From Poseidonia sp. (lineage in GTDB: Archaea; Thermoplasmatota; Poseidoniia; Poseidoniales; Poseidoniaceae), in assembly GCA_016778305.1 (NCBI GenBank), contig JADHPT010000002.1, positions 94,610 to 158,609 of the forward strand: DNA of 64,000 bases, written 5' to 3'. The position numbers and the translations under genes were made by a program. Positions 1 through 64,000 of this stretch are shown here, in pieces. A model generated the notes under the pieces. That model searched no databases, was not told the origin of the DNA, and worked only from the letters and a program-made list of their open reading frames with translations. The stretch's first letter is position 1. Each line of letters opens with the position of its first letter.

Positions 1-1
1 G

Positions 2-1360
2 GTTTCTGTCGAAGGGGGCGACGGTTCGGGAAAAGGCGAAGCAGCTCGCATCTTAGGCGAATTATTGAGCGAATTCCCCTTCCCAGATGTTGTGATGACT
101 CACGAGCCGCGAAGACATAGCGAATTAGGCAAACTTGCACTATCCTCGGTAAAACTCGGTAACAAAACACCCCTCGAGGAAGCAGGGCTCTTCGCTGCGG
201 ACCGACTGGACCATTCTCACACCTTCATCCGACCGCTGCTCGCTTCTGGGGCCGTGGTGATCTCTGACCGGAACATTCACTCATCACTGATTTACCAAGG
301 CGTTGTGGGCGATTTGGGTCTTGAAAAGGTTGCCAAAATGAATGCAGCAGCAATGATTCCCGACCTCGTATTCTGGATTGATTGCGATCCTGCTAAAGCC
401 ATGAAACGGATCAAATCTGGCACCTTGAGAATGACCAGCCAAAAGCAGGAATATTTTGAAACCCAAGAAATCCAAACCACGATACGCAAAGGGTTCCATG
501 AGCTCTTTGGCGAGGGCAGTACCGTTCCAACACCGTTCAATCAATGCCATGTCGTTGGACCCATCATGAATGAAGGAGGGCTCGACGAATTGCGCAAGGA
601 ATTACGCGCTGAACTCCGTCGATTCTTCAACCGAAAGCCGGCTCCTCTCAATGTTGACAGAGACGAAGTTGACCGCACCCTACTCAATCGTCTGGTTCAC
701 GACGTCAAGAAACAACAACGACTTCCAGGGGCACCTCAAGAAAAAACGGCGATCCATGTGGGTTGGTTAGGCGGAAAATCTCCTGCACAGTGGATGAAGG
801 ATGCTGAAGAGCATTGGCCGCTTGAATCTGCCCAAGACCATGACGTACCTACCTCTCCAATGGCCCACTCCTGCTGGTCCATCCTCGGGACACTATCGTT
901 GATGGTGGGTTCGAGTGAAGTCCCTCGCTTGCACGCTTCATTAGGGCCCGTTCGGATGGTTACTCAGCGTCATACGCAGCGCCTGGTCAAGTGGCTTCTG
1001 GCAGAACATTGGATTCACAAACAACAAAATCACGTCCCCTTTGCTGATGCCCAATTATTCAAACTTCGAGATGAACGACTCGGCTTCTCACGACTTACAC
1101 TGGCGATGTGGCCGCTTCGCAATGCGCTTGCTTCCTGGCGCAGAGCGAATCCCAACTCACCTTGGAGCGACGCACTACAAGCTATCTTTGCAGTTGAAGA
1201 AGGGAAAGATCTCTCTTCAACACTGCGAAAGGCGGTGCATGACATCAATCAGCGTTTGTCAATTCTCACAAGTGGGCACGAAGGATGTCCACTGCCTCAA
1301 ACTGCGGCCGAATTAATCGTTTGGTGGTCAATGCCACCGCCTGCTCATTCTGCTTCTTGA
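2..1360 (+). CDS. tmk: thymidylate kinase, 5'-truncated by the window edge, fused to a ~230-aa uncharacterised C-terminal region
   Basis: Frame 2 is open from nt 2. Nt 2-64 translate to VSVEGGDGSGKGEAARILGELL, the dTMP-kinase P-loop. Downstream AADRLDH and VISDRNIHSSLIYQG match the DR(Y/H) and AYQG-type motifs. The kinase core ends near aa ~200 and the rest has no motif I recognise. Confidence 0.8.
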   Translation, partial: VSVEGGDGSGKGEAARILGELLSEFPFPDVVMTHEPRRHSELGKLALSSVKLGNKTPLEEAGLFAADRLDHSHTFIRPLLASGAVVISDRNIHSSLIYQGVVGDLGLEKVAKMNAAAMIPDLVFWIDCDPAKAMKRIKSGTLRMTSQKQEYFETQEIQTTIRKGFHELFGEGSTVPTPFNQCHVVGPIMNEGGLDELRKELRAELRRFFNRKPAPLNVDRDEVDRTLLNRLVHDVKKQQRLPGAPQEKTAIHVGWLGGKSPAQWMKDAEEHWPLESAQDHDVPTSPMAHSCWSILGTLSLMVGSSEVPRLHASLGPVRMVTQRHTQRLVKWLLAEHWIHKQQNHVPFADAQLFKLRDERLGFSRLTLAMWPLRNALASWRRANPNSPWSDALQAIFAVEEGKDLSSTLRKAVHDINQRLSILTSGHEGCPLPQTAAELIVWWSMPPPAHSAS

Positions 1361-2109
1361 GTGGATGCGGTGCTGGCCAAAACAAATTTTGCATCTCCTG
1401 GGAGAAGCACGGTTCCTGCTCCAACAAATGCGTCAGCTCGTGCAGCAAACATACTGCACATTAGGATTCCGAGGCCAAATCCAAACGGCAGGCCAGTTAT
1501 GATTCGCTTGAGGTTATTTGATTCATAGTTGGTCAGCAATTGTAGAAAGCCATCAAAGATAAGCGGTAGACAAAGAACGAGTCCACATCCAAGCCAGAGG
1601 AGCGTCCTTCGGTTATTCTTGTACGTGGATTGTAGCATGGATTCAGGAAGGACCGAGAGGCAGGTGTCACGGACAGTCCAACGATTCCAGCCTCGTTGGG
1701 TGAACATGACTCCAGCAAAAAGCATCCCTGCAAAAATCCCCAAATCTCGCGTGCAGACTGGAAGTTGATTGTCGTTTAATTCCCAAGAGCGCTCGTGCTT
1801 TTGATGGCAGTTTAGATCACCGAATGCATAAGCAAAGGCGGCATAGGGATTCATTTCACTCCAGTGATATCCTTGGTGAAGATGGTCACCATCTGGATGT
1901 TGAGCGATGTTTTCGTTACCTGAAGAGCCCCAACCTTCACCATCATAGAAATCCAAGGCATTCGCCCGGCCTTCAGCATTGGTTACTGTTCCAGGTTCAA
2001 GCGTCATGGGCGCGAGGAAAAAGGAAAGGAAAATGAAACCACAAATGCCAAGAATCCACCGACCTATCTTTTTTTCAGTGTCTCGATGTGCGAGGCCGTT
2101 TCGCTCCAT
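1345..2109 (-). CDS. DUF2085-like integral membrane protein
   Basis: ATG at 2109. Several hydrophobic helices are present. GDLNCHQKHERSW...PVCTRDLGIFAG resembles the CHQxxxRS...CxRxxGI signature I associate with DUF2085. The gene overlaps convergent tmk by 16 nt. Confidence 0.7.
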   Translation of the reverse strand: MERNGLAHRDTEKKIGRWILGICGFIFLSFFLAPMTLEPGTVTNAEGRANALDFYDGEGWGSSGNENIAQHPDGDHLHQGYHWSEMNPYAAFAYAFGDLNCHQKHERSWELNDNQLPVCTRDLGIFAGMLFAGVMFTQRGWNRWTVRDTCLSVLPESMLQSTYKNNRRTLLWLGCGLVLCLPLIFDGFLQLLTNYESNNLKRIITGLPFGFGLGILMCSMFAARADAFVGAGTVLLPGDAKFVLASTASTQEAE

Positions 2110-2191
2110 GTTTTCGCTAATGAGCGGAACCTTATCACTTATTCTCTCGCAGAGAGCAAGTCTTCAATGGTCAGCCGACCTACCGGCTTGC

Positions 2192-2824
2192 ATGGCCGAG
2201 CCCCTCACTCCGAGAATTGGGCTGCTCACCGGTCTTCAGGCTGGCGCTTTTATCGGCCTCTTCCTCGGGTTTTCACTCGCTGTCGTCTCCGCCTTAACCA
2301 ATCCAGATGCACTAAAACGCCTGGTACAATTAATGTGCATCACACCGCTTGCTTGTGCCGTTCTTTTAGGACCTCTTCTCGGACTTCGCCGCGCCCCGAT
2401 GTTCAGTACTGAAGACCCTCTAGGCGAGGTGAGGCAGTCGCTTGATACGTTCAGCGAAGGTCAAGGTCGTTGGCGCACTTTGAGTCACGTCCGCAGCGAT
2501 GGAAGAACCGTACGCATTGATTTGCATAATTCTAAACAACCCTTAGCGATCGTCGCTGCGAGCATCGAGATGACCGACCGCTTTCCAATCCGATACATCG
2601 TGGGACGTGGAGAGTCAAGAAGCCGTGAGCCAATGCTGCGTGGACAAGTGCTTGCATTCATCGAACAACGTGTGGATTTGAACAGGAGACGCCGGACCTC
2701 ATCCTCAATTGAAGTCATGCCTGCATCCATTATTGAGCACATGGAAGCCACCCACCACATGCACCGCCGTCTCTTCTATCTCTTGCCGATCATCCTCTTC
2801 TTCGCATGGCTAGAAATGCGCTGA
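2192..2824 (+). CDS. hypothetical membrane protein
   Basis: The ORF spans 1979..2824, but its 5' part overlaps the DUF2085 gene on the other strand, so I prefer the first non-overlapping ATG (2192, MAEPLTPRIG). ATGs at 2108 and 2120 are alternatives. Hydrophobic segments occur at the N-terminus (GLLTGLQAGAFIGLFLGFSLAVV, ITPLACAVLLGPLLGL) and C-terminus (LFYLLPIILFFAWL). No family recognised. Confidence 0.5.
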   Translation: MAEPLTPRIGLLTGLQAGAFIGLFLGFSLAVVSALTNPDALKRLVQLMCITPLACAVLLGPLLGLRRAPMFSTEDPLGEVRQSLDTFSEGQGRWRTLSHVRSDGRTVRIDLHNSKQPLAIVAASIEMTDRFPIRYIVGRGESRSREPMLRGQVLAFIEQRVDLNRRRRTSSSIEVMPASIIEHMEATHHMHRRLFYLLPIILFFAWLEMR

Positions 2825-2867
2825 TAACCGCGCAAGAGGCTATGAGGGAGCGCTACTTCCCTCGTTC

Positions 2868-3860
2868 ATGGCCAACGACATTGGACGTGCAATGGCTCGA
2901 TTAAAGCATCGAGACGTACGTACCCGCAGGCGAGCCGTGCGAACCTTGTTTGAACAAGATGACCCCAATACATTGGAGGCCTTTGAGTCCCTTTTGGACG
3001 ATGAAGATCCCTGGTTTGTTTCAAAGGCCCTTGAAGCATACCGCATGTGGAGTCTATCCCAAGGAGCGGATTCCGTTCGAACATTGCTCAACCATGCCTC
3101 TACCGATGTGCGAAGGGTCGGAGCGAATCTCTTGGCGTCTCACGGAGAGGACGGTGCTATCATCGCCCTCTCATGCCTGGATGATTCGGATGGCGTGGTT
3201 CAGAAGAAGGCTGCTCAAGCCCTTCTCCTTCATCCATCAAAGCAAGGACTTGAGGCATTACTCGCTCACCACCAAGAAAGCATCATCTGCCTTGGTATGC
3301 GCCATCCTAACCTTGATGTTGAACAGGTTAAACAAGGACTTCGTCACGTTTCAAAAATGGTCAGAAAGGCTGCGCTATCGGCCGTATTTGAACATAACTT
3401 CTCCATCGATTTTGAATCATTAAGGACATTTTTTGATGAAGACATTGAGGCAGTGAATATTGTGATTTGGATTGCTCAACAAAGGCCTGAACTATTGGAC
3501 AGCTTCACGCAACAAATCAAACCTCATCACGTTCGAGAGTTAGCAACATACCTTCGAAAGAATGCACAGGACTCCAAAGACCCCTTGGTTGCGTCGCTTG
3601 TGGAAGGAGGCATCTTGTCCCCCATCGCTCGCTGGCTCTTGGTTCAAGGCCCACAAGAAGATGCGTTGAGGTGGGCCATGATTCGAGATCAGCGTTTGGA
3701 CATTATTGAGAGGTCGAAGTTGCTTGAACGACTGATTGGACGCGCCGGTGACGCCAATGTGCAGGAACAAGTTGAGCGATTCATGCAATCCAGCCCTCCG
3801 CCATTGCTTCGCGTGGCGTGCGAGAACCTATCAACCGCCGCAACTGAACTTCGTTCATGA
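2868..3860 (+). CDS. HEAT/PBS-lyase-type repeat protein
   Basis: ATG at 2868. The protein has recurrent helix pairs with xxVRxxAxxxL cores (RDVRTRRRAVRTLF, STDVRRVGANLLA, SDGVVQKKAAQALL, SKMVRKAALSAVF). Its stop overlaps the next start (ATGA at 3857-3860). Confidence 0.75.
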   Translation: MANDIGRAMARLKHRDVRTRRRAVRTLFEQDDPNTLEAFESLLDDEDPWFVSKALEAYRMWSLSQGADSVRTLLNHASTDVRRVGANLLASHGEDGAIIALSCLDDSDGVVQKKAAQALLLHPSKQGLEALLAHHQESIICLGMRHPNLDVEQVKQGLRHVSKMVRKAALSAVFEHNFSIDFESLRTFFDEDIEAVNIVIWIAQQRPELLDSFTQQIKPHHVRELATYLRKNAQDSKDPLVASLVEGGILSPIARWLLVQGPQEDALRWAMIRDQRLDIIERSKLLERLIGRAGDANVQEQVERFMQSSPPPLLRVACENLSTAATELRS

Positions 3861-5671
3861 GCACCATACATTCGGGTCTCGTCTTCACCGCTGATGCAAC
3901 AAATGGACAGATGCATCACTTGAGCACGGGCGTTCGCATTGAAGGGCCTTTCACCTCCACACGCCTTGTTCTTCGATTTCCACGCTGGGTGCCCGGATCC
4001 TACTTCTTGAGAGAACCGATTCAGCACATGTTTGATTTTGGTGTTATCGACCAACATGAAAAAGAACTTACTTGGAAACGAATCGACGTCGATGGAATTG
4101 CAGTGAATGTCCCCAAATCAGTTACCTCGTTGAACATCACTTACACGCTCTTTGCCAAGGAATTATCTGTTCGTTCAAATCACTTAGACTCGACCCATCT
4201 GCACCTCATGCCACCGTTTACATGGTTCCTTCCCGTGCAAGGTATTGATTTGCAGCGCCTTAATCAAACCCATCAAGTCGAGATTACTGCGCCTGAATCA
4301 TGGACTCCAGCAACCCAGTTAGAAGCTGTTGGAACTATCAAGAATGGTGATGCAAGGCTCTGGAAATTTACCACTCCCGACCGAGATTATTTGCTTGACA
4401 GCATCATTGAGGTGAACCCGAATGAAGCAATTCAAACCGTTGTGAATGGACGAGTTCACAACTTGAAATGGTGGGACAGTGGAGGGCATGTTCCCAATCA
4501 GGAGCGACTTCAAACCTTCGTGGAAGATACGGAGAAAATCATCAAGGAACACTTTGCCTTGTTTGGTACCCCCGATTGGCCCGATTACACCACTGTTTTG
4601 CACCTTACCGAGAAGGCTCGAGGTGGGCTTGAACACATGAATTCACAAACCTCAATGATGCCCAGGCAATGTCTCTTCCCTCATCATGAAGACGAATACA
4701 GGGATCTTGTGAGTCTCTTCTCACACGAATATCTTCATCAGTGGAATGTAAAACGACTGCGACCCAAAAACTTCCTTGATTATGATCTGCAAAAGGAAAC
4801 TCATACGGACTTACTTTGGTGGTTTGAGGGAGGCACATCGTGGCTGGGCGACATGCTATGCGTGCGTTCTGGAGCGTGGACTGAGGAAGATTGGCGGAAG
4901 GATTTCGCTCGTAAAATGAAACGCCACATGCATGCCAACGGCATGAGCAGAGAATCCTTAGCAGAATCAAGTCATGATGCTTGGATTCACCTCTATAGAA
5001 GTGGCCCTTACACTCGTGAAAGTCAAATATCATACTATCTTGAAGGGGAATTGGCCCTCATGTGCCTTGACGTTGAATTACGTCGACGCAGCAAGGGGGA
5101 ATTTGGTGCCTGCAACCTCATCGCAGAAGTATGTCGGCGCTTCTCATTGGGTGCAGATTCACCCGACGGCGTAGGTGTGGATTATACAACGATTCGCGAA
5201 ACACTCAAACAAGTCCCAGGTGGCAAATCAATGGGGCCTTATCTTGACCGATTGGTCAAGCATCGGCATGCTCCCAATATCCTTCATGCGTTGAAGTATT
5301 TCCGTCTTCAATTGGCTCCTGATACCAAGGATACTGAAGAAAAGGCATGGTTGGGAATCAATACCCGAGACCAAAACGGTAGCGTCCAAATCACCACCTA
5401 CCACTCACAGTCACCACTGCGTGAACTCACCGAGGTTGGTGATGAACTTCTTGCTATTGACAGTGTGAGAATCAGGTCATCAGCGGACTTACAACGATTG
5501 CTGAAGGGAAGAATTGATGATTCTGTGACGCTTGAGATGACTCACGAAGGAATTCTTAGAGAGGTCACCCTGCGATTGCCATCCTCGCCCCGCCACGGCG
5601 TCATGCTCAAGGGAAAGGGCAATGCACGATGGGCCGAGTGGATCAAGACCCGTCAAGCGACGGAAGAGTGA
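3857..5671 (+). CDS. M61-family metallopeptidase (glycyl aminopeptidase-like) with C-terminal PDZ-like domain
   Basis: FSHEYLHQWNVKRLRP contains HExxH and matches the M61 signature. The C-terminal LLAIDSVRIRSSADLQRLLKG...VTLEMTHEG segment looks PDZ-like. Confidence 0.85.
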   Translation: MSTIHSGLVFTADATNGQMHHLSTGVRIEGPFTSTRLVLRFPRWVPGSYFLREPIQHMFDFGVIDQHEKELTWKRIDVDGIAVNVPKSVTSLNITYTLFAKELSVRSNHLDSTHLHLMPPFTWFLPVQGIDLQRLNQTHQVEITAPESWTPATQLEAVGTIKNGDARLWKFTTPDRDYLLDSIIEVNPNEAIQTVVNGRVHNLKWWDSGGHVPNQERLQTFVEDTEKIIKEHFALFGTPDWPDYTTVLHLTEKARGGLEHMNSQTSMMPRQCLFPHHEDEYRDLVSLFSHEYLHQWNVKRLRPKNFLDYDLQKETHTDLLWWFEGGTSWLGDMLCVRSGAWTEEDWRKDFARKMKRHMHANGMSRESLAESSHDAWIHLYRSGPYTRESQISYYLEGELALMCLDVELRRRSKGEFGACNLIAEVCRRFSLGADSPDGVGVDYTTIRETLKQVPGGKSMGPYLDRLVKHRHAPNILHALKYFRLQLAPDTKDTEEKAWLGINTRDQNGSVQITTYHSQSPLRELTEVGDELLAIDSVRIRSSADLQRLLKGRIDDSVTLEMTHEGILREVTLRLPSSPRHGVMLKGKGNARWAEWIKTRQATEE

Positions 5672-6104
5672 GTAATTCTTCGAGAGAAATGAAAATCGGT
5701 GGGGTATTATCTGCCATCGTGTGACGACTGGTCTTGGGCGGAAACAAATCATTGGAAAGACTCATTTCAATAACGTCCTCCTTGGTTAATTGGTCGCGTC
5801 CACATCCCGGCCAAACACCAACTGAAATCGAATCGTTATGCAAGTAGTCAACACAAATCGCTGGGACACACTTGAGGTCGAGGATCTTTGCGATAGAAAA
5901 GCGGTGATGTCCGTCTAAGATTGCCCCCGTACGCTGGTCAACAATGAGTGGTTTGGTGTAGCCGCCCCAACGCTGCGTCATGTCAAGCAATTTATCTCGA
6001 TTACGAGATTTGACCTCTTCGTGGGGTTTGAGCCATGACACAGGGACAAGTTCGACATCGTCTTCTGACCATTCCATAGAGGGGGGGCAGCGGTATTGTG
6101 CCAT
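5643..6104 (-). CDS. ParB/sulfiredoxin-fold domain protein
   Basis: ATG at 6104. WLKPHEEV...PLIVDQRTGAILDGHHRFSIAKIL is the ParB-like N-terminal domain core (hhhDGxHR). The 3' end overlaps the convergent M61 gene by 29 nt. Confidence 0.65.
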   Translation of the reverse strand: MAQYRCPPSMEWSEDDVELVPVSWLKPHEEVKSRNRDKLLDMTQRWGGYTKPLIVDQRTGAILDGHHRFSIAKILDLKCVPAICVDYLHNDSISVGVWPGCGRDQLTKEDVIEMSLSNDLFPPKTSRHTMADNTPPIFISLEELLTLPSLDGS

Positions 6105-6150
6105 AATGCTTTTTCAACCAAAGCGATACATCTCAACGAGAGGAGAGCGC

Positions 6151-7515
6151 ATGGAGTTACCCAAACCGTTACGCTCGGCCAACGAAGCAGACTTGGTTGG
6201 TGAGCCCTGCCCACCGAATCTTTTGCGTTGGTTGGCTACACTCCCCGTGAGAGTTATCGAAATCCTCGATCGACTCGCTGAACACGGTCATGGAGCATGG
6301 CTCGTAGGTGGTTGCGTGCGTGATGCTTGGTTCGGTGATGAGGTCGGCGATATTGACATCTGCAGCACCTGCCCTCCCGAAGAGATGTTGACCCTCTTTG
6401 GAAGTGATGCTATTCCAACTGGCGTAGAATTTGGAACCGTGACGATCAAAGGCGATGGTGAACACTTCGAAGTCACCACGCTTCGAACTGAATCGCAATA
6501 TCGTGATGGCCGACGTCCCGAACATGTTGAATGGGGTACGTCACTTGAAGAGGACCTCTCTCGACGAGATTTCACCATCAACAGTATGGCTGTTGATGTT
6601 GCTCGAGGATTGCTTTACGATCCTTTCGAAGGAAAGGCCGATATGGAAGCCAACGTCATAAGGGCCGTAGGAAACGCCCACCTCCGTTGCGAAGAAGACG
6701 CATTGAGAATTCTACGAGCCTATCGCTTTCTTGAGCGGGGTACAGGTCAACCTTGGCGCATGGACCTTGACTTGAAAGAGGCCATTCAACTTCATAGCAA
6801 ACGCCTCGAGATGGTGGCTGTGGAACGTCGTTGGAATGAAGTGAAAAAAATCCTGATGAAACCAGGGGCAGGGAATATTCTCAACAACATGATGCAAGAT
6901 GGCGTTTTAAGATACATTTTTCCTAACTGCCAATTCATCAGCCCCAAGATTTTTCATGCAATGGACCGCGATGAGTTGAAGGAAACATCAGTCCCTCAGC
7001 TCCTCTCTTTTCTTCTCGTTGAGTACAAACCAAAAGAAGTATTTGAAGCAATGAAGTTCCTGAAGACCTCCAAGGAGACGATGAAGAATACGAGCCGTTT
7101 CCACGAACGGCTGAGCCATCTTCCCAAACCGATGACGGGTGAGCTGCGGGTGTTCCGGCACTGCCTAGGACAGGATGCCTTCCCTCACCTGACGTTTCGC
7201 AAATTATTGGCTGATATCGAGGTCACCATTCATGGATTGCCCCAAATGAATCTTGAAGATATCGACAATGTAATTGCAATGTGGGGGGCACTCCAGCCCG
7301 CAATGTCTCCTTCTGAATGCCTGGTTGACGGGCATTGGATTATGTCCAGAAGCGGCGTTGGTCAAGGTATTCGATTGGGACGGTTGAAAGATTGGCTTCA
7401 CCGAATCCAAATTGAAAAAGACATCGATGACCGTTTGAAACTTGAACATGAATTATCACTACTTCCCTTCGGTCACGGCGACCATGAGAACTGGCCAAGG
7501 TTGCAATTCCCATGA
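6151..7515 (+). CDS. cca: class II (bacterial-type) tRNA nucleotidyltransferase / CCA-adding enzyme family protein
   Basis: WLVGGCVRDAWFGDEVGDIDI (GGxVRD...DxD) and EDLSRRDFTINSMAVD (RRDFTIN) are the class II nucleotidyltransferase head motifs. The ORF opens at 5980, but that part overlaps the ParB-like gene. ATG 6151 is preceded by AGGAGAG (6141-6147). ATG 6106 is an alternative. Confidence 0.85.
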   Translation: MELPKPLRSANEADLVGEPCPPNLLRWLATLPVRVIEILDRLAEHGHGAWLVGGCVRDAWFGDEVGDIDICSTCPPEEMLTLFGSDAIPTGVEFGTVTIKGDGEHFEVTTLRTESQYRDGRRPEHVEWGTSLEEDLSRRDFTINSMAVDVARGLLYDPFEGKADMEANVIRAVGNAHLRCEEDALRILRAYRFLERGTGQPWRMDLDLKEAIQLHSKRLEMVAVERRWNEVKKILMKPGAGNILNNMMQDGVLRYIFPNCQFISPKIFHAMDRDELKETSVPQLLSFLLVEYKPKEVFEAMKFLKTSKETMKNTSRFHERLSHLPKPMTGELRVFRHCLGQDAFPHLTFRKLLADIEVTIHGLPQMNLEDIDNVIAMWGALQPAMSPSECLVDGHWIMSRSGVGQGIRLGRLKDWLHRIQIEKDIDDRLKLEHELSLLPFGHGDHENWPRLQFP

Positions 7516-7562
7516 ACCCATGACGGCATCAAATTGATGTGAGCGTTTGTACTGGACTTACC

Positions 7563-8618
7563 ATGAGCGGAAGCATCCTACTCCCTGAACAAGAAGTTTT
7601 CAACGCACGCGTCAGTGAGATTCAATCACGTATTGAAGTCATTAGCGGGCAAAATAGAATGGCAAAACTTCTCAACGATAATTTTCGTAATTGGCTCGCA
7701 AGTTCATCCATGTCACCGCTGAATCTTACCTTGGAGATGGACAACGACAGGAACGGCTTCATCTCTGGAGATGAATTTGCTGGATTGCTTTCGAAAATGA
7801 CCGGTGAACGCCCCCCTGAATGGGTTGTTGAGTTGGTCTTTTCGTTCGTTCAGGCCAAGCCTGAAACTGGAATTCCTCTCGCTGATTGGATGGCATTCAT
7901 GGCTGCAAATGGATTGGATGTACCCGAACATTTGTTTGAGGAGAAAGTGGAGATTACGGGAAGTATTCACGCAACGGCTGAAGAATTTGTCGTCGATGAT
8001 AAAATCACCGTGACCGTTGCGTTTTCAAGCGACGTGGAGGGATATACAATCAAGGCAACAGAAACCAATAGCGGTCAGGTTGAAGAATTCTTCACACCTT
8101 TGGCAGAGATGAATTCAGCGACCGAAGACCAATTCGTGCTCGAACCCGATGAAACGGGCCTCTATCAGATAGAACTTATTCATCTGGGCGTTCGCCTCGG
8201 CATGGTCAATTTGAACATTGTTCAGCCGGTAAAAGAAGTAGTTGAACCTGAAGTTGTAGCGGTTTCTGAGCCCGAGGAAGAACCCCCTGAAGAGACTGTT
8301 GTCGTTGAAGAGGGCCTGGCTGGCTTCATCACTGAACTCAACAACACCAAACTCAAAAGTGAAGCTCGTGTCATAATTGAGAAGAGTTCGGCTTACAGGA
8401 TTGACGGGCTCATCAAGTCTAGGTCCACTACACTCCTTGGAGGTGGTGCCTACAGAAACGGAACTACCCTTTCATGTGACATTGGAGACGGCTTCGTTTT
8501 GGACGTGATGATGAAACACGGCGAGCGCGTGTTTCAATCGGGACAGTTCGCTTCAATCCAGGCTATGCCTCATGATTGGTCCGTAGCAACCCGTAGGCTC
8601 ATCTGTAGAGAACTCTAG
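7563..8618 (+). CDS. acidic EF-hand-containing hypothetical protein
   Basis: A canonical 12-residue EF-hand loop, DNDRNGFISGDE, lies at nt 7740-7775 (Asp/Asn at positions 1, 3 and 5, Gly at 6, Ile at 8, Glu at 12). An acidic linker VKEVVEPEVVAVSEPEEEPPEETVVVEE is present. GTG 7539 is an alternative start; I used the first ATG at 7563. Confidence 0.6.
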   Translation: MSGSILLPEQEVFNARVSEIQSRIEVISGQNRMAKLLNDNFRNWLASSSMSPLNLTLEMDNDRNGFISGDEFAGLLSKMTGERPPEWVVELVFSFVQAKPETGIPLADWMAFMAANGLDVPEHLFEEKVEITGSIHATAEEFVVDDKITVTVAFSSDVEGYTIKATETNSGQVEEFFTPLAEMNSATEDQFVLEPDETGLYQIELIHLGVRLGMVNLNIVQPVKEVVEPEVVAVSEPEEEPPEETVVVEEGLAGFITELNNTKLKSEARVIIEKSSAYRIDGLIKSRSTTLLGGGAYRNGTTLSCDIGDGFVLDVMMKHGERVFQSGQFASIQAMPHDWSVATRRLICREL

Positions 8619-8621
8619 TGA

Positions 8622-9791
8622 TCACTTCAGTGCGCGGGCAATCACGATGCGTTGTACTTCCTGAGTTCCTTCATAGATTTGCGTGATCTTTGCATCTCTG
8701 AAGAAACGTTCAACTGGGAACTCCTTGGTGTAGCCGTAGCCCCCAAGAACTTGGATCGCACGTTCGGAAACCCACATTGCGGTATCGCCAGCAAATAATT
8801 TGGCCATGCTCGCCTCTCGTGAATGTCTTGGACCGTCGGCATGGTAGTGCTGTTCTTTGGTCCATGCTGACTTGTACACCATCATACGAGCGGCATCGAT
8901 TTGAGTTGCCATGTCGGCCAAATAAGCCATGATCATTTGGTGGTAGGCAATTGGCTTACCGAATGCCTCTCGCTCGTGAGCGTATTTCAAAGCAGATTCG
9001 TACGCACCTTGAGCAATACCCAAAGCCTGGGCTGCAATGCCAATCCGACTGTTATCGAGAGCATTCATGGCGATGGGAAAGCCGTTGCCTACCCCTTTGA
9101 TGACGTTCTCAACCGGGACTTTGCAGTCATTGAGGATAAGCGTACAGGTATCGGATGAGCGGATACCAAGTTTATCCTCTTTCTTACCCACTGAATATCC
9201 TTCAAAATCCGCATCCACGATGAAAGCAGTGGTGCCACCATGCTTCTTGACACCGTAATCAGGGTGATCGACGTCTTTCGCAAAAAGAACGAGGAGACGG
9301 GCTTGGGCTCCGTTGGTAACCCACATCTTTTCTCCGTTCAGGATGTAATGTGAACCGTCATCGGAGAGCTTGGCCTTGCATGTCATGGCAGCCGCATCTG
9401 TACCAGCACCTGCTTCTGAAAGTGAGTAAGCGCCTACTTCGCCTGCTGCAAGCCTTGTGAGGTATGTTTCTTTTTGATATTCGTCGCCGTGAAGCGCAAT
9501 GGTCATTGAACACAATCCAACATGGACGCAATACATCACTGCGAAAGAAGGATCCACGCGGGCAAGTTCTTCGATGATGATGGCTTCGGAGATATCGTCA
9601 ATCGGGGAGCCCCCGTAGGCTTCTGGGATGGTGATGCCGTGGAGCCCAAAGTCAAGGAAGGCCTGCCATTCTTCACTGGGGGGAATTTGGTTTTGATCAC
9701 GATGTTCAACCGTTGGAGCTAGGACCGTTTCTGCGAAGTCGCGAACCATCCCTCGAATCATTTCTTGCTCGTCGGTTTCACCAAAATTCAC
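8622..9791 (-). CDS. acyl-CoA dehydrogenase (short/medium-chain type)
   Basis: GTG 9791 gives MNFGETDEQEMIRGMVRDF, a typical ACAD N-terminus. C-terminal ITQIYEGTQEVQRIVIARAL carries the catalytic-Glu YEGTxExQ motif. The protein is full length at 389 aa. Confidence 0.9.
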   Translation of the reverse strand: MNFGETDEQEMIRGMVRDFAETVLAPTVEHRDQNQIPPSEEWQAFLDFGLHGITIPEAYGGSPIDDISEAIIIEELARVDPSFAVMYCVHVGLCSMTIALHGDEYQKETYLTRLAAGEVGAYSLSEAGAGTDAAAMTCKAKLSDDGSHYILNGEKMWVTNGAQARLLVLFAKDVDHPDYGVKKHGGTTAFIVDADFEGYSVGKKEDKLGIRSSDTCTLILNDCKVPVENVIKGVGNGFPIAMNALDNSRIGIAAQALGIAQGAYESALKYAHEREAFGKPIAYHQMIMAYLADMATQIDAARMMVYKSAWTKEQHYHADGPRHSREASMAKLFAGDTAMWVSERAIQVLGGYGYTKEFPVERFFRDAKITQIYEGTQEVQRIVIARALK

Positions 9792-9902
9792 TCGCTCACC
9801 GTACCTCCCACATAGCCGAGTTTCTTAACCCGTTTGTTTTATTTTAGAAACACTCCATTCCTCAACTTCATATACCACGTGAGAAAGGCGCGAGTAGGAG
9901 AG

Positions 9903-10334
9903 ATGAAGATGGACGACGAAATCATCGAATTCGTTATCGCTCAAGACCGCAAATATTCCATGGAACATTTGTGGTTTCAGCAGAAAGAACAGCGACTCAT
10001 GATAGGGGTTAGCGAATTTTTAAGGGTCGAAATTGGCGACATCCTTCGTGTTATTTTACCCCAGGCTGATACCGAGGTTGACGAAGGCGGCAGCTTGTTC
10101 TCATTGTGGACGGCTGACGAAAAAATTGAATTAACATCTCCTTTCTCAGGCGTCATTTCAGATGTCAACGGAGAAGTCGAGATCAACCCCGACTTGGTCA
10201 ACGACTCTGCATACAACGACGGATGGGTCATCCTTCTTGCCCCTCACGAATTGGAAATGAATCCAGACGACAAACAATTTCTTGAGAATCTTCTCGACCA
10301 CAACGAATACGTGGAATATCTTGCCGAACTCTGA
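9903..10334 (+). CDS. glycine-cleavage H-protein-like protein lacking the canonical lipoyl-lysine
   Basis: EHLWF...IGVSEFLRVEIGDILRVILP...SPFSGVISDVNGEV..NPDLVNDSAYNDGWVILL is colinear with GcvH. ATG 9903 is preceded by GTAGGAGAG; the ORF-track start 9834 is TTG. The ESVK lipoylation motif is replaced by WTAD (see findings). Confidence 0.75.
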   Translation: MKMDDEIIEFVIAQDRKYSMEHLWFQQKEQRLMIGVSEFLRVEIGDILRVILPQADTEVDEGGSLFSLWTADEKIELTSPFSGVISDVNGEVEINPDLVNDSAYNDGWVILLAPHELEMNPDDKQFLENLLDHNEYVEYLAEL

Positions 10335-10360
10335 ATTGAAACATTGATCCATGTGACGGG

Positions 10361-10371
10361 TTTCTTTTTCT
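10361..10371 (+). terminator. oligo-T tract (TTTCTTTTTCT), candidate archaeal-type terminator downstream of the gcvH-like gene
   Basis: A T-rich run lies 27 nt after the stop at 10334. Archaeal RNAP terminates at oligo-T. Support is positional only. Confidence 0.25.
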
Positions 10372-10469
10372 GAGCAGGGACAGAATCTTCCGTAACAAAG
10401 AACACTTCGCTCACCAAGAGTGATGAATGTTTCCTCAAGGCTGATTAACAACGGCGCTTTGCTTTGAAC

Positions 10470-11045
10470 ATGACCGATGCGATGAAGGAATTACGCAAGA
10501 GCCTCGAAGCAGCTCCGGTTATTTGGAAAGGTGATTATCCGTATTTCATCCATCCGGTAACGGATGGTGTTCCAAGGATGAATCCAGACGTCCTCGGGGC
10601 CATCACCGAACTGGTATCGCAACGAGTGGATTGGTCCGGAGTTGATTTGCTCCTTGGCATCGAGGCCATGGGGCTTCCCTTGACTGCGCCTTTGAGTATG
10701 GCCACAAGGATTCCACTTGCCATCGCTCGAAAGCGGGAGTACGGTCTCGAGGGTGAAGTGAAAATTGACCAATCCACTGGCTATTCTAGGGGGACCATGT
10801 ACCTCAACGACATCAACGAAGGCGAACGAATCGCCATTCTTGACGATGTGCTGTCCACCGGTGGAACACTTGAAGCGGTGATCGAAGGTGTTCGGCGAGC
10901 GAAAGCGGAGGTGACCGAAGTGATTGTTGTTGTTGAAAAAGGACCTGGTTTGAAGCGACTTCAATCCCTGTACCCCAAAATCAGGATACAGTCCCTCGTT
11001 CGTTTGGAGATGGACGGTGCTAAAGTGGTCCTTCTTGACGATTGA
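10470..11045 (+). CDS. hpt: archaeal-type hypoxanthine/guanine (purine) phosphoribosyltransferase
   Basis: LRKSLEAAPVIWKGDYPYFIHPVTDGVPRMNPDVL matches the N-terminus of the archaeal Hpt family. IAILDDVLSTGGTLEAV is the PRPP-binding motif. ATG at 10470; the ORF-track start 10464 is TTG. Confidence 0.8.
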   Translation: MTDAMKELRKSLEAAPVIWKGDYPYFIHPVTDGVPRMNPDVLGAITELVSQRVDWSGVDLLLGIEAMGLPLTAPLSMATRIPLAIARKREYGLEGEVKIDQSTGYSRGTMYLNDINEGERIAILDDVLSTGGTLEAVIEGVRRAKAEVTEVIVVVEKGPGLKRLQSLYPKIRIQSLVRLEMDGAKVVLLDD

Positions 11046-11089
11046 TGCTCCAACGGTTGCATTGATGAGGGAGTGGCGTCGCCCCTGTC

Positions 11090-12214
11090 ATGGGGAAGCA
11101 CATGGATTTGGACCGTCACGACTTTGAACTCGACGAGTTGATGGAGCGCATACGAGCGAATGACAACCGACTCATAGCACTCCAAGTTCCTGAAGGATTG
11201 AAAATGCAAGCCTTGGAGATGATGGACACGATTGAGACTGAAACCAGTGCTCAAGTTGTCCTAGCCGCAGATCCTTGCTATGGTGCCTGCGATCTCGTTC
11301 ACGACAAGATGCAACTCATGGGCGTGGAAATGGTTGCGCACATGGGTCACTCACAAATGAACATTGATTCAGGCATGCCCACACAATTCATCAATGTCAC
11401 CTACAAAGGAGACCCCGAACTTAAGCCGGTCATCCCTTGGCTTGAACAGCACCGGGCCATGGCTCAACAACGCCTTGCTCAACAAAACGCCCCTGACTCC
11501 ACGATGAGTGAAGAAGAAGCACAGGAGCGATTCATGGACGCTGTAGGACGTATGGCACCGCTCACCGATACCAGACTTGGCTTGGTCGGCTCCATCCAGC
11601 ACCTTCACTTGCTTCCTGAATTCCATGACCGTTTGGAAAAGGCTGGCTATGATGTTACCATCCCTATTGGAGGCGCTCGCTTGTCCTTCCCCGGCCAAGT
11701 GTTGGGATGCAATTACTCGGGTGATGACCCGACCATCGGCCACTACCTCTTCCTCGGAAGCGGTGATTTCCATCCAATCGGACTTGTCCTCCACACGGGC
11801 AAGCCTTTGGCCATGCTGGACCCTTATACTGGAGACGCTGAAGAGATGTCGCTTGAGCGAATCGAACGTATCCTCCGTCAACGCTTTGGACTCATCATGA
11901 GCGTTCAAGATGCGAATTCATTTGGAATTCTCATCGGAGAAAAACCCGGCCAAATGCGCAGAACACTGGCCTTGCGAATGAAGCGAATGTTAGCTCAACA
12001 CGGAAAGAAAGGCTACTTGCTGGCACTTGAGCACGTTGGACCCGAACTTATTGACTTCTATCCAGTGGACGCTTTCGTAAACACTGCTTGCCCTCGCATT
12101 GCTATTGACGACGCCGTCAAGTATCGCAAACCTCTCATCACACCTTTTGAACTCGAAGTCGCCTTGGGTGAGAAGAAATGGGAATTGGGCTACCAATTTG
12201 ACGAAATTCCTTGA
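11090..12214 (+). CDS. dph2: diphthamide biosynthesis protein Dph2 (2-(3-amino-3-carboxypropyl)histidine synthase)
   Basis: LIALQVPEGLKMQALEMMDTIE, then three Cys-bearing segments (AADPCYGACD, VLGCNYSG, VNTACPRIAIDD), fit the three-domain Dph1/Dph2 layout. Confidence 0.85.
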   Translation: MGKHMDLDRHDFELDELMERIRANDNRLIALQVPEGLKMQALEMMDTIETETSAQVVLAADPCYGACDLVHDKMQLMGVEMVAHMGHSQMNIDSGMPTQFINVTYKGDPELKPVIPWLEQHRAMAQQRLAQQNAPDSTMSEEEAQERFMDAVGRMAPLTDTRLGLVGSIQHLHLLPEFHDRLEKAGYDVTIPIGGARLSFPGQVLGCNYSGDDPTIGHYLFLGSGDFHPIGLVLHTGKPLAMLDPYTGDAEEMSLERIERILRQRFGLIMSVQDANSFGILIGEKPGQMRRTLALRMKRMLAQHGKKGYLLALEHVGPELIDFYPVDAFVNTACPRIAIDDAVKYRKPLITPFELEVALGEKKWELGYQFDEIP

Positions 12215-12304
12215 TTTGGAACCGACCCAACAAAAGAAATCAGGCGTTTCATCGCTAATGTGAACCACATCTTTTAGAACGGTTGACATCAGGATTCTCA
12301 TGAT

Positions 12305-13507
12305 ATGGCAGACTATCTTGACCGCATTGGAGCGGGGTTCATCATCGCTCATCCAGAGTTTTTGGATTACGATCATGTCCCTGAAGAGCTGGTAGGTCGA
12401 GAAGACATCCAATCCCAACTGGCTTCAAAATTCTCTGCTCTGGCCTCCCCACAGGGGGCTGCCCGAGCCGTGATCACAGGCCCGGTTGGGAGCGGAAAAA
12501 CCGTTCTCGCCAAAACATTCTGTCGTGACCTTCAGCGCCACCTGTCTGGAAAACGGGAACTCAAAGTAGCGCATATCAATTGTCGAAATGCATCAACAAG
12601 CATGCGTGTCGCCCAACGAATCCTTCACCAATTCGATCCTGGGCACCCAGATCGTGGACTTTCAATGGGCGAACTCCTCCTCAGTTTGCGAAAAATGCTA
12701 CGAAGAACATCGACGCATCTGATCATCGTCCTTGACGAAGTGGACCACATGTTGCGCCGGTCTGGCGATGAATTGCTCTATCAATTGCTCCGTATCGATG
12801 AGGATCAAGAGGGGACTGGGAGTATATCCGTCATCCTCATCAGCCAAGAACAAGTGTTGGACGTGCTTGAAACTGCAGTTCTTTCAAAATTTGGCCAATC
12901 CAACCATCTTCGCGTTCCTTCCTACGATGTCAACGGCCTTGAGGCCATCATCCGTCAACGTGCGAAGACTGCACTGGTACCGGGTACATGGACCGACGGC
13001 ATGCTCCGACTGTTGGCAGAAAAAGCCGCGCCGAGTGGAGATGCTCGACGCGGTATTGAATTCCTCGCCAGTGCTGCTGAACGTTGTGAATTCCGTCAAG
13101 ACGAGCACAGCATGAGGGAGATTAGCATTGATGACATCAACGCTCTGAACGATACACTCGCTGTTGACACCAGTTCAAAACTCGAGATTGTCGACGACCT
13201 CTCTGGTCAGGAAATGCTGGCACTCCTAGCGATGTGTCGACGGCTCAAGACAGAGGAATCCATGACGATGGGTGACGTGGAGAAACTGTACACCGTCGTT
13301 TGTGAGGAGTATGAACAACGACCAAAAAGCCACACAACGCTTTGGAAATATATCAAAGCGATTGAGTTGCAAGGCGTCATTGAATCACGCGTGGCGACCG
13401 TCCCCGGAGGTCGTGGCCGTACAACGCACATGAGCATGCCACATTTCCTCCCCGCAGACCTTGCAAGTCGCCTTGAGTTGCTTCTTCCAAAGCGATTACG
13501 CCGCTGA
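12305..13507 (+). CDS. orc1: Orc1/Cdc6 replication initiator
   Basis: YDHVPEELVGREDIQSQL, Walker A GPVGSGKT, Walker B LIIVLDEVDHM, and a C-terminal winged helix (LWKYIKAIELQGVIESRV...GRGRTT). Confidence 0.9.
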   Translation: MADYLDRIGAGFIIAHPEFLDYDHVPEELVGREDIQSQLASKFSALASPQGAARAVITGPVGSGKTVLAKTFCRDLQRHLSGKRELKVAHINCRNASTSMRVAQRILHQFDPGHPDRGLSMGELLLSLRKMLRRTSTHLIIVLDEVDHMLRRSGDELLYQLLRIDEDQEGTGSISVILISQEQVLDVLETAVLSKFGQSNHLRVPSYDVNGLEAIIRQRAKTALVPGTWTDGMLRLLAEKAAPSGDARRGIEFLASAAERCEFRQDEHSMREISIDDINALNDTLAVDTSSKLEIVDDLSGQEMLALLAMCRRLKTEESMTMGDVEKLYTVVCEEYEQRPKSHTTLWKYIKAIELQGVIESRVATVPGGRGRTTHMSMPHFLPADLASRLELLLPKRLRR

Positions 13508-13577
13508 AGAAATACTCACAGCAGACGATGGGGCTAAATACGGGTCGTGAGTCGGAGAAATCCCGAGAGGTGCTACT

Positions 13578-14066
13578 ATGGCTGGTAACGATGCTGAATT
13601 TATTGCAGTGGTCAACGATACAGACCCGAAGAACGGCGGAAAGTCCTACGCTTTGAAAATCACAGGAAACAACCACGCTCAGATTTTGGGCAAGCGCATT
13701 GGCGATGTTGTTGACGGAATTTTCGTGGGCGAGGGCGACAAAACCCTTTCAGGATACAAGTTGGAAATTACTGGCGGGTCCGATAAAACTGGAACGCCAC
13801 TTCGTCGCGACCTTGACGGAGGCTCACGCCAATCCATTCTCGTCACCCAGTCTACGGGTTACAAGGGTCAAGTGGTCGTCCACAAGAAAAAGGGCGGCGA
13901 CAAGAAGCGATTCCGCTACAAGCCAGATGGTCTTCGTCGACGACGAAACTTCCGTGGCAACACCATTACCCAAGACACACGACAGATCAACCTGAAAGTT
14001 GTTGAGTCCGGTAAGAAAACCCTCAACGCCATCCTCGCTGCAGAAGCAGAGGCAGCATCGGAGTGA
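13578..14066 (+). CDS. rps6e: 30S ribosomal protein S6e
   Basis: KITGNNHAQILGKRIGDVVDG...LSGYKLEITGGSDKTGTPLRRDLDG is the S6e signature. GAGAGG lies upstream of the ATG. Confidence 0.9.
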   Translation: MAGNDAEFIAVVNDTDPKNGGKSYALKITGNNHAQILGKRIGDVVDGIFVGEGDKTLSGYKLEITGGSDKTGTPLRRDLDGGSRQSILVTQSTGYKGQVVVHKKKGGDKKRFRYKPDGLRRRRNFRGNTITQDTRQINLKVVESGKKTLNAILAAEAEAASE

Positions 14067-14105
14067 ACCCGAGAGGGCCTTCGTAGAACATAAGGAGTGG
14101 GGAGC

Positions 14106-15344
14106 ATGGCACGAGAGCTTCCCGCACAACCCGAAGTCAACATTGGCCTTGTAGGTCACGTTGACCACGGTAAAACCACTCTTACTCAAGCGCTTTCAGG
14201 CGTTTGGACCGATACCCATTCTGAAGAGCGTAAACGTGGTATTTCCATCAAACTTGGATATGCTGACACAGCATTCTACAAAGACGATAACGGGCAGTAT
14301 TATGCTACTGGAAAACGCCCTGACGGAGGCGAAGACATTCCCAAAGAATTGCAACGTGTTGTTTCATTCGTTGATGCTCCAGGACACGAGACCTTGATGG
14401 CCATCATGATAACTGGGGCTTCGATCATGGACGGCGCCATGCTGATGGTTGCTGCCAATGAGACGTGCCCGCAGCCCCAAACACGTGAACATTTGATGGC
14501 TCTTGAAATGGCCAACATCGAGAACATTGTTATCGTCCAAAACAAAATTGACCTCGTCACACGTGAGCGAGCCATTGAATCTCATAACGAAATTAAGGAA
14601 TTCCTCAAAGGCACCATTGCCGAAAACGCTCCAGTCATTCCAGTCTCAGCACATCACGACGTCAACCTTGACATTTTAATTCAAGCCATTGAGGCCACCA
14701 TCCCAACACCTGACCGATCTGCCGATAAGCGCTCCATCATGCATGTCGCACGCTCATTTGACATCAACCGACCAGGTACTCGCCCCGCCAAACTGAAAGG
14801 GGGCGTCATCGGCGGTAGCATCGTTGAAGGTGAATTCAAAGAAGGTGACGAAGTCATCATTGGGCCTGGACGAAAGATTGAGAAAGGAAATAAATCAACT
14901 TGGGAGCCTATTCATGCCGTTGTAAGCAGCATGCAGGGAGGTGGACGTAATCTTGACACTATGCATGCAGGTGGTTTGTGCGGCATGGCCACCTACCTTG
15001 ACCCGTCCATTACCACCTCGGACAATCTCTCAGGGCAAGTCGTCGCACGCAAGGGGCAACTTCCTGAGGTTCACTCCTCGGTTAGCATCAGTGTCAATTT
15101 GATGTCGCACATGGTATCGGGTGATGGAGAAGCACCTGAGAAAATACAGCCTCTACGCAATAACGAGATGCTGATGCTCAACGTCGCTACCGCAACTTCT
15201 GTTGGCGTCACACGAAGCGCTGAGAAGAAGCGTACAAATTTGGACCTACGATTGCCCATCTGCGCCGATAAAGGGCAACGTATCTCACTCTCACGACGCA
15301 TTGGTTCACGCTGGCGACTCATCGGCTACGGAACCATTGAGTGA
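14106..15344 (+). CDS. eif2g: translation initiation factor aIF2 gamma subunit
   Basis: GTPase motifs G1 GHVDHGKTT, G3 DAPGHE and G4 QNKIDL. ATG 14106 is preceded by AAGGAG (14092-14097); the ORF-track start 14097 is GTG. Confidence 0.95.
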   Translation: MARELPAQPEVNIGLVGHVDHGKTTLTQALSGVWTDTHSEERKRGISIKLGYADTAFYKDDNGQYYATGKRPDGGEDIPKELQRVVSFVDAPGHETLMAIMITGASIMDGAMLMVAANETCPQPQTREHLMALEMANIENIVIVQNKIDLVTRERAIESHNEIKEFLKGTIAENAPVIPVSAHHDVNLDILIQAIEATIPTPDRSADKRSIMHVARSFDINRPGTRPAKLKGGVIGGSIVEGEFKEGDEVIIGPGRKIEKGNKSTWEPIHAVVSSMQGGGRNLDTMHAGGLCGMATYLDPSITTSDNLSGQVVARKGQLPEVHSSVSISVNLMSHMVSGDGEAPEKIQPLRNNEMLMLNVATATSVGVTRSAEKKRTNLDLRLPICADKGQRISLSRRIGSRWRLIGYGTIE

Positions 15345-15354
15345 GGCAAGAGGC

Positions 15355-15732
15355 ATGCAGGCAGTTCTCATCGACGCATGTGGATGGGCTGCATGCATTG
15401 ATGCCAAATTGAACATTCAACATGAGATGGAGTCCTTGCTTGGGCCCTGCGAATGGTTGCTGATTCCAAAGGTACTCGAGGAACTCATTGACCTCGAAGA
15501 TCAACGCCCTACGGGAAAAGGATTGCTTCTCGACCTACTTCGAACGAAGTCAACCCTCATCGGTGCTGAGCATATCGGCCATACCGACGACCTTCTTGTG
15601 AAATTCGCCAAAGAACATCAAGCTGCAACACTTACGGTAGATACCGAACTGAAGCGCCGCCTCTTTGAGGGGAATCTTCGTGTCCTTGAGGTCAAGCAGG
15701 GCAAGTATCTCCACCTCGTAGATTTGCTATAG
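15355..15732 (+). CDS. PIN-domain protein (Fcf1/COG1412-like) downstream of aIF2-gamma
   Basis: MQAVLIDACGWAAC...IPKVLEELIDLE...HTDDLLVKFAKEHQAATLTVDTELKRRL has the acidic PIN pattern (D near the N-terminus, E and D later). The position immediately after eif2g is a conserved archaeal arrangement. The part of ORF 15202.. upstream of ATG 15355 overlaps eif2g. Confidence 0.7.
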   Translation: MQAVLIDACGWAACIDAKLNIQHEMESLLGPCEWLLIPKVLEELIDLEDQRPTGKGLLLDLLRTKSTLIGAEHIGHTDDLLVKFAKEHQAATLTVDTELKRRLFEGNLRVLEVKQGKYLHLVDLL

Positions 15733-15737
15733 AAGCA

Positions 15738-16037
15738 TCAAGGCAACGTAAAGAGAACGTCGTCACCGTGGCCGTCAAGCCATCCGATTTTCACACCAGC
15801 ATCGATCCAAGCATGTGCGTAGTTGATGGCCCCGAAAGCACGAACGAGATCCCCTTTTTTGGCAAAGTGTTGAGCATCTGAAGCATAATCATCGGCCATC
15901 CGCAACATCACCGCTAATTGTTGACCCTCGGCAGAAGAGGGTTCAACGAGTGGCGTCGCCTTACTACGCGCCCGATTGGTGATGTCAAGATACTTCTCGA
16001 TGCGCTCAAGAGTCACGTGATCCATTGATTCACTCAT
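15738..16037 (-). CDS. DUF357-like small archaeal protein
   Basis: ADDYASDAQHFAKKGDLVRAFGAINYAHAWIDAGVKIGWL resembles the DUF357 core as I remember it. The start overlaps the upstream stop (ATGA at 16034-16037). Confidence 0.6.
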   Translation of the reverse strand: MSESMDHVTLERIEKYLDITNRARSKATPLVEPSSAEGQQLAVMLRMADDYASDAQHFAKKGDLVRAFGAINYAHAWIDAGVKIGWLDGHGDDVLFTLP

Positions 16038-17086
16038 TCCCCGCCCTCCTTTTGCCGTTTCAAGAGACGGCGGGCATCCTCACTCCTTCCAAGCGCTTCA
16101 TACAATTCAATGGCCAGGGATAATTTCCCAAGGTCTTCGGCTTCTTGGGCACGTAGGAACATTTGACGTCGCTCGTCCCAATTCCTTGCCATAGCTGCTT
16201 CTGCAACCGCTTTGTATCGCCCTTCACGCTCTGCCTCTGCGAGGTGAGGAGCGGTCCAGCGACGAATCAAGCCATCGCGTGTACCTGTTGCCATAGCGTC
16301 AGGAGTACACAAAACTAAGAGATCACCGAGGTTCATGCTCTGAGTTAAGGGTAATGGCACTTCATCCTCTGATTGAATCGTACTCATCGGATGAAGATGG
16401 CCTTCGATACCCAGCACCCACCAGCCATCACCTGTTCGAACGGCGTCCATCGGTTCAAGAGATGTGGTTTCCAACCGTTCAAGATGGTCCCAACCGAAGG
16501 GGTGAGGAACGCCTTCCCACAAGCCACCGTCACCGCTCTGCAACAGCAGACGGCCGTCTTTGAGTTGAGAACACCAACTCCATGAGCGATCTTCCAACTT
16601 GCGCTTCTTATCGTCACCGGTAATTCTACCGCACCAGAGGGCACCACTGGTGTCCTGCCATAGAAGGTGCTCTCTGTCAAGCCATCCCACCAAACGACGA
16701 ATCGGGCCCGTCTCAACACGTCGGATACCACGTCCTTCTTGGGAAAAGAGATGCAATTGCCCACGCCGACCAGCAAGTATCCAACCCCCACCAGGACGGT
16801 GGGCGAGGTCACTGAATCCACCAGGTGCGCTTCTTCCTTCGTGTATCATAGCGCCCGTCGAGCTGTTCATCAGATAGAAACCATGTGCAGCAAGCAGTCC
16901 AATCGTGCCTCCGGAGGCTGCTGCTGCATGCACTTTGAATGGTACTTCAATTCGCCATCGAAGACTCCCATCCGCTTCGAGAAGCGTCAAATTCAATCCT
17001 GCGCTTACCAATACACCACCTTCAGCAGCAGCCATGGCGGCAATTCTCGCTTCAGCCTGCCACGACCAAGCCACATTCCACGGCAT
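16034..17086 (-). CDS. hypothetical protein, beta-propeller-like repeats plus helical C-terminal tail
   Basis: Recurrent G/W-rich beta-strand units occur (GGVLVSAG..LTLLEADGSLRW, GGWILAGRRGQLHLF, LLWQDTSGALWCG, LLLQSGDGGLWEG, GDGWWVLGIEGHL, ATGTRDGLIRRW). The C-terminus is helical and charged. The start overlaps the upstream stop by 1 nt (TGATG at 17084-17088). Confidence 0.55.
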   Translation of the reverse strand: MPWNVAWSWQAEARIAAMAAAEGGVLVSAGLNLTLLEADGSLRWRIEVPFKVHAAAASGGTIGLLAAHGFYLMNSSTGAMIHEGRSAPGGFSDLAHRPGGGWILAGRRGQLHLFSQEGRGIRRVETGPIRRLVGWLDREHLLWQDTSGALWCGRITGDDKKRKLEDRSWSWCSQLKDGRLLLQSGDGGLWEGVPHPFGWDHLERLETTSLEPMDAVRTGDGWWVLGIEGHLHPMSTIQSEDEVPLPLTQSMNLGDLLVLCTPDAMATGTRDGLIRRWTAPHLAEAEREGRYKAVAEAAMARNWDERRQMFLRAQEAEDLGKLSLAIELYEALGRSEDARRLLKRQKEGGE

Positions 17087-18957
17087 CAGAATTCACCTCC
17101 TTTGAGTCCGCCCCAAGCGATTAATTGTGCCCGAGCCGATTGAGTAAGTTGATAATTACGTGAGCGTCCGACTTGTCTGACCTGCAAAATTCCATGCTTG
17201 AGGAGACGGTTGCTGATTTGCGAAAGCCGGGCTCTCTTGATTCCAAGATGACCAAGCATTTCCTCATCCGAGGGAGAATATGAGCGTTGATGAGCCATGC
17301 TGACGACATAAGCATCCCGCATGTTCAGTGAATTCAACTGATTTTTATTCAAGGGGTAGGCCTCCTTGGAGCCTAACTTGACCTGTTGCCGCGATTCAAA
17401 GAACTTCATGATCGAAGAATCCACCTTTGTTCCACTGGAGCCTCCTATGTGTCCAAGATTTGCTACGATCTCAGCGAAGAGTTGTATGAGGTCGTTTTGT
17501 GAAGAAATCTGTCCTTGAGCGGCCTGGGAGGGGGATTCAACTGGCGAGGATGACTCAATATCTTCACGTTCATACAACGGTTCGGGAATAAAATCTGCCT
17601 CTTTGAGAAGTCCTATTTCATCGTGGATCAATTCTGCACCGTTCAAATCGTCAAGTGCATCCTCTGGCAATTCAGGAGTTTCGATGGCAACCCAATACTG
17701 ATTCCCTTTTTCACTCATAACGGAATGCTGCACATTTTCCTCGAAATCAGGATCGTTTGCTTCCTCCGTAATCTGCTTGCGGTGTGCCTTATTTCGTTGT
17801 GCTAATCGCCCAAATGGTCCTTTTGGAATTGACGCCCCTCCCCCGTATTCAGGGGCTGAAGCATCTATAATGGGAGTCGTAAAGGGAGTGGGGTGCAAGG
17901 GTTCATCCAATCCTTGGGCCTCGGCCAATTCATTCATGTCCAAGTCAAAGAAATCACCAAATGCGCTCTCCTCAACCTCTACTGCATCGCCACGTTCGGT
18001 CCAAGGCAGAGATGCATCAATAATGTCGGCATTGAATGCAAAAGGAGATTCAACCTCTTGATCTTCAACCGTGGCAGGCAATGCCTCACTTTGAACAAAA
18101 GAAGGGGGTGCCTCGTTGACTTCTTCACCTGGAGGGCTCATGATCTGCCCCAACGTGCTGGACCCGTCCCTAGGTAGTAATTTCGCAGACGTATCGACTT
18201 CTGTTTGAGCAAGCCCGATGCCTTCATCCATGCGAAGGGAGTCAACCGCATTGCGCAATGTCGTGATAATCGCTGCAGGGAAGCCATCCCCTGCCTCAAG
18301 CAGTTCTGTTGCATCATGAAGGGTGAAATCGCTTTCGTTGACACCTAAGGAGGCCAATCGTTGCTCGACCAGAGCGACGACATCAGAAGGCGTGAAGGGA
18401 TGCATTGGCAAGCGTTCGTAGGTATCGACAACACCTTGTGGGAGTTGATTGCGTTCTCGGGCGTCGCAGACCAAGACAACAACCGCCTTGAGGCGTTCAA
18501 TGCTTGATTGTGCATCACGGAGGGCGACTTTAAGGATTGAAAGGTCGCTTGCAGGTACGTCGATCACAATCATCGGGAGTTTGCTGCTAAAGCCATACAT
18601 TTCTGTGACCAATTGATTCACCAATTCCACTCGACCTGAGGGCGCTTCAGCCCCCAGCAACTGCTTGTAAATCATGTCGAGGAGAGCTTTAGCGGGATCG
18701 ATGGCGGGAAGGTGCTCGATTGAGGCATAGGCGCCCGCATAGGGTTTGAGGCAGCGCACCAGTGAGGTTCGCCCAGAACCAAGTGGGCCAGTCAACATGA
18801 TGCGTCGGGCAGACCCGAGTCTGAGGTAATTCTTGAGGCGGTTGAATATTTCAGCACGACCGACCATTTTTCCGAGCTCCCCCGGTTCGAGGGGACGAAT
18901 GGAAAATGGGTTCTCATTGAGGAGAGGGAGTCCGTAAGCATAGCTTTGCTTAACCAT
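17086..18957 (-). CDS. Orc1/Cdc6- or archaeal-ATPase-like AAA+ protein with degenerate Walker motifs, acidic disordered linker and C-terminal winged-helix
   Basis: MVGRAEIFNRLKNYL...RIMLTGPLGSGRTSLVRCL has a Walker A with Arg in place of Lys (codon CGA at 18769-18771, minus strand). The Walker-B-like PMIVIDVPASD is DV rather than DE. A ~250-aa D/E/P-rich middle follows. C-terminal LGIKRARLSQISNRLLKHGILQVRQVGRSRNYQLT is wHTH-like. ATG 18957 is preferred; TTG 18996 is the ORF-track start. Confidence 0.7.
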   Translation of the reverse strand: MVKQSYAYGLPLLNENPFSIRPLEPGELGKMVGRAEIFNRLKNYLRLGSARRIMLTGPLGSGRTSLVRCLKPYAGAYASIEHLPAIDPAKALLDMIYKQLLGAEAPSGRVELVNQLVTEMYGFSSKLPMIVIDVPASDLSILKVALRDAQSSIERLKAVVVLVCDARERNQLPQGVVDTYERLPMHPFTPSDVVALVEQRLASLGVNESDFTLHDATELLEAGDGFPAAIITTLRNAVDSLRMDEGIGLAQTEVDTSAKLLPRDGSSTLGQIMSPPGEEVNEAPPSFVQSEALPATVEDQEVESPFAFNADIIDASLPWTERGDAVEVEESAFGDFFDLDMNELAEAQGLDEPLHPTPFTTPIIDASAPEYGGGASIPKGPFGRLAQRNKAHRKQITEEANDPDFEENVQHSVMSEKGNQYWVAIETPELPEDALDDLNGAELIHDEIGLLKEADFIPEPLYEREDIESSSPVESPSQAAQGQISSQNDLIQLFAEIVANLGHIGGSSGTKVDSSIMKFFESRQQVKLGSKEAYPLNKNQLNSLNMRDAYVVSMAHQRSYSPSDEEMLGHLGIKRARLSQISNRLLKHGILQVRQVGRSRNYQLTQSARAQLIAWGGLKGGEF

Positions 18958-19017
18958 GGCCGAGCAACTGAACCCTAGTATATCATCTTTGAGCAAATCG
19001 GAGACCCATGCAAAGCC

Positions 19018-19118
19018 GTTAACTTATGTTAATCATTGAGCGGAGTAGGTATTTGGCAATCAATTAACACGGAAGTAACGCATTTTTAACGCGTTAATTT
19101 AAGCGTTAAAGGCGTTAA
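19018..19118. promoter_or_regulatory. divergent promoter region with seven GTTAA/TTAAC cores, including a 12-nt palindrome and three GCGTTAA direct repeats
   Basis: GTTAAC at 19018-19023. GTTAA at 19028-19032. ATTAAC at 19063-19068. Perfect palindrome TTAACGCGTTAA at 19086-19097. GCGTTAA at 19091, 19103 and 19112 (spacing 12 and 9 nt). The array lies between the AAA+-wHTH gene (minus) and hmgA (plus). TTAATTTTA (19115-19123) is TATA-like. Confidence 0.4.
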
Positions 19119-19197
19119 TTTTACCAGTCCAATGTGAGAAGTGACAGGCGATTGATTCAAGGAACGGTTCGGCCACCCAAGGCATGAGGAATCACTG

Positions 19198-20493
19198 ATG
19201 CCAGTTGAAAACAGCCGATTCAAAGGATTCTACAATCATTCTGTAGAAGAACGCCGCGATCTTATTGCACAAGCTGCTGGATTGGATGCAGCCCACGTTG
19301 ATGCGCTAGCTGCTCACGGCGAATTGGATGAGGCTGCAGCAAATCGAATGATTGAGAATGTTATCGGGACAATGTCGCTACCTGTAGGAGTGGCAACCAA
19401 TTTCGTCATCGATGGTGCACATTACGTCATTCCATTTTGCCTCGAGGAGTCCAGCGTAGTGGCTGCAGCATCAAACATGGCCAAGCGTTGCCTTGCAATG
19501 GGTGGATTCCGCACACAAAACGATGATCCCGTGATGATTGGACAGTTACAAATGCTCGATATTGACGACATATCCGTCGCTTCATCGGCTATTTTGGCTG
19601 CAAAGGATGACTTGATGTCATTTTGCAACGACATCCCATCCCGCATGATTTCACTTGGAGGAGGATGCAAGGACATTCAAATCCGAGAGATCTCAACCGC
19701 ACGTGGACCCATGATGATCGTCCACCTCCTGGTTGACTGTAGAGACGCTATGGGGGCGAACGCAGTCAACACGATGGCCGAACGTGTTGCCCCGCGACTT
19801 GAACAACTCACGGGCGGGCGAGCCCATCTGCGGATTCTATCAAATCTCGCAAGCCATCGACTTGCACGCGTTGAAGCCACATTTACGCCAGAGGAGATGT
19901 CCTCAAATGGCGAGCGAGAAAGTGGACTCGCAGTGATTGAAGGGATTCTGGAAGCACAGGCCTTTGCCGTCAGCGACCCCTACAGGGCTGCAACGCATAA
20001 CAAAGGCATCATGAACGCCATTAGCAGCATCGCCTTGGCCTGCGGACAGGATTGGCGTGCGATTGAAGCTGGATGTCACGCCTATACTTCGCTTGAGCAC
20101 GGCCAATATACCTCGATGTCAACATGGACCCAAAACGAATCCGGTGACCTCGTTGGCTCGATGGTACTGCCCATGGCAGTAGGCATCGTTGGTGGCGCCT
20201 CCAAGGTGCACCCTGCCGCAAAGGCAAATCTAGCGATTCTTGGAGTTACTTCAGCACAGGAATTAGCGGGAATCATGCTGTGTGGTGGCCTTGCACAAAA
20301 CCTAGGCGCTTTGCGTGCCCTCTCTACCAATGGCATCCAAGCAGGCCACATGAAACTCCATGCAAAAAACATGGCAGTGAGTGCGGGAGCAGTTGGCGAT
20401 GAGATTGAAATCCTCGCTACACGAGTCCAGGACTACGACGGTGCCCGCACTCAATCAATGGTCGAAGCATGGCTTAAAGAGATGCGATCGTGA
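19198..20493 (+). CDS. hmgA: HMG-CoA reductase, class II
   Basis: The protein is colinear end to end with the Pseudomonas mevalonii class II enzyme as I recall it (MIENVIGT, EESSVVAAAS, LGGGC.DI, DAMGANAVNTMAE, DPYRAATHNKGIMN, GIQAGHMKLHA). Confidence 0.95.
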   Translation: MPVENSRFKGFYNHSVEERRDLIAQAAGLDAAHVDALAAHGELDEAAANRMIENVIGTMSLPVGVATNFVIDGAHYVIPFCLEESSVVAAASNMAKRCLAMGGFRTQNDDPVMIGQLQMLDIDDISVASSAILAAKDDLMSFCNDIPSRMISLGGGCKDIQIREISTARGPMMIVHLLVDCRDAMGANAVNTMAERVAPRLEQLTGGRAHLRILSNLASHRLARVEATFTPEEMSSNGERESGLAVIEGILEAQAFAVSDPYRAATHNKGIMNAISSIALACGQDWRAIEAGCHAYTSLEHGQYTSMSTWTQNESGDLVGSMVLPMAVGIVGGASKVHPAAKANLAILGVTSAQELAGIMLCGGLAQNLGALRALSTNGIQAGHMKLHAKNMAVSAGAVGDEIEILATRVQDYDGARTQSMVEAWLKEMRS

Positions 20494-20498
20494 TATGT

Positions 20499-21110
20499 TC
20501 ATTCTTCCTCACTTACTGGAAGAGAAGCCTGAATCGTACCTGATTCTTCACCTTCTTCCTGGAGGATTTGCTTTCGATCACCGAGTTCATCCAGGAGGCC
20601 CGAAGACTGTACTTGTTCTCGAAACCAAGCCTTGACTTTTTTCCGTTCAGTATGAGGGCAACCAAATGCTTCAGAGAAGCGACGGGTTGTAGAGAGGCGT
20701 CGTGTATTTCCGTCTTTGCGCCGGTCTACCATGCCAAGTTGCGCCAATTCGCGGACATAATCGTACGCTTTTTGACCCAATAATTCCACGAGTCGTGATT
20801 GGGGCATGGGCTGGTGATAAGCGATCAATGCGGCAGCCTTGAGCAACTTAGGTGGCATATCCGTTTTAGCATCCTTAGGAAGATGTGAAGCGATACTGGG
20901 TTTGACCTCAAGAGCCCAACGTTCACCAACAGCTGCGAGTTGCAGAGACCCGACCTTACGTCGTTTGATGGTGGCTTGAAGTGAATAGAGGCAATCGAGC
21001 ATTTCATCCTCGTCATAGCCCAGTGCTTGGGATAATTCACCAGTGGACATGGATTTCCCGGAACTGAACAAGGTGGCCTCAATAAGCGCTTCAAGTGGTA
21101 ACTCTGTCAT
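20499..21110 (-). CDS. scpB: segregation and condensation protein B
   Basis: LEALIEATLFSSGKSMSTGELSQAL and a second wH (ALIAYHQPMPQSRLVELLG...VRELAQLGMV) are typical ScpB tandem winged helices. Confidence 0.85.
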   Translation of the reverse strand: MTELPLEALIEATLFSSGKSMSTGELSQALGYDEDEMLDCLYSLQATIKRRKVGSLQLAAVGERWALEVKPSIASHLPKDAKTDMPPKLLKAAALIAYHQPMPQSRLVELLGQKAYDYVRELAQLGMVDRRKDGNTRRLSTTRRFSEAFGCPHTERKKVKAWFREQVQSSGLLDELGDRKQILQEEGEESGTIQASLPVSEEE

Positions 21111-21122
21111 GCATCCACCTCC

Positions 21123-22316
21123 CTATTCAACCAGCCATTCCTGGTCGCTGAAATCTGATTCCGAAGGTGTTTCCTTCAGACGCTCCTTCTCTGCAATAGC
21201 ATCCAGGCGAGCCTGTCGCCGAGTAGCCTTCTCTTCTGTGACCCGTGCACGTTCAGCGATGGCCTCCATTCGGTGCATGGAGCCCGTAGCATCACCCTCA
21301 ATTCCATCTGAATCTTCAGCCATCAAGGATTCAATTTCATCCAACACTTCTTGAAAGTTATCGAGGTTGGGCCAGAGGTCTTCGATCATGATGGCTTCAA
21401 GTGCCTCACCTTCTTGGGAAATACTGGCCATACGGCGATGAGTCAGGAATAATCCGGCGATAAATGAAGCTACGAATGCTTCACTATCAGGGTCGTGGAG
21501 TTGGTCACCGAAGGTTGAGGTGAGGATCGGTTTGAGTTTCACCATCACGTCGACGAGGCGAACTGAGGCCGAGCTCGCTTCCTCGCAGGTGGATTTGAGG
21601 GCCCTCCAGCAACGCTCAATATCTCCTTCAAGGTCTTCATTGTGCATTCGGCCCCCTACATCGGCGAGGTATTCTTTGAGTTCACGTTGATGCTCAAGTC
21701 GGTTCAGTTCCCGTTGTTGCAAGGCTTCGGCATCATCTGCTGCATCCTTGAATGCAGAAAGCAATTCTCCAAGCGTCACTGGCCTCCCCTCATCACGACG
21801 GACACGCCCGTCAAATAGCGAAGGCAATACATCGTCAGCCTCACCCTCGAGAATGGATTGTGTGAAGAAATAGGCCTCATCGTCGTAATCAGATTCCCAA
21901 CCAAAGCCAAGATCCTCTTCCCACTCATCATCTTCATCTTGCAGTTGTATGCGGTCAAAGAGCGTGGCTGATTGCTGGTGCAAAACCTCCCATGAAAGGC
22001 GAATCAGTCTGCCACAAGCGGGTAGATCAAGGTCTTCGTCTTCTTTGACGCGTTGAGCAAAGACCTCCAAAAATGCGGAAAGGTCAACGTCCCATGGGTC
22101 AAACTCTTCCTCCCTCACCAGGGAAAGTACCAAGGCAACTGAACGGTCAAAAGGATCGTGAAGACTTTGATGTTCTGCCTCTTCAGTACCAGCGATACTG
22201 ATGATTCGCTGACTGAATTGTTCAGCATCCTGGCGCTCTTCACCTGATGCAAGGAGCTGGTCAATGATGTCCTGTTGGAGGAACCATCGGTCAAGAGCAC
22301 CTTGTTGTTCAGCCAT
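21123..22316 (-). CDS. scpA: segregation and condensation protein A (kleisin), extended acidic form
   Basis: EEFDPWDVDLSAFLEVFAQRV is the ScpA N-terminal motif. The position between smc and scpB supports the call. At 397 aa it has long D/E-rich insertions and a charged C-terminal tail. Confidence 0.8.
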   Translation of the reverse strand: MAEQQGALDRWFLQQDIIDQLLASGEERQDAEQFSQRIISIAGTEEAEHQSLHDPFDRSVALVLSLVREEEFDPWDVDLSAFLEVFAQRVKEDEDLDLPACGRLIRLSWEVLHQQSATLFDRIQLQDEDDEWEEDLGFGWESDYDDEAYFFTQSILEGEADDVLPSLFDGRVRRDEGRPVTLGELLSAFKDAADDAEALQQRELNRLEHQRELKEYLADVGGRMHNEDLEGDIERCWRALKSTCEEASSASVRLVDVMVKLKPILTSTFGDQLHDPDSEAFVASFIAGLFLTHRRMASISQEGEALEAIMIEDLWPNLDNFQEVLDEIESLMAEDSDGIEGDATGSMHRMEAIAERARVTEEKATRRQARLDAIAEKERLKETPSESDFSDQEWLVE

Positions 22317-22325
22317 AAAACCACC

Positions 22326-25300
22326 TCATGCCTCTTCGGTTGATTCAATCGTTGGTTCAACAGTTGCTTCTTCGTTGGAGCCATCCTCCACGAGTTGATT
22401 GGCAACCTCTGCACGCTCATTGATATCCTCGGTCATTTCTTGTGTACGCTCAACAAGGCCACCGAGAGGAGGGGCTTCGGGTGTTGAGAGGTGTGGAAGT
22501 AGGCCACCAAGACTTTGAGGAACGGTGAGATCTTCAGGGGCCCGAGGCATGTCTTCTGTGGCTAAGACGGCATCCTTGATACGCGTCTCGTTCTTATCTG
22601 CGTCTTTCTGAGCCTCCTTGAGAGCGGCTTCACCGAGTGCAATCGCTCGTTCACGATCGAAATCGAGGATACGACGACTGCATCCATCTCCACCGTGAGT
22701 AATACCGATGTGGTGGTCGGCCAATTTGAGGGATACTTTGCGCAAGGTAACCATGATGAATTGAGCTCGCTTGCTGCGTTGACGGCACATCTTTGCGATT
22801 CGTTCTGCATTGTAAGCATCGAGGTTCTGGTCGACTTCATCAAAGTAGTAAAACGGACTTGGATCGTAATCTTGAATCGCAAAAATGAGTGCGAGTGCAG
22901 CCATTGATTGTTCACCGCCAGAAAGTTGTTGTCTGCTGACCTTGGAGGACTTACCTCGTGGTTGAGCCCAAAGTTCAAGCCCAGCCTTGAAGGGCTCCTC
23001 CGGATTCTCAAGGAAAAGTTCACCTCGCCCTCCATCTGAGAGTTCCTTATAGGATTCTTTGAAATTTTCATTCACTTGTTCGAGCACATCGATCAGGCGC
23101 TCCTTGCGCTGGGATTCTAGTTGTTCTGTAACGTCAATCAAATCCTTTCTGCGCTTTTGGAGTGTTGCGAATTCATCCTTCATCAGGTCCAAACGTGCTT
23201 GACATGTTTCATATTGCTCAATGGCCATCATGTTGACGTTTCCAAAGCCTTCCATGCGACGCTGTAGATGACGTAGCCTTCGTTCGACATCGGCCACATT
23301 CCCAAGATTTTCAGGCATCTCGCTAAGAGAGAGGTCTGCTTCGATTAATTCCTGACCCATCAATTGAAGTTCATTCTCCCGTTCAGTAATCGTTCGAATG
23401 AGTTCATCGGCCAAGCGACGGTTGTTTTGAGCCTTCGAAAGACGCTCTTCATTTCGAACTCGTAGAGTTGCACGCTGGTCGGTCAATTCTTGACGCTCGT
23501 CCTCAAGACCTTGATTCTCTTCAAGGTAAACGGCTTGTTCGTCTTTCTTGGCTTTGAGTGAAATTCGGTCGGTTGCTAATTCCGCTTCCAAATTATCAAC
23601 ACGCTCGCTACGTGCGAGGGCTGCGGCTTCCAAGGCCGTGACCCGTGCTTCAATCTCGTTGAAGCGGCGTAGAAGCAGTTCTTCATGCGCTGCTCCATTG
23701 GAGATTGCTTCCTCTGCTTTTTCCTTAACGCCTGTCGCACTGACTCGTTTCAAATTCGCTGCATGCATTCGTTCGCGTAGATGTTCAGGGCTTGCATCTT
23801 CGAGTTGTTGCTGCGCCGAACCTTTGGACTCAACGGCGGCTTCGTGTTGCTGCTGAGCATCATCATGGGCGATGAGCGCCTGTTGTGCATCGAGACGAAG
23901 TTGTTCCAATTTATCTTCAAGTCCTGCACAGACCTCTTGGGCTTTTTTGTAGAAGGCGTTGATTTGTTTCTTTTCAGCGTTCATTTCTCGAACCGCCGTA
24001 GCGTGAGAGTCATCGACCATTGCATTGATTTGTTGTCGGAGGTGTTGTTGACGTTCCCTCGCTTCTCGGAGGGCTGCTCGAACGGTTTCCTCCATCAATT
24101 CATAGCGAGTGACTTCGGCGGTGTACTTCTCAACATCCGAAGCCCCTTGGATACGTCCACCAAAGGAGATTGACATATTTCGTTGTGAACCCCCGACCAT
24201 GGCGCCGCCAGCTTCGGTCAAGTCACCTCGGAGCGTGACAAGGCGCACACCACCCATGTGCTTCCTTGCAGTAGCCATGGAATCTACCAAGAGAGTATTT
24301 CGTAGTACAAAGCGCACTGCGATATCGATGCGTGGATCATAATCCAGAAGTTCGTGAGCAAAACCAATGACCCCAGGCTTACGAGCGGTCATAACGGACT
24401 TACCACCTGCCCGAGTATTGTTGAGTTTGTTGAGTGGAAGGAAGGTAGCCCGGCCGGCCTTATTCGATGCCAGCCAACGAATCGCTTGAGCAGCATGCTC
24501 ATCAGATTCAACAACAACGGACGCCATGCCTGCCCCGATAGCCGTTGCAAGGGCAAGTTCATGTCCGTTGTCTTTTGGAGCACACAATTCTGCAATGGTG
24601 CCGATGACACCTTCCAATTCCCCTCGGTCTCGGGCAGCGATGACAGCACTTGCACCGCCCGCTAGACCCTTTGCTCCGGACTTTTGCTCCATCTCTGCCT
24701 TTGCGAGGCTCAAGGCCCGTTCTGCTTCTCGGAGTTTAACCTCAACGCGTGTTCGGTCTTCTCCAAGTTGAGATTCTGCTTGCTGGGATTTATTCAGAGC
24801 CGCAGCGAGGGCTTCACGATCGTATTCGGGTGCATCTTCCTTCAATTGCTGACCTCGAAGGTCCAATTCCCCCAATGCGAGGCGAAGCTCCTCAACCTCT
24901 TCTTGAGCGCTCGCAAGTTGACCACCAATCAGCTCGGCCTCGAGAGCGAATCGGTCCACGTCAGATTGAGCAGAGGACAGAATCTCTTGCGTTGCCTCAA
25001 CCTTGGATTGTGCATCAGTAAGTGCATTCGCTAAATCCTGATTCTTTTCACCTGCTGATTCCAATGCATGGCGAATGTCAACTTCTTCATCCTGAGCCTC
25101 TTTCAAATCGCTTAAAGCAGATTCAAGGGCATCATTGGCTGACCGAAGTTCGTTCTGGAAGCGTTCAAGTTCCCCTTTGGCTTCAGTCCCTTGTTCAAGC
25201 GTTCTGCTCAGTTCGACGGCTTCTTCTTCATCTTCACGCTCAGCGTCAGTGATTCGGTCGGTATTCAATTCGATTCGAACTTGAAGTTCTTGAATCGCCT

Positions 25301-26213
25301 TTCCGAGTTCTGAAGTTTCTCCTCCCGTCAATTTGTTGATTTCTTTTTGCAGTTCTGAAATCTTATCGTCGAGTTCGAGAAGTAATTTCTCACCCTCAGT
25401 GTGCTCGTCAATCAGGTTTTGACTCTCCGAAAGGTAACGGTCTCGTTGCTCAACATGGAAATTCAATTCATTCTTCATGCTCGCATAGCGTGATTGGAGT
25501 AGGAGGGTGTTGGTGCGTTGGATTTCATCGGCTACATCCTTGGCCTTTTGAGCCACGACCTTCTCTTTCTCCAGTGTTGCAAGGCGGTCAAGTTGTTCCT
25601 TCTCCAATAAGCCGATTCGCTCAAGATAGGTCTCCACCATTTCCTTTTGCTTGGTCGCTTTGCGGATTTCATCGTCGTAGGAAGTCACTCCTGCAACGTT
25701 ATCAAGGACCTTGCGTCGTTCGTTAGCAGTCATTTTTGCCAGACTGGTCACATCACCTTGGAGAACGATATTGTAGCCATCAGGGCGGGCATTGGCGGCA
25801 CCAAGGAGGCGATGAAACACCTTCTGTGTGCTGTCCTCGCCGTTGAGTTGGTAGGTGGTTACAGGATTGTTGGATGCTGTAAGGTGAATGCGTCGTGACA
25901 TGCGAATCTCTTCTTTGTCCAAAGGCAGGCGGCGACGACCGTTGCCCATGATTGGATTGGCAAAAACAAGCGTTACGCTGCAGTCACGTGCAGGCTTGGA
26001 GTTTTTTCCACCATTGAAAATGAGATCCACTGAATTTTGAGCGCGAATCACACGGTTGGATTTCGGTCCAAGCACAAATTGAATCGCATCTCCACAGTTC
26101 GATTTCCCCGAACCATTGGGACCCGTAATCGCCGTGAAACCACGGTCGAGAGGGACGGTAACTTCGCCCTTGAACGATTTGAAATTATTCACTTCAAGTG
26201 ATTTTAGATACAT
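22326..26213 (-). CDS. smc: chromosome segregation protein SMC
   Basis: Walker A GPNGSGKSN, long heptad coiled coils, a hinge (GVIGTIAELC...), the signature LSGGEQS, and Walker B FYYFDEVDQNLD. A ~110-aa acidic C-terminal extension follows the head. Confidence 0.95.
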   Translation of the reverse strand: MYLKSLEVNNFKSFKGEVTVPLDRGFTAITGPNGSGKSNCGDAIQFVLGPKSNRVIRAQNSVDLIFNGGKNSKPARDCSVTLVFANPIMGNGRRRLPLDKEEIRMSRRIHLTASNNPVTTYQLNGEDSTQKVFHRLLGAANARPDGYNIVLQGDVTSLAKMTANERRKVLDNVAGVTSYDDEIRKATKQKEMVETYLERIGLLEKEQLDRLATLEKEKVVAQKAKDVADEIQRTNTLLLQSRYASMKNELNFHVEQRDRYLSESQNLIDEHTEGEKLLLELDDKISELQKEINKLTGGETSELGKAIQELQVRIELNTDRITDAEREDEEEAVELSRTLEQGTEAKGELERFQNELRSANDALESALSDLKEAQDEEVDIRHALESAGEKNQDLANALTDAQSKVEATQEILSSAQSDVDRFALEAELIGGQLASAQEEVEELRLALGELDLRGQQLKEDAPEYDREALAAALNKSQQAESQLGEDRTRVEVKLREAERALSLAKAEMEQKSGAKGLAGGASAVIAARDRGELEGVIGTIAELCAPKDNGHELALATAIGAGMASVVVESDEHAAQAIRWLASNKAGRATFLPLNKLNNTRAGGKSVMTARKPGVIGFAHELLDYDPRIDIAVRFVLRNTLLVDSMATARKHMGGVRLVTLRGDLTEAGGAMVGGSQRNMSISFGGRIQGASDVEKYTAEVTRYELMEETVRAALREARERQQHLRQQINAMVDDSHATAVREMNAEKKQINAFYKKAQEVCAGLEDKLEQLRLDAQQALIAHDDAQQQHEAAVESKGSAQQQLEDASPEHLRERMHAANLKRVSATGVKEKAEEAISNGAAHEELLLRRFNEIEARVTALEAAALARSERVDNLEAELATDRISLKAKKDEQAVYLEENQGLEDERQELTDQRATLRVRNEERLSKAQNNRRLADELIRTITERENELQLMGQELIEADLSLSEMPENLGNVADVERRLRHLQRRMEGFGNVNMMAIEQYETCQARLDLMKDEFATLQKRRKDLIDVTEQLESQRKERLIDVLEQVNENFKESYKELSDGGRGELFLENPEEPFKAGLELWAQPRGKSSKVSRQQLSGGEQSMAALALIFAIQDYDPSPFYYFDEVDQNLDAYNAERIAKMCRQRSKRAQFIMVTLRKVSLKLADHHIGITHGGDGCSRRILDFDRERAIALGEAALKEAQKDADKNETRIKDAVLATEDMPRAPEDLTVPQSLGGLLPHLSTPEAPPLGGLVERTQEMTEDINERAEVANQLVEDGSNEEATVEPTIESTEEA

Positions 26214-26217
26214 CCCT

Positions 26218-26259
26218 ATCCCTCTCAGGAGGGAAACAATTCCCTACCTTATTCCCTAC
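26218..26259. repeat. short hairpin plus ATTCCCTAC direct repeats in the smc leader/promoter
   Basis: TCCCTC (26219-26224) / TCAG / GAGGGA (26229-26234) form an inverted repeat. ATTCCCTAC occurs at 26239-26247 and 26251-26259. A related ATCCCT lies at 26218-26223. TTTAAA at 26276-26281 is a possible TATA element. Confidence 0.3.
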
Positions 26260-26347
26260 ACCCGTTTCTTACAGGATTTAAACAATGCGAATAATCACGG
26301 CTCAGTCACGCGGTTTTTAGACCCCTCCAAGAGATGCCGAAGAGGAT

Positions 26348-27139
26348 TCAAAAGACCCCTAATTGGTTGCATTTCTTACATCCTGCGCCTTGGCAATAAG
26401 GGCAGGTCGCCATCACCAAAAGTTTGCTTCGGCGACGCGTCATTGCTAGATTTTTATCGCGTTGAAGGAAGCGAGAGCGTTCTACACGATCCAATGACTT
26501 CTCGTCATGCTTTTCTTGGCTGAATGACCCACGGAATTTTCCTGCCTTTTCCCGCCTTCGTTCCAATTTTTCTCGTGTTTGGACAACAGCTTCTGGCTCC
26601 CAGTATTTTGGCCCACGCATAAGGAATGCCCCCAAGGCAGCGAGGGAGATTTGCACAATCCAAGGCGATACTTCAATTGGGAAGAAATCCGCCAATGATT
26701 GGGAGGAAGCCGCAGATGGCAGGAAGCCCAATCGGTCCAAAATTGCCAGTGAAAAGAACATACATCCAACGACGAATCCTGCGCTTCGCAATCGCTTCGC
26801 CCAGGCTTTATTCTGGGGTAATTCCAGACGTCCGGCAAGCAAGATGACCAATCCTTCAGCGAGCATCAACAAGTCCGCTCCAGACCATTCGCCTTGTTCA
26901 CCAAGGCAAAACGAGGTTTGCATGGTTTCCAAGTCGTTTTCAATGGCGTCAAATCCACAGGCAGGGTCTGCCATCATCATGACATCGAGTTTGTATCCTT
27001 CTGCTCCATTGACTGCCATGGGTGCCACGGCGCCGAATTGAACATTGGCAAGAACGAAGATGACGATGGCTCCACCGACAACGGTCCCTAGCATTCTACG
27101 CATCGCTCGCCCCAAGACTACCAAAAGAACGGACTTCAT
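26348..27139 (-). CDS. hypothetical membrane protein with C-terminal CxxCxGxGCxxC zinc-ribbon
   Basis: About five hydrophobic helices are followed by a basic linker and then CPYCQGAGCKKCNQLG, which resembles a DnaJ-type zinc-finger unit. Confidence 0.6.
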   Translation of the reverse strand: MKSVLLVVLGRAMRRMLGTVVGGAIVIFVLANVQFGAVAPMAVNGAEGYKLDVMMMADPACGFDAIENDLETMQTSFCLGEQGEWSGADLLMLAEGLVILLAGRLELPQNKAWAKRLRSAGFVVGCMFFSLAILDRLGFLPSAASSQSLADFFPIEVSPWIVQISLAALGAFLMRGPKYWEPEAVVQTREKLERRREKAGKFRGSFSQEKHDEKSLDRVERSRFLQRDKNLAMTRRRSKLLVMATCPYCQGAGCKKCNQLGVF

Positions 27140-27181
27140 AGTGATATCGCGAAGGAGTTGCTCCGTGAATCAGCCATCATC

Positions 27182-28864
27182 ATGAAGAAGGATGAGGTTG
27201 AGGGCAATGCATCCCGAGGTTTTGGCATGGCCCACATCGTCATTATTGGCAGCGGAATTGCCGGACTTTTTGCAGCAGGCACCCTTGCTGATGCTGGACA
27301 TCAGGTCACTGTTGTCACCAAACAGCGTACCAAGGATTCCTCAACAAATTGGGCTCAGGGTGGAATCGCTGCCATCTTAGACAAAACCAATGCTAAGGAG
27401 ATGGAGGCTCACGTCCAAGACACCCTTGCATCCGGTGACGGCCATTGTGATGAAGCAACTGTCAGAGCGATTATTTCAGATGCAGGCGAGCGAATTCGGG
27501 ATTTGATTCGCATTGGAGTTGAATTTGAAAAAGAGATCGATGGGTCATTTTCTTTGGCCAAGGAAGGGGGCCATTCAACACCGCGAATTCTCCATGCCAA
27601 AGACGCTACTGGCAAGGAAATTGAGCGAGCACTTTCGGCGTATGCAGAAGCTCATGAGCGGATCAACTTACGCCCTAACACCTTGGGCATTGACCTTATT
27701 CAACGGGCACATGGTCAACCAAACCGAGGTATTGCTGGCGTATGGTGCCTTGACCAGGTGAGTCAAGAAGTTCTGACCATCGAAGCTGATGCAATCATCC
27801 TTGCAACCGGCGGTGTTGGCCGCTTGTGGAAACAAACAACCAATCCCTCAGTTGCCACAGGAGATGGTTTGGCAATGGCCTATAGAGCGGGTGCCTGCGT
27901 GAGTGATTTAGCATTTATTCAATTCCACCCTACCGCATTACATTCATCACATGCACGACCATTTCTCATCAGTGAGGCCTTGCGTGGCAAAGGTGCAGTT
28001 TTACTTGATCATCAAGGCCTTGAGGTGTGGAAACATGCTTGCCTGGAGGCTGAAAACATGGGTAATGAACCACCCTCTCCAGAAGAATATTCCTTCACCT
28101 ATGCGCATTCGCCTCATGGCTCAATGGCTACTCGAGATATTGTTGCGAGGGCCATCGATCAGCAACTCAAGAAAAACGCCCACGCTCACGTCTATCTGGT
28201 GACCTCGCACCTCGATGCTCAACTGCTTCAGGACAATTTCCCAACCATCACCAAACGTCTGGCGGTGGATGGGTTGGAACTTGGAAGAGACCCGATCCCC
28301 GTTGTACCTGCTGCCCACTACATGGTGGGCGGCATACGAGTTGACGGTATCGGGCGTGCCTATGTACGGGATAAAGAAGAAAACATGCCCCACCTCTATG
28401 CCATTGGTGAAGTCGCCTGTACCGGCATGCACGGAGCCAATCGCCTCGCATCGAACAGTTTACTGGAAGCAGTCGTTTATGCTCATCGAGTTGCAACACA
28501 CCTCATTCAATCGCCTCCCGAAGCATATCAAGGTACGCACCCAACCTGGCGGGCTGATGGCACAACCAATCTAGAAGAACATGCAACGGTGGCTCACGAC
28601 CGAATGAGTTTGGTCAATACCATGTCGCAAGAAGTGGGAATTGTACGTACCAATCAGCGGCTTAAACGGGCAAAACGCCGGCTCTCACTCTTCAATCAAG
28701 AAATTGACCTTATTTGGAGAGCATCCCGACCTGCCCGAGAGATTGTGGAACTACGGAATCTTGCTCTCATCGGAAGTTTGGTTGTTGACGATGCTCTGGC
28801 CCAAAAGGCCAATGCTGGATTGCACTACAATGTTGACCTCATCAAGGGTGACAAGCGAGAATAA
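27182..28864 (+). CDS. nadB: L-aspartate oxidase
   Basis: IVIIGSGIAGLFAAGTLA (FAD GxGxxG), TNWAQGGIAA, HPTAL, HYMVGGIRVD and GANRLASNSLLE. The start is uncertain: ATG 27182 is used here, ATG 27227 (MAHIVIIGSG, GAGG upstream) is equally plausible, and the ORF-track start 27158 is TTG. Confidence 0.9.
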   Translation: MKKDEVEGNASRGFGMAHIVIIGSGIAGLFAAGTLADAGHQVTVVTKQRTKDSSTNWAQGGIAAILDKTNAKEMEAHVQDTLASGDGHCDEATVRAIISDAGERIRDLIRIGVEFEKEIDGSFSLAKEGGHSTPRILHAKDATGKEIERALSAYAEAHERINLRPNTLGIDLIQRAHGQPNRGIAGVWCLDQVSQEVLTIEADAIILATGGVGRLWKQTTNPSVATGDGLAMAYRAGACVSDLAFIQFHPTALHSSHARPFLISEALRGKGAVLLDHQGLEVWKHACLEAENMGNEPPSPEEYSFTYAHSPHGSMATRDIVARAIDQQLKKNAHAHVYLVTSHLDAQLLQDNFPTITKRLAVDGLELGRDPIPVVPAAHYMVGGIRVDGIGRAYVRDKEENMPHLYAIGEVACTGMHGANRLASNSLLEAVVYAHRVATHLIQSPPEAYQGTHPTWRADGTTNLEEHATVAHDRMSLVNTMSQEVGIVRTNQRLKRAKRRLSLFNQEIDLIWRASRPAREIVELRNLALIGSLVVDDALAQKANAGLHYNVDLIKGDKRE

Positions 28865-29771
28865 GCGAGGTCATGAGTTGATTCACGGGCACCTCGAGCC
28901 CGTGACCTTCTGCTAAGCGGACAATCGCTTGGTTCAACGATGCAATTTCCGTTGCCTTTCCTCGCTTAATATCCTGGAGCATGCTGCACGAATTTTCACT
29001 CGTAGCTTCAAGGACCTGCCGAAGACGATGCTCAAATCCGACTTCATCCACGACAGTGATACGTTCCAAGCGAGCTACTTTCGCAGCCTCCCTGTAAATG
29101 GTCATGCAAGCATCGAACAACCCAGGCGAGAGCAGGGCTCCGTTTTTTACACCGGCTAATGCCGCCAGTGGGTTAATAGATAGATTCAGCATCACTTTAC
29201 CCCATACCATTTCATTGGCATCTTCCTTCAGAACTGGTGAAAGGCCTGCTGAATCAAGGACCTGAACGAGACCCTCTATCGAGGCATTTGAAGGTCCGAA
29301 GGATGTTGATGCAAGGTGAAGTTCCCCTTTACCCGCCCATCGAACCCTTCCGTCGCTTTCCTTGTAGGCTCCATGGGTCGTGGTAGCAGCGAGCGTGCGA
29401 TGTTGGCCGATATGTTGAGCGAGCGTTTGAACGTGCCCAAGTCCGTTTGAAATGGTAAATGCCAGACCTGTTTCTTTGAGTAGGGTCTCAGCGAGTGGAG
29501 CAAGTGAGACCACATCGTAGGCCTTGCAAGCGATCATAACGATATCGGAGCCGCCTACAAGTTCCTCGGGAAGTGGTAATTCTTCAACCGAATGCAAAAA
29601 ACGTTGAGAGGGGTATGAATCAATATCAAAGCCACGGGCCTGCAACCCCTCAAGAAGGACTTGCGCACCGCGCTCTCCTCTTCCATGGAGGTGGATTTCA
29701 TGATCAGTTTGGGCTAAGCACGCCCCTAAAAGAGTTCCAATCGAACCAATTCCAAGAATGGAAATGCGCAT
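28842..29771 (-). CDS. panE: 2-dehydropantoate 2-reductase (ketopantoate reductase)
   Basis: MRISILGIGSIGTLLGACLAQ is a Rossmann N-terminus. The ApbA/PanE C-terminal domain carries SMLQDIKRGKATEI (the S.LQD...G..TE motif). The gene overlaps convergent nadB by 23 nt. Confidence 0.85.
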   Translation of the reverse strand: MRISILGIGSIGTLLGACLAQTDHEIHLHGRGERGAQVLLEGLQARGFDIDSYPSQRFLHSVEELPLPEELVGGSDIVMIACKAYDVVSLAPLAETLLKETGLAFTISNGLGHVQTLAQHIGQHRTLAATTTHGAYKESDGRVRWAGKGELHLASTSFGPSNASIEGLVQVLDSAGLSPVLKEDANEMVWGKVMLNLSINPLAALAGVKNGALLSPGLFDACMTIYREAAKVARLERITVVDEVGFEHRLRQVLEATSENSCSMLQDIKRGKATEIASLNQAIVRLAEGHGLEVPVNQLMTSLILACHP

Positions 29772-29780
29772 AGAAATGCC

Positions 29781-32312
29781 TCATTGATAACTGGCCAAGT
29801 GAAGAACCACCGTGCCTGCATCGTAGGTCACCCACATGGTTGCTAGCGGTTCTTCAGGTGGTGAAAGGGTCAAGGCTGTGCTACCTGGTGAAAGTGACAA
29901 CCCATCCCAGTCATGCGTCCAGTCGTCTCCAAAGCCACCTTCTCTCGCCAAACGGAAGGGTATTGATTCGTTGGTTGGATTGTGGAAGGTGATTGAATCC
30001 ATACCCGCATTGAGGAAGGTTCCATCGTAGGCAATCGCCCAGGGCGTGGTCCAAAACCGAGTGGTTGAGTTCATCCAAGTCACAAGGAGTTCCGGCCCTT
30101 CCATGACTTTGAAATTCAATCGCGGATAAGGTGAGAATGCATCATTACACACGCTAATATTGGCCCCATTCTCAACGTGAAGTGTCAAATTTTGATCGCC
30201 GTCGATGACGGGAAGTGAACCTACTGAGCGGATGCTCGTATCCCATACCCATGTTCCTTCCGAAGGTCGGGCGGGTGGACTTACGCTGGCATTGATGGGA
30301 CAGAAGGCTTCGTCCTCCAATAAAACGCCACCTTCACTCAAGAGAGCCCCCCATGACTGAGAACCATTGCTGGTAATGACCCAACCATCCTCTGGTACGT
30401 AGGCGACGCGTGGTCCGTGAGCGGGAAGCAACGGAGCAAAGCTTTCGTTATTGATGTGGATCGTGGCCATACTCGGTTCAAAGACAAGTGGATCAAGTCC
30501 ACGCAGGCAAAAGACACTGGGGGTTTCTGTATACGTGCTATTCATGCCAATTTGGCCATCGATTTGGACGAGTGGTGTTTGGAGTTCTTCGAGCTGAGAT
30601 TCCATAACGCTCACGTTGAGTTCATCGGATTGAATGAGTTCGCCATAAAGATCGACGCAGCGCAATATTGCATCTCCCGATTCAAGATCGTACCATTTCT
30701 CAGATGGCACGACTTCGAGGGCTGGGCGGACCTGCATCGGCTCAACATAGTAATCATCATTCATTTCAACGATGTATGAGAAGTTGGCAGCAGTAGGTGA
30801 CATTGAGCCGCTGTAGGTGAGATTCACCCAGAATACGGCTGTGCGTTGAGGCAAGAGATCAGACCCACATCCAAAACCGTTGAACTGACGAGTTGATTCG
30901 CCATCACAATCCCATTCAACTTCCCAGTTTGTGCGTTGTTGTTCAAAGATGGCGTGTATGGCGTATGGTTGTCGCAAAGATGACGGGTTTGTTATACGAA
31001 CTTCGTTATGTGAGGTCCAGGTCATGTTGTCATCAACTACAGCCAATTCTGGTGGTAGGAGGGTGTAAGTCATCTCTGCATCCCATGATTCATCGTGGAG
31101 AACAGGTTGTTGAGCAGGGAGCAAGAAGAGGAAGGTGATGAGGAGGAGCATACCCATTTTCCGATGATCTTCTTCGCTCAAGCCCGATGTCTCATCCAAG
31201 ATGAGTGGAATACGAATGTCGTTGCCGAAAAAGAAGAGAAGCGGTAACAACAGAGCCAATACAAGGTACCACAACGAGAAGCCCGCAAAAACTTCAAACA
31301 AATAAGCGAAAAGAAGAATGGTCACAAAGAGAAGACTTTGGGTGCTTGAACTCCTTGCGTCAAGAAGACCCATTCTCGCAATCAACAGGCGACCTCCAGG
31401 GAAGGTCGGAATGGGCAAAAGAGAAATCCAAGAGAAGAGGATCAGCATACCGCCTGCATGAACCCACGGGTGAGACCAAGCCATGCGAATCATGGCATCG
31501 TCAGCAATGAATTCTGTTGCGATGAGACTCAGAAACACGGGAGAGACCGTGATGAGTGGCATGGCTGTTGACTCGAGATATTCTGGCGTGAGCCCAACGC
31601 CCAGCATGAGAAGGATGATCCCAGCAACTGCAAGGACGAGTGGGACGGATAGAGCAGTATGGCCCAAGGCGGCCCTGTTGGGCCATGGACGGGCGTCCAT
31701 TCTTGGCATGGTTGGGATCAAGAGGATACCGAATGGCCAAAACAGCCATTCTGCGGGGAAGAGCCCCAAGGCGTACAGGGCGATCGTGAAGTCTGGAACT
31801 GGCATCATGTGTCCACTGCGAACACCAAAGCGGCGAGCGATGCGCCGTTGAATAAAGGAAGCCAAAAGCAAAACAGCAACGATGGGCAGAGTATATCCAA
31901 CAAGGGCGTCCACAAATGAAGAGGAATGAAACCACCCACCATCAGGGCGAACAGAACGCATCCAAACATCACCCGCAAGGGTGAGCGTCAATACCGAGAG
32001 AGCCCAGAATAGAAACACACTGTTGAGGCGAGGGAATTGGCGCTCTGGAGCGGGGAAAACGGTCAATACCCAATCATCTTCACGAGTTAATTTGGCCATC
32101 CAACCCAATCGCTCGAGGTGCTGGTTGATACCAATCAATTCCTCATGTATGTCCTTCTCTCCCACGGGCATAACACACCATGAGGGCCACCGGCCACCGT
32201 TTTCACTCTGAATATGAACGTAGGTTGAAAGGATGGATTCAAGCAAATCATGCTGTGACCAAGCACGCTTGTGATGCGGCAGGGAATCTTCGGATGTGGG
32301 AGACTCGTCCAT
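29781..32312 (-). CDS. M50/site-2-protease-like polytopic membrane protein with substituted catalytic motifs and large sequon-rich C-terminal domain
   Basis: LLLASFIQRRIARRFGVRSG aligns to hhhHExxHxxxArxxGv, with ASFIQ in place of HExxH (nt 31848-31862). WISLLPIPTFPGGRLL aligns to NLLPxxPLDGGR, with S for N and P for D (nt 31389-31424). The C-terminal ~450 aa carry many N-x-S/T sites. Confidence 0.7.
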   Translation of the reverse strand: MDESPTSEDSLPHHKRAWSQHDLLESILSTYVHIQSENGGRWPSWCVMPVGEKDIHEELIGINQHLERLGWMAKLTREDDWVLTVFPAPERQFPRLNSVFLFWALSVLTLTLAGDVWMRSVRPDGGWFHSSSFVDALVGYTLPIVAVLLLASFIQRRIARRFGVRSGHMMPVPDFTIALYALGLFPAEWLFWPFGILLIPTMPRMDARPWPNRAALGHTALSVPLVLAVAGIILLMLGVGLTPEYLESTAMPLITVSPVFLSLIATEFIADDAMIRMAWSHPWVHAGGMLILFSWISLLPIPTFPGGRLLIARMGLLDARSSSTQSLLFVTILLFAYLFEVFAGFSLWYLVLALLLPLLFFFGNDIRIPLILDETSGLSEEDHRKMGMLLLITFLFLLPAQQPVLHDESWDAEMTYTLLPPELAVVDDNMTWTSHNEVRITNPSSLRQPYAIHAIFEQQRTNWEVEWDCDGESTRQFNGFGCGSDLLPQRTAVFWVNLTYSGSMSPTAANFSYIVEMNDDYYVEPMQVRPALEVVPSEKWYDLESGDAILRCVDLYGELIQSDELNVSVMESQLEELQTPLVQIDGQIGMNSTYTETPSVFCLRGLDPLVFEPSMATIHINNESFAPLLPAHGPRVAYVPEDGWVITSNGSQSWGALLSEGGVLLEDEAFCPINASVSPPARPSEGTWVWDTSIRSVGSLPVIDGDQNLTLHVENGANISVCNDAFSPYPRLNFKVMEGPELLVTWMNSTTRFWTTPWAIAYDGTFLNAGMDSITFHNPTNESIPFRLAREGGFGDDWTHDWDGLSLSPGSTALTLSPPEEPLATMWVTYDAGTVVLHLASYQ

Positions 32313-32376
32313 TCATCTGCCCCCCTTGTTAAACCGGTGAAGCCCATCCCCCATGAATCCCTCGTTGAGGAAAAGT

Positions 32377-32994
32377 TCACTTGTTCTTGAATCTCTTCAA
32401 GCGGAAGGTCTCTTCTCGCTCCATTTCTTCAAGACGAAGTTGAATGAATACCTTTGCTTCTTCAAGTTCTGGAATGACCTTGAATTCCAAAGCGTTGACA
32501 CGTCTTTTGGTAGCTTCGATTTCAGCGAGAAGGCGCTTCAGCGTAGCTTCCATTTCAGAAGCAGTCACGATTTTTTCAATCAATTCACTGAAAGAATCAC
32601 TTGCCTCATCGATGTAGGGTGAGGAACCGATAAATCCGATTCCTCGCTCTGCAAAGGTCGACTTGAGATTGGTCCCAGTAACGCTGGGAACGACCACGCC
32701 CATGATGTTACGACGATCGACTTCAACCTCTGGATGTGCTGAGTTGGCAATAGCGGCGGCTCGAACGGCCAGACCGCCTTCAATGGCATTGGCGAGGTCG
32801 ATGCGTGTTTTCGCTAAGGAGTAGGCTGCGGTTAAATCCCGCTTCGCTTCAATCATGACTGCGAGAAGTTGCCTGAATTCATGGAACAATCCGTCACGCT
32901 TCATTTTCAGAAGTTTGTAACCGTTTTTGGTTTGTTTGATACGGCCCTTGAGCTTGATGAGTTCGCTACGGGTTGGTTTAATGTCCAATGCCAT
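32377..32994 (-). CDS. atpD: A-type ATP synthase subunit D
   Basis: MALDIKPTRSELIKLKGRIK is a typical AtpD N-terminus. ATG 32994 is preceded by GGTGA; the ORF-track start 33003 is GTG. Confidence 0.9.
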   Translation of the reverse strand: MALDIKPTRSELIKLKGRIKQTKNGYKLLKMKRDGLFHEFRQLLAVMIEAKRDLTAAYSLAKTRIDLANAIEGGLAVRAAAIANSAHPEVEVDRRNIMGVVVPSVTGTNLKSTFAERGIGFIGSSPYIDEASDSFSELIEKIVTASEMEATLKRLLAEIEATKRRVNALEFKVIPELEEAKVFIQLRLEEMEREETFRLKRFKNK

Positions 32995-33028
32995 CGATCT
33001 CACCTCGTTCTTTGTTCACCGTTGTCGC

Positions 33029-34408
33029 TCACTCGCGGTTGTCAGGGTGGTACTTTTCAATCCACTTTTGATCAAGACGGACGAGATATTTGGTGTCGAT
33101 TGATGACATCAACGTCCAACACAAATCGAGCGTTTCCTCAATTGAACGGTCTTCATCACGGGTTTGGCGAAGGAACTTGTCTTCAAAGACACCAGAGAAG
33201 TCAAGCAATTGCTTGTCACGCTCATTGAGTGCGTCTTCACCAACAATGGCGACAAGCCCACGGAGTTCACGACCTTGGGCGTAGGCAGCGTACATCTGAT
33301 CGGAAACAGACTTGTGGTCTTCTCGGGTGGTCTTCTCTCCAATACAGGAACCCATCAGTCGCGAAAGAGACGGTAGGACGTTGATCGGCGGATAGATACC
33401 CTGTTGGTGCAATTCACGGGAAATCACAATTTGTCCTTCGGTAATGTAACCAGACAAATCTGGAATCGGGTGAGTGATATCGTCACCAGGCATGGTCAGA
33501 ATCGGGAATTGTGTGATTGAACCCTTCTTTCCTTTCACGATACCTGCACGCTCGTAGAGCATGGCCAGGTCAGTGTACATGTAACCGGGGTAACCACGAC
33601 GGCCAGGAACTTCTTCACGGGCCGCACCGATTTGACGCAATGCATCGCAATAATTGGTCATGTCAGTGTAGATGACCAGAACGTGGTAGTCCTTCTCAAA
33701 GGCGAGGTATTCAGCTGCAGTAAGGGCGAGACGAGGCGTAATGATTCGCTCTACAGCAGGGTCGTCTGCGAGGTTGACGAACAGGACAGCGTTTTCAAGC
33801 GCACCAGTTCGTTCCAAATCCGAACGGAAGAAATTGTATTCTTCAGCAGTGATTCCCATTGCACAGAAGACAACAATAAATTCTTCATCTGAATCCTTAA
33901 GTTTGGCTTGACGAGCAATTTGCAAAGCAATGTCGTTGTGTGGAAGACCTGATGCCGAGAAGATCGGCAACTTCTGCCCACGCACGAGACTCGTACAGAG
34001 GTCAATGGCTGAGACACCCGTTTGAATGAAATCATTCGGGCTCTGTCGACTGTAGGGGTTGATAGCTGCACCAATGATGTCTGCTTTCTCATCTGCAACG
34101 ATTTCAGGTCCACCGTCACGAGGGCGTCCTGCACCGTCGAGAATTCGTCCGACCAGGTCGGTACTTACGGGGAGTTTGAAAACGTCGCCCATGAAGGTAA
34201 CACCGGTTTCGCGGTTAATTTTCGCGGTTCCTTCAAACACTTGGACGATCACCAAATCATCGGAAGTGTCGAGCACTTGTCCGTTTTTGATATCGCCATT
34301 TGCGAGGCGGAGTGTTACAATTTCACCAAAGGCAACGGGTTCAGTTTTGTTCAAAAAGACCAATGGTCCCTTGACGTCAGTAATGGTTCGGTATTCTTTT
34401 CCAGTCAT
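33029..34408 (-). CDS. atpB: A-type ATP synthase subunit B
   Basis: [19 protein letters not shown]...; colinear with the non-catalytic B subunit ([32 protein letters not shown]). ATG 34408 lies 13 nt after the atpA stop. Confidence 0.95.
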
Positions 34409-34421
34409 CTCAATCCTCTCC

Positions 34422-36161
34422 TCAGTTGGTCTCCACCGCATCGGCAATTTCGTCGTTCATCTTCTTGACCATGGAATCAATACGGTCAATGTATCCTTTC
34501 TCAAAGCGAGCACGCATAAGGTCGGAGCGAGCAGGGACGTTGACGACATCGTTCAGTAGGGCACCGTCCGCCATAGCGCTCTTAGCAGCGTCTTGGAAGG
34601 ACAGAATGGCTTTGGCCATGTGGTATTGCAAGTGAATATCACAGTAAGCATCGACGTCGTGGAATCCATTTTGTTGCAAGAAGAATTCACGAATCATACG
34701 AGCGACTTCAAGGGTGAGTTGTTGGTCCACAGGTAGTGCGTCGGAACCGACAAGTTGAACAATTTCTTGGAGTTCAGACTCAATTTGAAGCAACACGCTG
34801 ATTTGTGTTCGGATTTCAGGGAAATCTTGAGCGATGTTATCACGGAACCACTGATCCAAGCTTTGCGGGTACAAGGAATAGGAATTCAACCAGTTGATTG
34901 CAGGGAAGTGACGTTGACGAGCCAATCCTGCATCGAGTCCCCAGAACACCTTGACAATTCGAAGAGTACCTTGGGAAACAGGTTCGGAGATGTCACCGCC
35001 AGGAGGCGAAACAGCACCGATAACGGTCACAGATCCGTCATCGCCGTTGAGTGTCTCAACACGGCCTGCACGTTCGTAGAATTCTGCAATTCGGGATGAA
35101 AGGTAAGCAGGGTATCCTTCTTCTCCGGGCATCTCTTCCAAACGGGATGAAATTTCACGCATGGCTTCTGCCCATCGGGAGGTTGAGTCCGCCATGAGGG
35201 CAACGTCGTAGCCCATGTCACGGAAGTACTCTGCAATGGTAATTCCAGTGTAAACGGATGCTTCACGGGCTGCAACAGGCATGTTTGACGTGTTGGCAAT
35301 CATCACAGTTCGCTCCATGAGAGGCTTCCCGGTGTTTGGATCAATCAAGTGAGGGAATTCGTCCAACACTTCTGTCATTTCATTGCCACGCTCTCCGCAG
35401 CCGATGTAAACCACAAGTTGAGCATCGGAGTACTTTGCAAGCGATTGTTGGGTAACTGTCTTACCCGAGCCGAACGGGCCAGGAATACCTGCTGCACCGC
35501 CCTTTGCGAGCGGGAACAGGAAGTCGAGAATTCGCATTCCAGTCACGAGAGGTGTGTCAGGAGCGTACTTTTGTTGGAAAGGTCGAGGGGTTCGGACAGG
35601 CCACTTCTGCATCATCTGCATTTCAGTGCCATCTTCGAGCACACAAACTGTTTGTGTGACGTTGAAATCTCCGGATTCAATCGATTTCACAGTACCGCTA
35701 GCGGTTGGTGGGACCATGATCTTGTGAATGATGGTATCAGTTTCTTGGACGTGGCCAATCACTTGGCCGCCGACCACTGCATCGCCAACAGCGACTTGTG
35801 GCTCAAAGGTCCAGATCTTTTCGAGGTCAAATGCGTCTGCGTCAACACCACGAGTGATGAACACACCCATTTCCTTCTCCAAGGTAGGGAGAGGGCGCTG
35901 AATACCGTCGTAAATTTGGGTTAAGAGACCGGGTCCCAATGAAACAGACAGTGTCTCTTCGGTGTTCAACACAGGCTCACCAGGTCGAATACCCGAGGTG
36001 TCTTCGTACACTTGGATGACGGCTTTTTCGCCGTGCAGCTCAATCACTTCACCCATCAGACCTTCGTGGCCAACTCGTACAACGTCATACATTGCTGCGC
36101 TCATGCCAGTGGCAGTCACGACAGGCCCCGAAATTCGGTAAATTACTCCTTCATTGCTCAT
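34422..36161 (-). CDS. atpA: A-type ATP synthase catalytic subunit A
   Basis: Walker [10 protein letters not shown], then [26 protein letters not shown]. The protein is 579 aa. Confidence 0.97.
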
Positions 36162-36189
36162 TTTTTCATCTCCTGGTTTGGTTGGAAGT

Positions 36190-36489
36190 TCACTTCCACA
36201 AATCGACTCCTATGGCTTTACGAATGGTGTCTCGCAAAGCGGTGTCTTCCTCCGTACCGATGCCAAGAACGGTAGGGGATACAGACGCAGAGAGTTGATC
36301 GCGCAACCGCTCTGGCAAGTCGGCAATCATGGCGGAGTCGACCACCACGATACCAACTGACTTATTGTTGAGTAGGGAACGAAGGGTTGAGTGCAATGCC
36401 TCATCACCTTCAGGATTGTGCAGATCAGAAAGACCTGCGAGTTGGAAGCCCAACGTGAATGCGGGGGAGCCTACGACTGAAATCTCCAT
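36190..36489 (-). CDS. atpF: A-type ATP synthase subunit F
   Basis: [20 protein letters not shown]..., 99 aa, positioned between atpC and atpA. Confidence 0.85.
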
Positions 36490-36498
36490 AATATCACC

Positions 36499-37539
36499 TC
36501 AAAGAACGTGTGCCTCCAGCACTTCGGAAGACAAACCAGCGAGACGACCGCGGACGATCAATCGCAAATCTGAAACTTCCTGGACCTTCATGGCCACATA
36601 GTGAATGATAGGAAGAGCCGATACGGGATGGAGGTAGCTCATCCGCTGCATCATGGTGTACTCTCGCGCTTTCATCCAGGTAACCACAGGGTCAAGGCTT
36701 CGTGTGGACGTTGCTTCTTGCAAAATACCTTCAAATTCAGTCATGTCAAAACGGTCACCTGAACGAAGAAGATCAAGCATGGCCTCACGGCCACCAGTAG
36801 CTATCGAGGAGAACATCCGCTTTGGAATCAGTCGTCCTCCTGGAATGAGCAGATGAACAAGTTGCTCGGAGGCAATACCTGCGGAGTCTGCTTCAAGGAT
36901 GTTGACGATGTTGCGGTGGTCTATTTCTGCTGCAAATAATCTCGATAGGAATCGAGCAGGCGCTCCCTTTGATTGAAGGAGAGCGCGCTGGGATGCAGCA
37001 TAGTAATGACGGTCAAGAGCGTCTTCATAATCGGCGAGTGAACCGTCTTCAGGTACCTTGGCGAGTGCTACACCGAAGGACTTGCGTCGCATCAAAACAG
37101 CAGCTGACCTAAGATCGTCACAACTCTCTACGACCTTAAGCCAAGGTGTGTTCACATCATTGATTTCGGGAAGGATACTGTTGCCCACTTCATCAACCGA
37201 AACTTCGTTGTGAATCGCACGCAAAACTGCTTTTGCATTTTGATATTCAAACCTCGAGGTATAGATCTCAATCAGTGGGCGAATGGTACGATTCGACATG
37301 TTGACGATATCGGTGAGTTCGCCTTCTAGATTGTGTGTGAGAGCAGCTTCAACCAAATCGCCACCGCTGAGTTTTCCAGCATAGAGGTCAATTTCAGTGC
37401 GGTATCCGATATCACCAACGGCTACTGTCAACTGGTCTACCGACTGGTTGATGAGTTGACGCAGACGTGCCCGGTCGGCCAGCTTTTGCCGTCGTGCCTT
37501 GGCACGTGAGACGACATAAGGGGTGTTTCCGAGCATCAT
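36499..37539 (-). CDS. atpC: A-type ATP synthase subunit C
   Basis: Size, helical content and position between atpE and atpF support the call. ATG 37539 is preceded by AAGGTGA; the ORF-track start 37548 is GTG. Confidence 0.85.
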   Translation of the reverse strand: MMLGNTPYVVSRAKARRQKLADRARLRQLINQSVDQLTVAVGDIGYRTEIDLYAGKLSGGDLVEAALTHNLEGELTDIVNMSNRTIRPLIEIYTSRFEYQNAKAVLRAIHNEVSVDEVGNSILPEINDVNTPWLKVVESCDDLRSAAVLMRRKSFGVALAKVPEDGSLADYEDALDRHYYAASQRALLQSKGAPARFLSRLFAAEIDHRNIVNILEADSAGIASEQLVHLLIPGGRLIPKRMFSSIATGGREAMLDLLRSGDRFDMTEFEGILQEATSTRSLDPVVTWMKAREYTMMQRMSYLHPVSALPIIHYVAMKVQEVSDLRLIVRGRLAGLSSEVLEAHVL

Positions 37540-37553
37540 GATATTCACCTTCT

Positions 37554-38117
37554 TTATCCAAACAGTGTTTCATTGACAGCAGAGAGATGGTTTGACCATG
37601 CACGCTGCAACATATTGTCAAAGCGCATGTCAAAGGACACGGAGCCATCTTCAGCCTCGAGGATAAATCCTCCAAGGCCTTCAACACTCTCGGCAACCTT
37701 TCGGTCACCGGCAGCCTTGGTAATAGCAGCACGGTCGATTTCAACGGGTCGAATGACAAATTTACCCTTTGCCAAGTTCTTAGATTCACCAAGCAGTGAT
37801 TTCAACAATGCAGCTCGTCCTTTCATGCCAGGATCGGCAATATGGTCTCGGGCAGCATCAAGTGTAGCGTCCAGAACCTTACGTCGTGCCACAAGGATGT
37901 CCTGTTGGTTCGATTGTCGGGCGCTGGCAACCAACTCACGAGCGAGTTGGGTTGCTTCCTTTTCTGCACGCTGCTTCGCTTCAGTTTGCATGTCGCCGAC
38001 CTTGGTTTCAGCATCGGCTAACAATTGTTTGGCATCTGCTTTCGCAGCCTTAATCAGCGCTTTGGCTTCTTTTTCAGCCGAAGCAGCAATGTCTTGGGCA
38101 AGTGTTTCTAATGTCAT
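37554..38117 (-). CDS. atpE: A-type ATP synthase subunit E
   Basis: A long N-terminal A/K/E-rich helix (EKEAKALIKAAKADAKQLLADAE) is followed by a C-terminal globular part. Operon position supports the call. Confidence 0.85.
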   Translation of the reverse strand: MTLETLAQDIAASAEKEAKALIKAAKADAKQLLADAETKVGDMQTEAKQRAEKEATQLARELVASARQSNQQDILVARRKVLDATLDAARDHIADPGMKGRAALLKSLLGESKNLAKGKFVIRPVEIDRAAITKAAGDRKVAESVEGLGGFILEAEDGSVSFDMRFDNMLQRAWSNHLSAVNETLFG

Positions 38118-38177
38118 TCTTTTATCTCCTTCATCGTTCGTTCGATTGGGCCTTCGCCCAACGGAAACCGTTTCTCC

Positions 38178-38492
38178 TCAACTTCCGAGGAAAAGCGGAA
38201 GTGCACCGAGAATCACAATGGATTCTGGAAGAGCGGTGAAGATCAAAGCAACACCGAACTTGCTGCCGTCTTCGGCAAGCATGCCGACAGCAGCGCTGCC
38301 GATAGCGGCTTGGGAGAATCCAGCCCCAATGGCGGCGAGGCCAAGGGCTAGACCGACACCAACGTCGCCAGTCATTCCGTCAGTTGCACCCGAATCGGTT
38401 GTCTCTTGTGCAGCAACACCTTGGGCGACCAAGGCGAGCGTTAGCAAGACGATCAGTGTGCGTAGGCTTGTTTTTAGGGTATTCTTGTTCAT
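38178..38492 (-). CDS. atpK: A-type ATP synthase proteolipid subunit K (c), with N-terminal hydrophobic extension
   Basis: The G/A-rich hairpin GLALGLAAIGAGFSQAAIGSAAVG...ALIFTALPESIVILGAL carries the ion-binding Glu in LPES. It is preceded by LIVLLTLALVAQGVAA and a polar spacer. Confidence 0.9.
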   Translation of the reverse strand: MNKNTLKTSLRTLIVLLTLALVAQGVAAQETTDSGATDGMTGDVGVGLALGLAAIGAGFSQAAIGSAAVGMLAEDGSKFGVALIFTALPESIVILGALPLFLGS

Positions 38493-38522
38493 ATTTCTAC
38501 CTCCTAGTTTTTGTCCGTGGGA

Positions 38523-40550
38523 CTATGATTGCCCCTCCGTATGGAGGGTGCGACCGCCGAGTGGGGTAAAAACCCGACCGGAGCCGTCGTAGAACTTGCC
38601 CATCCACTCAACGAAGTGGAGACGGGCTGCGTGGATGCTCGGGGAGAGCAAGCCAAGTGCGAGAGCAAATGCTTGAATCAGGAGGAAAAGTACGGCGCCG
38701 AAGACAATTTCAACGATTCCAGCGCCAGTTGCTGTCATCATATCCCATCCCATCACGATGGAAACTTCTGCGATTTTGACACCCGCAACGCCCACGCCCA
38801 TGACACGGAGGTACGAGAGTGTGTTAGCGAGTAGGCCGAAGGTTTCAATCGGTCCCATGATCAAACCACCTGCCCAACCAAACTTCTCAAAGACTGCAAG
38901 GCCGATGATGAGGCAAACAATTCCAACCAGAACTGCGAGACCTGGAGTAGTTGATGCAAAGACTGCATGGTCGCCCATGAGGAATCCGTAGATATGGACG
39001 AACCCGCCTGTGAGGATAATAATCCAGCTTCCTTTCTCGAAGAAAGCAGCAACCAGGCCGTGGGCCTTTGCCACATTGATGAAACCGATGATAAATCCGA
39101 CCATCAAATGGAATACGCCGAGATAAACAGAGAGCAAAACATAGTCCTGTAGCGCTCCTGTTGCTCGGTGGAAGGGGATGTGAGTGTGCGTCATGTTGAG
39201 GGTGTCAGCAACGAAGGCGGGGAAGTGGATGTTGTCGTAGGTCCAAACGTAAAGTCCATCAAGAGGCGACCATGATTCGTCCCATACAAAGCCAAAACCT
39301 TCTGCGAATAACAAACCCCAAATGATACACCAAACACCCATCCACTTCAGGATGGTGATGCCGTTATTGACCACTGGGTCGGCTGCGAAGGGTTTGGTGC
39401 CCAGCCACATTCCCAACAGGAGAATGATGAGGCCGTAGCCGAAGTCGCCTAGGATAAGTCCGTAGATCATCGGGAAGGTGAACATCATCAGAACAGTTGG
39501 ATCAAAGGAGCCGTAGGTGGGGCGTCCAACCAAGTCCACCATCAACTCGAAGGGGCGAGAAACTGCGTTGTTTTCAAGTGCGACCGGAGGAGAAGGTTCG
39601 TGGTGGCCATCATGGCCATCGTCGTGATGATGGTCGTTCACAAAGGCCTCGACTTCGACATGCGAAGCAATGTTGCTCAAAGCAGAGCGGATTTCGCTTT
39701 CCTTGGCGGACGGGACCCATGCATCGAGAGCAAAGGCTTGCCCTGTCACGGCCATTTGGGTCGGAGCGGTGAAGACTTGGTCTTCCTTGGACAAATATTC
39801 GTGGATGGCGAGCATGTTGCGAGCGTTGTCATTTGCCCAGCGTTGAGCATGTTCTGATGCTGCCTCCATGCTGTCTGCAACTTCGGAGCGACGGGATGAG
39901 ATCGTTTTGATGGCTTCGCTTGGAGTACCGTTCATGTCGGGGATTTGAACTGCTTTGCCCCCTAATTCACCCAGTGCCATCTGAACTTCTGCGGATTGGT
40001 CCGGAAGACAAGCAACGGCGACGATACCAGGTGCTGTTGCCATCTCAACCTTGGAAGCGAGTGGGCCGAAGATGCCACGGGCTTTGCTTGACTTCTTTGT
40101 TTCAGAGACAAAGACTTCAACTCGGCCTGTGCCTGTGAGCAATTCCAAGTCCATGTTCAAGGGAGCAAGGCGCTCAAGGAGTTTGAGTTGCTCATCGAGT
40201 ACTGATAGTTCAGATTCTGCATCTCGTTGTTGGTCGAGCAGGTCAAGACCTTCTTGCAACTTCTCTGGGAAGTCTCCAGCGATCAATTCTTTGATCCGAG
40301 AGAGAGGGACAGGCCCGTCTGCGTTAACTGGTTTGAAGGCAGAGACTGCTGCACGTACTTTAGCGAGCAAGGCGCTGACGTTGTTGGCCTCATCGCTGGC
40401 GATAGCTTGTCCAACATAGACGCCATCTTCGAAATTGGAATAGGACTCAACATGAACACATCCAGCATTGGTGCAGGCCCGAATGACTTCCTCCATACGA
40501 TCGACTGGCGCAGCCACTGTCAAACGAGACATGGCCACGGTGTCGAACAT
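38523..40550 (-). CDS. atpI: A-type ATP synthase subunit I (a)
   Basis: A 675-aa protein with a soluble N-terminal half and a polytopic C-terminal half ending ...LSYLRVMGVGVAG...IHAARLHFVEW (conserved Arg helix). Confidence 0.92.
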   Translation of the reverse strand: MFDTVAMSRLTVAAPVDRMEEVIRACTNAGCVHVESYSNFEDGVYVGQAIASDEANNVSALLAKVRAAVSAFKPVNADGPVPLSRIKELIAGDFPEKLQEGLDLLDQQRDAESELSVLDEQLKLLERLAPLNMDLELLTGTGRVEVFVSETKKSSKARGIFGPLASKVEMATAPGIVAVACLPDQSAEVQMALGELGGKAVQIPDMNGTPSEAIKTISSRRSEVADSMEAASEHAQRWANDNARNMLAIHEYLSKEDQVFTAPTQMAVTGQAFALDAWVPSAKESEIRSALSNIASHVEVEAFVNDHHHDDGHDGHHEPSPPVALENNAVSRPFELMVDLVGRPTYGSFDPTVLMMFTFPMIYGLILGDFGYGLIILLLGMWLGTKPFAADPVVNNGITILKWMGVWCIIWGLLFAEGFGFVWDESWSPLDGLYVWTYDNIHFPAFVADTLNMTHTHIPFHRATGALQDYVLLSVYLGVFHLMVGFIIGFINVAKAHGLVAAFFEKGSWIIILTGGFVHIYGFLMGDHAVFASTTPGLAVLVGIVCLIIGLAVFEKFGWAGGLIMGPIETFGLLANTLSYLRVMGVGVAGVKIAEVSIVMGWDMMTATGAGIVEIVFGAVLFLLIQAFALALGLLSPSIHAARLHFVEWMGKFYDGSGRVFTPLGGRTLHTEGQS

Positions 40551-40559
40551 GATATCACC

Positions 40560-40886
40560 TCACTCCGAAGTCAATCCATCGACAACCATTTGCACGGCTT
40601 TGTCTTGATTTGATGATGAGTTCTTCTCGATAGAAGCAACTTCTTTGGAACCTTCTGATTTGACTGAATCTGCTTCTGCCTGTGCGCCAACACGAGCTTC
40701 GTCGAGAATCTTCTGAGTCATAGCAACGGAGTCTTCTGCTGCAGATTGTACCATTTCAGAGGACTTTTTACGAGCGTCAGACATGATTTTTGCCGCTTCT
40801 TCTTGAGCGGCGGCAAGGCGAGATTCCGCTTCTTGCTCGGCGTTTTTGATGCTGCGGAGAACGTCGACCATACCCATGATGAACAC
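40560..40886 (-). CDS. atpH: A-type ATP synthase subunit H
   Basis: VLRSIKNAEQEAESRLAAAQEEAAKIMSDARKK is a typical subunit H helix, and this is the first gene of the atp cluster. GTG 40886 is the ORF-track start; ATGs at 40877 and 40871 are alternatives. Confidence 0.8.
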   Translation of the reverse strand: MFIMGMVDVLRSIKNAEQEAESRLAAAQEEAAKIMSDARKKSSEMVQSAAEDSVAMTQKILDEARVGAQAEADSVKSEGSKEVASIEKNSSSNQDKAVQMVVDGLTSE

Positions 40887-40917
40887 CTGTTGATTTGTTT
40901 CAGTAAAAGGGGGTTTA

Positions 40918-41691
40918 TCAGTCTAACGGGGTTGCTTGCTGGTCCACCGATTCGGGTTTCCTACCACGAAACCGACTGGCCATTCCGAATGGATAAAGAA
41001 GTCTTCCTTGAACGTTATCGAAGCCAACCGCCTTCATCATCTTCCGATAGTAACCGTTTGTGCCATAGTGCGTGTAACTTTTTGCAAGCCCTTTCCACGG
41101 GTGATTTTTCTCTCCTGTGATGATACGCGCCATGATTTGCACAACCGAATTCATCCAAAGGACACCAAAGATTCCATGCAGTTTATTGGCCTTACCTGCA
41201 TCACAGATGACCAACTGGCCTCCAGGTTTCAAGACTCGGAAAATCTCTTGTAACCCCTGTTTTTTATCCTTAAAATCACGGAATGAGAACAGGCAGAAGA
41301 CCATGTCAAAGGTATCGTCTGGCAAGGGAATGGATTCTGCAATGGCTTCGACGTACTCTGCGGGAGGCTCCCCCCGTTGTTGCCGTGCTCCATCGACCCT
41401 CCGACGAGCGGTTGCAAGCATTTCGGGAGAGGGGTCCAAACAGGTCACGTCCAACCCCGTGAGGTCTTCGGCGAAGGAACCCGGACCACACCCTACCTCG
41501 AGAACTTTCATCCCTGGCTTGGCATGCTGTCGGACATTTCGCCGCCATCGCTTGTCTTGACCAAAGGTCATCCATTTGTTGACTCGGTCGTAATTTGGAA
41601 TGGTGGCTTCAAGCTGACCTTCGAGTTCTTCCCACGCATCTGAGTCAATGCCCGAGGGGTCAAATCCACCCGTTGCAGCACGCTTGCTCAT
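40918..41691 (-). CDS. class I SAM-dependent methyltransferase (UbiE/MenG-like)
   Basis: VLEVGCGPGSFAEDL is SAM-binding motif I. DMVFCLFSFRDF and LKPGGQLVICD are motifs II and III. The N-terminal YDRVNKWMTFGQDKRWR resembles UbiE/MenG. Confidence 0.8.
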   Translation of the reverse strand: MSKRAATGGFDPSGIDSDAWEELEGQLEATIPNYDRVNKWMTFGQDKRWRRNVRQHAKPGMKVLEVGCGPGSFAEDLTGLDVTCLDPSPEMLATARRRVDGARQQRGEPPAEYVEAIAESIPLPDDTFDMVFCLFSFRDFKDKKQGLQEIFRVLKPGGQLVICDAGKANKLHGIFGVLWMNSVVQIMARIITGEKNHPWKGLAKSYTHYGTNGYYRKMMKAVGFDNVQGRLLYPFGMASRFRGRKPESVDQQATPLD

Positions 41692-41748
41692 GGCGGTTGG
41701 GAACCCCCGACTGTTTTGGACATGTCGTTTCGGCCAAGATGCTCCGCA

Positions 41749-42552
41749 TCATGCGATACGTTCGACCGTTTCGGGCGTAATACCCTCTTCTGGTGTTACG
41801 CGGAAGACCAAAATCTTCAGGTTTTCAGGTGCGTTTCTAAACTTTGAAACGATCATCGAATTTTCAAAATCGGTTCCAATCGTACGGACCTTGAAAGAGA
41901 GGACCATGTCGGCAATGGATGACAATTCTTGTTTGATTGAGGGGTTCAACCCGTCGGTAGAAACGGAAATCATCAACAGGCCACGTACCATCTGAGCGTG
42001 AGCTTGGAGCATCCGAACCATTGAAATGACGCGAGATGGGTCTTCACGTTGGAGGAAGAAATCCAAATTGTCGAGCACCGCTCTGAAGTAAGGGCCGAGA
42101 CCCATGATTTCATTGGTGACTTCGGTCAAGTAGTCTTGACTGCTATCGTCAACGAATCGTGTTTGGGCAAGACGTTGGATATCTGCCAATTGAAAGCCCT
42201 CAAGACGGTACCTGCTGGCCAACAGATCTCGTTCCAAAACATTCGCGTTGTACTCCTCGCCAATGGTTCGAACGTTGATATCAAGGGGCCAACTGTATTT
42301 TTTGAAGATACGAGTGATCTCTTGCTGTCCTTCATCGGTCGTGATGTACAATGTATTGTCAGGTTCTTCAGCAGGTGAGGTGAATTGTTTTGCAAATAAT
42401 TCGCTCCCTGAGCCTGTTTCAGTAAAGGCAATCATGGTAAATCCCCTGGGGACGCCACCGTTCATTTCATTGTCGAATTTTGGAACACCAAAGGAACCAA
42501 CGGTGCCAAAGAACTCTTCATCTTCTGGGTCAAAATCAAATTTTCTTGCCAT
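41749..42552 (-). CDS. KaiC/RecA-fold paralogue with ablated Walker A
   Basis: GGVPRGFTMIAFTETGSGSELFAKQF aligns to GGIPxGxxxhhxGxxGxGKTxxxxQF, with GSGSE in place of GSGKT. The later RAVLDNL is Walker-B-like. Confidence 0.7.
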   Translation of the reverse strand: MARKFDFDPEDEEFFGTVGSFGVPKFDNEMNGGVPRGFTMIAFTETGSGSELFAKQFTSPAEEPDNTLYITTDEGQQEITRIFKKYSWPLDINVRTIGEEYNANVLERDLLASRYRLEGFQLADIQRLAQTRFVDDSSQDYLTEVTNEIMGLGPYFRAVLDNLDFFLQREDPSRVISMVRMLQAHAQMVRGLLMISVSTDGLNPSIKQELSSIADMVLSFKVRTIGTDFENSMIVSKFRNAPENLKILVFRVTPEEGITPETVERIA

Positions 42553-42562
42553 CCTTCATCCC

Positions 42563-43153
42563 TCACATTAAGACCACTTGGCCACGGTCAACAAGATCCG
42601 TGCAGTAGGTGTCAAGATTGGCCAAAACCAATGGCGGGGTTTGGTCTGGCACGTTGAGAATGACCGAAAGCACCTCTCGCTGACGGAAGGTATTGATGAA
42701 GGTGTGAAGATATTCCGCCAACATTCTGTCGTCGTTGTAGATGGCCAAGGCATTGACGCTGTCGAGGAAAACAAAATTTCGTTGTGAATTCACCGTTCGA
42801 AGTACGTAGAGCGTGCGAAGAAGGGTACTTTCAAGCATGATTGGACTGTCGATGAACGTGATGTTCGGATATTCCACATCGGTTCCACCCAACACTCCGG
42901 ACGACACCAAGTCAAGGAAGTGGATGTTGGACACGTCGATCCCGATGGCCTCGAAGGCCTGGATAATTTCAACGGCACCACGGCTTGCTGAGATGTAGAC
43001 GCCCCCCATCTCAAACATCTGCATGAGAGGAAGAATTGTACTGGCCGTCACCATAAAGGAATTTGAGGTACCCACCCGAACTTGAACGGCGCTGCCCAAG
43101 GAAACTTGCGTGAGTTGCTCTGCGATACGTTGGTCGAGTTCAAACATCATCAT
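42563..43153 (-). CDS. KaiC/RecA-fold paralogue lacking a P-loop
   Basis: LGSAVQVRVGTSNSFMVTASTIL occupies the P-loop position with no GK[ST]. FVFLDSVNAL is Walker-B-like. ATG 43153 overlaps the upstream stop (ATGA at 43150-43153); ATG 43162 is an alternative. Confidence 0.6.
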   Translation of the reverse strand: MMMFELDQRIAEQLTQVSLGSAVQVRVGTSNSFMVTASTILPLMQMFEMGGVYISASRGAVEIIQAFEAIGIDVSNIHFLDLVSSGVLGGTDVEYPNITFIDSPIMLESTLLRTLYVLRTVNSQRNFVFLDSVNALAIYNDDRMLAEYLHTFINTFRQREVLSVILNVPDQTPPLVLANLDTYCTDLVDRGQVVLM

Positions 43154-43932
43154 TGCCCCCATCGCGAGTTTTTATCACTTGACGCGCCCCATTTCAGCAT
43201 CGGGATGAGCATCACGCCAAGCGGCGTTAATTCGATCGCATGCTTGGCACGACTGTGAGCAGTTCCACGCATTTTAACCACCTGAAGGAAGCGAAGCAAA
43301 TGGCCCATCCGTTCTGCATCACCCATCACAATAATGCCGTCTGCAATGGCTTCTTCAACACCAAAGGAAGACCAGTGAGCGTTTTCTGTGGCAGAGGTGA
43401 TTTCTGAGATCAGGATGGTTGTACATCCGAGTGTGGCTAATTTCTTTCCTAACGTGAACAGGAAGTCTCTGATCAATTGTTCTGACTTAATCTTGTAACA
43501 AAGCGTCGTCACTGAATCAATCACCAGACGGGTCACACCAATGGTGTTGACGATGTCGACAATGGACTTGATGAGAGCGTGAACGTCGTCAAGGTCAAAT
43601 GAAGCCTTTTCGAGCCCGAGCCAGGAATACAAAACGTCCATGTCAAAGACGTTGATGAGGCCAGAATCGACCATGTTCATGTCAAAAAAGGCGTACTGAC
43701 GAATGTTTTCGAGTAATTTGACCGAGGGTTCTGTAGCGGTGAAGTGGGCGCATGCCTCACCAGCCAACGCTCCACGAACAAGAAACTCCATGGCCAAGGT
43801 GGTCTTTCCTGAACCGCATGTTCCCGCTGCGAGAACCGTTGAACCGTACGGGATACCTCCGCGCAGAATTTCGTCCAAGCCGTGGATTCCTGTGACGCAG
43901 CGGTCGCGTGTGTAAATACTGGTGGATTGCAT
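43150..43932 (-). CDS. KaiC-like single-domain RecA-superfamily ATPase (intact Walker A/B)
   Basis: TGIHGLDEILRGGIPYGSTVLAAGTCGSGKTTLAMEFL, Walker B TRLVIDSVTTL, and LQVVKMRGTAHS. ATG 43932 is preferred; the longer ORF to 44022 overlaps the upstream gene. Confidence 0.85.
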   Translation of the reverse strand: MQSTSIYTRDRCVTGIHGLDEILRGGIPYGSTVLAAGTCGSGKTTLAMEFLVRGALAGEACAHFTATEPSVKLLENIRQYAFFDMNMVDSGLINVFDMDVLYSWLGLEKASFDLDDVHALIKSIVDIVNTIGVTRLVIDSVTTLCYKIKSEQLIRDFLFTLGKKLATLGCTTILISEITSATENAHWSSFGVEEAIADGIIVMGDAERMGHLLRFLQVVKMRGTAHSRAKHAIELTPLGVMLIPMLKWGASSDKNSRWGQ

Positions 43933-43999
43933 GGGAACAAGAGAGAGGATGGGCCGAGGGTTGATGAAATGTTTGTACACAATCAACGCAAAGCAGCCA

Positions 44000-45115
44000 T
44001 CAAGCCAGAGGCGTATACTCACCAGGAGTAGGGTCGTCTTGCAAACTCCATGAGTTCGATGAGAAGCGATTGTTGCCGTCCCATTCCATTGATTGCCCAG
44101 TCACCATGAACAATCCAGTGTTGCCGCCCCATTCCACTCGCATCACATCAGAAGGGGTAATCTCAGCAAGTTGAGTATAGCGAAGACTCAGTACGCCTTG
44201 TCCGTCTGCAAGCCCGTCGAGGAGCCCCACTCCGAGGAAGGAATATTGACCGAGGTCAAGAACATGGGTGGCGTTGCCCACCTCTTGACTTGAGACATCG
44301 CCCGTCATAATGGAAACGGATTTCCCAGAAAGGACTCCTGATTGAAGCAGGAGGTTGGAGGATGTCGAACCGCTCACGTGGTTGAGAGACCATCCCTTGA
44401 GAGAAATTGCGAAGTCGTTCGGGTTGTACACTTCAATCCATTCTGGCCCACTCGATGAGGGGCGTGCCATCACTTCAGTGACATGCAATTGGTTATTTTT
44501 TCGACCTCCGTCATGCACTTCTAAAATCACACGCAATCGTTCACCGTCTTGCTGGAAGGAACGGTAGGCTGTCGATGAGGATGGGGCACTTCCACGCTCG
44601 GTTCCCCCGGAAAACAAAACCAGGCCGACACGGGCTGTATCTGAGCTCTCCTCCACCTGTATCTTGAGGTATAGCGTCATGTCGCTGTCAAGACCCAAGC
44701 CTGCCGCCATACCTTCTTCAGTAACATTGTGAAGGGCAGCTATCCGCTCAAAGTCCAATCGATACTCCTGCATCAATCCCGCTTGAACACGACCGTCTGC
44801 AAGATCTTCTGCAGAGGCCTGATGCCATGAGGCAGTGGCGTTTCCATAGTCAAGCGAACCGTCGAGGGGAACAAACCAACCTTCGCTTGACGTGAGTCGG
44901 TCCAGCCCCATTGCTGCTGCTCGGTCCAAACGGTCCACATCAGGGTCGTTGGAGCCCATTTGCAATTGTGCGAGGGAAAGAAAGGCCGTTAAGATCATTA
45001 AGAATAGCGTAAAAGCGGATAGAAATTCAATGACTGCTGTCAATCCACCCTCGTCCCGCTCCGACGAGATTACCGGAGCCTTGCGCATGGTTGGCCACAG
45101 TCGGCTGAGATTCAT
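44000..45115 (-). CDS. TadE/pilin-like N-terminal anchor protein with C-terminal lamin-tail domain (LTD)
   Basis: The N-terminal ERDEGGLTAVIEFLSAFTLFLMILTAF resembles the TadE/Flp-type G-x-x-A-V-E-F hydrophobic segment. LHVTEVMARPSSSGPEWIEVYNPNDFAISLKGWSL matches the LTD hallmark (hxEVxxNPxGxxxEWIELYNxxxxxhxLxGWxL). Confidence 0.65.
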   Translation of the reverse strand: MNLSRLWPTMRKAPVISSERDEGGLTAVIEFLSAFTLFLMILTAFLSLAQLQMGSNDPDVDRLDRAAAMGLDRLTSSEGWFVPLDGSLDYGNATASWHQASAEDLADGRVQAGLMQEYRLDFERIAALHNVTEEGMAAGLGLDSDMTLYLKIQVEESSDTARVGLVLFSGGTERGSAPSSSTAYRSFQQDGERLRVILEVHDGGRKNNQLHVTEVMARPSSSGPEWIEVYNPNDFAISLKGWSLNHVSGSTSSNLLLQSGVLSGKSVSIMTGDVSSQEVGNATHVLDLGQYSFLGVGLLDGLADGQGVLSLRYTQLAEITPSDVMRVEWGGNTGLFMVTGQSMEWDGNNRFSSNSWSLQDDPTPGEYTPLA

Positions 45116-45220
45116 GAGGTTGCCGCAACACAGGTTCGCTCAAGAGAGATTCCGAAAGAGTTTGACATCTCCCAGCATAAGAAAAAAAGACGCCTACCCT
45201 CCATTCCGAGCGATGAGTCT

Positions 45221-48196
45221 TTGAAGCACGAATGCGACGACAATATGATGAGCGAGCGCAAGCCATGGGCGAAAACCAATACGAAAGCCAGTTTTGGCTT
45301 TGTCCTCCTGCTCCTGTTTTCCTCTCTTGGAGCGCTCCTTACAAGCCCAACCAGCAGTGCTGTTGTATCGGGTTCGCTCGGATTGACGGATTCGGCATCC
45401 CCCACCGAAGATTCGTGGCATTCTTCCTTTGACACCATGACCTTATCAGTAGAGGTTAGCAATCTTTACGGGACACCATCTCCTACCAACCGAGGGTTGG
45501 CATGGTATGCTTGTGAAGGTGAGGTCACATCATCGGCATGCAAGTCAAATTATGATGAAAAAGGACTCTTTTCAATCGGTAGCATTCCTGCCTCGACTTC
45601 AATCGTCTTCACCTCAACAGATGCCTGGATCCCCGGAGGGAGCGCAGAAGGAGCCTACACCGTAGTGTTCGCCTTTGATGAAAACGACCAGAACCCTTCC
45701 GATGATGAATTGGTATTCAATGTCAACATCACGAACTTTTACGCTGATGCCATGGTTAACGAACAACACAATCCTCTCGAAACTATTGACAACTTAGCCA
45801 CATATAACGGTAGCAGCGTCCTAAATACTGGTACAGATTATGCTTTCAATGCTCGAGGCCAAGCCACGATTTGTTCAGGTTGCTTCTTTGATGCAAACTT
45901 TGGCTGGCAACTTTGGGATGCAAGTGACAGCATGATGTTGAGAGAAGCCTACAGGAACATCTCAACCCTGCCTGCATGGGGAGGAATGTCCCCTTTCAAC
46001 ATCAACCTCCCTGCATTTTCTTTCAACCAGGAGGGAGAATATCTTCTCAAGTGGGGTGTGTTTTCGAGCACAGGAAACCCGTATGGAGACCTCAACGCAG
46101 CCAACAACTTAGCGTCTACATTATTGGTGCTCGACGACAGCATTGATCTCCAAGTTGTCGATGTATACCCCAGCCATAACTCCCAAGCATCAACCTTCTA
46201 TTACGGAACTGACCGTGTCAAGGCGGACATACTCAATCAAGGGAATATGTCTGTTGAGAACATTACCGCAGCCTTCGAAGTTTACGACGGTCAATTCCAA
46301 ATGGAGGTTCAAGATTCATGCGAGATCCCATTGCTTCACCCCGGTGAAAGCATCACGTGTTCCTTCAATCTTACAACAACAGGTACAAGTCGCCTGTTGC
46401 GGGTTCAACTGCCTACCATCTACCAAGCGGGGGAAGATGTACGAATGGCTGACAACCTCTTTTCCTTCAATGCAAATGTCGAAACAGGCGCCATTAACCC
46501 CTACGTGCAAACCAATGCTATAGACAACATTTACGAGAGTTCAGATGATATTGAACTGGTCGGTCGATTTAGTAGCATAGCCTCCCAACCACTCAATTAC
46601 ACGTGGCGTGAGGGATTCTACATCTGGGGTAACGGCCAGATGCTCAACAAAACTGGTGAAACCTTCGGGCTCGGCCACCACAACCTCACCCTCGAAGTAA
46701 GAGACCCCTTTGGCAATACTGAATACACCTATGTTGAATTTGATGTACTTAATTCAATCAACCTGAGCGTTGACCCGTACTGGACTGGCTATGCTGTAAC
46801 CGAGCAAGAGGCGGACTTTGAACATGAAATCGCTTTACCCTATTTGGGTAGCAATTACGGCATAGGTGAAGGAAAGTCACCACTGATGATGATTTCCATT
46901 GACATCACACCAGCAATCGGTGATGACATGGTCCTACGGGAAATGTATTTGGATCTGAATTTGAGCCAACTACTGCCACCAAATATTGACCAATCAACCG
47001 TTGATTTGAGATATCTTCCAACGCTTGATTCAACTCTTTGGACCTACATTGAAGGCCTCGATAGTTATTCAATTGATGAAGCAGGTATGGCAAGCCTTTC
47101 ACTCACCAAAGAAGGCGTGATTCTCATCGTTGGCGTCCTACCCGAAACCAACGTTACGGTTGACAATTTGAATTGGACTCGAATTTCAGGTGGACAAATT
47201 GATTTGAATTGGACAGCAGTGGGAGACATCACAAATCCATATGTCGGAGGCTGGAATATCTACAAACTGCAAGGTCTATCAGGAACGACCTTCTTCCCCG
47301 ACCCGCAAGCTGGCATCAGTGAATTCATCTGGGAAGAATTAACGCGGGACTCACTCGTGACGACCATGGCACTCACTGACGAATCGTGGCTTGACCCTGA
47401 ACCTTTGCCAACCGGTATCTGTGCATCGTATTCCATTATACCAATCGACAGAGAAGGGAATCCAAATTACGAGATGGCTGAGATTGCTCGAGTTGATGGT
47501 ATTGCTGGCCTTGTTTGTGGGGATGCAATCCCTCCGACAACCTCAATCATTCAATTCAATCACCAATGGAGTTTTACCAACGACACTGATTGCTTTGATT
47601 ACAAGAAAGACTGGTCCTTGTGCTACGTTGTGAACCTGTCCTGGACGTGGCCCGATCATGAAGCCCAAGGGGAACTCACGTGGAACCTTTACCGACTGGA
47701 GTATGCTCCCAACAACGTTGACTTGAAATTCATTACTCCAATTGCAACTGAACTCTCAGGGACACCCGGAGAACAAGGTGCATTCAATCAGAGTGGCATG
47801 CAAATTGATGGCGTTCGCCCCTATCGCACCTACTACTATGTCCTCGCCCCTATCGACAGCGTAGGCAATGAACAAATGATTGCAGACTACCCGTCAGACA
47901 ATGTTGAACGCGTCTCCATTCAAGACGACTGGTGGACCTACAATCAACATCTCATCCCGCCAGAGCCCGAACCTCCCGAACCACCTCTTGGCATTCCCTG
48001 GCTGCAAAAATTAAACGATGCGACCCAGGTCTCTGAATTCCAATTCGCTGGTTTTGCACTGCTCGGTATCTTCGTTCTCAACGCCATCCTCCTCCCACTC
48101 CTACTCAAGAAGCGAAAGCGCCTCAAGAGAGTCATCGATGCACGAAAGCGCAACATCAAAGCCTCCGATGACGAATTCGATGACTTCTTCGAATGA
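45221..48196 (+). CDS. large secreted, C-terminally membrane-anchored surface protein (adhesin/S-layer-like), sequon-rich
   Basis: The N-terminal signal-like ASFGFVLLLLFSSLGALLTSPTSSA is followed by ~930 aa rich in beta-type segments and many N-x-S/T sites (NITNF, NGSS, NISTL, NMSV, NLTT, NYTW, NKTG, NLTL, NLSV, NVTV, NWTR...). The C-terminal TM FAGFALLGIFVLNAILLPLLL is followed by KKRKRLKR and an acidic tail. Confidence 0.75.
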   Translation: MKHECDDNMMSERKPWAKTNTKASFGFVLLLLFSSLGALLTSPTSSAVVSGSLGLTDSASPTEDSWHSSFDTMTLSVEVSNLYGTPSPTNRGLAWYACEGEVTSSACKSNYDEKGLFSIGSIPASTSIVFTSTDAWIPGGSAEGAYTVVFAFDENDQNPSDDELVFNVNITNFYADAMVNEQHNPLETIDNLATYNGSSVLNTGTDYAFNARGQATICSGCFFDANFGWQLWDASDSMMLREAYRNISTLPAWGGMSPFNINLPAFSFNQEGEYLLKWGVFSSTGNPYGDLNAANNLASTLLVLDDSIDLQVVDVYPSHNSQASTFYYGTDRVKADILNQGNMSVENITAAFEVYDGQFQMEVQDSCEIPLLHPGESITCSFNLTTTGTSRLLRVQLPTIYQAGEDVRMADNLFSFNANVETGAINPYVQTNAIDNIYESSDDIELVGRFSSIASQPLNYTWREGFYIWGNGQMLNKTGETFGLGHHNLTLEVRDPFGNTEYTYVEFDVLNSINLSVDPYWTGYAVTEQEADFEHEIALPYLGSNYGIGEGKSPLMMISIDITPAIGDDMVLREMYLDLNLSQLLPPNIDQSTVDLRYLPTLDSTLWTYIEGLDSYSIDEAGMASLSLTKEGVILIVGVLPETNVTVDNLNWTRISGGQIDLNWTAVGDITNPYVGGWNIYKLQGLSGTTFFPDPQAGISEFIWEELTRDSLVTTMALTDESWLDPEPLPTGICASYSIIPIDREGNPNYEMAEIARVDGIAGLVCGDAIPPTTSIIQFNHQWSFTNDTDCFDYKKDWSLCYVVNLSWTWPDHEAQGELTWNLYRLEYAPNNVDLKFITPIATELSGTPGEQGAFNQSGMQIDGVRPYRTYYYVLAPIDSVGNEQMIADYPSDNVERVSIQDDWWTYNQHLIPPEPEPPEPPLGIPWLQKLNDATQVSEFQFAGFALLGIFVLNAILLPLLLKKRKRLKRVIDARKRNIKASDDEFDDFFE

Positions 48197-48200
48197 AGTT

Positions 48201-48287
48201 TGGCGCGGCAGGGGAGATTCGAACTCCCGAGGTGAGACACCACTGGATTAGCAATCCAGCGCAATGGCCAGGCTATGCGACTGCCGC
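48201..48287 (-). tRNA. tRNA-Ser (anticodon GCU), class II with long variable arm, CCA encoded
   Basis: The reverse complement folds by hand. The acceptor GCGGCAG/CTGCCGC forms 7 bp. The D-arm is GCA...TGC with AGCCTGGCCA in the loop. The anticodon stem is CTGGA/TCCAG with loop TTGCTAA. The variable arm is GGTG-TCT-CACC. The T-arm is GGGAG-TTCGAAT-CTCCC. The discriminator is G and the 3' CCA is encoded. Confidence 0.95.
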
Positions 48288-48365
48288 TCGCAAACTTGGC
48301 GACCCAAGGTCTTCTCATGAACATGACGGTGGTCAACACTTCAGTCATTCAAGTACCATGAAGCC

Positions 48366-49385
48366 TCAAAGAGGGCCAAGCGGACCGAGCATGGAACTGG
48401 GAATGAAGATGATGAGAACCAGTGATAAGAACATCCACCCGAGGTAATACAGGCTTCTGAAAAACGATTTCGCTGCTTTCGGCATTCGACCGTTTTCATC
48501 AAAGGGCTCATTTGGATCAATCGCCCACACAGATGCTGCATACCAGAGAGTCAAGCCTCCAGAGACAAAGGCCCAAAGAAGTGGTAGGCCAGATTCAGGC
48601 CAGAAGCAGGGTACTGACCCCAACAAAAAGAGCAACATGCAGTAGATCTTAGCTTGCTTGAGGGTGTATTCAGGCCCTTTGACCTCATTCATCATGGGAA
48701 TGTTGACCTTCCCGTATTCGCCTGAACGGTACAGAGCAAGCGCCCAGAAATGAGGGGGCGTCCACAAGAAAATCAAGAAAAAGAATACCCACGGAATTGG
48801 AGAACCAAGGGCGAGCATGCTCCCTCCTGCTATGGAGTCACCTGCTGCTGCTGCCCATCCAATCAGTGGGGGAGTTGCACCTGCAATACCGCCGATGACA
48901 ATGTTTTGTGGTGTACGACGTTTGAGCCACATTGAGTAAACAAAAACGTAGAACAACACTGAAAACAAGGACCAAAAGGCTGCTTTCACGCTTACCAAGA
49001 GAAAGAGGCTGGAACCGACCAGAGCAATGATGCTACCAAAAACCAGAGCAAACTGAGGCGTTGCATGTCCTTGGGGAACGGGGCGATTCATGGTACGGCG
49101 CATGTGGGGGTCAATGTCAGCATCGTACCACATGTTGATGGCGTTGGAACCACCAGCGGACAAGGTCCCACCTACCACAGTAAGAGCGATGGTGCCAAAG
49201 GTATCTATCCAAGAACGATCGAGTTGGATGACATCGTAGCGTGCGAGCGTATCGTGAACCAATATCGCACAAATCGCAGTGATCTGAAGCAGGACAATGA
49301 CTCGGAGTTTCATCAATCGAATCATGACCTTCAAGAGGCCGGGGTGTTCAAGTTCAGAGGTTTCTGAAGCTTGAGAATCTGTCAT
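48366..49385 (-). CDS. ctaB: protoheme IX farnesyltransferase (heme O synthase)
   Basis: Polytopic UbiA-family protein with NMWYDADIDPHMRRTMNRP (the D-rich prenyl-diphosphate motif) and GGIAGATPPLIGWAAA. The start overlaps the ctaA stop (ATGA at 49382-49385). Confidence 0.9.
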   Translation of the reverse strand: MTDSQASETSELEHPGLLKVMIRLMKLRVIVLLQITAICAILVHDTLARYDVIQLDRSWIDTFGTIALTVVGGTLSAGGSNAINMWYDADIDPHMRRTMNRPVPQGHATPQFALVFGSIIALVGSSLFLLVSVKAAFWSLFSVLFYVFVYSMWLKRRTPQNIVIGGIAGATPPLIGWAAAAGDSIAGGSMLALGSPIPWVFFFLIFLWTPPHFWALALYRSGEYGKVNIPMMNEVKGPEYTLKQAKIYCMLLFLLGSVPCFWPESGLPLLWAFVSGGLTLWYAASVWAIDPNEPFDENGRMPKAAKSFFRSLYYLGWMFLSLVLIIFIPSSMLGPLGPL

Positions 49386-50452
49386 TCTTGCTCAGCCCCG
49401 AGGATTCGGTTTGATTCTGAACAAAAGCGCATGCAGAACATCAAAAACACGGCAGACAGGAATGCTCCAACTCCGACGACAAGGTGGAGAAGAGAAAGCC
49501 ACTCCGGGAAATCTCCGACCTTTGCGAAAACGATGTATGAACCACCGACCATGACGTTGACCAGCCAAATACCGGTGGTGATTTCTCCAAACCGAACCAA
49601 TTCCTTTGCTCCATCTCGCCCCTCTGAAGAGGTACGGAGGTTTGATACGCCGAGAATCAGAACCAACCCAACCACAAGAGCTCCAAATCGATGAATCATT
49701 TGAATGAAAATCCCTGGGCCTTCAATCGAAGGAAGGAAGGAACCTTGACATTGAGGCCACCCCGTTGGGAAGCCAACCGAGCAACTTTGGTTGTATTGTC
49801 CTCCAGCAGAGGATGAAACCCAAGCACCAAGAACCAACAACAAGCCTACGGCTCCAGCCATTGCGTTGGCTCGGGAGGTGTGGGCGTTCACAAAGTCCGG
49901 AGGTGAACGGAGGAAGGCCCATCGTGCCCCCTCCCGTATTCTCATTTCCATGAATTGCCAAAGCAAACCTGCGGTGAAGATACAAGCGAGTGATAGGTGG
50001 AGCGCAACGGTCCAATCCGCATTGTCATAACGTACGGTAATGTATCCAGCAGTGGCCTGAATAACCAACAAGGTCGCAGAGAACACCGAACTTTGAACCA
50101 CCCGTTTACCATAGGTCTGCCGTGTTCTGTATGCTAACAACACGTTCAAGATGATGGGCAAAGCGATAACACCGACTAAAAACCGATGAAACCACTCAAC
50201 AAAAATTTGGAAGGTGGTGTAACGGTGGTCTTCGCCTCGCGAATCGATTTGTTCAGGATTCTCATCCCAATACGCCTCCTGCTCTTCTTCGGATACATCA
50301 AAATGCCAGGTTCCAAAGCAGGTAGGCCATTCAGGGCAGGACTCACCTGCGTCATTGATTCGGATGCTCCCACCGACGATAACAATGAGCAGGGCCATAA
50401 CGGCCAGAACCAGCGGGAGGGTTGACGGGCGACGCCAAACCGACTGTTCCAT
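49382..50452 (-). CDS. ctaA: heme A synthase (COX15/CtaA)
   Basis: GGSIRINDAGESCPEWPTCFG (Cys pair) and conserved His-bearing helices (VEWFHRFL, ALHLSLA, IHRFGALV, LLHLVVG). ATG 50452 is preferred; the ORF-track start 50485 is TTG. Confidence 0.88.
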   Translation of the reverse strand: MEQSVWRRPSTLPLVLAVMALLIVIVGGSIRINDAGESCPEWPTCFGTWHFDVSEEEQEAYWDENPEQIDSRGEDHRYTTFQIFVEWFHRFLVGVIALPIILNVLLAYRTRQTYGKRVVQSSVFSATLLVIQATAGYITVRYDNADWTVALHLSLACIFTAGLLWQFMEMRIREGARWAFLRSPPDFVNAHTSRANAMAGAVGLLLVLGAWVSSSAGGQYNQSCSVGFPTGWPQCQGSFLPSIEGPGIFIQMIHRFGALVVGLVLILGVSNLRTSSEGRDGAKELVRFGEITTGIWLVNVMVGGSYIVFAKVGDFPEWLSLLHLVVGVGAFLSAVFLMFCMRFCSESNRILGAEQE

Positions 50453-50485
50453 GTTGCACCGTGGGAGCAGACCCCTTTTGAACAA

Positions 50486-51415
50486 ATGCCTCCACCCCTG
50501 TGCATGGGGTCGGCCTTTCGTATGGCTTTGGTGCTGGCCGTTTTGATGTGCATTCCGTCATATATCTCACAGTCCCAACCCGTTGAAGATACCTCGGAAA
50601 CAACCCAAGGCCATCTCCTTGATGTCCGCTACCTTTCCTACGAATGTCTGACCTCCTCAATGTGCGAACCGACTCAACCCGATCACCTCATCGAATACTT
50701 CAGTGCAGATTGGTGCGAGCCTTGCCTTCAGGTCTCAGATCAACTGAACAATTACAGCGAACCTACGAGCGTGATTCTACAACATCACCCCTCGACGTTG
50801 GACGAGACGTTTCTGTCCGATTCAAAATTGCGCTTTGACATCGAGTACCGCTTGCTATTCTATCCATCGATCGTTGTTGATGGCTCCTTCCTGCTCACGG
50901 GCTCACGCCAAGCCATGGACCTCAACACCACCGCGGCAAACTCAACCGCCAATTGGAGTGGTTTTGATTCTATAGAGTACGCCAATGGCTCGCTGTCATG
51001 GAATGCCTCAAGCGGCGATGTCGTGCGGATATGGAAACTTGAACCGACACCTCATACCACTCTTAACCGAATGCATAGCAACCTTGCTCGCCACCTCATA
51101 TCGGTCCCGTTGAATGGTTCATCCGTACCCTTCGACATGAGTGATCTAGCCGAAAATACGAGTTTTGTAGTCATGCTCGAAAACGAGGGTGTTCGTCATC
51201 TCAGTGCAGGCTCTTTGGCGCCTACTGGACTTGTTGATGTCAGCCCAGTGGATGAAATGGATACTGCCTCCGCCTCCTCAATGGCTCCTTCAAATCTTGC
51301 TCTGATCGTCGCCGCTTTCCTCATCGCTTTGTTGACCCCAGCCTTCATTCTTCAACGCAATGTAATGATAGGAAACCGACAACAAGATCTCATGGTGAGC
51401 CAGGCAGAGGAGTGA
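50486..51415 (+). CDS. secreted/membrane-anchored thioredoxin-fold protein (WCxxC)
   Basis: A signal-like [17 protein letters not shown] is followed by [17 protein letters not shown], a thioredoxin CxxC active site. The C-terminal TM is [19 protein letters not shown]. The gene is divergent from ctaA. ATGs at 50504 and 50522 are alternative starts. Confidence 0.7.
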
Positions 51416-51476
51416 GGTAGGTTCAAAAAGAGTAGGTCGCTCGGCTACTTGCGAATTACGTTCGCAGGTGCCCACC

Positions 51477-51728
51477 ATGGTCAAGCCAGCACGACTCCAC
51501 ACACGATTTGAACGAGCACGAATTATTGGCGCACGCGCCCTCCAAATTGGAATGGGTGCCCCTCTCTACGCCACCGAAGAAATCCTTCGTGACGAATTCA
51601 AGGAAGAATTGATTTCTCTCTACGGTCTTGAAGAAGCTGCCATTCGTTTCGTACTTGACCCTCTCAAGATCGCTCTCTATGAATATGAGAATCACTTGAT
51701 TCCCATTGACATTGACCCTCACGAATGA
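51477..51728 (+). CDS. rpoK: DNA-directed RNA polymerase subunit K (Rpo6)
   Basis: [21 protein letters not shown] plus [17 protein letters not shown] are the RpoK/Rpb6 motifs. ATG at 51477; the ORF-track start 51468 is GTG. An insertion of ~25 aa separates the two motifs. Confidence 0.88.
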
Positions 51729-52825
51729 GGTGAGCCATCTGAGGAAAAGCCGTAAAACTCGGCTTCCCTGACATCTGGCAATTGCTCTCGCTTTACCAAA
51801 AGGGTACGAACCGCCCATAAATCAACGAACACGCGGTACTTTGTGGTAGCGTCGAGGTAATCAACGCCGCTCGAGCCACCTGTACCCATTCGACGCCCAA
51901 TCATCCGTTCAACCATGCGTGCGTGGTGTGTCCGGAAGAGCAACATCGATTGTTCGAGTTCAACGAAGCTGTCAATGAGCCGACGTGGCCATGACAAAAG
52001 AGGTAAATCACGATATGATTCAATGAAGAGAAGCCCCGCACGCGCCCTGTGGAGTATTCCTTCCGGCAGGAGGAAGGCCTCTGCTCCAATCCGGCTGGAT
52101 TCAATGCGTGGACGTATGCTCGCCTCGTCCCCGTGACCAATGGCCACCATGTGGGCAATAACTTCCTCTCCGTGAAGTTGCATAGCCTCGAGGTGCCCTG
52201 AAACATAATCCATCACTGATTCATGGTCGTCCTTCGAATCTGGGGTCGAACCGTGAATGGGTGTTCGCGCCAACCAAGCGATCAATGCATCATTGAGAGA
52301 TGGCGATTGATGGGTATTTTGATAATCCTTCAAGGCCTGTTGGGGAACCTTTCCTTCTTGGGCTAACTTTTCCATGTGAGCCAGAGGGTCCATTCCACCA
52401 ACACGCTGCTCTTGTTCCAACCCCAAAAGGATTTCAAGTTCACGCATTTGCCAGGATTCAAATCCTGAGGAGGTGCCCAACCTATCTCTGAAAGCAAGGA
52501 AATCTTGAGGTGCGAGTGTTTCCATCACCTTCCACTGGTCTGCCAAAAGCCGAAATATCTCACTTACGCGTTCAAGATGCCTGACGATTTTGGGAATGGT
52601 ATGTTCTTCCACTTTGTCTTGAACCAGGAGTTCACGAGCTTCTTTGAGTTCTCTTAGGATTAACTTGAACCACAACTCAAAGGTTTGGTGAACGACAATG
52701 AAATGCATTTCATCGTGGGATGGCGCTGGAGAATAGCCCTCTGGACCATCTTGTAATTTCAACAAGGATTCTAATTGGAGGTAATTCCCATATGTCATCC
52801 GATGCGAGGGAGGGTTGCCGACCAT
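51719..52825 (-). CDS. kynA: tryptophan 2,3-dioxygenase
   Basis: [14 protein letters not shown]...[24 protein letters not shown] matches the bacterial TDO N-terminal signature, and later [11 protein letters not shown] is the heme-proximal region. The start is uncertain (ATG 52825 used; ATG 52798 or GTG 52849 possible). The gene overlaps convergent rpoK by 10 nt. Confidence 0.85.
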
Positions 52826-52985
52826 GATGCACCTTGTGACAGAGACCACATGAACCCTTCACTCACTTCTTCAATACAGACGCCTTCAACAGGTGATTCC
52901 CCCCTCGCCATTGAGACAATTTGAATCTCTTTGCTATAGCGATTGAATACATAACCCTCATAGAGCGAATACGAAACCCGTCCTT

Positions 52986-54098
52986 ATGGGCGTACCAATA
53001 GAAGCAGTGCGAAATTGGCTCGCTGACTACGACAAAGACGCCATAACCATTGGCGTGGTTGCTTCGCACTCATCGCTTCAGATCCTCCACGGTGCCCGTC
53101 AAGAGGGTTTCAAAACTCTCGGTATTGCAGTCGGAGAAAATCGACGTCGCTTCTACAAAGCCTTCCCAGGAGCAGACCCTGATGAATGGCTCATGCTTGA
53201 TGACTACCGTGAAATGCTTGACCATGCAGATTGGTTCCGCGAAAAGAACGTTATTATCGTACCACATGGTTCTCTTGTCGAATATTTAGGTGCCACAAAT
53301 TTCAGAAATTTGAACGTCCCAACCTTCGGGAATCGCAACATCTTGCACTGGGAAAGCAGCCGTGCCCTGCAGCGTCAATGGTTGGAAAGCGGGGGCTGTA
53401 CGATGCCGCAAGTGATCGAAGACCCGCACAAAATCGATGGACCTGTAATTGTCAAGTATGCCGGAGCAAAGGGTGGGAGAGGCTACTTTATCGCCAGAGA
53501 CTACCGAGACTTCCGCCGAAACGTTGACATCGAAGAGGAATTTACTATCCAGGAATATGTTCTTGGATGTCGCTATTATCTGCATTTCTTCTTTGACCCG
53601 CTTTCAACAGACGGTTATCAAGTCCAAGGACGAGGTGCACATGCGGGAACATCACTGGGTCGACTCGAATTGCTTTCAATGGACCGTCGGGACGAGAGCA
53701 ACGTTGATGAATTTTACAAATTGGGTTCACTGCGCGACCTCCGTGAAATGTCACTGGAACCTTCCTTTGTGGTCACAGGCAACCAACCAGTTGTCATCCG
53801 TGAATCCTTGTTGCCAAAGGCCTTTGAAATGGCAGAAGGGACTGTTGCTGCATCCTACAACCTTGAGGAAGCGTCTCGTGGTATGCTCGGACCATTCTGT
53901 CTCGAGACCATTGTTACCGACCAACTCGAATTCAAGGTATTCGAGATCAGTGCGCGTATTGTAGCGGGCTCCAACCCCTTCGTTGGAGGTTCACCCTACT
54001 CAGACATCAACGAACCCTTCATGTCAACCGGACGGCGGATTGCTCGCTCGATCAAGAAGGCCCTTGAAGCAGGCCGTTTGGATGAGATCGTCTCCTGA
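52986..54098 (+). CDS. purP: 5-formaminoimidazole-4-carboxamide ribonucleotide (FAICAR) synthetase PurP
   Basis: ITIGVVASHSSLQILHGARQEGFKTLGI...VIIVPHGSLVEYLG...VIVKYAGAKGGRGYFIA is the archaeal ATP-grasp PurP pattern. Confidence 0.9.
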   Translation: MGVPIEAVRNWLADYDKDAITIGVVASHSSLQILHGARQEGFKTLGIAVGENRRRFYKAFPGADPDEWLMLDDYREMLDHADWFREKNVIIVPHGSLVEYLGATNFRNLNVPTFGNRNILHWESSRALQRQWLESGGCTMPQVIEDPHKIDGPVIVKYAGAKGGRGYFIARDYRDFRRNVDIEEEFTIQEYVLGCRYYLHFFFDPLSTDGYQVQGRGAHAGTSLGRLELLSMDRRDESNVDEFYKLGSLRDLREMSLEPSFVVTGNQPVVIRESLLPKAFEMAEGTVAASYNLEEASRGMLGPFCLETIVTDQLEFKVFEISARIVAGSNPFVGGSPYSDINEPFMSTGRRIARSIKKALEAGRLDEIVS

Positions 54099-54103
54099 TT
54101 GGT

Positions 54104-55861
54104 TCAGTCATCATCAGACTGTCCGTCCATGAGAGCGTCAAGGTCAGGTGCACCTGGTAACATAGCATCCTCTTCTGTCGTTTCAGTGGCGGCTTCATCC
54201 AGATCAATGTCCTCATCTTTTGTCTTTGAGGATGCACCTTCTTCTGCCAAACGAATTTCTTCTTCAATCTCTTTTCGACGTGCTTCTCGCTCTTCAGGCG
54301 AGGGTAAGGTGAATTCTGCCACCATCATGATGGGGTCGCCACTTGACAGTTCGCTTGTGTACTCGAGGAGGTCATTGCCGGCGTTGACAATCACTTGGAA
54401 CTTCGTAGGATCCTTGCTGCGTCGCTTGTTGTGCTTCTTGTAATAGTGAACGTAGACTTGGTATTTTCCTGCGGGTGCCTTCCCGTCTTGCCAGAATACG
54501 TTTTCAACTGGCTTGCGGGTTTCTGCACGAACGTTTGCATCAACGTCAAGTTCTCCACCGCAAGCAGAGGTTTTGTTACCACCGTGAATTCGCTCTCCTG
54601 ACGGGCACACAATGTGCAGGTCAAGATCATTGTAGTTATTCCACATCAATGAGACTTGAACGTCGGAAGAAGAAGCCCCCTCACGTTCAAGACGTGCCTT
54701 GAGCTCAGACATGGCGCGTTGTGCTGCTTCTCGTGACTCGAGCATTTCTTGCTCCCTTGCAGCTTCGATTTCAGCAACACGTTCTTGTTCAGCAGCAGCA
54801 ATGTCTGCTTGGCGTTGTTCTTCAATCTCGGATATTTTTTCATCGACTTCTGGCACATCAACACCAGCAGCACGTAGTTCTTCAGCAAGTTCTTTTCGAC
54901 GAGCTGCTCGTTCTTCTGGAGATGGAAGGGTAAATTCTGCTACCAGCATGATTGAATCCCCGAGGGAAAGTTCGCCGTTGTACTCGAGCAGATCGCCTCC
55001 TTGATTGACGATCACTTGGAACTTTGTCGGGTCACGACTTCGTCGCTTCTTATGCTTCTTGTAGTAGTGAACATACACCTGGTATTTCCCAGCAGGTGCC
55101 TTTCCATCTTCCCAGAACACGTTTTCAACTGGCTTACGAGTTTCAGCACGAACGTTGGCGTCAACGTCGAGTTCTCCACCGCAAGCAGAGGTTTTGTTAC
55201 CACCGTGAATTCGTTCTCCGGAGGGACAAACCACATGCAGGTCAAGATCGTTGTAATTATTCCACATCAGTGAAATCTGAACGTCTGAGGAAGACGCTCC
55301 TTCACGCTCAAGGCGAGCCTTGAGTTCAGCCATGGCTCGTTGTGCTGCTTCTCGTGACTCGAGCATTTCTTCTTCCCGTGCCGCTTCAATTTCAGCAAGA
55401 CGGGCTTCTTCTGCTTCTGCAAGTTCCGATTGGCGAGTGGATTCCCGCTCAGCTGCAAGACGAGCCTCCTCAATATCTCGTTCACGTGCCCTGCGTTCCA
55501 TTTCTTCATCTTCAAGACGTTGGGCTTCTTCGGCTTGGCGTCGTTGAGCATCCAATTCCTGCTGACGACGGTTTTCTTCGTCGTCATTTTTGGCATCACG
55601 GCTTTGATTGAATCGGTCTTCTGCGAGTTGACGGTCACCATGGTTTTGTTGTCGCAGCATGTCTTGGACGTTTGCGAGTTTACGATCAAGATTCTTTTTG
55701 GCTTTACCAAAACCCATTCCAGATTGTTGACTCATCAGGCCTTCTGCCTTCATGCCGGATTGAATATTAACTTGAGCTTCTCGTCGCATGACGATAAACA
55801 TCAAGCCGAGAGCAAAGGCTCCTCCAAGGACAATCGTCACGATGTAGTCTTCGAGCGCCAT
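54104..55861 (-). CDS. membrane-anchored coiled-coil protein with two tandem DUF2135/YfaP-like beta modules
   Basis: An N-terminal TM (IVTIVLGGAFALGLMFIVM) is followed by an E/R/Q/A-rich coiled coil and then two copies of SLMWNNYNDLDLH(V/I)VCPSGERIHGGNKTSACGGELDVDAN...GKYQVYVHYY. The tail is acidic. ATG 55861 is preferred; the ORF-track start 55906 is GTG. Confidence 0.75.
   Translation of the reverse strand: MALEDYIVTIVLGGAFALGLMFIVMRREAQVNIQSGMKAEGLMSQQSGMGFGKAKKNLDRKLANVQDMLRQQNHGDRQLAEDRFNQSRDAKNDDEENRRQQELDAQRRQAEEAQRLEDEEMERRARERDIEEARLAAERESTRQSELAEAEEARLAEIEAAREEEMLESREAAQRAMAELKARLEREGASSSDVQISLMWNNYNDLDLHVVCPSGERIHGGNKTSACGGELDVDANVRAETRKPVENVFWEDGKAPAGKYQVYVHYYKKHKKRRSRDPTKFQVIVNQGGDLLEYNGELSLGDSIMLVAEFTLPSPEERAARRKELAEELRAAGVDVPEVDEKISEIEEQRQADIAAAEQERVAEIEAAREQEMLESREAAQRAMSELKARLEREGASSSDVQVSLMWNNYNDLDLHIVCPSGERIHGGNKTSACGGELDVDANVRAETRKPVENVFWQDGKAPAGKYQVYVHYYKKHNKRRSKDPTKFQVIVNAGNDLLEYTSELSSGDPIMMVAEFTLPSPEEREARRKEIEEEIRLAEEGASSKTKDEDIDLDEAATETTEEDAMLPGAPDLDALMDGQSDDD
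54269..55396 (-). repeat. intragenic tandem duplication, two 507-nt units with 621-nt period
   Basis: Unit 1 spans 54890-55396 and unit 2 spans 54269-54775. The encoded 169-aa units are 154/169 identical by hand count. A 210-nt stretch (54571.. vs 55191..) is 179/210 identical by hand count. Confidence 0.9.
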
Positions 55862-55963
55862 ACAGGTCGGGGATGGAGAACTACCTCTTGAATCATGCGT
55901 TAGCACATTCTGTATCGGTTAACTGAGCGGAACAATAAGATAGGGTGCCTTTGATGATTGAAC

Positions 55964-56599
55964 ATGCGAGAAGTAACGTTGACGTGGTCGAGGGAAGCCC
56001 TCGGTACGACATCATTCTCACAATTGGATGAAACAGTTCAAAAATTGAGCATTATGGGACATTTGAACATCACCAGAGATGGTGTCAGACAAATTGCGAT
56101 GCCAGTTTATCGAGACGGAAAGAGTTCGGCGGATATGGAAGCGATTGATTTCATCACCGTTGAACAACACCTCAACGAACGGGAAAGTGATGCGCTGGTT
56201 ATTTGGAACGAACACCCACTTGTTTTGCTTGCTTCGGGAACTGAAAATATTCACATCTTGCCACCCTATGAATACGAAGACGGAGCCATCACAGTCACCG
56301 TTCGCGGACTGCCTGACGCTATCTCCACCTTCGTGAACCTCTGCAAAGCTTTTCTACCGCCTAACAAGATTTCAGTCCAAACTATTCAGCAACAGAATGA
56401 GTTATTCAAAGAACTCCTCACCAATCGCCAATACGAATGCATAACACTTGCCTCCCTACACGGTTATTACGAGTCGGAACGAAAGGTCACCATACAAGGA
56501 CTAGCCGAAGTCATGGGCATTGCTCGCTCAACCTTCCAAGAGCACCTTCAAGCGGCTGAAGAGGCTATTTTGCGATGGTCGAGTGAACAACTTCGATGA
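55964..56599 (+). CDS. HTH_10 (bacterio-opsin-activator-type) DNA-binding protein
   Basis: C-terminal LTNRQYECITLASLHGYYESERKVTIQGLAEVMGIARSTFQEHLQAAEEAIL is the Bat-type HTH_10 module. ATG at 55964; the ORF-track start 55958 is TTG. Confidence 0.8.
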   Translation: MREVTLTWSREALGTTSFSQLDETVQKLSIMGHLNITRDGVRQIAMPVYRDGKSSADMEAIDFITVEQHLNERESDALVIWNEHPLVLLASGTENIHILPPYEYEDGAITVTVRGLPDAISTFVNLCKAFLPPNKISVQTIQQQNELFKELLTNRQYECITLASLHGYYESERKVTIQGLAEVMGIARSTFQEHLQAAEEAILRWSSEQLR

Positions 56600-56646
56600 T
56601 TGTGAAGAAACAAACCTTTGATGAAGAGGGGAGTCTGCGTTAAATC

Positions 56647-57444
56647 ATGGACAAAGCCTCTCGGCTTGAGAAAATCCTGCCCAACGGCCGTGGAGTTTGG
56701 ATTCCAATCGACCACGGTGCATCCGATTATCCAACTGAAGGGCTTGTCGATCTAGAAGGGACCATCAAGGCACTCATTCGTGCAGAGGTTGATGTAATAT
56801 TGGCGCAAAAAGGCGTTGTGAGCCATTTCAGCCATCTTTGTGAGGGCACGAATACCTCAATGGTGATTCACTATTCTGTTTCGACACGCCACGGTGGCCC
56901 ACAGTCTGACAATAAGATACTTGTCGGGCACGCTGATGAAACACTTTCACGCGGAGGAATCGGAGTCTCCAGCCAAATCAACCTTGGGAGTCGTTGGGAG
57001 CCTGAGATGGTCGAACGCATGGGAGAATTAAACCGACAAGCCCACAAACTTGGACTGCCATCCTTTGGCATGGTATACGCCAGAGGAGAACATCTCATTC
57101 CCCAAGAAGATGACTTGACCGGAGGTCAGGCACATGGGGTACGTCTCGCATTTGAGTTAGGTTGCGATGCAGCGAAGTCTGTTTGGACCGGAGACTACGA
57201 AAGTTTCCAGCAAGTTGCTCATGCTGCACCAATCCCCGTGCTTGTCGCTGGTGGCCCTGCATCTGGAAAAGCAAAGGAAGTATTGGATTTAATCCGCCAA
57301 GCCCTTGATGCAGGTGCACGTGGGATTTGTATGGGCAGGCAAATCTTCGGCCATCCACAAATCGAAGGACTCGCACGGGCCGTTGTCATGCTCGTTCACA
57401 AGAATGCAACTGTTGAAGAAGCGATGCTTGAACACAACCTTTGA
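56647..57444 (+). CDS. aroA': 2-amino-3,7-dideoxy-D-threo-hept-6-ulosonate (ADH) synthase, DhnA-type class I aldolase family
   Basis: The protein is colinear with MJ0400-type enzymes (VWIPIDHGASD, GIGVSSQINLGS, LGCDAAKSVWTG with the Schiff-base Lys, PVLVAGGP, GICMGRQIFGH). Assignment as ADH synthase rather than FBP aldolase rests on the adjacent DHQ synthase II gene. Confidence 0.8.
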   Translation: MDKASRLEKILPNGRGVWIPIDHGASDYPTEGLVDLEGTIKALIRAEVDVILAQKGVVSHFSHLCEGTNTSMVIHYSVSTRHGGPQSDNKILVGHADETLSRGGIGVSSQINLGSRWEPEMVERMGELNRQAHKLGLPSFGMVYARGEHLIPQEDDLTGGQAHGVRLAFELGCDAAKSVWTGDYESFQQVAHAAPIPVLVAGGPASGKAKEVLDLIRQALDAGARGICMGRQIFGHPQIEGLARAVVMLVHKNATVEEAMLEHNL

Positions 57445-57453
57445 GGGATTTTC

Positions 57454-58485
57454 ATGGAATTGTGGCTCCGAGATGACGGAACAGCAGACCATGATTCGAC
57501 TGAAGGCATTGACCGATATTGGAGAAAGAACGTGGAGAAAGAACAGGATCTCTGCGTCAAAGATGGAAAACTGTACGACATCAACGGGCTGATTGGGGCA
57601 CACATCATCATACGAGACGGTCAAACCCAAAGCGATGGCATCCAATATATTGGCACCGCAGATTGGCTTTTGATCGAATGCGAAACATGGTCGATGATCC
57701 CCCTTGAAAATCTCATTGCCGCTCGGGAAGGAAGCCACACAAAAATCGCCGCAGTGATCACCTCACCGATTCAAGCACAAGGGGCTGGATTTGCACTTCA
57801 GCAAGGAGTTGACGCCCTGGTAATGAGCGGTCAACACGAACTCATAGAGGCTGCACTAAGCGTCAAATCTCAACGCTATGAAACACCTCCAACTTCAGTA
57901 CTTGCCACCGAGGGTAGTGGCCATGAAACACTTTCTCATTTGGAGGTGGTGCGGGTCGAGAACGCCGGCCTCGGTGACCGCTTCTGCCTCGATTTCCTCT
58001 CATTGCTCCATCAAAACGAAGGGGTGCTCGTCGGTTCAAGTTCCGATACCCTGGTGTTGGTTCATTCGGAAACTGTGCCATCCACATTTGTTCCAACAAG
58101 ACCGTTTCGAGTGAACGCTGGTTCCCCCCACGCTTACATTTTGATGGCGGATCGAACGACGAGATACCTCAGCGAACTGGTTGCTGGTGATGTCGTTCAA
58201 GCAGTCAACGTAAAAGGAGAAACTCGAGATATCATCCTTGGACGTATCAAAATAGAACAACGACCTATGCTCAAAATATCATGTATCGCAATCAACATCG
58301 ATAGCAGGAAGAATAAAAAAGTCCATGTATTCCTACAACAAGCAGAAACAGTACGACTTATCGATTCCGAAGGGGCGGTCAAATCCGTAACTGAACTCAA
58401 CGCCGGAGATGTGGTGATGGGACGGCACGGGTCCGAAGCGCGCCATCTCGGTGTCGCTATTTCCAGTGCTGTTGAGGAGCGATGA
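57454..58485 (+). CDS. aroB': 3-dehydroquinate synthase II (archaeal type)
   Basis: RPFRVNAGSPHAYILMADRTTRYLSELVAGDVVQAVNVKGETRDIILGRIKIEQRPMLKI matches the conserved C-terminal block of the MJ1249 family. GAGGG lies upstream of the ATG. Confidence 0.85.
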   Translation: MELWLRDDGTADHDSTEGIDRYWRKNVEKEQDLCVKDGKLYDINGLIGAHIIIRDGQTQSDGIQYIGTADWLLIECETWSMIPLENLIAAREGSHTKIAAVITSPIQAQGAGFALQQGVDALVMSGQHELIEAALSVKSQRYETPPTSVLATEGSGHETLSHLEVVRVENAGLGDRFCLDFLSLLHQNEGVLVGSSSDTLVLVHSETVPSTFVPTRPFRVNAGSPHAYILMADRTTRYLSELVAGDVVQAVNVKGETRDIILGRIKIEQRPMLKISCIAINIDSRKNKKVHVFLQQAETVRLIDSEGAVKSVTELNAGDVVMGRHGSEARHLGVAISSAVEER

Positions 58486-58489
58486 AGGC

Positions 58490-59383
58490 ATGGCAGTACT
58501 CGGGAAAGGTTCAGCGCATGGTGCGTGTAGCCTTCTCCATGCTGCTGCTCTTGGATATGGGGCGAGCATCGCTCTGAACCTTCCGATCACCGTTCGGTTA
58601 CTTGACAGGCCCAGCAAGCGCGAAGTCACCGATAGTGACTCCCTGCTCGATACCGTTCTCGATGTTTGGCTTGAGGCAACCCATCCACTACCTGAATCGT
58701 ATGAAAAAGATGAGCTCCATTGGGGTGTGAACTCAAAGATTCCAATCAAACAGGGTCTCAAATCATCTGCTGCAACGAGTATTGCTGCACTTCGTGCACT
58801 CTGTGATGCAACCGAGACCCAACTCGAACCAGCGGACCTCGTCGCCCTATCTGCCCGAGCACAATTGAATGCGGGTGTTTCCCTAACAGGGTCAATCGAT
58901 GATGCATGGGCTTGTGCAACCAAGGGGTGGAAGTTAATTGACGTTCAAGCACCCATCGCAGAGGGCGTTTTGCTGACTGGCGAGGGTCCCAAGAGTGATG
59001 ATTGGACGATTTTACTCGTCCTACGTGGTGAACGTGAACAACAGCCCGTGTTGGAAGATTTTGCTCCACATCTTCGACCTTATCAACAAGCCCTCAACGC
59101 ACTGCAAGACGGAAACGAATTGGTTGCAATTACATGGAACGGCCGTGGAACAGTCGCAGCATTGCGTGATATTCAAGGTCGAAAGATGAGCAATGATTCA
59201 TTCATGAACAGCGCTCGCTCTGCTGGTATTTCGGGTTCTGGCCCTGCCCTTGTCGTCATCGTTCCCCGTCATGAAACACCAACGATTGAGCGACTCAAGA
59301 AATGGTATACTACGCACTACAAGGACATCGAAATCATTGAAACTTCATTTTTATCCGATGAAACAGATGACGAATTGGAGTGA
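58490..59383 (+). CDS. aroK: shikimate kinase, archaeal GHMP-kinase type
   Basis: GKGSAHGACSLLHAAALGYGASIAL and IPIKQGLKSSAATSIAALRAL (GHMP motif II). ATG 58490 lies 4 nt after the upstream stop. Confidence 0.85.
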   Translation: MAVLGKGSAHGACSLLHAAALGYGASIALNLPITVRLLDRPSKREVTDSDSLLDTVLDVWLEATHPLPESYEKDELHWGVNSKIPIKQGLKSSAATSIAALRALCDATETQLEPADLVALSARAQLNAGVSLTGSIDDAWACATKGWKLIDVQAPIAEGVLLTGEGPKSDDWTILLVLRGEREQQPVLEDFAPHLRPYQQALNALQDGNELVAITWNGRGTVAALRDIQGRKMSNDSFMNSARSAGISGSGPALVVIVPRHETPTIERLKKWYTTHYKDIEIIETSFLSDETDDELE

Positions 59384-60507
59384 ACACCTTCTTGAAGGCC
59401 GGAGATTTCGGCCAATTGAGCATCATGCACATGCATTTGGGCGAGTCGTTGCAGGTACACCTGTTCGGATCCAGCCATGGCCCCTTCGTTGGTGCAACGC
59501 TTACCGGTATGCCAAAGGGTATCCTGCGTCATGATGATGTTATTCAAGAAGCCATGACCATGCGTCGCCCTGGCGGAACGTATAGCAGCAAGCGAAACGA
59601 AGTCGATGATGTCCTGTGGCTTTCTGGTTTTGAAAACGGTATCACCACTGGCCAGGTCATTGAGTGCCGAATCATGAATAACGATGTTCGTTCAAAGGAT
59701 TACAGTTTCTTGCCCGACCACCCCCGCCCAGGCCACCAAGACATGGTCATGATGAAGCGGACCAAAGGAGAAGCGGACCTACGAGGTGGAGGTACGTCCA
59801 GTGCACGAATGACTGCTCCTCTCGTCGCTTTGGCAGCACTCATCAAACCTTGGCTTGGCCTGAAAGGTGTCAATGTCGAAGCGCATGTTGGAGCCATTGG
59901 AACCATAGAAGCGATGCCCATGTCCGAATCTCCACCTCGCTGGGCCAATGAAACCTGCAAAGAATTACGCTGCAGAGACCCAGATGCAGCTCTCAAAATG
60001 GCAGAACTCATCACTCTGTCCAGAAAGCAACGGGATTCCATCGGTTCAAGGGTTGACCTCTGTTTGAATGGACTCCCCCTTGGCGTTGGTGAACCATGGT
60101 TTGACGGACTAGAACCTGCACTTGCACGGGCCATGATGTCGATTCCAGCAGCTCGTGGCGTTGAATTTGGGCGTGGATTTGGAGTCCAAACGATGCGAGG
60201 CAGTGAACATAACAGCCCCTGGGGGGGTACTGCCGAACTTCCAATTCTTGAGGGCGAACGCCCAGACGGTGCGTTGGCGGGCTTGACAACGGGTTCACCA
60301 GTTCATGTTCGAGTTGCCTTCAAGCCACCTTCAAGCATCCCTCAAGAACAAGTCACATTGAATCTCAAAACCAACGAAAAGGAAGCGCTTATTGTGAAGG
60401 GACGACATGATCCTGTTCTTGCTCCTCGCGCGGTCGCCGTAGTGGAAGCCATGGCCACACTGGTGCTTGGTGACCTCATGCAACGTGGAGGTTTTATCGA
60501 TGAATGA
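59380..60507 (+). CDS. aroC: chorismate synthase
   Basis: (M)NTF...GESLQVHLFGSSHGPFVGATLTGMPKGI, DHPRPGHQDMVMMKR, GGGTSSARMTA, and RHDPVLAPRAVAVVEAM. GTG 59380 overlaps the aroK stop (GTGA). ATG 59425 is an alternative. Confidence 0.9.
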   Translation: MNTFLKAGDFGQLSIMHMHLGESLQVHLFGSSHGPFVGATLTGMPKGILRHDDVIQEAMTMRRPGGTYSSKRNEVDDVLWLSGFENGITTGQVIECRIMNNDVRSKDYSFLPDHPRPGHQDMVMMKRTKGEADLRGGGTSSARMTAPLVALAALIKPWLGLKGVNVEAHVGAIGTIEAMPMSESPPRWANETCKELRCRDPDAALKMAELITLSRKQRDSIGSRVDLCLNGLPLGVGEPWFDGLEPALARAMMSIPAARGVEFGRGFGVQTMRGSEHNSPWGGTAELPILEGERPDGALAGLTTGSPVHVRVAFKPPSSIPQEQVTLNLKTNEKEALIVKGRHDPVLAPRAVAVVEAMATLVLGDLMQRGGFIDE

Positions 60508-61810
60508 ATACCCTGAAATCCATAAATTCGGAGGTTCCTGCCTGCGTGACTCAAGTGATTTGGATAAAATTGCAGAAGTCGTTTTCAATATGGAAGGTCC
60601 CATTGTGGTGGTCGTCTCCGCATTTTGGGGCACGACCGACCGTTTGATGCGAGCTGCAAAGGAACCCAGGTATGCGGGCCGTCTCGTCAATGATTTGGAG
60701 AGTCAACATCTTCGCTTTGCTCCATCCCTTCCCGATTCTGACCTCTATCCGGTCTTTCAAAAAGTGCTCAAGGGAATCGAAGATTCCTTGGATGAACTCG
60801 CTGAAGACAAACCCAACCCGCAGGCATACAATTGTCTGCTTGCCTCAGGTGAACGCCTTTCAGCCTTGGTCGTGGCACATGCATTGAACATGCACGGTCT
60901 TGAAGCACACCCTGTCGGAGCAGAAGACATTGGCCTCCACCTCAACGGAGTCAACACAGCCAATAGCGTGGATTTGATTAAGTCAAAGAAGAACCTGGAT
61001 CGTAAGGCCCTGTATGGAATCCCAATTGTAACAGGGTGGTTTGGCGAAGGGGATGACGGTAATATTGCACTCCTGAGTCGAGGTGGAAGCGATCATACTG
61101 CCACGGCTTTGGCAGCGTTGCTGAATGCAAAGCGTGTGGTCTTGTGGAAGGATGTGATTGGTATCTACCCGGTGAATCCACGCTGGGGAATTCAATCTGC
61201 AGCCATCCCATACCTCGGCTACGGAGAGGCAATGGATTTCGCAAGCACTGATGCCACCATCATCCACCCTGCTACAGTTGAACCCATCTACTCCCTCGGC
61301 ATACCTGTCGAAATTCGACATCTCCACCGATACAGCACAACACATTCTGGTACAGTTATTGGGCCAGACATCGAGGATGATACCACCATCAAAGGTATTG
61401 CCTGTGTGCCAAAAGTGGTTTCAGTTGATATGGATGTTCAATACATTCCCAACACCGCCACTGCACTTTCAGAGGTTCTCAGCAATCTCGAAGAAGCCAA
61501 CATCCGGATTTGTTCCTTCGAAGCGACGCCGACACGTTGGCGCTTTGTCATCCCCCAACACGAGATTCATCGCTGCCTTCAACTGCTCGAGAAACGCTAT
61601 ACAGAAATCAATCACACCTACTACGCCGCAATGCTTTCCTTCATCGGTAGCGCTGCAGCAGAGCACATGCGTTTGAGTATGGCAAAGGGGTCATGGTCTA
61701 ACGATATCATTGAGGCCCGAAAAGGAGCGCCACATTTCCTAACACAGCGTCAAGATCTTTCCAAATTGATGGAAGAAATGATGAGTGCGTTGTCAATTGG
61801 TACCAAGTGA
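60500..61810 (+). CDS. ask: aspartate kinase
   Basis: IHKFGGSCLRDSSDLDKIAEVV, VVVVSAFWGTTDRL, LLSRGGSDHTATALAALL, and C-terminal ACT-like repeats. ATG 60500 overlaps the aroC stop by 8 nt (ATGAATGA). Confidence 0.88.
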   Translation: MNEYPEIHKFGGSCLRDSSDLDKIAEVVFNMEGPIVVVVSAFWGTTDRLMRAAKEPRYAGRLVNDLESQHLRFAPSLPDSDLYPVFQKVLKGIEDSLDELAEDKPNPQAYNCLLASGERLSALVVAHALNMHGLEAHPVGAEDIGLHLNGVNTANSVDLIKSKKNLDRKALYGIPIVTGWFGEGDDGNIALLSRGGSDHTATALAALLNAKRVVLWKDVIGIYPVNPRWGIQSAAIPYLGYGEAMDFASTDATIIHPATVEPIYSLGIPVEIRHLHRYSTTHSGTVIGPDIEDDTTIKGIACVPKVVSVDMDVQYIPNTATALSEVLSNLEEANIRICSFEATPTRWRFVIPQHEIHRCLQLLEKRYTEINHTYYAAMLSFIGSAAAEHMRLSMAKGSWSNDIIEARKGAPHFLTQRQDLSKLMEEMMSALSIGTK

Positions 61811-61821
61811 GTCGTTTTGAC

Positions 61822-62745
61822 TCACTCTGCTTGCTTCTCACGGAAGCGTTGCAGGTGTGTTGGAAGGTTCAGCCCGAAGAGGATGCCAACGGTGATGAAC
61901 ACAAAGAGCGTACCCAATGCTACTCCATAAACTGAGGTCAATTCTACAGATTCCTCCATTCGAAGGGATGTATCACTTGAAAAGATGCCAACTATCCTTG
62001 GCAGAATGGTATTCGCAGAGAGAACAAACCAGGCAAGAAGCGTCGCAATAATGGGGTTAATCACCAAGGAGCGATGATATTTGGACACAATTTTCTTTGG
62101 ATTCATCACGTAGACTTCGTTGGTGCGTATGCTGGTATCAAGCATTGAGTAGCGAATGACACCGTTGCTCAGTTCAAAATACATGATCAAAAGGACGGAG
62201 TAAACAACCACCAAGATGGCGAGCACGAAAGGATTGTCTTGGGGTAGGATATTATCGTTGGCAAGTGATGTCTTTGAAGAAGCAAAGCGCAAAATTGCGA
62301 GAATGAACAGGACGTTGCTTCCAAGAGAATAGCGTGCATCTCGCTTGAAGGTACCAATGAAGCCACAGACCGTTGCGCCACTGATAATCACCAATTGCAT
62401 AATGTTAGCGAAACCAAGACTGCCGAAGAGGATGTACCACATCGTTCCGTCAGGTGGCGAGATAAGGTAGGTGAGGAAAGCGAGGGCAACCAAAACACCG
62501 TAAACGGCAATCTGGAGGTTTTGGACCATCTTATCGGGAGGCAGGAATTTCATTTTTGGGACGAGAGGTCCACCGAGAAGGCTTTCGATGAAGGAAGGGA
62601 TTTCCACCGTTGGAATGGCGTCTTGAGGGATAGCGCTCCCAGAGCCAACTTGACCAGCAGCCTTCTTTCTTGATGGGGCGGCTGATCGCACGCTCTTACC
62701 GTCGTAAAGGTGGGATGTGTCGGATGATGGCTTATTGATGGTCAT
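61822..62745 (-). CDS. hypothetical polytopic membrane protein
   Basis: Six or more hydrophobic helices follow a polar ~70-aa N-terminus. The gene is 11 nt downstream of the DUF58 gene on the same strand. No family recognised. Confidence 0.6.
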   Translation of the reverse strand: MTINKPSSDTSHLYDGKSVRSAAPSRKKAAGQVGSGSAIPQDAIPTVEIPSFIESLLGGPLVPKMKFLPPDKMVQNLQIAVYGVLVALAFLTYLISPPDGTMWYILFGSLGFANIMQLVIISGATVCGFIGTFKRDARYSLGSNVLFILAILRFASSKTSLANDNILPQDNPFVLAILVVVYSVLLIMYFELSNGVIRYSMLDTSIRTNEVYVMNPKKIVSKYHRSLVINPIIATLLAWFVLSANTILPRIVGIFSSDTSLRMEESVELTSVYGVALGTLFVFITVGILFGLNLPTHLQRFREKQAE

Positions 62746-62756
62746 CGTTATTCACC

Positions 62757-63986
62757 TCAGAATCCTCTTGCTCCAGCAAGGGCAGTTGACAGGAGCATGT
62801 CAGGCTCCCAATCCATTATGTTGACACCAAGACCACGAAGCTCGCCGATTAAGACATCTCGTTCGGTCTTCATGACTTCGTAGCCAGTTCGATCAAGCCG
62901 CTTCGCATCAAACTCAAATTCAAGTGATGATGGAGTTAAAACGGTCACGTCAAAGTCACGTGCTCGGAAGTCACGTAGAGCGTTGACGATGGTTGGGTCG
63001 TCTTCTAAGTTTGAAAGGAAGATGATTGGACTTCCCTTGTTGATATGAGGTAGAATCCTGTTAACGACGACCTGAAGCGGAATGTTACCGCGCGCTACTG
63101 CTCCTGCTAACTTCGTGAGGATCACGTAGAGTTGCTTCTTACCTGTGTCTCGGTCAACGCTAACGACTTCATCACCATACACGATGACACCAACTGAGTC
63201 ACGGCGGCCAAGGAAATACTTGGCCAACGAAGCGGCTGCTCGAGTGGAATACACCAAGGCATTGCGAGACACGGGCCCTGTTTCGGCGACAGCGCGGGAA
63301 TCAACGATGATGATGATATCCGAAACAGCGTCACGCTCACGTTCGTTGACCATAAGTTTCCCCGAGCGTGCGTATGCGGACCAGTTGATGGCACGGAATG
63401 AATCCCCTTCGAAGTATTCACGAAGGGAATAAAATTCAGAACCTGGACCGGGTTGTCGAATGTTGACGGCACCTGTGAAAATCTTAGGTACACGTGACTT
63501 GACGAAGGTCTCTTTGAGATCTTCCATCTTGGGGAACACAAGGAAGTCGTTGTAGACATGCAATTCCTTTTCCTTGTGGAATAACCCGAAGGCGTCTTGA
63601 ATGCGGACGGTCACTGGACCGAGGCTGTAAAAACCACGGAGTGGGCATTCTACGGTGTATTCAATGAAGGTCTCACGACGTGGTCCGAGTTCCATCAAGA
63701 TGTAATTGGCACCCTCTTTGATGCGCATTACTTCAGGAACTCGGTCGCGGACTTCCAAGATTTTAGGTAGCGAGGACGTATTTTGCATCCTCAAGGTGAC
63801 GTTCAGTTCTCCGTCTTCAAACATGCGAGCGCTGGAGAGTTTACGCATAGCAACAACGCTGCCGAGCGCTACTCCCTCTTCGCCTGTCCATTCTTCTGCG
63901 CGACGACCACTTGCGGATACGTCTGCGTGATTTCCTACGAGTGCAGCCCATGTAAGGAACACAAAAATAACCACGGCTATCGTCAC
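62757..63986 (-). CDS. DUF58 (vWA-like) domain protein
   Basis: An N-terminal TM is followed by SEFYSLREYFEGDSFRAINWSAYARSGKLMVNERERD, the DUF58 signature (RxYxxGDxxRxIxWxxxAR...), and then IIIVDSRA, a vWA-like beta strand. The start is GTG 63986. Confidence 0.8.
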   Translation of the reverse strand: MTIAVVIFVFLTWAALVGNHADVSASGRRAEEWTGEEGVALGSVVAMRKLSSARMFEDGELNVTLRMQNTSSLPKILEVRDRVPEVMRIKEGANYILMELGPRRETFIEYTVECPLRGFYSLGPVTVRIQDAFGLFHKEKELHVYNDFLVFPKMEDLKETFVKSRVPKIFTGAVNIRQPGPGSEFYSLREYFEGDSFRAINWSAYARSGKLMVNERERDAVSDIIIIVDSRAVAETGPVSRNALVYSTRAAASLAKYFLGRRDSVGVIVYGDEVVSVDRDTGKKQLYVILTKLAGAVARGNIPLQVVVNRILPHINKGSPIIFLSNLEDDPTIVNALRDFRARDFDVTVLTPSSLEFEFDAKRLDRTGYEVMKTERDVLIGELRGLGVNIMDWEPDMLLSTALAGARGF

Positions 63987-64000
63987 GAGTTGGGAATTTC

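Follow-up and report, generated by a model that had tools for sequence, protein, structure and literature searches.

Rad55-Rad57, the Shu complex and archaeal aRadC are heteromers of RecA-fold paralogues in which some Walker motifs are degenerate or missing. Among KaiC-like proteins, ArlH is a single-domain autokinase that forms a hexamer working on ArlI (bioRxiv 10.1101/2021.03.19.436134). KaiC-family ATPases have been associated with archaeal type IV pili (PMC4858521), and the KaiC-like protein CirA of Haloferax volcanii has been genetically tied to pilin-mediated motility control; its gene is part of the archaellum cluster, and when CirA is lost, the motility defect caused by deleting pilins is suppressed (PMC10983859). 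The concept of inactivated KaiC domains (iKaiC) has also been published (Makarova, Galperin and Koonin 2017, as cited in PMC5847659); in the citing text, iKaiC is described as a domain of HalOD1 proteins and response regulators.

Here, we describe three consecutive genes for KaiC/RecA-fold proteins, designated g1, g2 and g3, in a 64,000-nt window (the whole stretch of DNA that was analysed) from Poseidonia sp. (contig JADHPT010000002.1). All coordinates refer to this window.

Layout and conservation of the three genes

The coordinates initially predicted for the three genes (Table 1) were borne out on re-checking. The same was true of the ATGA at 43150-43153, in which the ATG of g2 overlaps the TGA of g1, and of the 10-nt spacer between the g2 stop and the g3 start; the genes are translationally coupled. 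In other lineages, the overlaps within the trio were 4-8 nt. The start of g1 was placed at the ATG at 43932 and not at the upstream GTG at 44022, because orthologues open with MQxxxxYTRDRC. The KaiC/RecA fold and the Walker-B strands attributed to all three products were likewise found, the fold by Pfam, HMMER and AlphaFold2 (AF2) models compared with Foldseek. In NCBI, relatives of g3 are named “RAD55 family ATPase” and relatives of g2 “hypothetical protein” or “FlaH”; these names are probably misleading.

Table 1. Genes and sequence motifs of the trio and of the flanking upstream genes, in window coordinates
Feature	Position	Strand	Description
g1	43150-43932	minus	260 aa; KaiC-like ATPase, single domain
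g1 Walker A GTCGSGKTT	43798-43824	minus	intact GxxGxGKT
g1 catalytic T-E (TATEPS)	43723-43740	minus	
g1 Walker B RLVIDSV	43510-43530	minus	
g1 Lys/Arg finger KMRG	43264-43275	minus	
g2	42563-43153	minus	196 aa; truncated KaiC/RecA-fold core, iKaiC type
g2 Walker-B-like FVFLDSV	42755-42775	minus	kept
g3	41749-42552	minus	267 aa; KaiC-family protein, proposed pseudo-ATPase
g3 altered P-loop TETGSGSEL	42397-42423	minus	family signature GxxG[ST]G-x-[ED]-LFAKQF
g3 catalytic Glu (ITTDEG)	42328-42345	minus	
g3 Walker B RAVLDNL	42064-42084	minus	
g3 finger SKFRN	41833-41847	minus	
LTD gene	44000-45115	minus	upstream of g1; membrane-anchored protein with lamin-tail domain
CARDB gene	45221-48196	plus	divergent; 991-aa secreted protein, CARDB domain (Pfam), C-terminal membrane anchor

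We found that the order g1-g2-g3 was invariant in 79 Poseidoniales loci, nearly all of them from GTDB species representatives, and the ordered trio was also present in 47 of 48 metagenome loci from other Thermoplasmatota. The arrangement thus recurs in well over 120 independent loci, which is beyond chance. In MGIIb, the LTD gene and the trio were kept together (LTD-g1-g2-g3) with different flanks. Conservation of the trio in relatives had been put forward as a check on the original prediction; it extends across Poseidoniales and many other Thermoplasmatota, more widely than that check called for. Two incomplete arrangements were observed: a Methanomassiliicoccales genome carries a g1-g2 pair without g3, and in locus L168 g3 has no g1 and g2 upstream. 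Both are consistent with three separate KaiC-family regulators, homo-oligomeric or monomeric, that are co-transcribed for a shared pathway and form no obligate hetero-oligomer. Also in line with this reading, g1 has a full set of cis and trans motifs and could form a ring of its own, and g2-type domains occur elsewhere as stand-alone genes or fused to other domains. However, a fixed order, stop/start overlaps and a co-occurrence that is nearly universal over more than 120 loci are what is typically seen for the subunits of a single complex, and the finger of g3, whose own site appears unusable, could function only at an interface with a nucleotide-binding neighbour. We consider three independent regulators unlikely.

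Selection was examined with the closest genomes, because dS was saturated against distant ones. The dN/dS values were 0.002-0.005 for g1, approximately 0.01 for g2 and 0.007-0.010 for g3, and the adjacent ubiE-type gene, at 0.03-0.04, lay above all three. With dN/dS of 0.002-0.01, decay is absent in g1, g2 and g3.

Nucleotide sites of the three proteins

g1 belongs to the Pfam KaiC family PF06745 (178.1 bits; gathering cutoff 26.6). Its Walker A, T-E pair, hhhhDS strand and KMRGTxHS finger were ~100% conserved among orthologues (n = 106), and the Walker A pattern GxxxxGK[ST] was invariant in 104 of the 104 that were aligned. The intact GxxGxGKT originally reported for g1 is present as GTCGSGKTT, and it is the only canonical P-loop within the trio. 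Identity of g1 between MGIIa and MGIIb was 79%. On these motifs, we propose that g1 is the sole subunit of the trio predicted to bind and turn over Mg-ATP, and we infer that it may act as an ATPase/autokinase like ArlH and KaiC. Having its own finger, g1 might also form homo-hexamers without g2 or g3. A role in anti-phage defence was considered and rejected; PADLOC gave merely a weak mad8 match for g1.

g3 is also a member of PF06745, with 54.1 bits against the same cutoff. In the HMMER alignment, its TETGSGSEL matched column for column the GxxGxGKT of KaiC and Sso2452, so the predicted replacements of Lys by Ser and Thr by Glu are real. The P-loop NTPase pattern GxxxxGK[ST] is absent from g3, which has GSGSE, and from g2. 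Among 351 relatives of g3, the Walker-A Thr position was occupied by E or D in 350, the remaining row being a gap, and the Lys position was variable (S/M/T/K/A/L), with K in 35. In the same set, conservation was 99% for the catalytic Glu and 98% each for the Walker B Asp and the finger Lys; the finger Arg was found in 90%, with Lys at this position in a further 7%. The Walker A of g3 had been called ablated. It is altered, but the change of Thr to Glu/Asp is a conserved feature and not decay, and the Gly-rich loop, the Glu, the Walker B Asp and the K-x-R finger are all kept. The description of g2 and g3 as two dead paralogues holds insofar as neither has a canonical P-loop, and goes too far for g3. 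With an acidic residue in place of the Walker-A Thr, and with the Lys lost in most relatives, the P-loop of g3 appears unfit for normal Mg-ATP coordination. g3 retains the trans-acting Lys/Arg finger and so could complete the nucleotide site of a neighbouring g1. We propose that g3 is a conserved pseudo-ATPase, judging from these sequence features; it also fits the descriptive definition of iKaiC.

The AF2 model of g3 (pLDDT 86.6) gave Sso2452 (best), KaiC and FlaH as top Foldseek matches, with E of 1e-13 and TM up to 0.76 on the target. This raises the question of RadA/Rad51-paralogue-type recombination mediators of the aRadC/“Rad55” family, which would assemble into a heteromer whose Walker motifs are degenerate, as in eukaryotic Rad55-Rad57 or the Shu complex. 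Sso2452 (2w0m), to which g3 is structurally closest, is a RadA paralogue; the NCBI name of g3 relatives points the same way, and it is well established that active Rad51 paralogues form heteromers with degenerate ones. Two genes come after the trio in locus L090: the first (168 aa) has no Pfam assignment, and its C-terminus looks OB-fold-like by eye only, and the second (981 aa) gave just a faint match to family-B DNA polymerases. On the other hand, repair or replication genes did not recur at the trio loci, where the conserved neighbours are pilins or membrane/surface proteins, and the NCBIfam RadA and RadB models scored far below their cutoffs. We regard a role in recombination as very improbable.

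g2 is the most reduced of the three proteins. It has no P-loop, no catalytic Glu (GVYISASRG is found there) and no C-terminal K-x-R hairpin, and its PF06745 score of 21.8 bits (E 1.4e-4) lies below the 26.6 cutoff, so that it can be assigned at the level of fold or superfamily only, from its AF2 model and Foldseek. A phmmer search of g2 against PDB sequences gave no match. For hhalign of g2 against g1 and g3, Poseidoniales-only alignments were too shallow (Neff 1.2-1.5), and structure prediction and Foldseek were used instead. The g2 model (pLDDT 90.7, pTM 0.88) had PH0284, KaiC, FlaH and RecA as top matches (probability 1.0, TM 0.6-0.7; targets included 2dr3, KaiC, 4yds and 2zts). Foldseek had been suggested as a test of the fold of g2 and g3, and for both models the top matches were KaiC/RecA-fold structures. 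In the g2 model, strand 22-26 is joined to helix 29-46 by a turn of ~3 residues (GTS) with no glycine-rich loop, so the P-loop is absent rather than substituted, and the Lys-to-Met equivalence once drawn for g2 is meaningless. Relatives of g2 fell into 613 representative clusters and matched either PF06745, at 30-33 bits, or DUF7504, DUF7090 or DUF835. g2 fits the descriptive definition of iKaiC, that is, a KaiC-like domain with a disrupted nucleotide-binding motif. Fusions to TPR or DUF835 in several of its relatives suggest that the g2 subunit may serve in docking or as an adaptor.

Genes adjoining the trio

Outside Poseidoniales, pilin genes are often located downstream of g3. Among the 64 non-Poseidoniales loci with downstream DNA, 40 had one to three canonical type IV pilin genes (with a class III signal) 3' of g3, located on the same strand 18-235 nt after it, and adjacent pilins were missing in the other 24. 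One of these g3-adjacent pilins scored 45.8 bits with Pfam Pilin_N and matches solved archaeal pilins. Pilins are by far the commonest conserved neighbour of the trio, the other neighbourhoods being variable. The window itself belongs to Poseidoniales, in which g3 is not followed by a pilin. Besides, no pilus ATPase or platform gene, of the T2SSE/ArlI or ArlJ/TadC type, was found among the Pfam-scanned window ORFs (part of the ORFs, 16-41 kb and 48-56 kb). No prepilin peptidase was found in the window region. A probable one is located next to g3 in an MGIIb locus, and this peptidase-like protein has no relative in the window. Neither the pilins 3' of g3 in other lineages nor the LTD protein upstream in Poseidoniales had figured in the original prediction.

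Downstream of the Poseidoniales trio are a ubiE-type methyltransferase gene and the A-type ATP synthase operon, with no obvious terminator intervening. This location and the variable non-pilin neighbourhoods would suit a general KaiC-type signalling or timing hub responding to stress, light or energy state, for which pilins would be merely a frequent neighbour or output. A broad role of KaiC-like ATPases as hubs of archaeal signal transduction has indeed been proposed (Makarova et al. 2017, as cited in PMC5847659, PMC10983859). Against such a hub, no KaiB-like or other known partner gene was present at any locus inspected, and the commonest conserved neighbours are pilins, encoded on the strand of g3 and 18-235 nt from it. 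We regard a general hub as distinctly improbable.

In Poseidoniales, a conserved companion of the trio is the LTD gene, which was found upstream of g1 in all loci with flank. Its product scored 39 bits with Pfam LTD. An N-terminal segment, ERDEGG-LTAVIEFLSAFTLFLMILTAFLSLAQ (44996-45061), is almost invariant, and the true start of the protein may be the Met at 45088, judging by its orthologues. Between MGIIa and MGIIb this N-terminus is conserved, and the overall identity is 41%. The residue before LTAVIEF was G or A in 76 of 76 orthologues. Short relatives were found upstream of the trio in loci L162, with the canonical RRERKA-LVPVLEF, and L168, with DEG-IVHIIEF. Pfam pilin models gave no match to the LTD protein at E<=1, and a custom HMM built from 43 pilin N-termini did not detect it either. 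Nothing in the window fitted a FlaFind-like regular expression, the LTD copy (E-G-G-L) included. Because of these negative results, we keep only a weak suggestion that the LTD protein is a non-canonical prepilin-like protein. The CARDB protein is encoded divergently on the other side of the LTD gene. Where the upstream flank was long enough, nearly every Poseidoniales locus had a relative at the same divergent position. These relatives are fast-evolving (30-90% identity; 69 near-full-length matches), and the CARDB protein is a possible peripheral surface partner of the trio.

A candidate heteromeric module and its relation to known systems

Taken together, the data are best explained by a co-translated heteromeric KaiC-like module that is tied to pilin-type surface proteins and in which g1 would be the ATPase/autokinase, g2 an adaptor and g3 a pseudo-ATPase; we hold this explanation to be moderately probable. 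The three genes would represent one ancient module of the KaiC family conserved across Thermoplasmatota. The g3 finger would complete the nucleotide site of a neighbouring g1, and g2 would dock or adapt the complex, giving a KaiC-like ring or sub-ring with catalysis at some interfaces only. Co-conservation, the gene overlap, the very low dN/dS and the retained finger of g3 are in keeping with such a putative hetero-oligomeric ring. The nucleotide or phosphorylation state of the complex could control the production or assembly of pilin-type surface proteins, which would be PilA-type type IV pilins in most lineages and, in Poseidoniales, the LTD membrane protein encoded upstream of the trio, perhaps together with the divergently encoded 991-aa surface protein. 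As working analogies we use the action of ArlH on the archaellum motor and the part of CirA in controlling pilin-dependent motility. A stronger version remains tentative and is, in our view, fairly unlikely: an obligate hetero-hexameric ring, e.g., (g1-g2-g3)x2, would be catalytic at g3-to-g1 interfaces only, the GxxGxG-x-Glu/Asp of g3 would be a new kind of P-loop that is self-occupied or whose ligand is not Mg-ATP but, for instance, a phosphorylated partner, and the assembly would serve as a previously unrecognised controller, phylum-wide, of type IV pilus or surface-protein display, Marine Group II included.

Marine Group II (Poseidoniales) ranks with the most abundant archaea of the surface ocean. 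Its members are uncultured, which leaves few ways into their cell biology, conserved operons being one. The trio, which combines a predicted competent ATPase, a finger-keeping putative pseudo-ATPase and a stripped, presumably adaptor, core, is fixed phylum-wide under very strong purifying selection, and makes a clear natural case for studying how asymmetric heteromers might evolve from RecA-fold rings. The pilin link provides an entry point via cultivable Thermoplasmatales with recently solved pili, and would carry the ArlH paradigm over from archaella to pili used in adhesion.

Among known systems, ArlH/FlaH resembles the trio proteins in having one RecA/KaiC domain of ~230 aa with one catalytic Glu and in a gene that adjoins pilin-like filament genes. 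The top fold matches of both g2 and g3 include FlaH structures, and the best NCBIfam match of the C-terminal half of g3 is ArlH. ArlH is characterized by autophosphorylation rather than measurable ATPase activity, and its hexamer is docked on a type-IV-filament ATPase. However, it is the product of a single gene with an intact Walker A in the arl operon with ArlI and ArlJ, whereas the trio comprises three distinct paralogues, two of them without a canonical P-loop, with no ArlI/ArlJ nearby. With the ArlH model NF052589, g1 and g3 scored 36.6 and 49.9 bits against a cutoff of 215, which places both outside ArlH proper.

Cyanobacterial KaiC has the same fold and motifs, nucleotide sites at interfaces completed by the Lys/Arg finger of the neighbour (the SKFRN of g3 aligns with the LKFRG finger of KaiC) and paralogous domains of differing activity in one assembly. 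It differs in having two active domains in one chain and the partners KaiA and KaiB, whereas the trio consists of three separate single-domain proteins, two of them non-canonical, with no KaiB-like partner. Scores with the circadian KaiC models were far from membership (NF006799, 133 bits vs 408; TIGR02655, 98 vs 546). The Cir proteins of H. volcanii are likewise single-domain KaiC-like proteins of a euryarchaeon, and the cir genes were rejected as the same arrangement; they are dispersed and all their Walker motifs are intact. Rad51/RadA paralogues resemble the trio through aRadC Sso2452, the best structural match of g3, but act in DNA recombination, whereas no repair-gene context surrounds the trio, whose links are instead with pilins and membrane proteins.

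The iKaiC concept comes close in another respect, namely a KaiC-like fold with a disrupted nucleotide site, either stand-alone or fused to sensor or output domains, comparable to the DUF7504, DUF7090 and DUF835 matches and the TPR or DUF835 fusions of g2 relatives. As far as the citing texts present it, no fixed three-gene unit with a GxxGxGx[E/D] subunit has been described. The texts found on KaiC with Poseidoniales, Thermoplasmatota or Marine Group II, which covered Makarova et al. 2017 through citing papers, contained no description of the trio. The original prediction that no characterised archaeal KaiC-like system has this composition agrees with this result, but is too strong given the published iKaiC and KaiC-pilus links. 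Inactivated KaiC domains and the connection of KaiC to pili are already known; what appears to be new is the specific trio.

Gene organization and conservation of the trio

The gene for the LTD protein (a membrane protein with a lamin-tail domain) and the three KaiC/RecA-fold genes g1, g2 and g3, together the trio, are four closely spaced minus-strand genes, followed by a methyltransferase gene and then by an ATP synthase operon that starts directly after it on the same strand. As originally predicted, the g1 stop and g2 start share an ATGA (43150–43153) and g2 and g3 are 10 nt apart; both features were found in the window sequence. Direct reading of this sequence revealed no T-runs of at least five between LTD, g1, g2, g3 and the methyltransferase gene, and the methyltransferase may be co-transcribed with the trio. 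Its position downstream of the trio is syntenic across loci of subgroup MGIIa, and it is missing there in subgroup MGIIb. Judging by the names of near-identical proteins, the window itself belongs to Candidatus Poseidonia, in Marine Group IIa (MGIIa) of the Poseidoniales.

Features of the trio region and other observations in the window
Feature	Position	Strand	Remarks
LTD protein	44000–45115	-	371 aa; membrane protein, lamin-tail domain
g1	43150–43932	-	260 aa
g2	42563–43153	-	196 aa
g3	41749–42552	-	267 aa
ubiE/menG-type SAM methyltransferase	40918–41691	-	57 nt downstream of g3
Complete A/V-type ATP synthase operon	32377–40886	-	H/G-like, I, K, E, C, then A and B subunits
Secreted protein, CARDB domain	45221–48196	+	991 aa; C-terminal membrane anchor plus basic tail; divergent from LTD gene
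Haem O/A synthase genes (UbiA-type, COX15/CtaA), tryptophan 2,3-dioxygenase	48366–50485, 51719–52849	-	
Weak AAA_16 match, adjoining protein without Pfam family	16034–18996	-	636 aa, 350 aa

The haem O/A synthase and tryptophan 2,3-dioxygenase genes also adjoin the cluster, partly rearranged, in a lagoon relative (L003). Elsewhere in the window, the genes for the 636-aa and 350-aa proteins overlap by one base at 17086, and the two may make up an uncharacterised STAND-like NTPase pair.

With one genome for each GTDB species scanned, g3 relatives turned up in 319 genomes. Among the best 80 of these plus three loci from a protein look-up, 79 Poseidoniales loci contained the complete ordered trio, the remainder being truncated or frameshifted. 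In nearly all Poseidoniales loci with enough flank the order was divergent large surface gene, LTD, g1, g2, g3, and Thalassarchaeaceae (MGIIb) had the same five genes with other downstream flanks. In one MGIIb locus (L001), a 338-aa polytopic membrane protein convergent to g3 (8825–9841, minus strand) has a GGADAK motif and an Arc_PepC_II match below threshold; it is probably a prepilin/preflagellin peptidase, and no counterpart was found in the window.

The trio also occurred in Thermoplasmatota genomes and metagenomes beyond Poseidoniales, with proteins of ~250 aa (KaiC), ~190 aa (g2 type) and ~248 aa (g3 type) and overlaps usually of 4–8 nt. A metagenome scan seeded by non-Poseidoniales g3 sequences yielded 80 loci from diverse metagenomes, and 47 of the 48 with enough upstream sequence had the complete ordered trio, so that the synteny on which the original prediction depended was observed in both sets. 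In the sole exception (L168), a short membrane protein akin to the LTD N-terminus lies upstream of g3. A Methanomassiliicoccales genome had the g1–g2 pair only. In one metagenomic locus (L084), an extra 370-aa gene lies between g2 and g3 (1444–2556); its product looks like an internal duplication, with recurring CPFSYGYARALW-like motifs, matches Pfam ATC_hydrolase and may have joined the trio as a ligand-binding sensor module.

Sequence, fold and constraint of the three proteins

g1 clearly belongs to the KaiC family (PF06745, 178 bits). Its Walker A (GTCGSGKTT, intact as predicted), single catalytic Glu (TATEPS), Walker B (RLVIDS) and finger (KMRGTxHS) were all essentially invariant in 106 orthologues, and g1 would be the subunit that binds and processes ATP.

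g3 also exceeded the PF06745 threshold (54 bits). In HMMER alignments, its TETGSGSELFAKQF lines up with the helix of KaiC and Sso2452 that contains GxxGxGKT, and SKFRN lines up with LKFRG, the Lys/Arg finger of KaiC. An AlphaFold2 model (pLDDT 86.6) matched Sso2452, KaiC and FlaH (E about 1e-13). Across 351 relatives the signature was GxxG[ST]G-x-[E/D]-LFAKQF: the Walker-A Thr position was acidic throughout (E 293, D 57), and the Lys position was S, M, T, A or L, with Lys kept in 35. Retention in the same relatives was 99% for the catalytic Glu, 98% for the Walker B Asp and, in the finger, 98% for Lys and 90% for Arg (with Lys in a further 7%), so that g3 is a conserved variant rather than a wreck. 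Of the dead Walker-A paralogue originally proposed, the altered P-loop stands but "dead" is too strong. g3 would not use Mg-ATP normally, but could donate its finger to g1.

g2 fell under the Pfam KaiC threshold (21.8 bits) and had no match among PDB sequences. Its model from a diverse alignment was confident (pLDDT 90.7, pTM 0.88), with PH0284, KaiC, FlaH, PH0186 and RecA as top structural matches; the predicted fold was therefore recovered for both g2 and g3. In g2 a short turn stands in place of the P-loop, in agreement with the predicted loss of a usable Walker A; also missing are the GLD/GGIP segment at the N-terminus, the finger hairpin at the C-terminus and the catalytic Glu. The protein retains an hhhhDS strand and the family-specific motifs GIYIT, F[IV]D, ESPxMLE and IYN. 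An exhaustive search gave 613 clusters of relatives (Pfam matches: DUF7504, DUF7090, DUF835, KaiC), many being ~190-aa stand-alone proteins and some forming the C-terminal domain after TPR or DUF835 modules. g2 would neither process ATP nor donate a finger and probably acts as an adaptor, in line with the way such domains are appended to TPR and DUF835 proteins. Besides, a giant protein (P0244, 2519 aa) matched g2 residues 129–172, the Walker-B strand and next helix, in 40 separate stretches, as a repeat protein from a fragment of the inactivated KaiC-like (iKaiC) core.

None of the three genes is decaying. Against the two closest genomes (dS 0.65–0.97), dN/dS was 0.002–0.005 for g1, about 0.01 for g2 and 0.007–0.010 for g3, compared with 0.03–0.04 for the neighbouring methyltransferase and LTD genes. 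By tblastn, the g3 protein of another Poseidonia MAG (L004, 10001–10801) is all but the same as the window copy (100% in that search). The two genes have about 3 nonsynonymous differences, yet they differ at ~82 of 178 synonymous sites (dS ~0.7); protein-level constraint is therefore unusually strong. Protein identity between MGIIa and MGIIb was 79% for g1, 66% for g2, 59% for g3, 41% for the LTD protein and 30% for the 991-aa surface protein. This CARDB protein evolves very fast and may be an adhesin or cell-surface partner.

Pilin and surface-protein context

Neighbours of non-Poseidoniales trio loci were clustered to find conserved companions. The dominant one was a same-strand gene immediately following g3, frequently in 2–3 copies, for a ~155-aa protein that carries the class III signal canonical for archaea and a hydrophobic helix (RKDxxA-VSPVIATILMVAITVVLAAVLYVMV). 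Of the 64 loci with 700 nt or more of sequence beyond g3, 40 had such pilin genes, which began 18–235 nt past the g3 stop; one product matched Pfam Pilin_N (45.8 bits) and solved archaeal pilins. In two loci (L086, 10022–10531; L089, 8884–10382), pilin pairs beside the KaiC module were distant from any pilus machinery, resembling the published case of cdiPA and cdiPB in Cuniculiplasma divulgatum, where ~500 kb separate the two genes from the machinery operon (PMC12448462).

No such pilins follow g3 in Poseidoniales, where the LTD protein, encoded upstream, constantly accompanies the trio. Near the N-terminus of this protein, the segment [E/D]x[G/A]-LTAVIEFLSAFxLFLMILTAFLSLAQ hardly varies while the rest diverges; the residue before LTAVIEF was G or A in all 76 orthologues, and in two further lineages the short relatives that precede the trio start with RRERKA-LVPVLEF and DEG-IVHIIEF. 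Pilin profiles did not detect the LTD protein; from its sequence, a prepilin-like nature is possible. The ORFs of the window that were scanned included none for a pilus ATPase, a platform protein or a prepilin peptidase.

A candidate heteromer and known KaiC-like systems

In RecA/KaiC rings, nucleotide sits at the subunit interface and is completed by a neighbour's Lys/Arg finger; ArlH, with a single KaiC-like domain and one catalytic Glu, undergoes autophosphorylation, assembles into hexamers on ArlI and is controlled through its phosphorylation state (bioRxiv 10.1101/2021.03.19.436134). The description of the module as a co-translated, conserved KaiC-family trio is almost certainly correct. 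We consider it somewhat probable that g1, g2 and g3 form one heteromeric complex, because their order is fixed, their codons overlap, they strictly co-occur and all three are under similarly strong constraint. A pilus or surface function, suggested by analogy, has about an even chance: a pilin-type output is indicated by the pilin adjacency, the published link between KaiC-family ATPases and archaeal type IV pili (PMC4858521) and the genetics of CirA, which tie it to control of pilin-mediated motility (PMC10983859).

Assignments of the trio as ArlH or circadian KaiC were rejected, as model scores were far under cutoffs and partners were absent. The claim that no such archaeal system had been characterised held in part. 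iKaiC domains and KaiC ATPases as archaeal signalling hubs are already published ideas (as cited in PMC5847659 and PMC10983859), whereas the fixed three-paralogue operon, its GxxGxGx[E/D] subunit and its Marine Group II occurrence were undescribed in the literature searched; the arCOG tables of the primary iKaiC paper may already list these families. The cir genes of H. volcanii are dispersed and all intact, whereas the trio is clustered and only g1 is canonical. As a candidate for an asymmetric heteromer of KaiC-like proteins, the trio is well defined and open to testing, and it comes from an uncultured lineage of ecological importance.
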